Below are positions 1 to 64,000 of a stretch of DNA of 64,000 nt, piece after piece (the first letter of the stretch is position 1; every line of letters begins with the position of its first letter). Location of the stretch: positions 11,036,001-11,100,000 of the forward strand of contig OZ176050.1 in NCBI GenBank assembly GCA_964247055.1, given 5' to 3'. The position numbers were made by a program, and so were the translations under genes. Below the pieces are notes generated by a model that was not told the DNA's origin, ran no database searches, and worked only from the letters and a program-made list of their open reading frames with translations. This DNA comes from Paragordius varius (Eukaryota; Animalia; Nematomorpha).

Positions 1-86
1 TGAGAGTAACACAGGATCGCCTAAAATGGAGAACACTAATCTATGAGAAAGCCAGAGTCAGTATACTAGCTTATAACAACACACAT
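1..86 (+). mobile_element. 3' end of an RTE-clade LINE (truncated by the window start)
   Basis: Translates as ..RVTQDRLKWRTLIYEKARV (RTE C-terminal 'QDR..WR' motif) and is followed by a CAACACACA short-repeat tail. Confidence 0.6.
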
Positions 87-318
87 CCATAACATACATT
101 TTGCCGGTTGAATTAGCGATTTTAAAAAAATATTGAAAAAATGGCGGCCAAAAAGTTTGAGATGAGGATTATTTTATTTTAAATTTTTATAAAAAAATTA
201 ACAATTTTTTTTTTCATGAGATGCTTAACCAGCGAATTTATTATTTGGCGACGACCTAGTTTTTGGAATATTTAGAGATAATCGAAATTGGGCAAAAAGT
301 GAAAACTAAGTATATTTA

Positions 319-3300
319 GGTTTATTTTTTCATGCATGAAACCATGTGATTGAAAGCGGCAAGATATTCAAGATAGTATTATTTTATTATATACTATAAA
401 TATATTTAAAAATATGTTTCCTTTTAGTAATTATTAATCTTTTTCTTTGTTTAGTAGAGTTTTTATTTTATTTGTATGCTAAGTATGTAATTTAAAGAGT
501 AACATAATTCTTAAGTCATCAAAAATCATTGTTATACAGATCTCTTTTTTTTTCTCTACTCCTTGGTGCCTAACTATTTTATTTTTACTAGCCTAGCCAT
601 AATTTCTTTATATTTTTCTTTTATGATTGCCAGACAGAGTAAAATATCAATATTTATAATTTATCCAAATTAACAACATTTATAAAGATTACTCTTTAAT
701 TTTAATTATTCTAGATATTTATTTTTTGTAAAGAGGGTAAGTGAGAGGGAAAGCAATGGCAAACCACCCTCGTTTATTACTGCCAAAAAATAGTTTTACT
801 ATATGAACTTAACAAGACTTTTCAAAGTTGGATGCTGGAACGTACGTTCCTTAACATCAACCAAACAGGTGATAATTGAAAAGGAAATGGAAAGATTGAA
901 CATAGATATACTGGGTCTAACGGAAACCAAGCAAAAAGGTAGCGCGAAAGTACAAAACGAAAATTATACATTGTTAAGATCGGGGAGAGATGACCAGAAA
1001 TCTGAAGGCGTTGCAGTATTAATAAAAAACAAATTAAATAAAAGTCTCATTAGTTATACACCATATACACCCACAATCATGAGTATTAGGCTGAATGCCA
1101 AGCCACTTAAATTTACATACATAGTAGTCTATGCTCCTACGTCAAACGCTCCCAAAGAAGACATAGAGGACTTTTATGCAACGTTGCAAATAGTTTTGGA
1201 TGAACGAAGAAAGGAGATATGATTATCATAGGAGGGGATTGGAACACCAAAGTTGGTAGAGGTAGAGTAGATCAAATAGTTGGGCCATATGGATTGGGAG
1301 AACGAAACGAGGCCGGGGAAGCACTGATCAATTTTTGTCAAGAAAATGAGATGATGATAACCAACACATGGTTTCCACAACACAATATGAGGTTATACAC
1401 ATGGACCTCTCCATGTGGTAAATATAAGAATCAAATTGATTACATAATATGTCCTCAAAAATGGAAAAGCTCTATAATCGATACCAAAACAAGCAAAAGC
1501 AGCGATTGCTCTAGCGATCATGAGCTTCTAATAACCAAAATCAAACTTAAAATAATTAAAAATAAGGTTAAACAGATATACAGATATGACACTCGGAACA
1601 TTCCAAATAGTTTTAGAACAGAAACCAAAGATAGATTAGGAAGATTGGACAATGGATGTAGCTCAGAACAATTATGGGGAACGATAAAAAATGTTGTTAA
1701 TGAAGTGGCAAAAGAAAAAGTGCAGAGAGTAAAGAGGAAAGATATCAAATGGATATCAGAAAAGAGTATAGAGATAGCAGAAAAGAGGAGAAAAGCTAAA
1801 TCAAGAAGTGATAATAAAATGGTAAAATTATATAACAAAGAATTTCAACGACAAACAAGGAAGGATTATGAAGATTTTCTTAATAAACAATGTCTGGAAG
1901 TGGAATTAAATAACAAAAAAGGATTAATGCAACCAATGTTCCAGAAACTGAAGCAAATGACTCATAAACCTTTTATATCATCACAAAAGATTAAAAAAGA
2001 GAATGGCACCATATTGTGCAAACAAACAGAAGTACGAGAAAGATGGAAGGAATACACCCAAAAACTCTATCAGGCTCCTCAAGCAAAGGTGTTGCAATTA
2101 AAAGAAGAAGAACGTGATCCAGATATATTAAGAGAGGAGGTTGAATTAGCCTTAAAACAAATTCCTAACAACAAGCGATGGGATTAGACAATATCCCAAT
2201 AGAGTTCATAAAAGCTATTCCCGTTGAAAAGTTACACCAGTTATGTCAAAAGGTGTGGGAAACATGTGAGTGGCCAAACGATTGGGCATCATCTGTATAT
2301 CTCCCAATATATAAAAAAGGAGATGTACTCCAATGCGAGAATTATCGAAACATATCTCTTATTAGCCACGCTAGTAAGGTCTTACTAAAAGTAATACAAA
2401 ACAGAATGCACAGTATCATACAGACAGAAATACCAGAAAATCAAGCCGGATTTATGAAGGGAAAAAGCACAAGAGACCATATCTCAAACATGAGAAGGAT
2501 AATGGAAACATCAAAAGAGTTCCAGAAAGAATTATACATGTGTTTTATTGATTACAGACAAGCATTCGATTCAATTAACTATGACTCCTTGTGGGAAACA
2601 TTAAAGTTAGTAGGGGTATCGTCTCACTTAATAAGATTGATTAGCTCTCTGTATGTAAAACAAAGAGCGATTATTAGAACACCAGCGGGGGACACAGACG
2701 AAATACCAATCTTGAAAGGAGTCAGACAAGGGTGTTGCTTATCCCCTTATCTGTTCAATATGTGCACAGAAATGATAATGAGGAAGTTGGATGGCAAAAA
2801 TATTGGAGTAAGAATAGGAGGGAGAACAATCAATAATTTAAGGTTTGCAGACGATACCACTCTTATAGCTGAAAGTGCAAATGATTTGAAGGAATTGATT
2901 GAAGAGATTCGAAAGGAAAGTTTGAGGTATGGTCTTAGGCTTAATCCTAACAAAACCAAAATATTATGTACAGGAAAAAAGCCTACAATTATAATAGAAG
3001 GAGTAGAAATAGAAATAGTTAAACAGTTAACGTTTTTGGGCGCAATAATTTCAGAGGATGGGTCTTCTACTCCTGACATCAGAAAGAGAATAGGATTGGG
3101 TAGAGAAGCGATGACCAAATTAATAAAGATTTGGAAAAACAAAAGCGTAGGAGTTGAAACCAAAAAAAGATTACTCTACTGTTTCGTTCTCCCGGTCACC
3201 ACATATGGATGTGAGAGTTGGACTCTCAGAAAAAAGGACAAAGAAAGGCTCATGGCTTTTGAAAGGAGTTGCTGGCGTAGGATGCTAGGATACACCTGGA

Positions 3301-3620
3301 AGGATAAAATTAAGAATGAAAATCTAAATACAGAAATAAAACCTAAAACAAACATCATGGAGATAATTCTAAAAAGAAGGTTAACATATTTTGGTCATGT
3401 CATGCGATCGAATTCTCTGGAGAAAGATACAATGTTTGGGAAGGTAGAAGGGCAAAGGAAACGAGTCCGACCACCGATGAAGTGGTTGGATATGATAAAA
3501 GAAGAGACCAAAATGACACTGAAAGAGCTCAATATAGCGGTTAAAGATAGAAAAAAATGGAAAGAAATAGATAAAACTATATCCAAAAAGTCGTTTACGA
3601 CTTAGGAAAAACCAACCAAC
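319..3620 (+). mobile_element. Near-intact RTE/BovB-like non-LTR retrotransposon
   Basis: Bounded by an 11-bp target-site duplication AAGTATATTTA (308-318 and 3621-3631). Has a 3' hairpin AAGTCGT-TT-ACGACTT, an (AACC)n tail, and one EN-RT coding region. Confidence 0.92.
803..3605 (+). pseudogene. AP-endonuclease/reverse transcriptase ORF of the RTE element, broken by two -1 frameshifts
   Basis: EN motifs VGCWNVRSL, DILGLTET, VYAPTS, GGDWNTKVG, NQIDYI, SDHELL. RT motifs ENYRNISLISHASK, QAGF, FIDYRQAFD, GVRQGCCLSP, LRFADD. ORFs 803-1222, 1219-2187 and 2178-3605 join if one base is restored near 1213 and near 2173. Confidence 0.9.
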
Positions 3621-6400
3621 CAAGTATATTTAATATAATTAAAAAAATGATAAAACTTTAGGTATTATGGTTTTTTATCATTTTAGGGTATATTCTCTAT
3701 ATATAAATAGCCTAAAATCATATAGTTAGAATTTTTATTAAAATCAGATCAAAAAATCGCGTTCTTCTTTTAACATACTAAAAAAGACAATTTTTTTTAA
3801 ACTATATTAAAGCATTTTTTATTTCCTAGCTAAACTCACTCTTAAAAATCTTAAAATTTATATTTTATATAGTAAAAAACTTATATATCAGAATCAAACT
3901 AAAAAAATATTGTATTGAATTTTTTTCATTTTTTGTCATCTGGTTTATGGGGTATATATCTGCTGTTTTATTATGAAATCTTACACAAACGGGGATAATT
4001 AAGTATACATTAATTAAGACAAAATGAGATTTACAAGTAGTGGAAAACCAAACAAAAATCCGTATATATTCCAGTATAAATATAATTTGTGTTAAACAAA
4101 CGTGTTACATGAGTGTGTGCGGATTGTTGGTTATTCTACTACTTGTAAATCTTATTTTGTACTAATTTATTTACTTTATAATTCCCGCTCATGTAAGATT
4201 TAATAAAACAGTAAGTTTTTAAAGACTCATAAGCCAGATTGACAAAAAATGAAAAATAATAAACAATATTTTTTGGTTTTATTTTGATATATAAGTTTTT
4301 TTACTGAATCAAATATGAATGTTAAGATTTTAATATTGGTTTAGCTAGTAAATAATCAAGAAAATATAATATTGTTCCATAAAAATTTTTTTGTCTTTTA
4401 AGTATGATAAAAGAAAAACGTGATTTTTTTAACTGAGCTTGTATCCAAACCCTAAGTATATAATTTTAGATATTGTAAATATCTGCTAAAATGGTAATAA
4501 ATCTTAATAAATCAAGTTTTATTAATTTTTAAATTATCCCCAATTGTGCATAATTCTTTTTGCCCAAATCCGATTTTCTCTCAATTCAAAAACTAGGTCG
4601 CAAACAAATATAATTTTTTCGACAAATAAATTGCTCGTCATAAGCCATCTCATAAAAAAATTTGTTAAAATCTTTTTGAACACAGTATATTTATATAAAA
4701 TACTTGAAATAGTCTAAATTCATAGGCAGCACATCACCGGTCGTAACATTTATTTGACATTGATTCTATGTAAAATATAAATATTAAGATCACACTTGGC
4801 TAGTCTATTATAGCCTTAGTACACTATTTATTTATTATTTAGTATTTTACAATTGAATAAGTTTAGACTGGTAGTTTTTATTAAATATTGTAAGATAGCT
4901 TTTAGAACAAAAAGGTTATTATTGACTAATAATTGTAAAAAGTAAATATAACTACAAAATATTGTTTTTTGTTTTATAAGTTATCAGGCAATAATTTATA
5001 AAAAAAACTCGCAATGTTACTTATACTTTAAATCAAAATTTCAACATGCACACAAGATTCTCCTCTGACAGCCAATTTTTTTTCACCTTGTTTTAATGTA
5101 TAAATCTAAAAGAAGCTTAACACATTAACTTTGAAATTTTCTTTATTACATTTTAGGGTGTTTTTCAGGGCTTAGATTTGTAATAAAAATTAAATATTAA
5201 AATGTTTGACTAAAATAATATTTAACATTAAATTTATGCATTAAACTATAAAATTTTAGTTTACAATTCGTAATTTTGACATTGTGAAATATCCAAAACG
5301 AACAACTTATTTAAAAAATAAATGAGCATGATCAGATAAATTCCAAATGAATTTTAATCATATAAGATTTAAAATCGGTATTTTTACTGCTTTAAAAAAA
5401 ACTTGGCGGCAAAAAGTTTGAAATGATATTGATTTACAATAAAATATAATTTAAATTAGTGCGTCTAAAAAACTATAGAATTCATTATTGACCTATTATC
5501 ATATATTTTTTTCAGATGTTAATTTTATCACTATGGTAGAAAATCTCAAAAGGGTGAAATGATAACTATCCTTTTTTAAATTCTATATTAATTTTTATGA
5601 TAATATCATATAAAACGTATGCGATATTGCTATTAATACTACGCTCAAAATTTAAATTTTATTTAGGGTTTTTTGAAATCCTATTAGGCCAATATTCAAA
5701 TTTGAATAAAACGTATATTGACCATATATAACCTTTTGGATTCAATGGCCCACCGAGGTATTTTTTGATTACAAAACCCTATTAATAATTTTTTAAAAGC
5801 TAAATCAAACATTTTATTTGGAATTAGGTAAACACTAAACCAAGAGAATCAAATAATTTTTGGTTTATTTTAGTTAACTATAGATTTATAGAGAGGATAA
5901 ACATACGAAAACCATTTTTACCCAAATTTAATGGTAGGGAGGAAACAATTTGGAATATTTTTTAAATTAATTCGATTTTTTACCTGTACAGCCTTTATAA
6001 CAAACAGTTTGATCATTGCTGTATGTATACTACTCGGATAAATATTCTTTATATACTAAAGTTGATATATATTAATATTATAGAAAAATTTAATGTAATA
6101 TATTTAATTATATATATAAAATATAGTGCCAAATTTAGGGTCAATAATGTAGTTTTTTATTTTGTTTTTTCACGATAAGGATCCGAAAAAAATCGGGGAC
6201 TACGTGGCCTTTAAGAAAAATATACCCAAAAAACAGATCAGCAGACAGCTTTTTATGAATCAAAATGGAAACTTTACTTGAAAGAATAGAAAAATACATA
6301 AATTTATAAAGTTGTGTTTAAATAGCTAAAAAACTAAAGCGTCTAAAAATCAAAATTTATTTTTTAAGCAGAATTTCATGTGAGATATTAAGACAAGCGT

Positions 6401-6439
6401 CGTATTGATGAAGGCTCATAAGCCCGAAACTAGTATACG
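6401..6439 (+). ncRNA. Minimal type I hammerhead ribozyme-like motif (Penelope-type architecture), possibly decayed
   Basis: CGTA-TTGATGA-AGGCT-CATA-AGCCC-GAAA-C-TA-GT-A-TACG. Stem I CGTA/TACG, stem II GGCT/AGCC, palindromic mini stem III ACTAGT. Deviates at C3 (T) and at pair 10.1-11.1 (A.C). Confidence 0.5.
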
Positions 6440-8226
6440 TTTATTCTTCATAAAAGATATTCACATATCATTTAATTCATAATTAATTAAATTTTTAATC
6501 GCCATGTATAGATATTAATATTATATAACGTGCATATATTAAAACTATTTTACAATATTTTATATGGAAGTAATAAATTGTGGAAGTAACCTAAGTATAA
6601 GTTTTGTCCAAAAACGGTTAGTTGGTCACTAACTACTAATGTTTTCTACTAATAACATATTCTTTTTAATTAATATAATATATAAAGCTTATTTTCGTTT
6701 AATGAAATATTTTGATATTTTGTAATCACTCAAAATATATATATTTTTATGCTCATCTGATGAACAGAACGGGTTAATGACTGTTTGTAATAAAATAGGT
6801 ATGGAGAGAGTGTCTCAAAATTAGTATTTTATTAAATATATCACTTTTTAATACTTTATAACCATTTTATGAATTTTATGAAATACTTTTGATTATCAAA
6901 GAATATAATTTTTGCATTTTAGGCGTTGAAACACAAGCTTATAAATTATGTAGTTTAATATTATCTGATGATTTGCAAAGTTTTAAGCATTGTGATATTT
7001 AAATAATAATTTTCTAATATTTTTTTTGATAAAACTGTTAAAAAATTTTTTCATGCGATTTAAGCCAAAATTCGGATTCAAAAAGCCAATAAGTTTCTCT
7101 ATTCAAAAAAACGAAAAAAAGCTACAATATTTTCCTAAATTTGGATAATATATAATATATATATAGTACTGTGTCCAAAATCGGAGCGTGATAAATATTC
7201 AAATAAAAAATATACATTATGGCAGAAAATGCTGGATTCTCAAGGTGGTTTCAGTTTTGGCGCTTAGCATTTTATATATTAATTGTTTAACATCAAAAAC
7301 AGTATGCTAAATAAATCATTTGGTACATGGTAAATACTTAAAAATATTTTCCTTTATAAATATTGAAAGCTAAATGTTTATATTATTAGTTTTGAACCGA
7401 TATACTTATTTTAGACCCGTTTAGATATCCTAGCCTACCAAAAATCCCGTAGCTAGCCAAAATATGTTGTTTTATCACATAAAACTAAAAAATTGGTTGA
7501 AGACTATTTTAAAGCATCCATAGCAATATGAAAAAACGGATATAAAATATTAGACACTTCCTCTAGATATTCCGATAAAAAGTTTTATATTGCCACAAAA
7601 TTTTGATGAAATCTTGTTCTCATTAAAGTTTATTTAATTTTTAAAAGCGTAATATACATATGATATAGATTTGTTTTTAAAATGGGTGTAAAATCAAAAT
7701 TTATAAGAAATAAAATTTTTAGTGGCATCGAATTATGTAGAAAAAGCGTTTTGATAATTTTTATAACGCTTTTAATATAGACCTATTACGGTTACACCAA
7801 AGTTTATTAAAAATCAAAGTCAGCTCTGTTCAATAAAAAATTAAATAAATTGGTTTATATTAAAACATTTATCACTGCGGGTGATATGCGTTTATATATA
7901 GGACATTCATCTAAGCGGCTTTTAAAAGGGCTTTTGAGCTCCTATAGTTATATAAGCACATTTAGCTTTTTAATTTTATATTTTGATATATTTATATATT
8001 AACAATTTTGGATTAAAGCATTTGCCCAACAAAAAAATTATTTGGAATAATGTGCACTAAATTAATTTTTTGATTGATATCATAAAAGTTGATATACTTT
8101 GATAAGTTACTCCTAAGCCCCAAAACTTAAACTACCATCAGTGTCCTGAAAATATTTCTGCCAAAATATTTAATTAGGATATTTTATAGTGTTTATGCAT
8201 ACAAATATGGTTTTGATGATCTAATT

Positions 8227-8643
8227 CAGGAATGTCCAACACAAATGGCTTTGCGGGTCGTATTTTCAGTTCGAATTATTCGGCGCGCCGCATTAAATAA
8301 AATTTAGATGAACATTTTTAATTATATTATTTTATTTGATTCATGGGGCTGTAAAAAGAATTTACCTTCACGATATATCTACTATTTTTTTTATTTTTGT
8401 TTATTTCATTGGAAAAATTTGGAAAGATATATGCAGATTTGCCTACAGTATTAAAAATTAAGTATATAATTAAAAATATGATCCGACTTACCTTTACGGT
8501 TATCCAAAAATGATTGATAAGTTATTTATAAAATTTTAATACTAATAAAACATTGTTTAAATATTATGGTTGTATTTATTTGATTTTATTTTCAAATTTT
8601 TTGCGTGCTGTAAAAATTCGGAGGACCGCGTTGGACATTTCTG
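8227..8643. mobile_element. Non-autonomous hAT element
   Basis: TIRs CAGGAATGTCCAAC / GTTGGACATTTCTG, with an 8-bp TSD ATCTAATT / TTCTAATT. Confidence 0.75.
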
Positions 8644-9239
8644 TTCTAATTAAAAATTATGGCTCTCTGAGGGCCGATTGTTAAATAATTTTCATTACAT
8701 TTTATCTACGTAAAGAAAGATCATCTTGACCGCAAAAAAATAATTTTCTTATAGATTATTTCAAAAAAAGCTCATCTATGTATCGGATGAAAGAGAGCGA
8801 GAGACAGTTTTAAATATTGGTAATATAAAAATCTTAATAGCAATAAAAACGCATCTTTATAGCATTTGTTTTAATACTTTGATTGCATATTTGTAGGTGA
8901 GATAATCCATTTCGTTTTCAGCTATATTCTATATATGAATAGATTTTAATTTTGCATCTAATTTAGCATCATAAAAAAATAATTTAATCTATTAAAGTGT
9001 GTGAACTAAATTAATTAAAACATAATAATTTAAAATTTTACTCTCAAATCTAGGTCGTCTAAAATAAATATGAAAATTATTAATATATAATAATATTCAA
9101 AAACGGTGATCAGCTAAGAGGCGTAGAGGGGGATTAATGCACCGGACGACATAAGGGGCACCGGATTTCAAAAAAAATAAGTTTTATACTAAAAAATAGG
9201 TATTTTAATTTGAATAATATATAAAATAAGAACCCTTTT

Positions 9240-9510
9240 ATGAGTACGGTGGTTGTTGAATATTTTTTAAAATGCTGGGGGTTGCAGGGAGGAGACATTT
9301 TTTAATAAATCTAACCTGTTTTGAGAAATTTAAATTTGAGACTTTCTTGGCACATCTGAAAATTAAAATTTTATGAACTAAAATTAGTTTTATTAATGAT
9401 TTTTTCGGTGAAGCATTTGGCTTTCGCCAAAAAATTATGTACGATAATATGCCTAAATTTTGAGATTTTTTGATACGAAGCAGACAAAAGTGGTAACAAC
9501 TTTCTTGAAT
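9240..9510 (-). pseudogene. Degenerate hAT transposase C-terminal (dimerisation-like) fragment
   Basis: Minus-strand translation ..VRFIKKCLLPATPSILKNIQQ resembles the hAT 'A.KYL.IPATS..ER.FS' motif; heavily decayed. Confidence 0.35.
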
Positions 9511-12500
9511 CATTTACAAGCCTAAAACACGAAGCACCATAGTTATTTTAATGCGAAAAACATATATATATGCCATCAAAATACTTTTTTTGTGCACTGT
9601 CTTATGTAGCCTGCTAAATTTAATGTCGAATATGTGTGGCTTTCTAATTTTTAATTTTTGGAAAGTAAAATCACCAGAACGTTGCATATAAGTTAAAAAA
9701 AGATAGTCATCAGCATTTTTTAAACAATGGTCTATTTCTATATAAATTTTGATTAGGCATTAATATAAAAGCGTACAAATCGCTAATAGTAAAATATTCA
9801 AACTTTTATGCTTTTAGGTGTCGCTACATTTATAAAGTAAATCTTCAAAAATGCTAAAATCCAATTTTCTCAATTCATATAATTTGTTAGAAGTCTTTTC
9901 AAAATGTATTTGATTAAGTACCGAACGAACTAATTTTTGCAAGAAGGCTTATAATTTGTATAAAACATGTGATTTACCCGGTCTGTACCAAAAGAGAAAC
10001 AAAATAAAAACTACTCGAATTTTTTTAAATGTGAAAGTAAGCTATGTTTGTTATAACTATAATTATTTAATAATAAAGCATATATTTTTTATTTCCGTCT
10101 CAAGTCCCTAATACGAATCATTTTAATTCAAAATCAAGTAGCTAGTGCACCTGTTTTTAGTCAAAAACGATACTAGTTAAAATTATATTTTCCAATAAAC
10201 CAATTTTTTAATTGTTCAATTTTATTTAAATAAATTGATTTTTGCAGTGGGCTTTGGATCAAAAATGTTGAAGTTTAAACAATCTTTATATATCTTGCTA
10301 TTTATTAATTTGCCAAGATTTTGCCATATTAGATTTATAGTTAAAATTACATATAAAATCTTTAATCTGATTCCTTATCAGTTGAGTTCTTTTTTTATAT
10401 GCAATGTTCAGTGCCATATATTTTTATATTCTGAAAGCTGGTGGGTACCACTATCCAAAAAAATTAGATAAAGAGCGTTACTCTAAATTTAGCACTATGA
10501 AATTAATTTGTGGAGAACTCTAACGAAAAGTATTGAAAAGAATTATAATTTGCTTACTAGAGTAATCTAACCAATATGGTAAAGTAAGCATCCCGATTCC
10601 GGCCATATTAATGAATCTAAAAAATTAATTGAAAAATAATTAGATATTATAATAGAAATTTAAAAAATTTATTATTTTATAAATATACCACCTTAGAATT
10701 ATTTAGTTAACTCCGTGTAGTTTATAAAATTTTTGTCATATTCAAATCAATAAATTAATGTCAGATAACAAGGATACAATAGTTGTTTTGGCGAAAATAT
10801 AGTAACTAACTTTGTAACAGGTTAATAGAAAACCAAATTTTAAAAACGAATAATTATTTTTGAAACTAATATGTCATTTTAAAAAGCTTAATAAACAATT
10901 TCACAGTAAAATAAAATGTTTTTGGAGTCACTCTTGGAGCCTTTTAATTTAAATAAACGTTTTATTTAACCACAATATGAAGTTTTTTTTATGAAAAAAA
11001 ATATTTAGCGGATAAATGCTTTTACTACTGTTAACTGCATTAAAAAATTTAATTTCATATTTATCTAAGTATTTGGTAACAATCATTCATAAATTAAAAA
11101 AAATGCGCGTTAGTACCTTATAAAAAATTTTTATATTCATAATATTTCGTTTTATTTAAAGTATATTATATATTCCGTATAATTTTTACTCCCCATTCAT
11201 CATTTGTAACTATGCGTAATTTTTGCATCTACATTAATATGTTTATTTATTTTTTGGTTTAATTATTTGGTTGGATTTTAGATATAATTTTTGAATACTC
11301 TGTATACTATTTTTTTCGATTGAATATTATTTTTTGACTGTATTTTGGGTTTTATCATTTTTTTTCATTTATTATGGGTTTTATGTGTGCAGGCCAGACG
11401 TGGCCAGTCGATGCACGGAGGTAGGGGCCAATAGGGAAAAAGGATGTTGCAGAGTGTGTTTTGCCAGTATAAATGTTGGTTCTTTAAGAAGTAAGCGGTA
11501 TGAATTAGTTGAAACTATAAGGGCAAAAAAAGTATATTTCTGGCGCATTCAGAAGATCAAACCATGGAAACTTACAAAGACGTTAGAGGGGACTATAAGT
11601 TCAAAAAATGGTTACAGTGGGGTCGCGATATTAGTGTGTCCAAGATTTTCCAATCGAGTAATTGAGGTCAAACGTGCTGACAGAATTATAAATATTGACA
11701 TATTGTTAGATAAGAGGGTTTTAACAATCCTAAGCCTTTATGCTCCTCAGATAGGGTTGAGTTGACTAAACTGGAAAAAGATAAATTTTATTGTTGGAGG
11801 GAGAAATGACTTTATTACCTAAAGACAGAGAAATTATATTCTGTGTTGATTTCAATGGGCATGTGGAAAAAATCGAAAAGGTTTTGAGCCTTGGCATGGC
11901 GGTAAAGGTTACGGCGGTAAAAAATAAATATAAGCTAGTTTATTTAAATTTGCTCAATCTTATAAATTAGTTATAACAAATACCTTTTTTTTACTAAAAG
12001 GGAGTCATTTAATTACCTACGAAAGTGGAAATAAGATTAAAGTATGTTGTGGACAGCAAAGTCACACCTAACTTGCAGATTAGTACACAGCATAATTTAA
12101 TTATGTGTAAATATATGACAGATACACCAATAAATGTTAAAAAGCTAAGATTATAGCGCAGAAGGTAATTAAAAGGTCCTAAAGAAATAAAGATTTACGG
12201 TAGGTAACCTAGGTAAATACAACGATCCAGAAAGAGTTTGGTCTATGGTGGCTAAACAATTAGAGAGGTGGGAGTTAAGGTGTGTGAAATAAAAGGTAGT
12301 AGAATTTAGGTGTATAGAGAGGCATGGCTGAAAGATGAAAGAAAAATTTTGAAATCGCAAGAGAAAAGTAAAGCTAAAATATTGAGTTACCCGAACAGAA
12401 GGCAAGGAAAAATACAAAAGGATTAATAAGAAAAAGGCTTATCAGAATGATCAAAAAAGTGTAAACAGAATTACGATATTAAGAGTTAAGTAAACAACTA

Positions 12501-12815
12501 AAAGTTTTTAAAATTCCTCGACAAAGACAGAGAATAAAGCTGTTGCCCTTATGCAACCGTTATTTAAGATGAAAACGGTAAATTCGCGTTGGTGGAAATT
12601 GTGGAAGAATTGGAAAGAATATTTCCAAGACTATTTGGGCATCAGCGAAACAAGTTTACCCGAAACATCAGATTATGCATCCGCGAACAAGTCCAGGTTA
12701 ATTTAGAAAAGATGTCTATTTATAAAGCTGCAGGCCCAGACGATTGTAACATAAACTGTCGGAAAATAATTTTAGAGAAAGGTATTCTAATTTAACGGTT
12801 ATTTTATTTAATGTA

Positions 12816-13527
12816 CTTACTAAGGAGTGTCCTGAACACTACAAATTAATCGTTGAAAATTTCAAGTCGGTTCTTCACTTCAGGTTGGTCCATGATCATT
12901 TCAATGTGGTCCTTCAAATTTTTTAATTTGTTTTTAACTATTACAATCAAACCGTGTAACACTCATATATTTTATTATTTTTAAAGTTATTCTTTTAATC
13001 ATTCAGAAACTGTATACCTTCATAAATTTATTTAAAAAAATATAAAGTTTAGAGTCTCTTTTTTCCTTTTTTATTAAAAGGGTAAGGACTTAAATTGTAT
13101 CCGGACATGTGAAGGCTTTAACACTCGCCTGCCCAGGGCTGACAGTGATGATGGAAAAATTGCGTAGTTTTGGGGCTTGAACTCCGGCACACAGTGTAAG
13201 AGTCTGGCGCTTTACCTACTATACCATCATAAATAAGATTCCAAGAGGTTAAAAAATATAAGTTTTCTGGTTTATAAATTACAATATTTCGTTAAAAACA
13301 TTTATGCGTTAGTAGTATTCTTCAATTAAAATATTAGTTTGAAGAAAAAAATTGGTTTTAAGTGAAAAATTAATTTTATAAATATATAATAAATCAAGAA
13401 AATTAGGTTAAAAAATAATAAAATAAATAAATACATGCAAAATTTATGGTTAAAACCAAACTTAAAAAGTTTAAGGAACTTGAAGTGTTGAAGGACCAAC
13501 TTGAAATGTTCTAGTACACTCTTGAAG
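12816..13527. mobile_element. TA-flanked MITE inserted in the LINE
   Basis: Imperfect TIRs CTTACTAAGGAGTGTCC / GTACACTCTTGAAG with TA on both sides (12814-15, 13528-29). Removing it rejoins LINE RT sequence. Confidence 0.6.
13075..13232 (-). mobile_element. tRNA-derived SINE-like element
   Basis: Minus strand has A-box TGGTATAGTAGG and B-box GAGTTCAAGCC followed by a non-tRNA body. A weaker related copy lies near 21600-21690. Confidence 0.55.
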
Positions 13528-16500
13528 TAGAAATGGTATATCATCCGAATGGAAGGAGAGTTTCGCTGTTACCATCAAAAGAGATATAAATGATTGTAAC
13601 AATGGATAAGATTGATGTGTCATACAATGAAGTTATTTGAGTAAAAAACGAATAAAAAATGGCTATTATAAAAGGTAATCAATTTGGTTTTAATCCTGTC
13701 CATCATCGATCCGATTCATGCACAAAAAAGGTTAATTGAAAAGCTAAAAATGAATAAGGAGTTGCATGGAATTTTAATAGATATGAAAAAGCGCTTGACA
13801 TTATATCACAGAATACAGTATGGCAGGGAAGACGAAAAAACGTGCCTGAAAGTTATATAAAAATCCAAAGCATGTACGGATCTCACTGCGCTAAAATTAA
13901 TAAACACCAGGGAGTGTCAGATCCTATTGAAATCCAAGAAGTCTATCAGGGTTCAGCAATCAGTGCGTTGCTATTTATCATATGCATGGACGAAATAACA
14001 AAAGAAGTTGGACAATGTGGAGACTGGTATTTTCTTGATGCAGATGACCCAATAGGGCTAGACGAGTTGTATGATCGAAATTGGTGAGCAATAGATTGAT
14101 GTGTTACACTGGTGCAATCTAAAAGTTAATAAAAGGAAAACGAAACTTATAATTTTTGGTGGGAAAAATCGAGAAATAGAATTGGAAGAAGTTTGTGTAT
14201 TAAAATGTCAGGAGGAATGGAAATATTTAAGAGCAATTTTAACAGCAGATATTTCTTTAACGCACATAAATCTAAGAATTCGAAGTAGTTTGGCAAATTT
14301 AAGATCTTAAATGTTTTGTGAGATACAAATATTGATCTAAAAGTAAAAGGTAAATTTTACAGTGCTGTTTTACAGCCAACAATAACGTTCAACTCACAGA
14401 CATGGGCACTAATGAAATAAGAAAGGCACTTTGAAATTACTGAAATCAGATTGCTTAGATTGATATAGGATGAGGAAAGACAAGCGATGATTTAAAATCG
14501 TCTTAGGTGGTTGGGACATGTAAAAAGAAGATATGGTAATTTTTATAATTTATTGCCTAAAGCTGAGTCACTAATTTGCGTGAAAAATTCGCAAAATTTA
14601 AGTGGAGAAATTTAATTATTGAGTACATAATGCACATTATAATTATTAATATAATTTAAAAGAAGTTTGCTAAAAATTGAAATTATTGTTGATGTTTTTA
14701 GTTTTAAGGCCGACAAGTCAAAAAATTTAAAATATGGAATAAAAATCTCGTGAAATCATTTTGCTAATCTTTGTGATAATATAACAATATTATAAGCATT
14801 TATCATTAACAAATAAAATAAATGGGCATGACTTTATGTAATTAACTTAAAATGGTCCGATATCGCGATAATTTATAAACAATTTTTTTATAAAACATAT
14901 CGTACCAATTATGTCGTTTTATTATAAAAATTTTATGGTATCGGTATGATGAATACTCTTAAAAATTTCTTAAAAACCTTTAATTAATAAAACAAATATT
15001 AGCTAATAGTATAAGTACAAAATCTTTTGAAAAGGCTAATATTGTAATTAAAATAAATAACAATAACGATCAAAAGGATAGTAACCTTTTTTAATGTAAT
15101 ATTTTCAAATTACTTTTCGTCATTTCCATTGAACTGATTATTTAGCCAAATGATTGGAATACCTTTATTAATTAAATGATTACAGATATTTATATTTTGT
15201 GTCGCGTTTGCACATATAAAAACCAATATATTTGCATAGAGTTAATGATAATTTTTTAGTGACAAAAACATAAGGTGTAAACATCAAATAAACTAAATAT
15301 AACACTACGTTTAAAATTGAGTGGTATTTTATCTAGATGAACTGATAGGAAAATATATCATGATTATTAGGGTTTACACTTTTGTGGTAAATTGTTCCGT
15401 ATCAGAGAATGGCAAAATTTGCCCCCATTTTGCCAAATAAAATATTTTAGCCAAAGGCAAAGCTTTATTTCAAAAAATATTATTGAAATATCATACACCA
15501 CTTATAAAAGCACAAATATAATAGTAAAATTTTCATTTTTAGATGTTTCTCCGCCAAATTATTTGGACCTAACTAGTTAAATAAACTCAAAAATGCCGAG
15601 ATTTCCCGATAAAAAATTTATCATATGCTATATTATAATAACAAATATATATTTAAAAAAATGCATACTTTGTATAAAAAATAATATTTCTCAAAATTTT
15701 AAAAAGCGTGCTTCATTTTGTTTTGAGGCACTATGGAGACGGTATAAATGCGCTTTAATATATTATAAAAAACTTTTCTATAATTCAATGGTGCTGAACA
15801 TTTCTATCAGCTGAGAATTTTGATTTGTATATTGGTTCGTCTTAAAATTTATGTGTAATTCAATATCACTTAATTAAATTAAAAGAATAAACCTTTAAAT
15901 TAAAATTCTTGAGGTGATAGAAAGTTCAGCATCATCGAAGATATAGAAAACCTTCCATAATACCCTAAAAAATTTTCAGTTACCACACGCCTCACAAGTC
16001 ATTAAACTCGTTAACAAGCTATAAATTAAATTTTTAAACACAAAATATCATTTTTTGGGATGTAAAAAATTAGTGTTTATTAAAAATTTTATCCTGCAAT
16101 CTCGGCATTTTTACGTTTATTTTAAATGGGTGAAAAAATTTGGGATTTACAGAGCCCATATCTAAAAATTAAAATTCTATAAAAATATTGTTTTACTTTT
16201 TATATGTCATAAAATTTTATTTAAAAAAATATGGGCAAAATTTGCCATTTTCTGATATAAAGCAGTTACCACAACTTTCTAAAATACTCATAAGGGCCAA
16301 AACCAAAAGCATAATAATTCTGATACATTTTAATCACAATATATAATCATCAAAATTTTTGTGGACACTATGTATGCAAAAAACCAAAATTCACAATTTA
16401 GTTTTATATCGTAAATTTTTAAAAACTAAATTTGACTCAATAAGGGGCTTCTCCAATGAGGGACTGTATAATCCAATTTCTCTTTTTTGGATTTTAAAGT

Positions 16501-16949
16501 CTAGCTTGCTTATTAAATTTTAATTTACATTTATTTTCGACTCAGAAACAGATATTATATATTTGAAATTGGAGGTATATTTAGATAAATTATGTGTATA
16601 TAGTAAAATGTAAGAATTCTCATGGTGCTTTTAATTTTGGCTTACGGTTACTAATTTTCCGGTGCTCCACATCCAAATAGTCGCAATAGCGCACAGTAAT
16701 ACAAAATTATTTTATGTAAGCTGAAGACTTTAAACTAATTTGATTACTTAATATAAGCTCTAATATATATTTAAAAACAAAACAACATTTGTAAAAATTT
16801 AAAATTTAGAAGGATGATCTTAAATTCTTAAACCTCTCTAAAATAGGCTAACTTCTTTTAATGGAAAAACCGAAATGCCTAATAACAAGATTTTGTACGT
16901 GCTAGATTATAACATTAAAAAATTATCATATTTATTAGATTAATTTTTT

Positions 16950-17600
16950 TTAAAATTATTATCATAATGTGTTAAACTTTTACCTGTTTTTCAGTCAATT
17001 ATTAATTATTTTTTTCCCACAGCTTTTACTTATTTTGCTTATCTCTCAAGTAATGCATGGATGCTGTTACAGAAAAAGCGAGTGTCATAAACTATTAGTC
17101 AAGCTATTTTTTAACGTCTACGAAATCATTGAAGTGTTGCTCCGCGAGGGTGTGCCCATTGATGCAAAGTTGTATTAGTTAAATAAATCCAGGTCAGTAG
17201 AGTGCGGATGCTAGGAAATATCCTATCAAAACATTTTTAAAAGGTCTTTCACAGATTTTACCGCGTGAGACGACCCCTCATGTAACAAAGTTATTACCAT
17301 GTTTTCTGGCTCATTCTGGCTGTTTTTCGATTAATGTATGGCTCTATTTAGGTATTTATTAGCGATAATTATTAACAATTTCACAAACCTCAAAAAACAC
17401 TTTAATCCTCAGACGCAGATCATGGTTTTCTATCCGAAGCGATTGGGCATTGCTGTTGATGTACCGGCCTAACATGGTAAAAGTAACGATATGCTCGATT
17501 TGGATTTACAAAAGCAAATTACCCATAATTCGGTGAAAAAATGCTTTCTTTGCGTAACGTTCTAGGAGGATTTCATTAGTCACTTTGCGATTTTCGATTT
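16950..17600 (-). mobile_element. Mariner (Tc1/mariner) transposase relic
   Basis: Minus-strand HPHSTDLDLFN*YNFASMG is a decayed mariner HPPYSPDLAPSDY.LF motif; related to the plus-strand copy at 18640-19368. Confidence 0.55.
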
Positions 17601-18639
17601 AACGTTCATTGAATTTGTGTAAAACAGATATACAGAGTTTTTCGGCATTCCCATTGGCCTATTAATTGGTTTTGGTGATATTTGTGATGTTTCTGCTGTT
17701 AAATTTATTGGGTCATCATTTAAAAACTCTTGCACTTTAGCATTTGCGCAGTTGTGTGGTCTACAAGATCGTCTACACTCTATCTTATAAAATCATAACT
17801 AGAAACCATGTCTTACATGTGAATCGAAGCATTTTCACCACTAAGAGAAGACCTAAGCACACAGGAGAATAATCTACAGAGACATTTCGTTTCTTTTGAG
17901 ATTAAAGCAACAAACACACACGAGTTGGTTTTCCCAAAAACTAGAGCCTTTATCTTCAATCAGGTCAAATTTTGTGACTTAAAGAGGACGTTTGGGGCAA
18001 GCATTTGCCATTAGAAGAAAAGGGCTTTTGAAAGTTATCGTTGGTTGTCAAACATTTGGTTAACTTACATAAATGTTAAAATGGTTTTAAATATTAAACG
18101 TACTCATGTAAAAGAATGTGGGCCCTTTTGTTGACCACACAATTGCGAAGACAACCAAGAGTAATTGGATGATGCCCCAACTTACACTTAACAACACCAC
18201 AGTGCACACAAAAAAATATTCTGATAAAATATGTATATTCTGATAGAAAATATTTCTGGATTTTCATAATGCTTTTGAATTTGCCTTAGATATAAGAAAG
18301 TTATTAACACTTTTGTTTCTTTTTATAAAGCTAGCCCATTTAAGGAATGGCAAAAAAATTTTAAAATTAAATTTTTTCAAATTGTATTACTTATAAAATG
18401 GTATATTATATATATTAATGATATTTTTTGGAATAAAGAATTTAGCTTCTACCTAAAAAATTTAATTTAGGAAAGTTTTTCACAAATTTTCCGATTTTTT
18501 TATATGAAGCAATTAACACAAAATAAGTAATTATTTTTCATAGATAACTTATACAGCCCAAAATCAAAAACACCATGATTCTGTTACATTTCATCAGAAT
18601 ATTTATATTTTGCAGAAAATTTCTTATATTCCCGATTTT

Positions 18640-19368
18640 GTGCGCAATACCGTTGTCATAATCAACAAAAACTATAAGATGAAGTTCAAGAGAAAAGATT
18701 AATAAACTTGGTAAGTGGATCCTACTTAATTTAAATGAACGTCAAATTGAATATCGCAAAATGATTTTCTAAAACTATGCTTCAACGTCGCAAAAACAAA
18801 TATTATTGCATCGAATTGGGACAGAAATGGCTTTTTTCGTATCCCCAAAGCGGAAAAATTGTGGCTTCACTTAACAAACCGGTTCATCTACATCAATTCC
18901 GAACTTGTAAAACCCGGTAAAACCGTTATTAGACAACGCTATCGCCAACAAATGATTGATTCTAACTATACATAAATAAAAAAACAGCCCAGATGGGCCA
19001 GAAAACAAGGTAAAGTTTTTTCCCTATGACAATGCGCAGTCTCACACAACGGTATCAGTGAAAGGCACCTTGAAATTGCTATTGGAAATTCTTTCGCCTC
19101 CGCTGATCTATCCTGACTTGGCGCCATTTGACTCATACAACTTTGCATCAATGGGACAGTCGCAGAGCAACACTTCAATATATCGAAGACGATTCCGCAA
19201 AGGACAATCGGTTTTTTGGCACGCCATTCATATATTACCAGAGAGATGTGTGTGGTCTGTGGAAGCCGATGTACAATTTTTAAATAACATCAATAATCAT
19301 TTTTTTCCAAATTTATGTTTTGTTTTTATTTATCAAAAAACCGGTAAAAATTTGTTAATACCTGGTAT
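18640..19368 (+). mobile_element. Mariner transposase pseudogene
   Basis: Decayed LHRI.T.D.KW, 'YDNAQSHT' (HDNARPH) and 'ILSPPLIYPDLAPFDSYNFASM' (WEVLPHPPYSPDLAPSDY) motifs, followed by a TIR-like 3' end. Confidence 0.75.
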
Positions 19369-19419
19369 AATTATACATCTACAAATTTGGTTTGTCTTTA
19401 TTAATACAATTTTTTTATA

Positions 19420-20177
19420 TATACTATTCAAAAGCAGCATTTTTCAACCAAACGCAACATTTTTTAAAGCAAAGACCTTATTTTTTCAAACAAACGCAAC
19501 ATTTTTTACCAAAGACAAATTTTTTCAACCAAACGCACAATTTTTTTTAAGATAAACTTTCTTCATTTTATGACAATTTATTATAAATATTCATTTAATT
19601 TTGAGATTAAGATAAGTTTTTTAGCTCAGTTATTATATTAATGTTTCATTATCAATATTTGCCGGAATGATCAACTTTATTTTCATCTATAAACATGTAT
19701 TTGCAAAAATTGGAGTTTCAATATATTACATGTTTATAACAAAAAGGTAACGAGGTTGATTTTTTTTAAATATTGTAATTTTACTTATAATATCAAACTC
19801 CTATATTGGAAATTTTTTTTATTGAAAAAAAAGTTTAGATAAAATATTTAATATTAAATAACACAAAAATATGGGCAAAGTTAAAATGTTTGACAATGAA
19901 TTTACCAACAAATATTGATAATAAAACATTAAAACATAATTGAACGCTAAAAATCATCTAATCAAAAAATTAATATTATAATACTTAATAACAAATTGTG
20001 ATAAGATTAAAAAATTTGTCTTTAAAATTGTTGCGTTCGCTTGAAAAAATGTTGTTGGTAGGAAAAATGCCTTTCCTTTTAATAAATTTGTTAAAAAATG
20101 TTGTACATGCTTGAATAAATTGTTGTCTTTGCTTGAAAATTTTTTTCAAGTATTGCTTTTGACGTAAAAATAGTATA
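19420..20177. mobile_element. MITE with ~40-bp subterminal tandem repeats
   Basis: Ends TATACTATT / AATAGTATA. Three ~40-bp units TTTTCAACCAAACGCAACATTTTT (19441, 19481, 19521) are mirrored in inverted form at 20020-20160. A related fragment lies near 61440-61540. Confidence 0.6.
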
Positions 20178-20308
20178 TATAAGCCCCAAAACCAAAAGCA
20201 TCATGATACATGAGACAATATTTTACAAAATAAATTTATCCTATTGGGTTATTTGTTTGCACTGTGTTATGTATATTTATATAAAACATTGATTGTAATT
20301 TATGTTAC

Positions 20309-22185
20309 CGAGAACTCCGGAATCATAATATGGTTTGATTAGGATGTTATCATCGATCCAACTAATGAAATATAATATATATTGATTGCATTATTCATTT
20401 AACAATTTAATTATTGGATGTATTGCATTTATGATTATGAGTTATGCAGAAATTAAAGGATATACTACAATGTCCTTTTCGACCGCAATGGACTATGGGA
20501 AAAAATATATGGCCGAATAGCCGCATCATGAACCTTCTTTCAAAAAATCGATTTTTTCAAATTTATAAATTAATTTATAGTTTTTAATAGCATGTGATGA
20601 TACTTCAAATTATAATACAAATATATTTCAAATAAAAAATGATAAAAATTTAATAACGATTTTTAACTGAGGAGCGAAATACCCCCCACAAACTATAAGA
20701 GCGTATTTTTAATAATCGATTTAATTTAAAAACTAGGACTTCCTTAAATCAGAAAAGCGCATGATGATCCTATGAGCGAATTGATTTATCAGCACTGTTT
20801 ATACTCAAAAACTTACGGGGTCAAAAAATCATTTGCATGCTGCTTTTAAAACATAAGTTGGATATTAAAAAACAATTAGATTTTAAAAAAGTATAGAAGC
20901 CATATTGGGATAATATAAAATAAAAATGAATCTATATTTTATAACATTAGAAAAGTTGTAGATTTCAATTTTGTCATAATTGATACATAGCATCCTATTA
21001 CTCATTTTGAGTCTGTCCATATCTGACTTCCAAAATTTTTATTAAAATAGGCTCACATCATATGTTTTATTTCTTTGATACTTCCATTTATTTTTGTCAT
21101 TCTTCTCGACATAATTTTGCTATATAACTTCATCCTTTACTTAAAAATACTTTATTCTGAAGATAATTAACAAAATATTATTCTTCTTGACATAAAACTT
21201 TTTCTTATGGTAAATCTTATTCAAATGTTTAATAAAATATGCTATTAATCATAAATTACCATTGTATTAATTAAATATAAAAATATTTATATATTAATAC
21301 CTTTTTCTTCTCCCTTTTATGAAAGTGGACTTAAAAGTTTCTTTTTTGAGATGTAAAATCCATCGTAAAAAATTTGGGTTTTGTACGGACATCTAAATTG
21401 ATAATATTTTAATTGTATAGCTATCCGTTTAGTCCTAACCCGTCAACAATATAAAATTAATTGTATACTTAACAGTAAAACTAGTTTTTCATATACATAC
21501 TAATTTTAATAAACTGCCAGGGCATGCCTGTAACTCTTTAACTATAATTGCTATTCTTTATATGGCTCAGTAAAAGTAAGTATAAATATAAAATTGGACA
21601 ACACAAGCGACAGTTCCCTGCCTACGGCAGTGATGATAAAAAATTGCATTAAAAACTCTGACACACTTACACGCATATACGTGGCGGCGTCATGCTTTTT
21701 TGGTCGATAATTTAATATATTAACTATTTTAAGTTAAATGAGACGGGTAATTTTACGTAAATTTTAAAAAAAATCAATTCAAATAACACAAAAAGCATGG
21801 AACGATTTCAAAATAAATTAATAATAATAGAAGATCACTATTATTAAAGCACAATACTTGCCTACTGTAACAAAAATGAACGCTTTGATATCTGATAATT
21901 TTAAATTTAAAATAACAGTTCTTTCCTTATTCATTACAATGTTAATTATATGATAGATGGCCATAAAGAAAAAAATATTCTCTATCAAATTTTGAGTTGA
22001 TATTCATGTAGATTCCTTATTATCAAATGATACATATATGGAGTGTCAAATTTTGGGCCACCGTATTTAAGTTTTGGAAGATTTAAATATTTATGAGTGT
22101 CAATGATAGTTAACCCTATTTTTATATTAAATAAATGAATGGACAAATTATTGTTCATTTTTACTTCAAGGTGTTGAAGTATTTT

Positions 22186-22261
<76 letters not shown>

Positions 22262-25200
22262 CATAAAATATTACTTGATAACTGGGATATTCATAGGTTT
22301 CGGCAAACCCATATTTTACTGTAAATCCTATTGTATCCCTCTATAAGAAATAAATAAATAGTACAATTTATGTAATATATATAACACTGGACAACAAATT
22401 TTTCTGCCACTCGAGTTTTTTGAATTTTCTGATATTTAGTATCATTTTAACAGTAAATCTGAAATAAAAATTATAACTCGTTGGAAGAATTTTGTATAAT
22501 TTGATTTTTTTGATTATGCGCCCTCTTTATAAAAATTTTACTAAAAAATATTTTTCTTTGAAAATATACAAGTAATGCCCATTTGTAATATATCATTCGA
22601 AAGAGTAATAAAAACTCTATAAAATGCATACTAATCGTATTACATCGACAGTTAATATTGGACACAAAGAGCGACAAACGCGCGAAGCGAGAGCATTTTT
22701 TTTAATTATTATATTTTTAAAACTAATGGATGAAAATAGCTCAAACTTTGTTTAGATGGTGATGAATGTCCAAAAAAGATAACACAAGAAAGTTTTTTTG
22801 ATTAAAACATTTTTTATTGCTTTTGTGTCACTCAAAACAACCATTTTTAAGTTTTTTGTTTTTTAAAAATTACCATCTCATCAATATTAATTTATTTTCT
22901 TTATAAGGCTGATAATTTCGAAATTTTAAAGATAAAAACAAAGTTTAAGGTATTTTTGATCTTTTATAGCCATTATGTAATAAATTTACAGTTATAACTA
23001 TGCATTTTAGTATCCACCAGGTTAAATATTTATGATAATAATAATTTTTATTAAAAAAGCAAACCAAAAGCTTTTTCAAACATTTATTTAAAATTAAATA
23101 TTAATATAACCCTAATGATTATATTAAAATAATTTGTATGATTATCAAATTAGTTGGTCTGTGAAAATTCTTGACTTACTTAAGGATTAATTTCGACCAT
23201 TTAAATCCAAATAACTTTTACATCCGATTGATTTAAATGACTTACTACCATTTAAAAAATGCAGTTTTTTGCGCTCTTTCGAATGATATAAAATACATGG
23301 CTTCATATCTCAAACTTTTAATTTTCGAAATTTCGAGTTTAATGTTAAATCGGGGCCAAAAATTATCGATAAACTCTAATATAAAAAAATTCTTCCATGC
23401 TAGACCAATTTTCTTTTCAGTTATACTAATTATGTACTTTAATGAAATAAATTTTAAATTTACAAGAATGGCAGTTAAAAAAAGTTAAATTTTTTTGTCT
23501 AGTGTAATATATAAAACTCATAAAAGCCAATACTTACAACATGTGCAGCGAAAATCCCATCGTTAGCTCCGTTAATTTTTGCATTTACCTCCTTTAAAAA
23601 TTCTGTAAGCTACATATATTTTTAAAAACTAATACTTGGGTAAATTTTCCCTCATGCATATTGTAAAATTTTGCAAACACTCTGTTTATAACATGCTTAT
23701 AATAATCCATGGTTAAGGTCAAACATTGTTTATTCCACATCTCAATCCGAGAAATAGATGCCAGAGATGTATTCAAACGAACGGCCTCCAATCTTGCTTT
23801 AAGACCGGGTTCGATGAGATGCATCCATGCATATAAAGTTCGCAATTTTACATATTGATAGAATTTTCTATACATGCAAAATTTCAAAAACACATTTTTA
23901 ATACACTATCTATTAATTGTTTGTGAAAACCATTTCTGCCAAAAATGGATATTCCTAATGTTTGGTTCATATTTTAAATAAAATGTGTAGTTTCAAAGTT
24001 ATAGCATTTTTTGTATATTAGAAATACCAGCTTTAAGAATGAGAAATTGGGGACAGGTGTCGGGACAAAACGCAAAATCAAGCAAGTTTTTATATTTTTG
24101 AATATAATAAAATACGCTAAATATGTGCTGATACTGGGGGAGTAGTAGATATATTTTATATATAACATTATATTTTAAAAATAAAATTTTCTTACAGTGG
24201 ATTAAATTACACCTTGCTACTTTGTAAACATATAACAGATTAGCTTTAATACTTTATGGAAAATAAATAGCGAAAGATATTTTCCAATCGAACTTTATAT
24301 CATATTCACCGATATAATACTTATGAGCCTAGAATTTTTTTCTTAATTTTTTTATAAATTCCAGCATGACTGAATCTCACCATTTTTCAAAAATCAACAA
24401 TCCGTGGCATCGGATTTTACTTTTTTTTTAAAAAAACCCAAACCGGAAATAAAAACTTCATGTTTCACTTTCCTGTTAATAACCAATAATCGATTTTAAA
24501 AGTCATAAGAATTAACTGAAAAATGATAACACATGATAGGTTTTTAATTTCATATAACAAGGCTTTAATAAATATCATGGAATTAAATAAGCTAATACCG
24601 TCTCCAGTTACTATATCTCCATAATAGGGAAAAAATTGTATTTAATGCTTCAAATTGTCGGCTAGGCATTATGATATTCCTGCCAGAAAGTTGGATCTAA
24701 AATTTTTGAACTTTTATAATTCACATATGATAATACTACTGGACAATAAATTTTAACTTTTAAGAGTGTCATTTCGAAAATTCCGAATTCACTTTATTTT
24801 GGACTTGCCAAAAAAATTAGTCCATATCTTAAAATTTTTTTATTAAAGTTTTTTGAAATGGTCCTGATTATTTACAATTAGTTTTTTATGTTTAAACATA
24901 TTTAATATTTAGCAGTATTTAATATATCATTACAAAGATGCAAAAAACTGAATTTTTTTAATGATAAAATGATTTAACTGAAATTATGTATAAGGTATTA
25001 TGTGTCAAATTTCATAACTTATACTACCACATAAGATATTTAATAATGAGGGCTAATGGCGCGTCAAATTTGAGTAAAAAGCTTGTGAGTAAGCCAGTTT
25101 TGGCCTTTACGGGTGATTAAAGATATTATTTACACTTTTGTGGTAGAAGGGCGAAAAAATTTGGGACTTTCGGAACGTACATTAAAAATTCAAAATTTAT

Positions 25201-28200
25201 AATAATATTGCTTTGTTTCATAAGTAGTTTGATATTTAGTCATTTTTTTGGTATGAAGCATTTAGCTTACATCAAAAAAATTTTTGACAAAATGTATTCA
25301 AATTTCGCCATCTTCTTATATGGAGCATTTACAAAAGTAATAACTTGCATAATCACTCGTAAACGCCAAAACCATAAGCACCATGATAATCCTGATACAT
25401 TTTCCTATCAGAATATGCATATTTTAGTAGGATATCTTTGTTGACACTAATATATATAATATTTACCCAATATATCACGTTAAGAAATTATTTAAGCCTT
25501 ATATATAAAAATATTTTTGGATATCTAAAGCAATAGCATATTTTTACGATGTTTTTCCTACACAATTAGATAGCAAAAATCATCTCAGATTTTAGATTCA
25601 GACATTATGCCCGAAATTGTGATTTAATATTTTTGCCGCTATTTTGACTTCTGGATATCAAATATTTATATATAATGTGATAATCCAATATTATTTGATG
25701 TTGTATTATAAATAATATAGGGTCTAATTTAAGATAAAATTCAATTAGCCTTATGCAATATTAAATAGTTCTGATTTCTTAACTTACCTGTATTTAATAT
25801 TTGCCGATATTCAATATTTCTTAATGTATATGTATAAAAAAATATACTAACCTCTTCTGGTTTACGATGTTCGACCAACAACACGTTTTCCTGTTGATAT
25901 TAATATAAAAGTTAAAATATCTTTTCTCCCGGGATAAAAACACATATCATGAATATTGAGATAGAAAAATAATTTTATACCATTGTTAAGTCAAAATAAC
26001 AATCTAATCCAGGAGTGTCCAAAATGCGGCACTCAAAATAATGCAGCCGGCGGGAAATTTAAATAAATAATTATACAATATCCAATTAAAATCGATTTTC
26101 TTAAACAACTATCTGAATAAGTCTTTTCTTATTTTGGTAATGAACTAGAAAAATTGCTATAAATATGTCTTATGTTTTAAATATAATATAATATTTATTA
26201 ATGCGCATATATTTCGCGCTGATGCAAACCCACGGATGGACATCCTTGCTTTAATCAAAGAGCATATTTAAGCTTTTACTTTTTAAGTAGTTTTCTAAGG
26301 GAGTGCAAATTCTATAAATGATTCAAAAAGATTTTTGTTATACCAATTTAAAAATATGCATTCTATGATCTTTTAAGCCAATTATGTTATCTTTTTTTAA
26401 AAAAAACATAATAAACCCACATCTCATTCTGTGACACATGTGAAAGAATATTAGCCAAAAACGCTCTTATGCTAATAAAAATATTCGAAAACGCTATATC
26501 ATTCATTTATATACAAAACTTCATATAGGCACTATATTTCATCAATCCTATATTCTTCTGTCCAATATTATTTTTATCACAATAATTTATATCTTTACAT
26601 TTGGTCGTTCAAACCTGGAAAAACCGAATTATGCCTACTAAACAAGTTACAACCAACAAAAGCCAGTCATTGACCGATTGAAAATGTTTAACATAAAATA
26701 TAATTGTCAAATTGTCCAGTTCAAGGATGCCATCAGCATATTCTCTTTACGGAACAGGTACGACAACACAATTGAAAATTTAACTCAGGACACTACAGAT
26801 GCCCGAGAACATTGGGGTGACATCATCGTATTTATAATTGAAAACAAATTGGTGAGGTCACAAGAAATCCAGGAGACGACACAATCAAGCGAAACGAGAT
26901 GTGGTAAATTTGAGTTTTACTTTATTATATATATATATATATATATAAATATATATATAATGACACATTAAACTTAGCCACGCGTTTCATCTTCTATATC
27001 TAATTTTATTCGACCTAGTGTGCAAAAAAATACAATGATTGCTTCCAATAACAGTAACAAAGAAAGCCTCCTTTCTATTTATTTTACTCCTTTTTTCAAT
27101 AAAAAATTCAATATACTAAAGCTAATTGATATAAGATTTATAAAGATTTTTTGTTTTGTATGCACCGTGTTATAATACGCAATGCTGGAATAGTCTTGAA
27201 TGTGAAAAATCCCAAATCGACTTTTATATTTAAGAAGCGGGGACTTTATTTCGGCATTTGTTCTACGCCCTAATCAAAAGGTTTTATTAAAAAGTTTTCG
27301 TAAATAGAATCGCAGCAATATTTTGTCACAAGGGTAATAAGATAAGTCAAAAAACGGTATTGCGGCTTACTAATTGATGATACTAGAATTCGGGAATATT
27401 CAATGCCTTAAAACATATTCCTTTTCTTAAAAGAGGCTTTTCTATATTTGGGTATCATTCATCTAAACATATATTTCTAAATATACGGCGTCAGTCCTTT
27501 TTAGATGTGTAAAAGTTATCAAAAGAATATTAAAAATCAAAAAATGAATTCAATTAAAATTTTATATTCCATAAAATATTTTATCATTAAATTGTATTTT
27601 AAATTCAAAAAGAAATACAATAAAATAGACGTTGCGGCCCGCGAATCCATCTGTGTTAGACAAGAGACCTTGTTCTGTGGAATTAAAATATCTAATATAT
27701 TACTTACAATTCACCCTCAAACTTAAATTCACCCTGAAAATGTGTTTTTGGGCTAATATAACTCATCATTAATATAAAATATATATTTATATATTAATGG
27801 CATAGTCTATTATTTTCTCAATATTTTAACTTTAAACAAAATTTAAATTTTTAAAAATATAACAAGATATAAATAATTTTTTATCTTAAAACACTAAATT
27901 TATTTGTGTTTGAGGGTGAATTTTAATTGTTCAAGGGTGAATTCGAACTGTAATGGTATATATTAAATACCTGTTCTAACATTTTATCTATATTTATTAG
28001 TTCAGTTAGATTGGAGCTTGGTAAGAGTGAGCGAGAAATATTGTAAAATTTTGCAAGTGTTGGTGATTGGATATTATTAGGGATCCGACAACTTAACTGT
28101 TTGTTATCAATCTTTTCGAAACACATAAAAAGAATGGGCACACTATGGTTATGTAAATAGTTAAGTATATTAATGAGTTGTGAATAGGTCACATTTGAAG

Positions 28201-31200
28201 CGTCATAAGGAAAAATATCATTGATTATTGTTTGGAATTGTGTAATGCCCTCTCCATCCCGAACATTCCTACACGTGTTATAAAAGTTTTTGGCAATATC
28301 AAAGGCGATTTTATTATTCCCGGTTAAGTTTACTGAGGTGCTTCCTACAATTTAAGATTAGGGTATATAATAAATTATATTAATTTTGCAATATTATAAC
28401 ATTTTATAAAATTTATACTTATAATATTGAAATTATACAGACAAGACGTATATGAACATGTGGACAAAAGTTTTTTTTAACAACCATCCTTTTTATACTT
28501 AATTTTTCATATATAAATTATCATTGTAAAATACCTATATGATTAGGTTACCAATATACATACATCTATATTTCATACATTGCAATCTTAAGCAATAATT
28601 TATATATATATATATATATATAACAAGAATTGAAAAAATTATTGGCTTTTAGAAAAAAAGATTTGTTTTTATATTTTTACCTTTGTCCGTATAATTTCAA
28701 TGTTTACTCATAATAATTAAAGAAACGATATTGGTTAAAGTACCACTTAGCATATCAGCAATCATATTGCGTAAATTATTTGTCATATTGATATTGACAG
28801 ACCACAAACCATCAATGCCATTTTGGCGTTCGTAATTAGAACAGGCATATTTGTGAAAATTCGAACATTCACTATATCTGTAATCCAAACGGGAGAAAAT
28901 TTTTTGCAATGATACATTTATATGGCTTGAATTGAAATCACTTGAATTGTTTATACTTTGAATCAAATTTTTTTGATCACTATCAAATTCTAATATTATA
29001 ATAATATAAAAAAAATATAAAATGATTTCGAAGCAAGTTTTAATATATGAAAAAATCAATCAAAACTCCTATAACAAAAAGAAAATGTACGTAAATAATT
29101 AAATAATTGGATAATAATGATCTTTATTAAAAATATTAAAAATAGAAATACAACAATGAAAATTAATTTTATTACATCTATCTATATATTTTGGAAAGTG
29201 GTTTTGTGATCTGTACTCGTAAAAAGTCAAAAATTTAAGTCGAGCGGAATTTTTAAATTAGCCGTTGAATAGGCCCTTTATGCCCTAAAAAATGCGATAT
29301 CATTGAATTTTATTATTTAGTTTTGAAGCCATTCTTCCAAAAACTAATGAGAGCATATGGAATCAATCATGATTCCAGGTATTCTCCGTAATACGACAAA
29401 AATTTTAATCAAGCGCTTTTTTGTATCAGCCTCTGGGTAGGGAGCTACCCGCCTAAAACTGCGGCACTATATCGAAGTTGCGTTGTTTGTTTTTTTTCAG
29501 AAAACTTATCAGGCCACATAAGTTTAATATGGGCCTGAAATATTACCCGTAAAAAGGCAAAAATTAAAGTAGAGCGGTTTATTAAAATTAGCCGTTAATT
29601 AGCCCCTTTACGCCCTAAAAAATGCGCTATCATTGAACTATTATTTAGTTTTGAAGCCATTCCTCCAAAAACTATTAAGAACATATGGTATGAATGATGA
29701 ATTCATCCATAAGGCAAAATTTGATATCGAATGTCTTTTTTGTATTGGCCTTTGGGTAGGGGTACCCGCCAACAACTGAGTCACCATATCGATGCAGCAT
29801 TCCTTTGGAGCTAAATTTCAGAAAACCTATGATTCTAATAGGAACATATGGAATCCATGATAATTCCAGATATTCCCCATATAAAGGCAAAACTTTGCCC
29901 TACGCTTTTTTTATATCTGCCCCTGGGTAAGGCACTACCCGTCAAAAACCGCGCACTATATAGCAATTGCGTTGTTTTGGAGCTAATTTTCTGAAATTTT
30001 ATGAAGCCTTATGAGCTCATTAAAAGCTGGAAATATTACCCGTAACTAGGCAAAGAAGGTGAGGTTTTTTTATTAGCCGTTAATTTGGGGGCCCTTATGC
30101 CCTAAAAACACGCCATCAATAACGATTACTTAGTGTTGAGGTATTTTTTCGAACCCATGAGATGATGGTACCAAAGATAATTCCAAATATTTCCTATAAA
30201 GGCGAAGAATTTACCTTAGCGCTTTTTCCATATAGGTCTATGGGTAGGGGTCTACTGGTTTAAAACTGAGACGCCATACAAAAATGGCGTGGTTACCAAA
30301 TTTTCAAAAAACTTAAGAAGCCATACCCGATGTCAAAAATTATGCTTTTTTTGCACGTTTCACCCAATAATTGCCATGTTTTTTTTATACTAAGATCATT
30401 GCTGAATAAATATTTTTTTGTTCACATTGTTAAAATTTGGTGTGCTTGGGGCCTTTATACTATTAAACTCGCTCAACAATATGTTTTCGAAGCTATTTTT
30501 CGCCAAAATTATGAGATCATAATAATTTGATTAGGGGTGCAGGTCGCATATAAAGGCAAAAAAATTTGCTCCTCCACCCAAGAAGCCCGAAGAGCAGCCC
30601 GAGATTTACGCTAGTATTTTATATAATTAAAAAAGGATCAGTATATCAAAATATCCTATAATTTTAAAAACTTTCTTTATTTCACACGAGTTGGTAATAT
30701 AGTCTCAATTATTTATTTTAAATGGTGATGACTTAAATAATTAGGATTATAGGAAGTAATTCTTTAGAGCATGAGTCAAAAACCCTAAGCACTCTACCAT
30801 CACGCATTCATTAAAAATGCACACATAATTTGCAAAAACCAACAAAAATTTTTTAGATCAGGGGTGTCCCACACAAATGGCTTCGCGGGTCGCATTTGAA
30901 ATGAGTAAACTTTATTCCATTGAAAAATATGATCGTTGTAAGCTATGTTTATAGTGACGATTAAGCTAAGTCATACATTTATCTAGCGCAGGGATGGCCA
31001 ACACGTGGCCCTTTGAGCTATTATGTGCGGCCCGCGAAATATTTGTATAAATTACCAATACATAGAATTTCCGTAATCAAAAATATACTGATAAAACCTA
31101 GTAAAATTTAATCAAATTTAATAAGTCATTAAAATTGTAATAATATCATTTTGTTTTTTTTTTCATTTTTTACAGTCCTACATTAAATATAAAATATTTA

Positions 31201-33709
31201 AGTATGCCCATATATTTTTCAAGTGCAGCCCATAGGATTTTATTTAACGTTAAAATTAATTTCATAGTAGATTTGAACCCAATATTCATGATTGAATACA
31301 TTTAAATTGTTTTACAAACTCCACATCTTTATCTCCATGTGCATTGGTAAATGTTAAGCTTGGTAAATCAAATTCTGGAAAAAATTAAAAAATCCAACGC
31401 AAATAAACAATTTATTTAGTTATCTTAATTAAGGCTAAAACAGTGTAATTTCAATAACCAAAGTAATGACCGTTTGTGGATATATTTTGGTTTTTATTAA
31501 GCAAAACAATCAAACGCCAATATTTTGAATCAGGGTTACACTAACCTAATGTTTTATATTCAATATTTTGAATATATATAATATATACTTTGCAACGTAT
31601 CATAGTGGAGCAATACCAGACAACGATTTGACATTTCTATCCATTTTGGCTCCAGACTAGAGAAGACTTTGGCCTTGAATGTTTTTATAATGTCAAGTGC
31701 TGAAAACCTTTTAAAGATTTCGCATGGCTCAAAATAATTGATAGGTAATTTTGTTACAGGGTTTCTATAATGCACGGTTCTGTCTAACAAATATTTAATA
31801 AAAAATTCCTTATTATTTTAAATGCTTAATTTAAATTGAAATTAGTTATTACGTTCCATACATAAAATACTTAATTTCTTTAATTGTAAAGGCAATAAAT
31901 TTAAACACAAAAATTAAGGCTAATTTTAATTTTTTGATTCAGTGCATGAATTCGGTCGATTACATATATACTACATTAGAATATTTTAGGGAACTCTATA
32001 TATACTGTACCAAACGGATAAATGTAGTGTTTCAGCTATTGGTTTTAGATAGAGGAAATCACCAGATTTAATCTGGACATTTAAGGAATAAAGCTCAAAA
32101 ACTGACATTTAGCAGTGAGTTGTCTTAAGTTTTCATAAAATAAATGATATTATTTAAAAAGTAAAAAATAGATGGATAATTAAAAATTAGTGTCAGCTTC
32201 TCAAATTGTAAGGATATATCCACATTTTTGTAAAGACTACGAATAGATAGTACTTCTAAAACTATCAACCCGAAATCTGATTTCAAATTTTGTGGTGACT
32301 TTAAACGTTTTGGGAGTTTGAATAATTAAAAGTAAATGATATGCTCTTATAATCAAAAAATGGAACGCAGAAAACCTAATCTGACTATATTTTTGTAAAA
32401 TATAGACATATATGCTTAAACCATTTATCATAAATTTTAAATCAATGTTAGAAACATAAAATAGTTAAAACACCCAATTTAACACCAGTTATTTAAATTG
32501 TTATGTTAGAATTTGATATGTAAACTTGCTTTTCTAAAAATTCATAATAGGTTAATTTTGCCAAAACTTTTTATAAATAATTTCTTTAATGAAGCCTATA
32601 ATGGAGGTAATTTTGAATGCTTTTGATTGGTATCTCTCAAAATTTAAATGTTAAAGTTAAGTTAAATTTTGTTATGTAAGTATTATATTTTTGCTTTATT
32701 TTTTCATACCATGTGAATAATGGATATTGGTTGATTAACATCTATCATAAATTACTCAATTTTGACCGAAGCTTTTGCGATGTCAAAGAATCCAAACTTT
32801 GTAAAAGATTTTTAAAAAATTGCAATGAAATAGATATCTCATTTTTATATATACGTGTATATGTAAAATATTTTTTGCATTTATCTCCATATTTTACAAA
32901 GTTATAACCAAAATACCGAAAATTATGTATTTGGCACATCTTTGTTTTTTGCATTTAATTGTCTTATATGACGTTTGACCCAATTAAAAACCGTATTGTT
33001 CCTAAAACTTTTGTCTCTTTTAAACACAAATATTTGATAAACTATGTAAAATATCGCAGAGTTAAGCTTGTGTGTTTCACCACTGTATATCACAATTATG
33101 TGACTTGTAAATTTTACCTTTGATTTCGTATATATGTATTGTCTGTATTTAGCTATAACTTGCAAAACAAATACAAAAATTTTTACTATATATAAAGTCT
33201 TTGCATCTTAATTATATGTATCTAATGAACAACACAATATGTTGTTATGTTACAAATGATTAAAAAGTGTTTTAGTTAATCAGATCGGAAAAAATTATTT
33301 ATATGAGTTTTAACTTTCTTTTTTACATATTAAATAAGTGTTTATAAAATTATACTTGAATGAATATTTGATGTCATATGAACTGTATCAATCATACTAT
33401 ATCGCATGCAATCAGTGAAATTGTTGTAATCTACCTTTGTTAAATTCATATTTCGTAATTGAGTCCTTGTTATTGACGTATTATATAAAGTCGCATATTT
33501 CAGATCAGAACTCCCAAACGTTTTTACAACTATTTCATCCAAGTCCAACAATCGTTGATTACAAGTGCTGTCACTGGTAACTATAAAAACAATAGTTATG
33601 CACACTCTTTATAAACTGATTTAATATAGAAATTTCTAACTCTGCGACAGGCGTCGCTGTGATTTTGGATTATAATAATAGGTTCATTGATTGACTTGAT
33701 AATGGTCAT
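20309..33709 (-). CDS. Highly divergent M13 (neprilysin/ECE-like) peptidase-family gene, multi-exon, 3' end not located
   Basis: Phase-consistent GT-AG exon chain: 33580-33356, 31783-31589, 28989-28744 (RLDYRYSECSNFHKYACSNY = M13 'MD.S..PC.DFY.YAC..W'), 28344-27971 (AFDIAKNFYNTC = 'A..KA..FY.SC'), 27074-27034, 25890-25852, 25819-25788, 24216-24196, 24116-24028, 23905-23636 (WNKQCL), 23609-23589, 21392-21301, ... 20361-20309 (WIDDNILIKPYY ~ FPAGILQPPFF). Putative 5' exons 33709-33641 and 33615-33606. The start, the small exons and the 21.0-21.3 kb region are uncertain. Confidence 0.6.
22188..22257. repeat. (TA)n microsatellite
   Basis: About 35 TA units with one TTTA interruption. Confidence 0.95.
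22383..23506. mobile_element. TA-flanked MITE
   Basis: Terminal inverted match ACACTGGACAACAAATTT / AAATTTTTTGTCTAGTGT. Confidence 0.45.
26010..26248. mobile_element. Short non-autonomous hAT element
   Basis: TIRs CAGGAGTGTCCA / TGGACATCCTTG, with flanks ATCTAATC / CTTTAATC (6/8 match). Confidence 0.6.
27698..27958. mobile_element. MITE family C copy (in an M13-like intron)
   Basis: Inverted CAATTC(A/G)AATTCACCC(T) subterminal units; ends TAATGG|TA. Confidence 0.65.
29177..30614 (+). mobile_element. Non-autonomous Helitron-like element with an internal higher-order tandem repeat
   Basis: Lies between A (29176) and T (30615) with no TSD. Starts TCTATCTATATA, ends ..GCCCGAAGAGC..CGCTAG. Internal ~150-170-bp units are repeated. 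Confidence 0.65.
30859..31040. mobile_element. Two adjacent hAT-type left ends
   Basis: CAGGGGTGTCCCACACAAATGGCTTCGCGGGTCG (30859; same family as 8227) and CAGGGATGGCCAACACGTGGCCC (30989). Matching right ends were not identified. Confidence 0.45.
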
Positions 33710-36700
33710 AAAAAATTATAAAGCCTTACGTTATTTCCCCCAATTGCTTCAAACTATATAATGGGGTGCATTTTAATTATAGTCTGACCGCCAAATTTAT
33801 AAAAAGTGAAAATACGTTCTCTTTAAAAATCCCTAGGACAATTATTGAATTTCAAAGGTCTCATTACCGAAACGCTTATAGTAATATTTAAATTTAGTTT
33901 TTTGCAAAAGAACTAATTTTCACTGGATGGGACTAACCAAAGGGACTTATTACCGAAAGTAGTTTGACTATATCGGCTCATTTTTGTATACAATCAACCC
34001 TTTTTTGAGTGACTCTTTTTTACTTTTTATGTGATATAAGTTTTTCCAACTTTTTTGTGCAATTGTTACATGGTATTTTAATGATTGGTTATTTTTCAAT
34101 TTTTTGCTGTTTTATTTATCTGCTATCGTTATATTATTACCCATTATATCAACAAAATATTTATATTTTTAGAAAATATATTTTGTAAAATTTATAAGTT
34201 ACAACAATCGTATTTTTTTAAAATTAATAGATTTCAGATTAAATTTATTGATTTTAAAACCTTTAAAAACATATAGGTAGGATTGGTATTGAAAAATAAT
34301 TTAAATTCTTAAAAAAAAATTACAATAATGTTGCTAGAATTTTTCATTTTCAGAAAAATTATACGCTTTAATGGCAAATTTAAAAGGTTTGTACCAAAGT
34401 TTAATGAAGGCTACATTCAAATACTGTATATGGGAATAAGTTTGAATTAATGTGTAATCAGCCGTTACATATAACCTTGGGGCAGAATGCCTAGGCGTGG
34501 TAATCCGTTATTTTCCCTGTACGTGATTAAGGAGAATTTTTTTTGCCTATTTACTGTTAACCAATAAAAAAAGTTAACAAAATATCTGAAAAAACTATTT
34601 CGGGAATTTTGTGCGTTCCCCTGCACCACACAAAAAGAAGTTTGACTGTATATACTTTTGAGTTTGAATGGGTGTACACATTTTCTTAGAAATGGCTTCA
34701 AGCAAAATTTTCATTCTCATTTAATTTCAACAGTAAACTCTAAATAGGCCTTTTACAGAAAATGATTATAAATCTTAATTACTTTAGAGCTTAATGTATG
34801 AACCGAATTAACTATAACATCATGAGGATGTTTATAAGAAAAACCATTTGGATATCAAATATTTTGTCTGTTATATGCGAAAATCTACCAAGAGGTTGAG
34901 GATTAATAGATAAACGATATTTTTGACCGATCTTTAAATATTTTTAATCAAAATGCTATTTTGGGAATATAAAATTCCCTAAAATTAATTGGTATAGCCC
35001 GACAATGCACACAAAAAAATGAAGAAATATATATTTTGGTACAATGTATCAATATTCTATACTTATTTTAGTTCTGGAGCTTACGATATAAGTATATATC
35101 GTAATTACCTGACATTTAAAAAAAAATTTTGGTATCAAAAAATTTAATATATACTATCATTAGACTTGGAAAATTTATACAATGTTTGTGTTTTATTTTC
35201 TCAGCTCTAAGTTACTTATTATTGAGACCGACTGAGATCTTATGTGGTTTTGTTAATTAACCAATACGATGGCGTGTCAACCGATAGCTGTATATATAAC
35301 TCCCATTTTTCTAATCTTAATTATTGCCCACAAATTTAAGTTAGAGTTGCGTTTTCAAAATTGAAATCAAAGAGTCAAAATTCTTTACAATCATTGAATT
35401 AGATAGAAGAAGTTTTTTTAATATCTTAAAGTGTTTTTATCGATTCAAGTTTTGTTATAAAATAAAAATTAAATTGTAAAGCCACATTCGCAAATAAAAA
35501 CTTTGATGACAAAATTTCGAACATATTTTAAATTTTTATTGAATGATTTCGGTATTTCGTTTAGTTTAAGAAAACTTGGCCATTTTAGACCCGCTGATTT
35601 TGGGCGCAGTGTTATGGAAGAAGATCATTTCAAAAAAACCTAATTTTTTTATGAAAACTTTGCAATTTTTAAGACCATTTATTTTGAAATCTAGCAAAAT
35701 TTTATAATTATAAAAACGCTTTCCTACAGTATATAAAAGTTATAATTATTATGTGAATTTATAGATTTTTAAATATTTACCTATATCAAAATTTGGCATA
35801 ATTTAATTTTAACAACAGTTTTAATTATAATTTTTATGCTATTAGTATTCCATAAAATTTATTTTGCTCAATCCCTTTTTTCCGTCAAAAAGGATATTAG
35901 CTCATCTCAACGAGTGTAAAAAAACGGGTTACCATAAGGAACTTAAATACAATATACATGTACTAGATAAACATTGTTCATTTTCGAATATAATTTAAGA
36001 TGTAATATAAAATTTTTGCACTGAACCCTATCATAGTCTTTATTAAGTTAAACGCACCCTGAATTTTTTTATTATGAACAATTACAAAACAATGTTTTTC
36101 ATTTTATCATTATTGGATATGAATACTCATAGCTTTCATAATCCGAAAAAATTTGGGGGTCACGATAGATATAAGTAATATAATATCAAAAAATTAATTT
36201 TAACCAAAATGTTGTTTTTAAGAAAAAAAATTATTAAAAAACACATCAATAGAAGCGAAATTCGTATGTTTATAAACTTGAGTTTCATAGAGCTTCGACG
36301 ATCACAAATGTAAGCGTATAAATGCAGAAATTTAAAATCGATTTTAATTTGCATCTAATTGTGAAAATGTAACGGAAATATCTTGTCGAAAAACGCTTAG
36401 TTTTGCAAATCGATTTAACTTTTTGTATAAAAGACATATAACTAACCGGTTAGGTTCCTAGGATGGCGAAATTAAACATTCGCCTTTTTAAAAAAAAGAG
36501 CTGAAATACCAAAATTTAATAATAAAAGGAATATTTTTAATTTATAAGCATAGGTTTTGGAATGCAATTAATTCGATTAAAACGTAAATATGTATTAATA
36601 CTTCTCCATCTCGAACGTTTAAATCAATGCATGCTTTCAAAAAATTTAGCAGGACTGTGCAAATATTAATAACAATAAAACCCCTATATAAATATTTTTG

Positions 36701-39700
36701 AAAGTGTACATACTTTTAATTCTGTAAGAACTAAATTTTTAGACGATTTACTTAATAAATTTTGTAGCTAATAGGTTTTATATTTTATTAATATCTATTG
36801 AATATAAAGTTTTACCTATTTTATTCCATAAATAAAAATTTATAACGAAAAAATTTTTAAAACAACTGTCTCTTATCTCTTATTAATTTATTTACCTCAA
36901 TTTTTTTCGGATTGTTAAGAAATAAAAAATAATAACCCTAAATTTAACACAATTATGTATATTATTCAAAAGTGTCCAAAGATAAATTTAAAGCGTTTAA
37001 AAAACATTAACAATTTTAATAGTGTTCCACGGAATCGGAATTACCAACCATAAAAAAGTAGTGTTTTGATATACCTGCTGTATATATGAATTCTTATATT
37101 TAACTTTGCGGTCAAGCTCAATGTATATTACATTAAAAAGCGCTTTGGAGAGGTCTGTTAATTGACACATAAAATTGGTTGCATAAATGCAAATTTTTTT
37201 TCTTAAACATAGATATAAAAATTATTTCTTTCGGCAATCATAATCTTTTTGAACCAATAATAAGGTTAAATAGATGGTATTGCTATAATTTGTGGGAAAG
37301 TATATTGTTTCCGTACAAGGGTCAGTATTTTATTAGTTATAAGGGGATTTTAATTGGTGGGATAAAATTGTATGTCATAAAGTATATTTTTTTAATGCGC
37401 ATAATAGCAAGTAAAGACAAAAATCTTTTCATATACATTGCTATTTTTTATCTGACTCTTATCTTAATTCATTAATTTACTGCAGCTCCCCCCCCCCCCT
37501 CCCCAAAAAAAATAAAAATAAAATAAAAATGTACTGCGATAGCTGAAATATTTTCTGCATATCAGGGACAAATATTGATAACATGCACTTGATATCCTAT
37601 TAAACTATAATTTGTTTCTAGTTATATTTTATAACTTAATCCTCCATATTTATCGCCCCCCTCCCCCCTCTAGATTTTTTACGTACCCTAGCACTGGTTT
37701 ACTGTATTATTAATTTTCATTACAATATAAAGATAGGCCTTAAATATCTATATTAATGAACATGTCTACATAAGCTATTCAATAATATATTATTGTAAGA
37801 AAGAGAAAACAAATTTCTTTCCAACTTACATACAATATCAGTAATTATTGTACACTCCTAGTTTTTCATTAATTATTGCCAAACTGCAAAGAGAATTATT
37901 GTTGGCTAATAATAGTAATTAGTGAAAAATAATTATAAGCTGCCCTTTTCTGTATATCTTACCTATTTGGCAATAATTTAAGAAAAACTAGCAATATCTA
38001 CTTACTGATACTGTAAGATATTTAGCCCTGTTGCCGATCAAAAATTATTTGAGCCAATTTTCTATTAAGGGAAGGATTTTAAAAAATTAATTTTTACCGT
38101 TTGTTTGACTATGAGAGCAACTGAACCATAACGATCCAATTATGAGAGTTAGTAAGAATATCATTAGTATAATTTTATACAAAAAAATTCAAAATAAATT
38201 TTATCTAAATCAAAATTATGTAAATAGTACGGAGCCAAGGGGCATTGTACTAACAATGGCAATAAAATTTGTTATGGTTATATTACTTACTACATAAAAT
38301 AAATGTATTTTCGAGTGTTTAATATACCTGATTGTTTTCAATCAATTTTATATAAATCTACCCAGGATATATTTCCAACTTGTTTACTATTTTATAAGGC
38401 ATTAAATTTATGGTGGTACGGTACTAAATATTATATATATTATAACATATTCAAATAAAAATTATATATATATATCTAACAACATCTATTAAGTAAAAGG
38501 TTACTTTTTTCAACTATAGTTCCAATTGCTCTCCATGAAAAGGCGTTAACGTTGGCAAAAAATAATTAAATGTTATTTATTATACATTTGTATAATTATT
38601 TTTTACTGCCTCCCTATTATTGTTAAAAATTAAACACTTATAAGTACAAATCGAAGGGCTTTTACCTAGAACCCTTCAAAACCAACACTTGGTCTTTACA
38701 CATTAAGCATGAACCGGTTATGACCCGTTTTTTATGAAACCAAAAACATTAGCCCTTTTAACCGTTTAAAACATAGTGTTAAGATTTTTTTTAATTTTTT
38801 TAATCATAAGTATATTTTGATTTTTAGCAAGCAGCATTTAAGTTTTATGTATGGGTAATATATTGATAATTTTGTGATTATATCAATCAAAATTAGTTCT
38901 GTAAGAATGAAACGTAACATAACTATTCGACCGGAAAAAACTGGGAACAAACTACAAAAATAATTTGCAACCGTAATCAAGTACGGTTTTAAGTCCACCC
39001 ATAGTTTTCATTTCTGTCACTTTTTGACCGCTTTCAATGTTTTGTGAATAAATAATTTAATTATAGATAAAGCATTTGATTTTAACTTATTGAAATTATA
39101 TGGGAATGTCCATCGATTTATTTTAAAAGCACTGTGTGACAAAATAAAATTGAAAATATATGATTTTAATGCATTATTTTTGTTTGCCATCATTAATAAA
39201 GTCTTATCGAGGGGGCGAATAGCATGCACACATGTCCCAGCGCAATAATCGAAATTAATATTTATATAATATGTGTGATTTTTTGGATATTATTAAGGTA
39301 AGAGTATTAGAGGTTTTAAGTCGTTATTCCGTAACATTTTAACGATTCATATCTTGGCTCTCTCATGCATTAAAAATAGAGTGTGTCATGCTTTGAATAC
39401 ACCGGAATTCGATAATTAAAATTATTTTGCATATAATTTAAATTTAAATTCCTTAAATTCTTTTTCAATTCAAACGTGTGCATTTTTTATTGTAAAATTT
39501 GATATATTTTGTATCCTCCAAACTTTACTTTCCCCGGCTCTCTAACAGTAAAAATTTTATATATACGTGATTTCGTTAAACAACTGAATGGCACCTTTAT
39601 CTAACATGACCAGGTGAGTTGTGTTTTAAAAATATGATTTTTTTTGAAATAACACGGGCATCCTCGGAGGGAATGTTAGAGCCGCTGATATTTGAGTAGG

Positions 39701-40057
39701 GCTGGTTACCAATCTCGGACATCTCTTTTGGTCGGAGTTGAGACTTAGCTCAGTGCAAGGTCACCACCTATCATCCTGGGTTAGCGTCCCAGTCAAAGCT
39801 ACAGCTGAAACATGGTCGCACAAAGGGGTAACGTTGACGCTTGTAATGTCTAATATCTCCAAAATTGGTCAGTCTCAAAGGCCATATTCATTTAGAAGCA
39901 AATAAAGATCCCTTTGCAAGATAAGATTATAAAATAAACTCTACATTTGACGCAATAAAGACCTTTGACTTTACTTTGAAGAGTAAGGACCATAACGCTG
40001 TTTCGGTTATTTAAAATCAATAATGCTTTTGCATAAACACGGCGAAATTAACATATA

Positions 40058-41307
40058 CACTGTAAAATTTTAACGAAATTTTTTTTTTCATGAGATAGCT
40101 TATGACCAGCGTATTTATTCATTTGCGGCAAAAATATTTTGTTGACCACCTAGTTTTTAAAATATTGAGAGAAAATCGAAATCGGGCAAAAAGTGAAAAT
40201 TAAGGATAATTAAGGATAATTGAAAAAATAATGATAAAATCTGAAATATTATCGTTTATTATCATTTTAGGAAATATTTACAATATATACTAAAATCATA
40301 TAGTTCGGGTTTCTATAAAATTTCAGGTCAAAAGATGGCGTTTTTCTTTTATCACACTTAAAAGACAAAATAAATTTAATGAAACTATATTAAAATAATT
40401 TTTTTTAATTATTTACTACCTAAATTCACTATTAAAATTTTAACATTCATATTTTATTCAGTATAATAAACTTCTAAATCAAAATAAAACCAAAAATATT
40501 GTTTTTAATTTTTGCATTTTTTTGTCATCTGGTTTATGAGTGTATAATAAATTTAATCTGTTTTATTTTGGATTCTCACATGATTAGGAATCATTAAGTA
40601 TGTAATTTATGCACAATAGGATTGAAAATTAGTGGAATAACCAATAATCCGTACAAATCCCAATACAAATATTAATTTGTCATAAAACAGACTTGTTAGA
40701 GGAAATTGTAAGGATTTTTTGGTTGATATTCCACTACTTTTTAATCTTATTTTGCATATACTTAATAATTCCTTATCTGTGAGAATCCAAAATAAAACAG
40801 TATACATTTTTTATACCTTCATAAACCAGATGACAAAAAAATGCAAAAATAAAAACAATATTTTTTGTTTTATTTTGATTTAGAAGTTTATTTTACTGAA
40901 TAAAATATGAATGTTAAAATTTTAATAATTAATTTAGGTAGTAAATAATTAAAAAAAAATATTTTAATATAGTTTCATTAAATTTATTTTGTCTTTTAAA
41001 TGTAATAAAAGAAAAACGCCATCTTTTGACCTGAAATTTTATAACCTTAACTATATGAATTTAGGCTATTTATATATTGAAAATATCTCCTAAAATGATA
41101 ATAAACATAATATTTCAGATTTTATCATTATTTTTTGAATTATCCTTAATTTTCACTTTTTGCCCGATTTCGAATTTCTCTCAATATTTCAAAAACTAGG
41201 TTATCAACAAATAAAAATTTTTGCGGCAAATGAATACGCTGGTCATAAGCTATCTCATGAAAAAAAAATTTTTTTGTTAAATCAAAATGATTCTTTTTTT
41301 GCACATA

Positions 41308-41310
<3 letters not shown>
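40058..41310. mobile_element. Fold-back MITE family A, most complete copy (~1.25 kb imperfect palindrome)
   Basis: TA|CACTGT.. to ..GCACATAGTG|TA. Arms pair from CATGAGATAGCTTATGACCAGCG at the ends to CTGTTTTATTTTGGATTCTCACA / TGTGAGAATCCAAAATAAAACAG near the centre. Confidence 0.8.

Positions 41311-41353
<43 letters not shown>
41311..41353. repeat. (TA)n microsatellite at the MITE end
   Basis: About 21 TA units. Confidence 0.95.
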
Positions 41354-41355
<2 letters not shown>

Positions 41356-41413
41356 TTTATTAATCATACTAAATTACATTAACACACCTAACATAAAGGC
41401 ATTTATTTATATA

Positions 41414-41672
41414 TGTAGATCTAACATGAAACCCAACCTCCAATGTGTCTCTCCGCTCTGAAGCTTCAAGCGTAACGGGTGGGCAGGGAATGCCTTGACG
41501 GCAGGTGGCCGGCGATCTTTCGACGCCACACCCTTTATTTGTTTATAAGAGTTGTTTTTCGCCGTACTCCTTTAAGAAATAAACTGCATTAGTGCTGAGG
41601 TGACTTGTATGCTTTTTGAGATTTGGTATTTTTTTCGATTGGTATTTTGCTGGATGTTTGCAGTAATTATCA
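41414..41672. other. GC-rich island, possible solo LTR
   Basis: TG...CA with TATA on both sides and an internal AATAAA (~41578). TATA is common by chance in this window. Confidence 0.25.
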
Positions 41673-42574
41673 TATATTAAATTTTTTTTGCATAATATCT
41701 GAGATTATTTTAAAAACACAAGCTCATTTTAACGGATTTTATGATTGTGAGATTTCTTGGAACTATGAATTTAAATCAACTCTCTTCTGTTAACCTCAAC
41801 ACACGTTGAAACCAGGTTAGCAATTATATATATATATATATATAGAAGATGGTATCGATCAGGTTTTTGTTTTAAAATTCAATATTTTGATAATTTTTTA
41901 TATAAACACTGATCTAATTATTTTATTTTTAAATATTTTATGAGTTATAAAACTTACTATCACATAAACATTTGGACGATTGCAGCACATTTAAATTCTT
42001 TGGATTCAGTTATTTGTTTTAATTCCTTTTATACGAATGCTGTTAAATTTCATTCTTGAAATATAACCTAATTGATATTGACCCAACGAAGACCATGATC
42101 GCAGACGTTAATTGGTTTTAATGCATGTTGGAGAAATTAAATTAATTCATGTAAATATCCAACAAACTAATGTGACCAATTGGTATCTGAGATCGTTACA
42201 CACCGACATTGCTGAAACGGAGATTGATTTCTGATTTCGCTAGTGCGTTATAACGAACAAAAGGGTTAGTTTGAGTCAGTTCATCTTATACGGAAATGAG
42301 ATGTGACAATTTCAAGACAGTTAACAGAACGATAGTAATGCAATCAATGTATTTCAATATATACTTTACATTATTGGTACTAACTAAAAAATTTTGAAGG
42401 GTCGAATAAAATATTTTTCTTGTTCGACAAAATTTGTATAGCTCTTTAACACATATATTTAAAACATAAAAATGTATAATTCAGGGCTATAAAAAAGTGT
42501 TTTTAGGGCTGAATGAGGCTGCGCCGCGCTTTAAGTATCACTGCTTTACACAGGTATTGGATAAGCACCGTACT

Positions 42575-42800
42575 ATTTCAAAAGTAATGGGATGATACAA
42601 AAGTTAATGTGAATGCTTTATATTGATTTTTAAAAAGGACTCAGGACTATCATCTATCATAAAATGAAAAAAATTCTAGATGCATGTCAAAAATAAATAA
42701 ACGAGAAATGGGAAATAAAGTCAGAATGGCTAGATATTTAGGTAATAAACAGGACTCGTTCAAAGTGTAAGTAGCAAAATATTGTTAAAGAAACACGCTA
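42575..42800 (+). pseudogene. Degenerate CR1/Jockey-like reverse transcriptase fragment
   Basis: WDDTKVNV..LYIDF(K)K-like motif followed by decayed 'KL...GI.G....W' region; many stops. Confidence 0.35.
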
Positions 42801-43263
42801 ATAAGACTATCTACTAGCACAACCAGTCAATAGCAACAAAAATTCTCAAAAAACCTCATCTTAAATTTTTTCGCCACAGTTTTCGGATTTTTTACTAACT
42901 GAAAATACTGGCATATATAAATTTTTTTATTGAAATTTAATTCTAAATGTATTTAATTAATTTTAACAGTAGAAAACTGTTAAAATAAAGATAAGTAATA
43001 TATAATGATGATGAATTGGTTGTGCGTCGTTGACGTTGAGTTAATTTCATTCATTCTTGTCTATTTTAAGTCATTTGTACGAGCTTGTGTGGACGATGAG
43101 TTTGTGAACTTAAAGATGTCATCACACCAGCGCAGATAATAAAACTTTAGACAAATACTTTATAATATAATAATTTTATAAAATTTATGCACATATTTTA
43201 TAATATATGTAAATAAATATAGCTTACATACATTTGAGACAATGAAGAAAAAATTATGCCAAA

Positions 43264-44073
43264 TTAGGAACACAGGGTAGATGGTGGTGGACATAAAGGT
43301 ATTTTGCCCAATTTAAAATTGTCTGCTTTAAACTCATTTAAATCAGATTCAGATATATTTAAGGGGTTAGTATAATGTTTTGAAACATTTGATTCTGAAG
43401 CAGTGAAAGTTGTATCATTGGGCTTAAATGAGAATGACACTTCCTCAGTTTCTGTCGCTTCAGGTCCATTAATAACTGATGATGCAAACATTTGTTTAAA
43501 GAATTGTAATAATAAATTATCAGTTTTGAGACTATTATTACTTTGGTAAATGTAATGCTGCAGGTAAAAAATACATATTTACTAATTTTTGAATAACCGT
43601 ATCGTTCATGTCTACAAACATGGACATATTATTATAAATTTTATCAATATGATTTTGCAAATATTTCATAACAATGTTGTATTGATTATGGTCACAATTC
43701 ATTAAATAATATCGATATTCATCGCTAGACACATCATCAAAATCTTAAAATTATATCAAAAAAACCTGGAAGTAATATATTACAAACTGAAAAACATGTC
43801 AGTTGCCAATACATTTGACAATTAAGAAAATCTAATGCCGCTTGATATAAAGAATCCCTAAAATTATTAATATTTTTACAAAAAATAATCAAATCCTTGG
43901 TAATCCCTTTATATTAAAATTTTTTAACTGTATATGATGGTTTTCATTTAAAGGAGGATACCCTAGTATGTTAAGAAATAGAAACCATGCGGTAAAGAAT
44001 GTAAATTGCGACATTTATCCCCAAATCTACATTCCCCCCGTTCGAAAAATCGGCATATGGTACGACCGCTCAT
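43264..44073 (-). CDS. NUP42: Nucleoporin NUP42 (NUPL2/hCG1/Amo1-like), 6 exons, 231 aa
   Basis: Exons 44073-43986, 43962-43929, 43906-43880, 43857-43766, 43743-43583, 43557-43264 splice in frame (696 nt). N-terminal CCCH finger CRFFERGECRFGDKCRNLH, central YWQLTCFS..LPDFDDVSSDEYR, C-terminal Gle1-binding-type motif YTNPLNISESDLNEFKADNFKLGKIPLCPPP. Confidence 0.88.
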
Positions 44074-44183
44074 TAAAATGTTATTTTATAGTATATTGTC
44101 ATCTGTTTAAAATCCTCGAAATTCAAATCAAGTTCAAGCGACGCTTATGACTTTATTTTTATTATAATTATCATTACTGCTGA
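44074..44183. promoter_or_regulatory. Putative bidirectional promoter/5' UTR region shared by NUP42 and the SLC12 gene
   Basis: 110 bp between two divergent ATGs; contains the dyad AAGCG-A-CGCTT (44136-44146). Confidence 0.55.
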
Positions 44184-47100
44184 ATGGAAGGAAAGCTTCC
44201 AAGAACCGATTCTCGTTTTCAAATAAATAAGATTGATGAACCAGCAGCGGAAAAGAGTCGCGTAAAAATATTGGATGATCCCCAAATTCAAAATTATGAC
44301 AATTTTTCTTACGTTGGTGAAGATCATACCATATCAGAAGAAGACATAACAGAAAATCGTCGTGTTTCATTCCATGAAACGTTGCCCAAAGTCGAACATT
44401 ATAAAAATTCTATTGATTTGGAGCGATTGGGTAAAAGGCCTAGTTTAACTGACTTACATGAAGTCGGAGATAAGGCCTTTTTACAGGTAAACATATAGTT
44501 TTTATTTAAATTTTTGATTTTAACAATTTCTAACATGGATAATTGGTTTAGCGTGCTAGACCTAGTTATGATGTGTTACCCATTGTGGCGACTGAAGATG
44601 TGAGAGGCATTTCGAAAGGTGCTAAATTTGGTTGGATAAAAGGCGTCATGGTAATATAATTTATACAAACACTAATTATATTTTTAAATATCCTAAACTT
44701 TTTTTAGAAAAAAATAATTTATTGACCCTATTTTCAACATAACAGGTAAGATGTTCATTAAATATTTGGGGAGTTATGCTATTTTTACGTCTTTCTTGGA
44801 TTGTTGGACAAGCCGGCATAGGTATGTTTTATTTAACATTGTATTTACACAATAATACTTTTATCACCCATATTTATTTGTACAAATTATTGTTATGATT
44901 GTTTGGGCCAAATAATCGCTTGATAGATAAGGTTTACTTACGCAAAAGTGTATAGTATTAATTTATTCTGTTGCAATAAATTAAGAAAAGATATAGATTA
45001 ATAGCGGAGGAATGTTAAATTTACGACAATAATAAATTTTATACCATAAGGTAGTGTTTATATATATATATATATAATATACATATTGTTTAAAGGTAAA
45101 TTACATTTTATTTGTTTATTAAAATTAGTTAGTTGTGTAACAATTCAATAATCTAAGCTAAAATTATTGGCCCAAATTTGGTATAATACATATTGTATCT
45201 CTGCTTAATTTGTTTCTTTTTACAAATACGAATTTACACATGGTACAAATAAAAATATGATTATAAAATTTTTTGTCAATTTTTCATAAATATTTTTTAT
45301 GTAATATAATATGCATGCACATTATTATATATGATTTTTTTGTAACATTTTGGGAAATACATTTATTATGATATTGGAGAAATATTATGTATGTTGTTCT
45401 CAATCAATAAAATTCTTATTTGTTTTAATGCAATTTTTCTATAATCCTGCATTATTATTACTAGTGTGTTTTTAAATTTTTTTAAATATGTGTTGTGTTA
45501 TGTTATCGTAGGTTAAATCTACAAATTTAAGGGTACCATATTTTTCGATAATTTCGTTTTTTGATCAACAAAATGCAATTTAAAAAATTTGGAAAATATA
45601 CGTAATTTGATAAGTTATTGGCATTGAAATGCATTGAAAAACATATTTATGGGGGTTAAGTATGGATTTCCTTTCAATTTGCCGGCTTTTAATTTTTAAT
45701 TGTTATCCCAATATGTAATATTTTTGTAATTTGATAAAATTTATAGCTTTTGTTAAAATTCAAAAGTATGAAAGTGATTTCACCTGTTACATATTATATT
45801 TTCGTAGTATTATATTGGTTAATATCCAGGTTAAGTGTTTCTTTTAAAAAAATAACTTTGGTTGAGTCCCACCGCATCAAAAAACCAGTGAAAAAATTTT
45901 GTATATCATATAATAGCTTTAAATTGAAAGGGTATATACTATTTAATTTTTATAATAATATGAGTCTTTTAATATAAAATTTTGTTTAATTGTATCCATT
46001 TGTTAACGCAATTATAGTTGCGGATTGATGGATGATTTTTTTAAACTTTTCTGAATGTAATACAATATATGTATGTCATTTCAGGGATATCATGCGTTTT
46101 ACTGTCGTTTTATATATTTTTAATCTATTTAGGTTGCCGCCCTTTCCTATTTTTTACTTTACGATTCCATTTAAGCATTGTATTAGCCATACTTTTAATG
46201 TGTTTAATATGCCCATAAAAGCGTACTCTAAAGGTATGTCCATCTTGTTTTGCAGTAATAGCATTACAGTTTATTCTATCTCTAAGATTAATAATAATTA
46301 ATCTTGCATTGGCCATAATTAACCATTTTTGCGTTTGTTTTGTTACCTGATTGCTGGTCTAATTACCGTCTTGTATATTCTACCTTCTCCAGCAACCTTA
46401 TTATTAAAAACAATAATTTGTTAATAAATTATAGTTTAATTAATATTTGCATTTGTGATACATTAATTGAATATTTGTGTTAATTGACTAGTTACTATTT
46501 TACTTGAATTAACATTATTAATTTATTAAGCACTTCCTTCTTAATATTAAAAAGTCATTATGCGATGATATAGCAATCAAAAGTTTTACAAGTATTTCGC
46601 ATACATATGAGCCTAAAATTTATTTTTGTAATCATTATAATTTTTGCTGTAAGCTTGAAATTTAATATTAAAAAATTTAATATTCACCTTACCTAATTGA
46701 TTTTTATCAATTTAACAAAACAAAATGATATTATTTTGAAAGGAACTTTAATTTAGAAATATGCACGAACTCGTCAAGCCGATTTTATAACACTTCCTTT
46801 TTATAGATGCATTTTTTTAACCAGAATTTCATTTAATATTTCCAAATTTGGTACCATTTCAGAAAAGTTTTTTCTTGAATCGGTTACTCGGTGATTGATT
46901 AAAAAGATTAGCGGTTAAGCAGTTTAAAACGAAATTTAAAACCAAAATATGCAACGCGTATTTTAAAAATTGCTAGAAATATATAATTTTCTCGATCAAA
47001 TTTATACGTTTGTCTTCACGAAGTTTTTAAAATATTTTTACTTTGAAAATTATAGCATTAAGTTAATTATCATAGTTTATCCAAAACATTTTACCATTTT

Positions 47101-50100
47101 TATAAAATTGTTAATATTTTAAACTGAATCAAAATTATGAAATCTTTATATTGTTACCAAAAAAATATTTAAATTTTTACTAGTTATTGAAGCAAACTAG
47201 TTAAATTTATTTCATGCATAAATTAAAATTGATCATATTCAACCTTGTTTATGTTATGGTAAAATACATCTTAATATGTATCAAACTCTTTATATCAATT
47301 ACAAATCGTATTTTGTCCAACAATAGTAATGAGCCAAAAAGATTTTAAACTATTTAATTAATATATATATGGGTACTTTATTATTATGATTTAATAATAA
47401 ATATAGCTTATGCATCTTTGATTGTACTCCTATCGATAACGGTTACAATGATAACGGCAATGTCAATGTCAGCCATTTGCACAAATGGCGAAATCAAAGG
47501 AGGTAAAAATTTATGAGCAAATTTAAAGTTATTGCTAAACTAATCATATGTGTGGTATTGGAGTTTAAAAATTAACTGTTTATTTAGTTAATATGGATAT
47601 TTTTGATACATTTCATAAATAAATACTATTTATGAATTAAAAGTTCAAAAGCATATACTAATCAAACTAAATAAATTGGTTCTTTTTCAATTATTATTAT
47701 ATACGTTAAGGTGGAGCTTATTTCATGATATCTCGGAGCCTGGGACCAGAGTATGGTGGTGCGATAGGTATCATATTTTGTTTGGCAAATGCCATTGCTG
47801 TATCAATGAATGTTGTAGGATTGGCCGAAACTGTTGTTGATCTCATTAAAGTAATAATTACATTATATTATTTTATCAAAAGCTTGTCATTAATATATTG
47901 CGTTCATTTTTAGTATTTGTAATAGAACGAACTGGGAATTTACCATTTTTTGTATTACAATGTGTCCTTGATATTCGTTTTTACCAAATTTGTTGATTTT
48001 CGGCATGTAAAAAATATATATGCTTATGAGGTTTAAGCATAATTACAGGTAATGTCTATTTTTGTGCCGTCTATTTTGCGTTCAGTCATTTTTAATTCTC
48101 ATTTGTTGGAAATGAGTTTTTATGGCTCTTTTTTGTGCAAAGCAATTTATGGGAAATAGGGGCAACTAATTCTTTGCTAATAATAATATTTTGATTTATA
48201 AAATTCTGTCGATTAATGTATGAAAACTTATTTTAGAGATCATCTGAAGGTATGTATGGTATAAGTCCTATCAATTGGGTTCGAATCGTAGGCGTAGTGT
48301 GTATTATCTTTTTACTTTTGGTCGCATTGGCTGGCATGGAATGGGAATCAAAGGTTTTCTTAACAATTTTTTTATACGGTTAATAAAATTTAATTATATA
48401 TATACCATTTACAATTCAAATTCACCCTTGAACAATTTAAATTCACCCTCGAACAATTCAAATTCACCCTTGATTAAAATATATGTTTTTCAATATTACC
48501 TCTATATTATTATATTTTTAAAAAATAAAAATTTTGAATCAAATTAAACTAATACTAAAAAAAATAATAAACTATGACATAAAGATATATTTCATATTAA
48601 AAATGAGTTATATTAGTTCGAAAACACACAATTTATTTTTAGGGTGAATTCGAATTGTTCAAGGGTGAATTTGAACTGTAAATGATATATATATATATAT
48701 ATATGTGGCAGAAATTTAAGATTATATTTTATATATTCAAATTTGCAAACTATTTTATATATGCGATAAAGATTAAGATAAGTTTCCCTGATTTTTGAAC
48801 ATAGCATAAATAAATTAAATAAATAAGAATTTTCTACCCAAAAACAACGTTTTTAATTACAAATTAATCGATTTTATATAATTTTATGATGAATGAAATA
48901 TATTGCAAAACATTGCAATCTAATTATTGTGGAATTTTATTGAATTTTATTATTTTAGGCGCAAATCGTATTCCTCCTAATCTTATTGGTCTCATTCGTA
49001 AACTATTTCATTGGAAGCTTAATGAATCCCAGTATTGTCAAAAAGGCCCGAGGTTTTGCTGGATATAAAGGTAAGCATTTGTTTTTTCTTTAATTTTATC
49101 AATATATTATAAATTTATACGTATAATTTTGTTAGGGTATCTCTTTCGAGAAAATTTTGTACCAGATTTTCGTGGCGAATCATTTTTTTCTGTATTCGCT
49201 ATATATTTCCCATCGGCAACAGGGATATTAGCTGGTGCTAACATATCAGGCGATTTAAAAGTAAGTTATGGTTTTTGACTTTTTTATCTTAAAAATTAAA
49301 ATTTTTTGATAAGCATTAAATAGCGATTAGAGTCCTGTCTTTTAATAAAAATTAAGCAAAAAATAGTTTAAAGATAATATTTTTTCGGTTTAAAACCATC
49401 TTTTAATAAATATAACCATTGTGGTAACAAATGCTAAATAGATATAAATTAAAAAAAATGTATGAGTGGAAAATGCTTTTTATGGTTCAAATATTATATA
49501 AAATTGTTTTTAAATGTATAAAAACTGCTTTAAATAAACTATTGTTTATCTCTAAGTTAAAAGTATTACTTTTTGCATTTATATATGGGTATAAAGGTTT
49601 AACTTTGATAGTTGAATTTTTATTCGATCAATTTTTGTGTTAATTGTTCATTTTTCACCCACGTAACATATATATAATTAGGATGCTCAAAAAGCTATCC
49701 CTAAGGGAACCTTTACAGCTATTATTGTCACCGCTATAAGTTATTGGGCCATGATTTGGTCCATTGGGACTTGTGGTATACGAGCTACGACTGGTTTAGT
49801 TCAAGATGTGATTTTATCACAACAGAGGGGCATTCCTTTTTATCAGAAGGGAAGTCCCCTCAGAGCCTGTAATGAAACATTGTCACACTCCTCCTGTAAA
49901 TATGGACTCCTTAATGATTATCATGTAATGAATTTTATTGTATTTTATTTTATGTTTTTTTTTAATTTGATAATTTTTATCGATGATAAAGAACACATTT
50001 CTCTTATTGATGTTATGAGAAAATCTTTTAATAGAAGTAAAATTCATTAAACATTAATATAGTGGGAGTCATATTTAAATAGGAGGGCAAGATTTTTCGA

Positions 50101-53100
50101 TAATTACTGTCAGTCCAGTGTGGATTTTAGAGTTATTAATACAAAAGACTTGCCCTACTTAAAAATATGTTAAAAAGTGAAACACACAATATCATATTTA
50201 TTAATATAAACAATTTATCTTTTAGTTTGTTGAATTGGCTAGTGGTTTAGGTCCAATCATATCAGCAGGCATATTTTCTGCTACTCTTTCATCCGCAATG
50301 GCTTGCTTAGTCGGAGCATCTAAAGTTTTTCAGGTATAAGATATTTAATAACTGTTTTGAAAAAATTAGTTTTGATATAAATATTTTGCCTTTTACGCAA
50401 TCTTATTATAATTTTTGGATAAGTATGTAAAATTTTGAGATTTTAGGCATTATGTCGTGATAAACTATATCCCGGTCTTCATATGTTTGCTTATGGCACA
50501 AAGAAAAACGATGATCCCGTAAAGGCCTATTTCCTTACCTTCATCATTGCCATCCTTTTTGTTATAATAGGTTTAGTATAATAATTATTAATTAAATTTT
50601 TGAGATTTAACTGTAACTTTGTTGCACGAAAAAGGGCCCTCTATATTTTAAATCATGTATGCGCGCTAATATATTAACCTATTTATATCTATCCATTGAT
50701 ATAATATACCATTTACAATTCAAACCCTTGAACAATTCAAATTCACCCTAAAAATAAATTATGTGTTTTCGTGATAATATAACTCAAAATTAATATGAAA
50801 AATATTTTTACGACATACTTTATTGTTTTTTCAGCATTATATTAATTTTAGACAAAATGTTATTTTAAAAATATTATAAATGGTAATTTTTAATCTAAAA
50901 AAATTTATTTTAGGATGAATTTGAACTGTAAATTGTATATATGGACATATTGTTTAGGTGATTTAAACCTGATAGCTCCCATTATATCGAATTTCTTTTT
51001 AATGGCCTACGCATTAATCAATTATTCTTGTTTCCATGCATCCCGTTCCAAATCTATTGGTAAGCAAATAATTTATTGTTAAGTTTTAGTAAATTTTTTG
51101 TTAAAATATATATTTAGTCAATTCCAAATTCTCTATATTTAACAAAGTGTTTGCCATAACTATTTTTTCAGGTTTTAGGCCAGGATTCAAATATTACAAT
51201 TATTGGATTAGTTTGATTGGAAGTTTATTGTGTTTGGCCGCTATGTTCCTTATCAAATGGTGGGCGGCTTTAGTTACATTGATTGCAGTATTATTTCTCT
51301 ACCTCTATATCAGTATCACAAAACCAAGTTTATTTTATTTTTATATATAAAAAATAATAAATTTTTTTATAAATCTTTAAAAATCTATTTAATGGTTAGA
51401 TGTAAATTGGGGATCATCAACCCAAGCGAAGATATATAAAGATGCACTTGATTCCGTTATGCAATTAAATCAAACCGAGGAACATGTTAAAAATTATAGG
51501 TATGAATTAAAAGAATATATGATTGTTAATAAGGATAAGACACTTATCAATTACTTGGATATATGTAAAATATTTTATAGCCATCTTAAAAAATAATATA
51601 TGGAAAATATTAATTTAAAAAGGATCTCTTTTATTTTTTATTGCCGTAACAACTACTATTTATTGTTACATACTCATTGCTTATTCATTAACAGTATGCA
51701 TTTTAATGGTTGCTTATTTCACACTATAGTTGGGCAAAAATAATAGAAAAAAATTGTTTAATCACATTTTGTTGTTTTTTCCATTACACTACTGTGTTGC
51801 AAATAGACCAACTATAGTGTGAAATAAGCAATCATTAAAATGCATACTGTAATATATACATTATTTATTTTTATCATAACGGAAATTTTTTTACCATATT
51901 TATCATAATATTATGAGTCAATTTACATTTTAACATAAATAAAAATTAATCTTGTTTTTTAAATGCAGGCCTCAAATATTGGTACTTTGTGGAGATCCTA
52001 GAACCCGTCCATCCTTACTTGACTTCGTTAATCTTTTTACTAAAAATATTAGCCTTTTAATTTGTGGAAACATATTTATAAAGGTAATCTAACAAAAAGG
52101 GCCAAATTCCAAAAATTTTTTTTTTAAAACAATGACATAGCATGGTTGGGTGTGAAGTTATACTATATATTATTTTGATGATAATTTAAATGTTGTCTGG
52201 TTTTTTTTATAAATAGGACATTAATGGTTTATATATACAATTTACACTTCAAATTTACCCTAAAATTAAATTATGTGTTCGAACTAATATAACTCATAAT
52301 TGGGATGAAATATATCTTTATGGTAATTTATTACTTTTTTAGTAATAAATTTAAACAAAATTTCATTTTAAAATCATAAAAAATTAGGCCAATTTTAATC
52401 CTGAAAAACATATAATTTATTTTAGGGTGAATTTGAATTGGTAAAGGGTGAATGATATGGTAAATATTTGAAATAAAAGTAATTAACAACCCTTTGTATA
52501 ATTTGAAACACAAATAACTTAATATTATTAATTTTTATTTGAAATAATTTTGAAGTTATTAATTTAAATGGGCTATAACACAGACACACACACACACACA
52601 TAGCAAAAAAGAAGGTCATTTTGATTTAACGAAAATTTTTTTTTATCATGAGATAGCTTATGACCAGCGTATTCATTTGCCGCAAAAATTTTTATTTTTA
52701 TTTTTTGACAACCTAGTTTTTGAAATATTGAGTGAAAATCCAAATCGGGCAAAAAGTGAAAATTAAGGATACTTCAAAAAATAATGATAAATCTGAATTA
52801 TTATCGTTTATTATCATTTTAGGAGTTATTTTCAATATATAAATAGCCTAAAATCATATAGTTAGGGTTTCTATAAAATTTCAGGTCAAAAGATGGCGTT
52901 TTTCTTTTATCACACCTAAATGCAAAAAAAAACAATATTTTTGGTTTTATTTTGATATAAAAGTTTGTTTTCCTGAATAAAATATGAATGTTAAGATTTT
53001 TATAGTGAGTTTAGGTAGTAAATAATTAAAAAAAATATTTTAATATAGTTTCATTAAACTTATTTTGTCATTTAAGTGTGTTAAAAGAAAAACGCCATCT

Positions 53101-56100
53101 TTTGACCTGATATTCTATAGAAACCCAAACTATATGATTGGCTATTTATATATTGAAAATATCTCCTAAAATGATAATAAACCATAATATTTCAAATTTT
53201 ATCAATATTTTTTGTGCGGCAAATGAATACGTTGGTCATAAGCTATCTCATGAAAAAATTTTTTTCGTTATTTTTCGTTTAAAAATTTTTTGCACACAGA
53301 ATATATATATATGTTTTAGTCTCTAAACGAAGATTACCCTGACATAGACAAGCCATCGGTTTATAAAGCTTTGGAAAATCGAAACATTCGAGCTCTGTAT
53401 AACACTTCGGTAACCACAAATTTTTGTCTAGGAGCACGATCTTTAATGGAAGTATGCGTATTTTATTTCGCTATTGATTTCATTTATATTTGTAACATAT
53501 ATATTTTATATGATAATCGACCATTACATTATAAAAAAACAATTTTTTAAATTAGATCTCCGGTTTGGGACGCTTAAGACCTAATATAGTTATAATTGGT
53601 TTTAAACGAAAGTGGGAGGATTGTTCAATAGAGGATATCGAAAACTATGTTAACGTTATCCAGTAATTTATTTGGATCAATATTATATATCAAAAATATT
53701 TTTTATATATAAACATACAATATGAATATTCTTTTTAGTGACGCTTTTAATATGCGATTCGGAGTTGGTATTCTGAAAGTGAAGGAAGGATTAGATTTTT
53801 CAGCAATGTTATTTGAGTCAAAGAAGGAAACATTACCTATCATCCCGGAACCAAAAATAGAAGATGATGTTCAATTTTCGATCACAAGTTCCGACAAACT
53901 TAGGCGAAAAACACTTGCTGCCCCTATTATTCAAGGTAAAAAGACGGATTTTTTTATCTAAAAGAAAGATATGGTTTAAACGTGCAAAAAGGACAAAAGA
54001 TGCCGTTTTTGCCTGTTTTATGACCATAAAATTAGTCTTTCTCGTTGTGCTGTCAGTTCGATTATGTTAATATAAATCACTTTCAAAACTATTTCATTGT
54101 TTTTAATCGGCATTTAAGGAGTTTAGTACTTTGGGGCTTTGAATTTTAGAGGCAGTTCTATAAAATGCCAAGGAATCTAAACCCATATCTGACGCATTAC
54201 AAATGTATAAAATATGTTTATAAATATATATATATGCCTACTGGACTATTGAGAACTAGGTCTCTTGCTTTAATATGACCTGAATATTGTTAAAGCTGTT
54301 TTATGTCTCCATATTAGGCTCAGTATATGGTTAATCCCTTATATAAATTAACAAATTTGCTCTTGATTCCTTAAAAATAATTTTTTGTTAAAAAATGTAT
54401 TGCATACTCTAATTTTTTTATTCCAATTTTATTTTTAACTCATTTAGATACTGATGATTATTTCACCAATGAAAATTACGTACCTGACGTTTCCAAAACG
54501 ATATTTGCACCACCTGCAGCAGCTATACGGTTTAGGGAGTCGGCTCACCCTCTACATCAGCATACAGTTCATGGGCTTATTCCTTCTCGCAATGGAGATA
54601 TTACACTTTATCCTACGCGACAAGTTGCGAGCCAGATAGAACATGGAACTGCACAGCAAACTAAAGATAATGTAAACACTGCCCCATACAGACAACGTTT
54701 TGCCTCAATGCATGAATTACCAACCTCGTATATCAGCATTTTTTTTAATAATGGGAAAATTTAACCTTTATTGATTACTTTTGGCATTAATTTTGATTCG
54801 ATTTATAACATTTTAGTTTTATATTGTTTGTGTTATGGATTTACAAAATTACATATTTACAATTGGCCATAAACTAGGTTATTGATACTATTTATATTTA
54901 TTTTTTGATAAAAATCAAATAATATATTAAACTCCAATATTCTTACTAATAGTAATGCAACTTTTATTCACAAATTATATATTTTCGAGTAGACAACCTT
55001 TAGTGAAAAACAACCGCAAAGATGGTGGATACACCAATTTTATATCCTCACTACCCAAACCAATACAAAAAATGTTTGCCTACCCGCCTTTGTGTTTTTT
55101 CTCACAAAAATTTGGGCGATCTAGTTTGGATCAGACTGAATCGTATTTAATATCAGGACACGGTATATATAATTTTGCATTAAATATCACAAACTACAAA
55201 TTGACAAATTATTTATCCTTTTGATTTAGATACATCTATACCAAATGGGAAAACTGTCAAAGCTAACGCCATATCTTCCGAAGGGACAGAAAACGTTAAT
55301 TTTGATGCAATAACCGGTACCGAGGATGAATTATTCATGCCAAGTGCAGTAATAGTTCCGTCCCCAAGCAAGGTCGATGCCCCTAAATTTTTGGATCTAA
55401 ATATGGGACAATTAAATAAACGTTTTAGTCGAGAAAGTGTTGCTGGAAAATTTATAAATCAACTAGGGGCGGCCCGCGAAAATTTTGAACGATTATCCAA
55501 GGGTCAATCCCAATTAAATCTTGTTCGTGAATCATCCGTTCCAAATATAGCTGGCTTAAAAGCGACACGTTCCTTTATTATTAATACTGCTCTTACTGCG
55601 GAAAGTGTTAACCCTCTTAAAAGTAAAGATGATAATTTAACGTCTAAGTTGTCAAACGCCAAAAATTTGGGCAAGGGATCAGTCGCTAGTAATGATAAAA
55701 TATCGTCATTTTATATTGCGGACCAGGGTTCATCACATTCAACCTCGCCTGATAAACTATCACTCCGTACCAATATGGAAAAATCAGTTCCTCAACCTGT
55801 GTCAATACAAAAAAACATACTTGCGAAAAAAGCAATTGTAAAATTTAATAATACACCCACTCCTTCGACCCCATATCATTTGTCTTATATGGAGCCACCG
55901 ATCGAAATTGATACAAATGTTGAAAGACACCAAAAATTTAAAGCTACGCGCGAACACGATTCTAAAAATAAAAAATCCAAGGATAATTCTAAATCTAAAA
56001 AAAGACGAGGTAAAAAAAGGGATAAGCTACAAGCTAAAAGATTAGTCCCTGAATTCGCAAAAATATTCGATGAAAGTTCCTCCGAAGAATTGGATGATAG

Positions 56101-57620
56101 CCCTGATTTTGAAGAATACTACCATATGAGACGTCAAATGGAAGCTGAGTCTGAAGGAAACATTGTAAATAAAGATCATATAAAGGTCAACACTCTGAAT
56201 GTTGCAACAACCAAAAAACCTTATAAAGCAACTCAACAATTAGCTCTGAATAAGGATACTGGTGTATCGAATGCGTTACCAATCAATAAACGACAATCAT
56301 TTCCAGCCAATTTGAGTTCATACAAAGGTGGAGTTGCCGATATTAAAGAGCCACCGCGTAAACCTGAGAAATCGGGTTTAAAACCATTGCATAAAACAAT
56401 AAGTTCAAGTTCACAAAACGTGAGTAAAATAGGAAAGCCGATAAGTAAGAAGCTTTCATTCCTGTATGATCGCAAGGCTTTACAAAAAAATGGGGATATT
56501 GTTTCGACAGACAAAATTGCAAACCTACCTACTACAGCTAATACTGCAGACAAAATAGCGGAAATGAACAAAAAGAAGCAAGAGCAGGAGGCCAGAAGAT
56601 TTAAAGCACTAATAGGACGATTTAGGCATAAATATACACGTGGCTCTATTGATGTTTGGTGGTTGTTTGATGATGGAGGTATAAATAAATCACTTATTTT
56701 TTTAAAATAATATTTTCGCTTTTTTAAATATTTTCTTATCGTTCAATATTATTAATATAATCAAACTTCTCGTTTAATTTGCAAATTATTATAAAATAAC
56801 AATATAGTATTCAGATAAATTTATTATATGATTACATTTATATTTAGGTTTAACCATATTACTTCCTTTTATCATGTCCCAAAGAAAATTATGGCAAAAC
56901 TGTGAAATGCGAGTGTTTGCCATTACTCAAGATAAACAGAATTTAGATTTAGTGCATCAAAAGTAAATTATATAATTTTAATCTTTACAGTTTTGCAACA
57001 ATGTTAACAAAATTCCGAATCGAATTTTCGCATCTTATAGTTTTACCAGATATCCATAAAACACCATATCCGACTAGGTAAATACTTAAATTATCCATTT
57101 ACTTGAAATGAGGTCCATTAAATAAATTTTATTGTATTAGCACTTCCAAATTTGAAGCTTTGGTTGAAAAGTTTAGAGTTGTGGATGAAAATGCCCCCAA
57201 TTACAAACCAGGCATGATTACTGACAACGAATATGAAGCCAATGATCGAAAATCCCAGAGACATATTCGATTAAATGAAATGCTTCTACAGCATTCATCT
57301 AATGCCAATATCATATTCATGTAAGTGAGATATTTCAAATGGGACAATAAAAGATTTATATAAACTTGAAATAAAGGACAATAAATTGGAATTCTATCTT
57401 TGAGTATAACTCGTTCCAATATTATCGAATTATCTTTTATGATTATGGTTACTTTTTTTATATTCCATCATCTATTTATAGAACATTACCAATTCCGCGA
57501 AAAGGTTCATGTCCTTCAGCATTGTACATGGCTTGGCTAGAAATTATGTGTAAAGATTTAAATCCCCCCATCTTTTTACTCCGGGGTAATCAGCAAAGCG
57601 TTTTAACATTTTATTCTTAA
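44184..57620 (+). CDS. SLC12A2: SLC12 cation-chloride cotransporter, NKCC (SLC12A1/A2)-like, 25 exons, ~1623 aa
   Basis: Exons 44184-44486, 44552-44650, 44746-44821, 47407-47502, 47711-47850, 48237-48353, 48959-49070, 49136-49260, 49682-49924, 50226-50333, 50447-50570, 50958-51059, 51172-51327, 51400-51499, 51969-52083, 53320-53451, 53556-53662, 53739-53935, 54448-54727, 54993-55162, 55230-56678, 56848-56962, 56991-57077, 57141-57320, 57482-57620 sum to 4872 nt with consistent phases. Motifs: RFQI (SPAK/OSR1-type), [93 protein letters not shown]. The symbol denotes the closest vertebrate type, not proven orthology. Confidence 0.92.
48403..48687. mobile_element. MITE family C copy (SLC12 intron 6)
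   Basis: TACCATTTACAATTCAAATTCACCC.. / ..GGGTGAATTTGAACTGTAAATGATA, with 21-bp CAATTCAAATTCACCCTTGAA tandem units at both ends. Confidence 0.8.
50707..50937. mobile_element. MITE family C copy (SLC12 intron 11)
   Basis: Same TIRs as the 48403 copy. Confidence 0.7.
52236..52462. mobile_element. MITE family C copy (SLC12 intron 15)
   Basis: Same family termini, more diverged. Confidence 0.6.
52596..53300. mobile_element. Fold-back MITE family A, internally deleted copy (SLC12 intron 15)
   Basis: Left and right arms match 40058-41310 but the central segment is missing; ends TTTTTGCACACAG. Confidence 0.75.
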
Positions 57621-57968
57621 TACAAAACATGTCGTTTAGGGAAAATTTACCAACTTGTTTGCATCCATCTATTATTATGTTCACATATATGTATACACAA
57701 CAATTAAAAACCCTAGCTGCAATATATAAAACAATCACAATAATAAATGATTATTTATGCGTTTATTTTATCTTTTAAAGCCACGTGCTTAGTGATTTAA
57801 TAAAACTGTTTAACGCATTAATTTTTCGCATACCTCTTATATGGCGGTTGACTTCTAATTTTCTGGTTAGTCCATAATTCCCTCTTAACAAATTTAATCA
57901 TAGCTATAAAACGGCATAGCTCTAATTTTATCTTATATATTCACGCATGTAAACACATGTTTTTAATC

Positions 57969-60805
57969 GAGAGGGAAAGGTACGGTATACATACCCATCT
58001 CTTATCTATCTTTTTTTACCAAAAACATTAATTTTATACACTCTCCGAACATTTTAGAATATTTATATTAAATTCCTTAAATATCCTTAACATAATTCTC
58101 ATCACATCCTCCCATTCTTAGCACATTTTGGTGATGTTGAAAGCACGTACAGCATCCCTATCGGAACGTGGAATTTACGGGGTGCTTATAACAATAACAA
58201 ATTAGATTTAGTAGTTAACAAAATGACCAAGCATAAAATTGACATACTAGGAACAGAATCGCACATTCCCTCTACCGGTACTTTAGAATTTGTCAATCAT
58301 AAAATGTATTACTCTGTCCATAACTCGTTAAAATACAACGCTGCGATATAATTATGAATAAAAAGCTAGCTAATTTATCTGACATTTTTTATCCAATCAA
58401 TGAACATATAATTGCAATCCGCATACAAACAACCGCATTACAATCTTTCAAATTTACCCCTGCCTCCTCTTTCAGCGATGACTACAAAAAAATTTTACAG
58501 TAATCTCGACTTGGCGATTTCCCAAAAAAAAGATGTTATAATTATCTTAGGAGACTTCAATTCCATTAAAGCAAAAGATAGAACATTTCCTATGACGGGT
58601 AGCATGGGCTTGGGCATAAAAACGAGAGAAGAGATAGATTGATTGAATTCTGTGATAACCATCATTTCTTCGTCTCAAACACCTTTTTTAAACAACCTAC
58701 ACGACGTCTATATACATGGCGTTCCCTGTGTCAAGGATACCGTGATTCATATTAGGTATGGTTAAAATATAAAAGTTCATTTCATATGTCATGCCTACTA
58801 GGATTGGATTGCTAAGACCACAACCTATTTATCTCCAAACTCTGCATTTATTTACAACTTCCCAAAATATCCAAACTCACCAGAACAAGATTAGATTATG
58901 ATACAATCGACGACAAGTTTAGCACCGCTTTATCAAATCGTTTTGAGTGTTTTGATCATTCACAAAACTATCAAAATATAAATTTTTGGAACGCTATACA
59001 CAATGTGCAGAGATACAGCCAACGAATTAATACAGCCTTTCAAACATACTAAACATAATTGTCAACAAAAAGTCTTGAGATCGCAGAAAAACGTAGAGAA
59101 TCCAAAATCAAATGCAAATGGGATACAAACAACTAAACAGTAAATTACTATAGAGTGCAAGAGAGGAAAAAAATAATTATTACGACCAATTGTGCGAAAA
59201 GTTAGAAACAGACGCCAAAAATAACCGAAACCTTTTTCCATACAAATATCATTCCACGCAAAAGATTTTCTACAAGGGACCAATGAGAAACGACAACAAC
59301 TCAATCGTCACTGAAAAAGACGAAATCCGAAACTCGGGCTTAAACATATAAGTACTATACAACGTAAATAACCCCCAGATTATCAACGAACCTACTCAAG
59401 AGAAAGACCCAAAACGAGAGAAGAAGTTGAACACGCTATAAAACACTCTACGGCAAAAAGAGGGGCATAGAGACATCCCTACTGAAATAATAAAATATAT
59501 TCCAATCGATATACTCACCAAATTTTTCCAAAATATATTTGAGATAGAAACAATTCCTGAGGATTTGGTAAATCAATTATGATTCCTATTTTAAAAAAGG
59601 TAATCCAGAACTGTGCGACAACTATCGCACCATAGCGCTCATTCAGGTGTCTAAAGTTTTCCTAAAAATAATACAGGTTCGACTAAATATCATACTTGAC
59701 TCCGAGCTATCCACGATTCAGGCTGGTTTTCGAAATGGTAGAGGATGCCGAGATATGAAATGCAATACGAGGTGGATACTAGAGAAACATATCGAATTCA
59801 ACAAAGAACTGCTTATGTACTTTGTCGATTTTTCCAAGCATTTGATTCCATCCAACACAATAAGATAGGAACATCGTTAAAACAACTTGGAGAATCAACC
59901 CATCTAATCAACGTCATATATCAATTTACTTAAATTCCACGGAAGTAATATCTAAACCTCACGGTACTGATTCATGTAAGGTGCAAGTCGGCCTACGCCA
60001 AGGATGCGTTCTATCCCCAATTCTTTTTAACGCATACCTCGAATAGGTGTAAACCTACTAATCCGTTCATTACGCGGAGGACACTTATTCGTAGACATTA
60101 GACACATTATCGCAAGTTTTGAAAGTGTTAACAACTGAATGCAATAAATTCGGATTAAATATCAACTTTAAAAAAATAAAAGTTATGCAAATCAACCCGG
60201 CTCAAACAACTAATTCAATAATCCTAAACGGTATTCAGATTGAAACGGTAAACATTTAACGTATTTGGGCAGCATTATAAACAATGAAACAACTCTACTA
60301 CATAAAACGAAGAATTGCCATTGCAAAAGCAGCATTCAAATATAACATGATTTGGATGTCACATGACTTCAAAGTAAAAACCAAAATTAGATTAATCAGG
60401 GAAAAATTTTCCCCAGATTCCTTAATGGGGAAGGAAAGCTGAACACTGAAATATGACGAAAGACTAATAAATTCTTTTGATATTTGGGTTTTAAGAAAAC
60501 GTCTACAAATAAAATGGACAGACAAATAACGCCATTATTTTAAATAAAGTTAATCCGGAAATGTCACTAGGCAGCCTAATATCCTTTTTTGGCCACATTA
60601 TGAGATCTAGCTCACTTGAAAAGTCACTGATGCTGGGAAAAGTGAGTGGTGTTTGTAAATGAGGAAGAAAACAAACCTGTTGGATGGATAACATCCTCAA
60701 AGAAACCAACAAATCACTATCTGAAAAAGCTAGATCCGGGCAATGAATGGAGAAGTTATATTTTCAATGTTGCAGTTAGTCAAAATCGACCTTAGCAACA
60801 ACAAT
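57969..60805 (+). mobile_element. Degenerate, near full-length RTE/BovB-like LINE
   Basis: 5' pseudoknot motif, then IGTWNLRG, ILGDFNS, NYRTI, IQAGFRNGRG, YFVDFSK, QGCVLSP, FFGHIMRSSSLEKSLMLGKV, and a (CAA)n tail; many frameshifts. Confidence 0.85.
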
Positions 60806-62185
60806 TTGAAGTTGGTCTGATTTCCTTTAACATGTATAAAAACGGTCTGTAATAATTTCATAAAGGAGTGGTGTTTTATAGAGTCCATGGGCATACCAGT
60901 TTGTTAAAATCGGAAGGTTTCAGACAATTTAACATTTTTTACCTAAATTCCGAAGTATTGTAAACAAACTTAAGAATTTCGACTATTTAGTGATTAATGT
61001 GTGTTTGTTGCGATACTAGACATATTCAGAGGTAACATCCGTTTATGCTTATTACTCAATACATTGTATGCAGATAATATCATATAACAACAACCTGGAT
61101 CTAAGTAATTTATTTTATAGCATAATATCCGACTAAATTTAGATTTTTAAGCATAAAAGTTAAATCCATAAAAATAAGCCAAAAACATCCATTTTTAGAG
61201 GGGTTAAGCGTTAAATATATATGTAAAAAACATTGATCGTTGACTCAGAAAACAGTTATGTTTTACATTTGCTAGCTTGATGACCATACAACTAGGTACA
61301 GTTAATGAAATATTCATTAGTACCGCAGCTAATCTAGCTTAAAGACAAAATAAGAGATATTACACAATACCAACAATTAAAATAATCGTAAAAAACATCA
61401 AAAAATCAAATTTATAATTCAAAAGAAGATCTTTGAAAAATGCAACATTTCCAAACGCAACATTTATTTAAGGACAACTGAAATAATGATGCTCTTGGCC
61501 GAAAAAAAATGTTGTAATCTGGTTGAAAAATGTTTTTGACTGAAAAATAGAATAATCAGATTATTTTTACCATATATTCCACAAACTATGGCTTTAAACT
61601 GCGAAAAAGGTGTTCATAATGCAAAATATCACATATCTGATGTGCATTAAATGGAACCAAAACCCAATCAACGATTGATCTCGCTAAACTCAAAAAACTT
61701 ACTGCAAAAAACTAATTACCAAAAAAAACAATTACGTTCAACGATTAACATAAAAATCTTATATTATTTAATATAAAATGGAATAAAATTTATTGATTGT
61801 GCATACATCTTACGTCACATTGTAACCCTTGAAATGTTTTATATGGAATATATTTTTAGATAAATTTCGTGAGCATTGTCAATAATATATATTCAATATT
61901 TGGCTATGAAAATTTAAAAAAATAATTTATATTGCATGATAACAATAAGATTACAGCATGATATTGCAAAGTAATAATTAGATAGGCTTTCATAAAATCT
62001 AAAATTCACAATCATAATAATCAACAAATATGTATTAATAAAAGCGCGTATACCAATTTTATCAATTTAATTGTTTTAAATATTATAAAATTCCCAACAC
62101 AGCCCATTTGGGACTAACATTAAATTTATCATTATAAATGAACCCCAAAAATAACGTGGCATTAGTTTACGCGTTGAACACCCTT

Positions 62186-64000
62186 TTATTTTTGGAGAAT
62201 AGTGGGATCGGATTTTAGTCTAACATATTCATTGAATCGTATTTTGGCATATGCAAAAAAATCAAACGTTTTATCACTGACTTGACTTTGTAAAAGGGCC
62301 CAAACACCCCAATACAAATGTGGTCCTAGGATGAAAGCATCTAATTGACGCATTAACAAATCCACACCGCATTTCATCTCATGCGAATCGAATTTGGAAT
62401 CATCGAAAAAAGTTTCAATATTCACATCATTAATTTTAGATAATGAAGTGGTCTTTTCGTTTGTAATATTTTTATTATCATTATTATTGGATTCTTCTTT
62501 ATGAGATGGAGGGTGTCTTTGATAAAAGTCCCAAGCTTTCCAGTAAAACGTTAACCAGAGACGTCGGAAAGCGCTACTGGGAAATAAATCGTAATTCACT
62601 GTTTCCAAACCTATGATAAAGATATTAATAGGAAAAAAAATTAGCTGGATACTATTTTTTATGTATTTTAAATTTATAAAACAATAAAACTGTTGCTCAT
62701 GGAAAAATAATTTAAATTAAAAAATAATTTATAAGATGTTCACGTTAAAAATATATTTATTGAATAAAATTGTTATTATGGAAAAAACAAAAATAATAAC
62801 TTATCTCATTCAGTTATCTAAAATGAACAGCTTTGTTGACGAATAAAATTATAGCTTTATAAATCTTTGTAAACGCTATAACACATAAATTATATCAACA
62901 AGAGCAAATCATTAAAAAATATTTGTAAAAAAATTTTTCACATGACGCATAAAATGTCATTATTTCAAACAATATTTGGCAAAATATAAAGATTAAAGTC
63001 GTCATGTTTACCACAAAATTCGCAAAAAAATTGAGCAATATCAAAGGCCTGAAAATTGAAATCTCCATACTCCAAATCGATAAATGTGACATCCTTATTG
63101 CAAGGATCAAACACTATATTGTCCAAGAGTAAATCATTGTGGCAAAAAACTATAGGCGATTTCAATGGAATAAATAGGGATTCTAAATAATCAATTTCTT
63201 TCCAGGGATCGATAGGGAGTTTGGACAATAGGTGTGATCTACGACAAAAAATAAAATTATTGCTACATTAGTTAAATCATGATAAAATATTGTTTATTAT
63301 AATCATAAAAAAATACAAACATTTAATTAAAGATTGGATTGATAAGTATTTATTACTTATCAAAGTTATTAACTTGCTTTTGGATCGAAATATCTGTTTT
63401 GACGGGAATATTGTTGTTGCTAGTAGGATTATTTGTGAAGAATGGTAAAATAAGTGAGGCCCATTTTTTGATAGTTGGAAAAAAACATGGTTCTTTGATA
63501 AAACTGTTTTTGATTTGGGAATTAAGCATATCCAAGCAAGCCATATCTTCCAAATGCTGGGATATTTTTCTTATGGTAGGTTTATTTATGCGAACAGTGG
63601 GAAGATAACTAGGATCTGGAAATGATGAATGCATTAAAGCCATTTGTTTGGCAATTAAAGGATAATAAGCTGGATTTTTAACATTTGAAGTATTTATAAT
63701 GATTCCCGGGGCATAATGATAACATAAGCCATTATCAAAAACACCATACAATTCTTTACCACATCCAATGCTCCACATAGCCACCAAATTTTCAATTTCT
63801 TTACGACGATCAATTATTACTTCAGTTTTATTACCAAAAAGCCGTATTAATACAACGTCAACATTGGATGTACCCTTTTCTAAATTATTTATTTCGCTTA
63901 ATGGTAGTAAAGATGCGCTATAAATTGTATTAGTAGTTCCTATAAATATAAAAATTAACATACCCTTATCAAACTGCTTTATAATGATATCTTCTTGTTT
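62186..64000 (-). CDS. ETNK1: Ethanolamine kinase (ETNK/easily shocked-like), 5'-truncated by the window end
   Basis: Exons 64000-63964, 63939-63357, 63238-63012, 62610-62186 are phase-consistent. Motifs FDKGTTN, IRLFGNKTEVIIDR, FDNGLCYHYAPG, FCHNDLLLDNI (Brenner), FIDLEYG, AFDIAQFFCEF, HLYWGVWALLQ. Confidence 0.88.

What the first reader, a model, noticed from the sequence alone, without database searches (positions are those of the whole stretch)
43558..43985. Five consecutive 22-25 nt spliceosomal micro-introns in NUP42
Seen in sequence: a conserved NUP42 protein is recovered only if GT-AG segments of 23 (43963-43985), 22 (43907-43928), 22 (43858-43879), 22 (43744-43765) and 25 nt (43558-43582) are removed, separating exons as short as 27 and 34 nt. 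None is a multiple of 3, each is almost pure A/T, the donors share little beyond GT (GTTTCT, GTTAAA, GTAAAA, GTTTTT, GTAAAT), and most carry a TAA(T/C)-like candidate branch site near the AG. Established: typical animal introns are considerably longer, and ~20-35 nt introns are known from some ciliates and dicyemids. The genes here are animal-type and end in TAA, so a Paramecium-type code is excluded. Inference: this genome has a spliceosome that handles ~22-nt introns routinely while also processing kb introns.
Basis: partly seen in the sequence, partly recalled or inferred. Interest (0 to 1): 0.88.

Follow-up and report, generated by a model that had tools for sequence, protein, structure and literature searches.

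The report
Five tiny introns in NUP42
A nuclear-pore gene (NUP42) of this AT-rich animal genome is split by five introns of only 22-25 bases, and three of their boundaries sit where sponge, abalone or water-flea NUP42 genes have ordinary introns; introns this short are published for only two other animal groups, and no RNA could be examined here to show the cutting.

Summary
On the minus strand, 43264-44073, removing GT-AG segments of 23, 22, 22, 22 and 25 nt gives a stop-free 231-aa protein. It has a CCCH finger, the NUP42 middle domain and the NUP42 Gle1-binding tail.

ORF logic alone proves little. Frame-joining GT-AG micro-segments are no commoner in this window than control dinucleotide pairs, and eight GT-AG paths join exon 1 to exon 4.

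The support comes from comparison with other NUP42 genes:
- Intron 4 lies in the same codon and phase as an intron of sponge and abalone NUP42, and two metagenome eukaryotes break there too.
- Intron 5 matches a phase-0 intron of Daphnia and abalone.
- The acceptor of intron 3 matches a phase-2 intron of all three.
- Intron 1 has the only usable donor.

The 34- and 27-nt exons rest on statistics (about 2% by chance).

No RNA lay on the locus, so splicing itself is not shown.

The neighbouring NKCC gene has 65-nt, 95-nt and at least one kb-sized intron, so both size classes coexist.

The scan has already reported the same micro-intron class on many other pieces of this genome, which earlier notes call a horsehair-worm relative. 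I did not confirm the organism. The papers I read name only dicyemids and myxobolid myxozoans as animals with introns under 30 nt.

The parts
43986..44073 (-). NUP42 exon 1 (88 nt, ATG at 44073): CCCH zinc finger; ends in phase 1
   Evidence: Pfam zf_CCCH_4 E 4e-8 and zf-CCCH E 7e-8; profile positions 2-23, 25.5 bits
43963..43985 (-). Intron 1, 23 nt, GTTTCT...CTAG, phase 1
   Evidence: All eight frame-preserving paths use the donor at 43985. Same phase as, and two codons from, the phase-1 intron after the finger in Daphnia and abalone; by my reading L001 has a 73-nt first exon as well. The 23-nt acceptor is the most probable, not the only, choice. X5 DNA differs at 43975, inside it.
43929..43962 (-). 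Exon 2, 34 nt, unconserved linker
   Evidence: Frame logic only; GC 0.32 against 0.26 and 0.09 for the flanking introns. A micro-intron-only path arises in 38 of 2000 shuffles.
43907..43928 (-). Intron 2, 22 nt, GTTAAA...AAAG, phase 2
   Evidence: Frame logic plus statistics. No alignable counterpart in other taxa. The least supported of the five.
43880..43906 (-). Exon 3, 27 nt, unconserved linker; can be skipped in frame
   Evidence: GC 0.26 between two introns of GC 0.09. Only 2% of background 60-90 nt GT..AG segments can be split into two micro-introns and an in-frame exon.
43858..43879 (-). Intron 3, 22 nt, GTAAAA...TTAG, phase 2
   Evidence: The acceptor at 43858 places the start of exon 4 (92 nt, phase 2 to phase 1) at the phase-2 intron that precedes the 95-nt exon of sponge and abalone and the matching Daphnia exon.
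43766..43857 (-). Exon 4, 92 nt: first part of the NUP42 middle domain (Amo1_N type)
   Evidence: Profile match 126-257 begins here. Same phases as the 95-nt exons of sponge and abalone.
43744..43765 (-). Intron 4, 22 nt, GTTTTT...TAAG, phase 1: the best-supported micro-intron
   Evidence: Same alignment column and phase as introns of Corticium (718 nt) and Haliotis (828 nt). L001 (59 nt) and L005 break at the same profile position 143/144. Scores 83.3 bits against 69.8 and 67.9 for the alternatives.
43583..43743 (-). Exon 5, 161 nt: rest of the middle domain
   Evidence: Profile match runs through it. Equals the 77+81 nt (sponge) or 77+87 nt (abalone) exon pair with one intron lost.
43558..43582 (-). 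Intron 5, 25 nt, GTAAAT...GCAG, phase 0
   Evidence: Same column and phase 0 as introns of Daphnia (52 nt) and Haliotis (458 nt). Best profile score, 83.3 bits, but a 34-nt alternative (43541-43574) scores 82.5.
43264..43557 (-). Exon 6, 294 nt with TAA stop at 43264-43266: C-terminal Gle1-binding motif of NUP42
   Evidence: Top four PDB hits are NUP42/NUPL2 peptides, E 0.004-0.035. Profile positions 353-391, 37 bits. Nearest library proteins carry Pfam NUP42_C.

Best explanation
These are five genuine U2-type GT-AG spliceosomal introns in a functional NUP42 gene, shrunk to about the smallest size this organism's spliceosome accepts (22-25 nt).

At least three of them descend from old animal introns that are 52-828 nt long in Daphnia, abalone and sponge.

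Inferred mechanism, not shown:
- Each intron is recognised as a unit (intron definition).
- The 5' signal is minimal, GT followed by A/T.
- There is no polypyrimidine tract.
- A branch adenosine in a T-(A/T)-A-(C/T) motif lies 6-9 nt before the 3' end. That leaves only about 13-17 nt between the 5' splice site and the branch point.
- Because none of the five lengths is a multiple of 3 and each retained intron brings an early stop, unspliced transcripts would be targets of nonsense-mediated decay.

The same machinery also removes 65-nt, 95-nt and kb-sized introns in the neighbouring gene.
For: Shown by tools:
- Coordinates, GT-AG ends and restored reading frame.
- NUP42 identity of exon 1, the middle domain and the tail.
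- The profile match crosses junctions 4 and 5, and intron 4 as drawn beats its alternatives by 13-15 bits.
- Exact exon maps of the Daphnia, Corticium and Haliotis NUP42 genes. In the alignment, intron 4 shares its column and phase 1 with sponge and abalone. Intron 5 shares its column and phase 0 with Daphnia and abalone. The start of exon 4 lies at the phase-2 intron of all three. Intron 1 is phase 1, two codons from the Daphnia/abalone intron.
- Two further eukaryotic NUP42 loci from metagenomes break at the intron 4 position.
- A micro-intron-only path across the linker arises in 1.9% of shuffles, and 2% of background 60-90 nt segments are splittable in this way.
- Retaining any intron gives a stop within 15 codons.
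- Independent DNA contigs carry the segments unspliced.
- Larger introns occur in the same window.

Context: earlier notes of this scan report the same 22-30 nt class in many other genes of this genome.
Against: - No RNA evidence. The three runs guessed to be RNA laid nothing on the gene, a spliced-junction word was absent from metagenome contigs, and the protein collections hold no copy of this gene's product.
- Exons 2 and 3 lie in an unalignable linker where the profile cannot choose between paths (79.3-83.4 bits for all eight).
- Intron 5 has a near-tied 34-nt alternative.
- Frame-joining GT-AG micro-segments are common by chance.
- The branch motif is weak evidence: expected in 46% of random 22-mers, about 0.02 for all five.
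Confidence: 0.8

Rival explanations
1. Introns 4 and 5 are real micro-introns, but the finger and the middle domain are joined by fewer, longer introns. Candidates are one 79-nt intron (43907-43985) with 'intron 3' read as coding, or 23 + 71 nt with exon 3 skipped, possibly as an alternative isoform.
For: Eight GT-AG paths keep the frame. Their profile scores are indistinguishable (79.3-83.4 bits). Exon 3 is 27 nt, so skipping it stays in frame. The neighbouring gene starts with 65- and 95-nt introns, so not every early intron is a micro-intron.
Against: The 79-nt path removes the conserved phase-2 boundary at the start of exon 4. Only 2% of background 60-90 nt GT..AG segments can also be read as two 20-26 nt introns plus an in-frame exon, and only 1.9% of shuffles give a micro-only path. 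The two inner segments are 22 nt, the same length as the well-anchored intron 4, and have GC 0.09 against 0.26-0.32 for the small exons.
Confidence: 0.12
2. The locus is a decaying pseudogene, and the segments are frame-breaking insertions that happen to start with GT and end with AG.
For: No RNA seen. GT..AG micro-segments are frequent by chance.
Against: All exons are open. The CCCH residues and the Gle1-binding motif are intact. Three of the breaks fall exactly at ancestral intron positions with matching phase. No other frame damage is present.
Confidence: 0.03
3. The segments are removed at the DNA level in somatic cells (programmed elimination, as for ciliate internal eliminated sequences), not by RNA splicing.
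For: The size range recalls short ciliate eliminated sequences (own knowledge). No RNA data exclude it.
Against: GT-AG ends and conserved intron positions fit spliceosomal introns. DNA contigs from an independent run contain the segments, and no contig shows the joined form.
Confidence: 0.02

Closest known systems
Ultra-short introns of the dicyemid Dicyema japonicum and of myxobolid myxozoans (Henneguya, Thelohanellus, Myxobolus); PMC13644364, which cites Lu et al. 2019
   Same: Animal GT-AG introns under 30 nt (medians 22-27 bp). [quoted passage not shown] No evident polypyrimidine tract. A few A residues shortly before the AG proposed as the branch site. All of this matches the five introns here.
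   Different: In those parasites short introns set the genome-wide median. Here the micro-introns sit in a repeat-rich window with LINE copies, next to a gene with 65-nt, 95-nt and kb-sized introns. The paper's main text does not mention Nematomorpha among the 51 genomes it surveyed, and its supplements were not readable here.
Short-mode introns of neodermatan flatworms (Gyrodactylus salaris, mode about 32 bp; tapeworm bimodal distribution); PMC4040987
   Same: A discrete short-intron class coexisting with introns of up to tens of kb, with the short class dominating the first one or two intron positions of a gene. Here all five micro-introns lie within 516 nt of the ATG.
   Different: The mode here is about 22 nt, roughly 10 nt shorter. 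NUP42 has no later introns, so the positional bias cannot be tested in this gene. The neighbouring NKCC gene starts with 65- and 95-nt introns, not micro-introns.
Ciliate tiny introns (Paramecium, about 25 nt); PMC5014332 abstract; avoidance of 3n lengths from own knowledge (Jaillon et al. 2008)
   Same: Similar length. None of the five is a multiple of 3, and each retained intron gives an early stop.
   Different: Standard genetic code here: the gene ends in TAA. The genes are animal-type. Five introns are too few to test 3n avoidance (chance about 0.13).
NUP42 / NUPL2 / hCG1 (yeast Nup42, S. pombe Amo1) nucleoporin
   Same: CCCH finger, middle domain and C-terminal Gle1-binding motif in the same order.
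   Different: Only 231 aa and one FG dipeptide, which lies inside the finger. Vertebrate and abalone proteins have 13-26 FG, while Daphnia and the sponge also have only 1-2.

Membership tests
U2-type GT-AG spliceosomal intron | GT at the 5' end and AG at the 3' end | tested here: met
   All five segments.
U2-type GT-AG spliceosomal intron | Removal restores the reading frame and the match to orthologues | tested here: met
   231-aa open frame. Profile of 83 bits with the middle domain crossing junctions 4 and 5. Intron 4 beats its alternatives by 13-15 bits. For introns 1-3 the profile is uninformative.
U2-type GT-AG spliceosomal intron | Position and phase shared with introns of orthologous genes | tested here: met
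   Intron 4 matches sponge and abalone. Intron 5 matches Daphnia and abalone. The intron 3 acceptor matches all three. Intron 1 is within two codons and in the same phase. Intron 2 has no counterpart.
U2-type GT-AG spliceosomal intron | Branch-point adenosine upstream of the 3' splice site | tested here: inconclusive
   T(A/T)A(C/T) with the A 6-9 nt from the 3' end is present in all five, but is expected in 46% of random 22-mers.
U2-type GT-AG spliceosomal intron | Absent from mature RNA | tested here: inconclusive
   Contigs of three runs guessed to be RNA laid nothing on the gene. The junction word was not found in metagenome contigs.
NUP42 nucleoporin | N-terminal CCCH zinc finger | tested here: met
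   Pfam zf_CCCH_4, zf-CCCH and zf-CCCH_4, E 4e-8 to 2e-7.
NUP42 nucleoporin | C-terminal Gle1-binding motif (Pfam NUP42_C) | tested here: met
   PDB 6b4j_C, 7tbl_f, 6b4f_C and 6b4e_C, E 0.004-0.035. Profile match of 37 bits. The local Pfam copy gave no hit, although precomputed annotations list NUP42_C for the relatives.
NUP42 nucleoporin | Middle domain (Pfam Amo1_N type) | tested here: met
   Own profile positions 126-257 against model residues 66-191, 29 bits.
NUP42 nucleoporin | FG repeats | tested here: not met
   One FG, inside the finger. Daphnia (2) and sponge (1) orthologues named NUP42 also lack them, so the feature is not universal in the family.
Animal ultra-short intron systems (Dicyema, myxobolids) | Intron length under 30 nt with reduced splice-site motifs | tested here: met
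   22-25 nt; the donors share only GT plus A/T. Compare PMC13644364.
Animal ultra-short intron systems (Dicyema, myxobolids) | Short introns set the genome-wide median | tested here: not met
   In this window NKCC has 65-nt and 95-nt introns and at least one intron over 1 kb, and LINE copies are present.
Flatworm-type 5'-biased short-mode introns | Short class concentrated at the first intron positions, longer introns later | tested here: inconclusive
   All five lie within 516 nt of the ATG, but the gene has no later introns. NKCC's first two introns are its shortest (65 and 95 nt) yet are not micro-introns.

The most novel reading that the evidence does not exclude
This lineage (a horsehair-worm relative according to earlier notes of the scan) has evolved a distinct, cap-proximal class of about 22-nt introns. 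That is as short as the shortest median published for any animal, yet the genome is large and repeat-rich.

Standard aligners and gene finders use minimum intron lengths above or near this size. They would then break or miss many genes. [quoted passage not shown]
Probability: 0.3. Interest if true: 0.8.

Novelty: new variant of a known kind. Interest (0 to 1): 0.62.

Why it matters
Introns under 30 nt test the lower size limit of the animal spliceosome. The papers I read name only dicyemids and myxobolid myxozoans as animals that have them (PMC13644364).

This gene gives an unusually clean case:
- Five such introns lie in a row.
- The exons between them are as short as 27 and 34 nt.
- Three boundaries are anchored to introns shared with sponge, mollusc and crustacean, so they are old introns that shrank rather than new insertions.
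- They coexist with kb-sized introns 100 nt away on the other strand.

If the class is general in this genome, as many earlier notes of the scan say, gene prediction and gene-loss claims for this phylum need re-checking with a minimum intron length of about 18 nt. The organism would also be a good system for asking how 13-17 nt between the 5' splice site and the branch point can suffice.

Tried and rejected
- **RNA evidence.** Contigs of runs X6, X7 and X8 (guessed to be RNA) laid nothing on NUP42. X8 gave only an 18-nt repeat match elsewhere.
- **Spliced junction word.** A 28-nt exon 4/exon 5 junction word was searched in metagenome contigs, with no match.
- **Organism identity.** A choline-kinase exon found no relatives within the tool's length band. 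The LINE reverse transcriptase found only hits of 52% identity or less, from metagenomes, rotifers, insects and fish. The genome is therefore not in the protein collection, and I could not confirm 'hairworm' myself. The only support is that the window's GC (0.28) fits the published 26.93% of Gordionus montsenyensis.
- **Window-wide 'ORF rescue' scan for more micro-introns.** No excess of GT-AG over control dinucleotide pairs (365 against 407-542), so the approach has no power.
- **Rfam scan for snRNA genes in the window.** Nothing found.
- **Top hit of the exhaustive protein search.** P0001 is an unrelated repeat protein without the NUP42 tail motif.
- **My first guess of a dicyemid or orthonectid genome.** Dropped after the scan's earlier notes.
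- **A guessed M13-peptidase gene at 23-29 kb.** No Pfam support, so dropped.

Full report
**1. What is in the sequence**

The gene lies on the minus strand from the ATG at 44073 to a TAA stop at 43264-43266.
- 43963-43985, 23 nt
- 43907-43928, 22 nt
- 43858-43879, 22 nt
- 43744-43765, 22 nt
- 43558-43582, 25 nt

Each starts GT and ends AG. Removing them leaves exons of 88, 34, 27, 92, 161 and 294 nt and a 696-nt open frame of 231 codons. All three unspliced frames are broken many times. The introns have GC 0.09-0.28 and the exons 0.24-0.44; the window as a whole is 0.28. Keeping any single segment produces a stop within 15 codons.

**2. Is it NUP42?**

- Exon 1 is a CCCH finger (Pfam zf_CCCH_4, E 4e-8).
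- The four best PDB matches to the last exon are all NUP42/NUPL2 Gle1-binding peptides (E 0.004-0.035).
- An exhaustive search with the last exon found only distant relatives, at most 42% identical. Their precomputed Pfam label is NUP42_C.
- One of them, the sponge Corticium protein, led to 20 more named NUP42 proteins.
- A profile built from these 21 proteins matches the spliced model in three pieces, 83 bits in total: finger, middle domain (profile 126-257 against residues 66-191) and tail.

The protein has no FG repeats. That is also true of the Daphnia and sponge orthologues.

**3. Is the frame argument enough? No.**

- Non-coding DNA of this window carries about 12 GT..AG candidates of 20-26 nt per kb per strand.
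- A scan for micro-segments that join two open frames of at least 20 codons found 365 GT-AG cases. Four control dinucleotide pairs, plus GT-GA and TG-AG pairs that share one end with real introns, gave 407-542.
- Eight different GT-AG paths connect exon 1 to the conserved part of exon 4 without a stop. They include single introns of 79, 145 and 154 nt.

**4. What does carry the case: conserved intron positions**

I mapped the exact exon structures of three NUP42 genes by requiring the spliced translation to equal the deposited protein. The genes were Daphnia magna (L002), Corticium candelabrum (L003) and Haliotis rubra (L004). I then placed all introns on one alignment.

- **Intron 4** falls in the same column and phase (1) as a 718-nt intron of the sponge and an 828-nt intron of abalone.
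- **Exon 4** (92 nt, phase 2 to phase 1) corresponds to their 95-nt exons with the same phases. The acceptor of intron 3 therefore sits at a phase-2 intron shared by all three species.
- **Intron 5** falls in the same column and phase (0) as introns of Daphnia (52 nt) and abalone (458 nt).
- **Exon 5** (161 nt) equals their 77+81 or 77+87 nt exon pairs, with one intron lost.
- **Intron 1** is phase 1. It lies two codons from the phase-1 intron that follows the finger in Daphnia and abalone.

Two further NUP42 loci from metagenome scaffolds also break at the intron 4 position. These are L001 (intron of 59 nt) and L005; both are unknown eukaryotes. A third locus, L006, lacks that intron.

Scoring every frame-preserving alternative against the profile gave these results:
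- The 22-nt intron 4 wins by 13-15 bits.
- The 25-nt intron 5 is best, but only 0.8 bit ahead of a 34-nt alternative. The conserved phase-0 position favours the 25-nt version.

**5. The linker (introns 1-3, exons 2-3)**

The profile cannot choose here: all eight paths score 79.3-83.4 bits. All paths use the donor at 43985. Requiring the conserved start of exon 4 leaves three paths: 23+22+22, 23+71 and 90+22. Each contains at least one 22-23 nt intron.

Such a path appears in 38 of 2000 shuffles of the span. Only 2% of background 60-90 nt GT..AG segments can be split into two micro-introns and an in-frame exon. I put the five-intron model at about three in four. The main rival is that fewer, longer introns cross the linker. 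Exon 3 skipping, which stays in frame, is one form of it and could also be an alternative isoform.

**6. RNA and DNA reads**

The run search found DNA holders and only small runs guessed to be RNA.

- **RNA.** Laid on 41300-47200, the three 'RNA?' runs gave nothing on the gene, so splicing is not shown.
- **DNA.** Contigs of run X5 come from another study and carry another organism label. They differ at only two places in 440 nt. They carry introns 1-4 unspliced, and one of the two differences lies inside intron 1 at 43975. This rules out an assembly artefact and argues against removal at the DNA level.

**7. Signals**

- **Donors.** They share only GT followed by A or T.
- **Polypyrimidine tract.** None is visible.
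- **Branch site.** All five have T(A/T)A(C/T) with the A 6-9 nt from the 3' end. This is expected in 46% of random 22-mers of the same composition, about 0.02 jointly.
- **3n lengths.** None of the lengths is a multiple of three, but five cases cannot test avoidance.

**8. Surroundings**

An NKCC-type transporter gene starts at 44184 on the plus strand, 110 nt from the NUP42 ATG. Read by eye from the sequence, its first introns are 65 and 95 nt. The next exon identified by Pfam lies 2.9 kb further on, so at least one intron exceeds 1 kb. Later gaps between exons are 1.4-1.6 kb. Micro-introns and kb-sized introns therefore coexist within a few hundred bases. Not every gene starts with micro-introns.

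**9. Comparison with what is known**

- A 2026 paper states that animal introns under 30 bp are known only from myxobolid myxozoans and Dicyema. It reports reduced splice-site motifs and A residues before the AG. Its main text does not mention Nematomorpha.
- Neodermatan flatworms have a short-intron mode of about 32 bp concentrated at intron positions 1-2, beside long introns. This is the closest parallel for the pattern. The mode there is about 10 nt longer than here.
- I found no paper on short introns in hairworms. The Gordionus montsenyensis genome paper never uses the word intron. It reports GC 26.93% and BUSCO 71.6%.

**10. Relation to earlier notes of this scan**

The same class of 20-32 nt introns has already been reported on many other pieces of this genome. 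Those notes call it a horsehair-worm relative and place the introns mostly near gene starts. One note says RNA showed such cutting at another locus.

I did not test those claims. My attempts to identify the organism failed because the genome is not in the protein collection.

This locus adds the longest run of consecutive micro-introns, two very small exons, and anchoring of three boundaries to sponge, mollusc and crustacean introns.

**11. Verdict**

- It is a new variant of a known kind: ultra-short spliceosomal introns, here in a repeat-rich animal genome that keeps long introns.

Noticed in passing
window 44073-44184: NUP42 (minus strand) and an NKCC-type SLC12 transporter (plus strand, ATG at 44184) are arranged head to head, with only 110 nt between their start codons. 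This suggests a shared bidirectional promoter.
   Followed up: partly
window 44184-57617 (+): The NKCC gene has introns of 65 nt (44487-44551) and 95 nt (44651-44745) by my reading of the sequence. The next exon found lies 2.9 kb further on, and later gaps are 1.4-1.6 kb. Its first introns are the shortest in the gene but are not micro-introns, so the '5' micro-intron' rule of earlier notes is not universal.
   Followed up: partly
window 55337-56707 (+): A 457-aa open frame inside the SLC12 C-terminal domain is mostly low-complexity. Only its last ~85 residues match the Pfam SLC12 profile (positions 183-246).
   Followed up: no
window 803-3605 (+): A non-LTR retrotransposon with three overlapping open frames: endonuclease (803-1222), an unnamed 322-aa frame, and a 475-aa reverse transcriptase. 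The best database relatives are only 52% identical. Decayed copies seem to lie near 11.3-11.8 kb and 58-60.8 kb.
   Followed up: partly
window 62189-64000 (-): A choline/ethanolamine kinase gene (Pfam E 1e-17 and 5e-19 for two exons) runs off the right end of the window. The gap between the two exon frames is 88 nt.
   Followed up: no
window 43264-44073 (-): This NUP42 has no FG-repeat region: one FG dipeptide, inside the finger. The Daphnia and sponge orthologues are the same, whereas abalone and vertebrates have 13-26.
   Followed up: partly
run X5 on window 43670-44292: The run labelled 'organism B', from a different study, differs from the window at only 2 of 440 positions. It is probably the same species filed under another name.
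   Followed up: no
L001 4888-6260; L005 549-2767: Two AT-rich metagenome scaffolds from one ENA project (GC 0.34 and 0.27) carry intron-containing NUP42 genes of unknown eukaryotes. They are the nearest relatives of the window's last exon (38-40% identity). Their introns at the shared position are 59 nt and about 115 nt, not micro-introns.
   Followed up: partly
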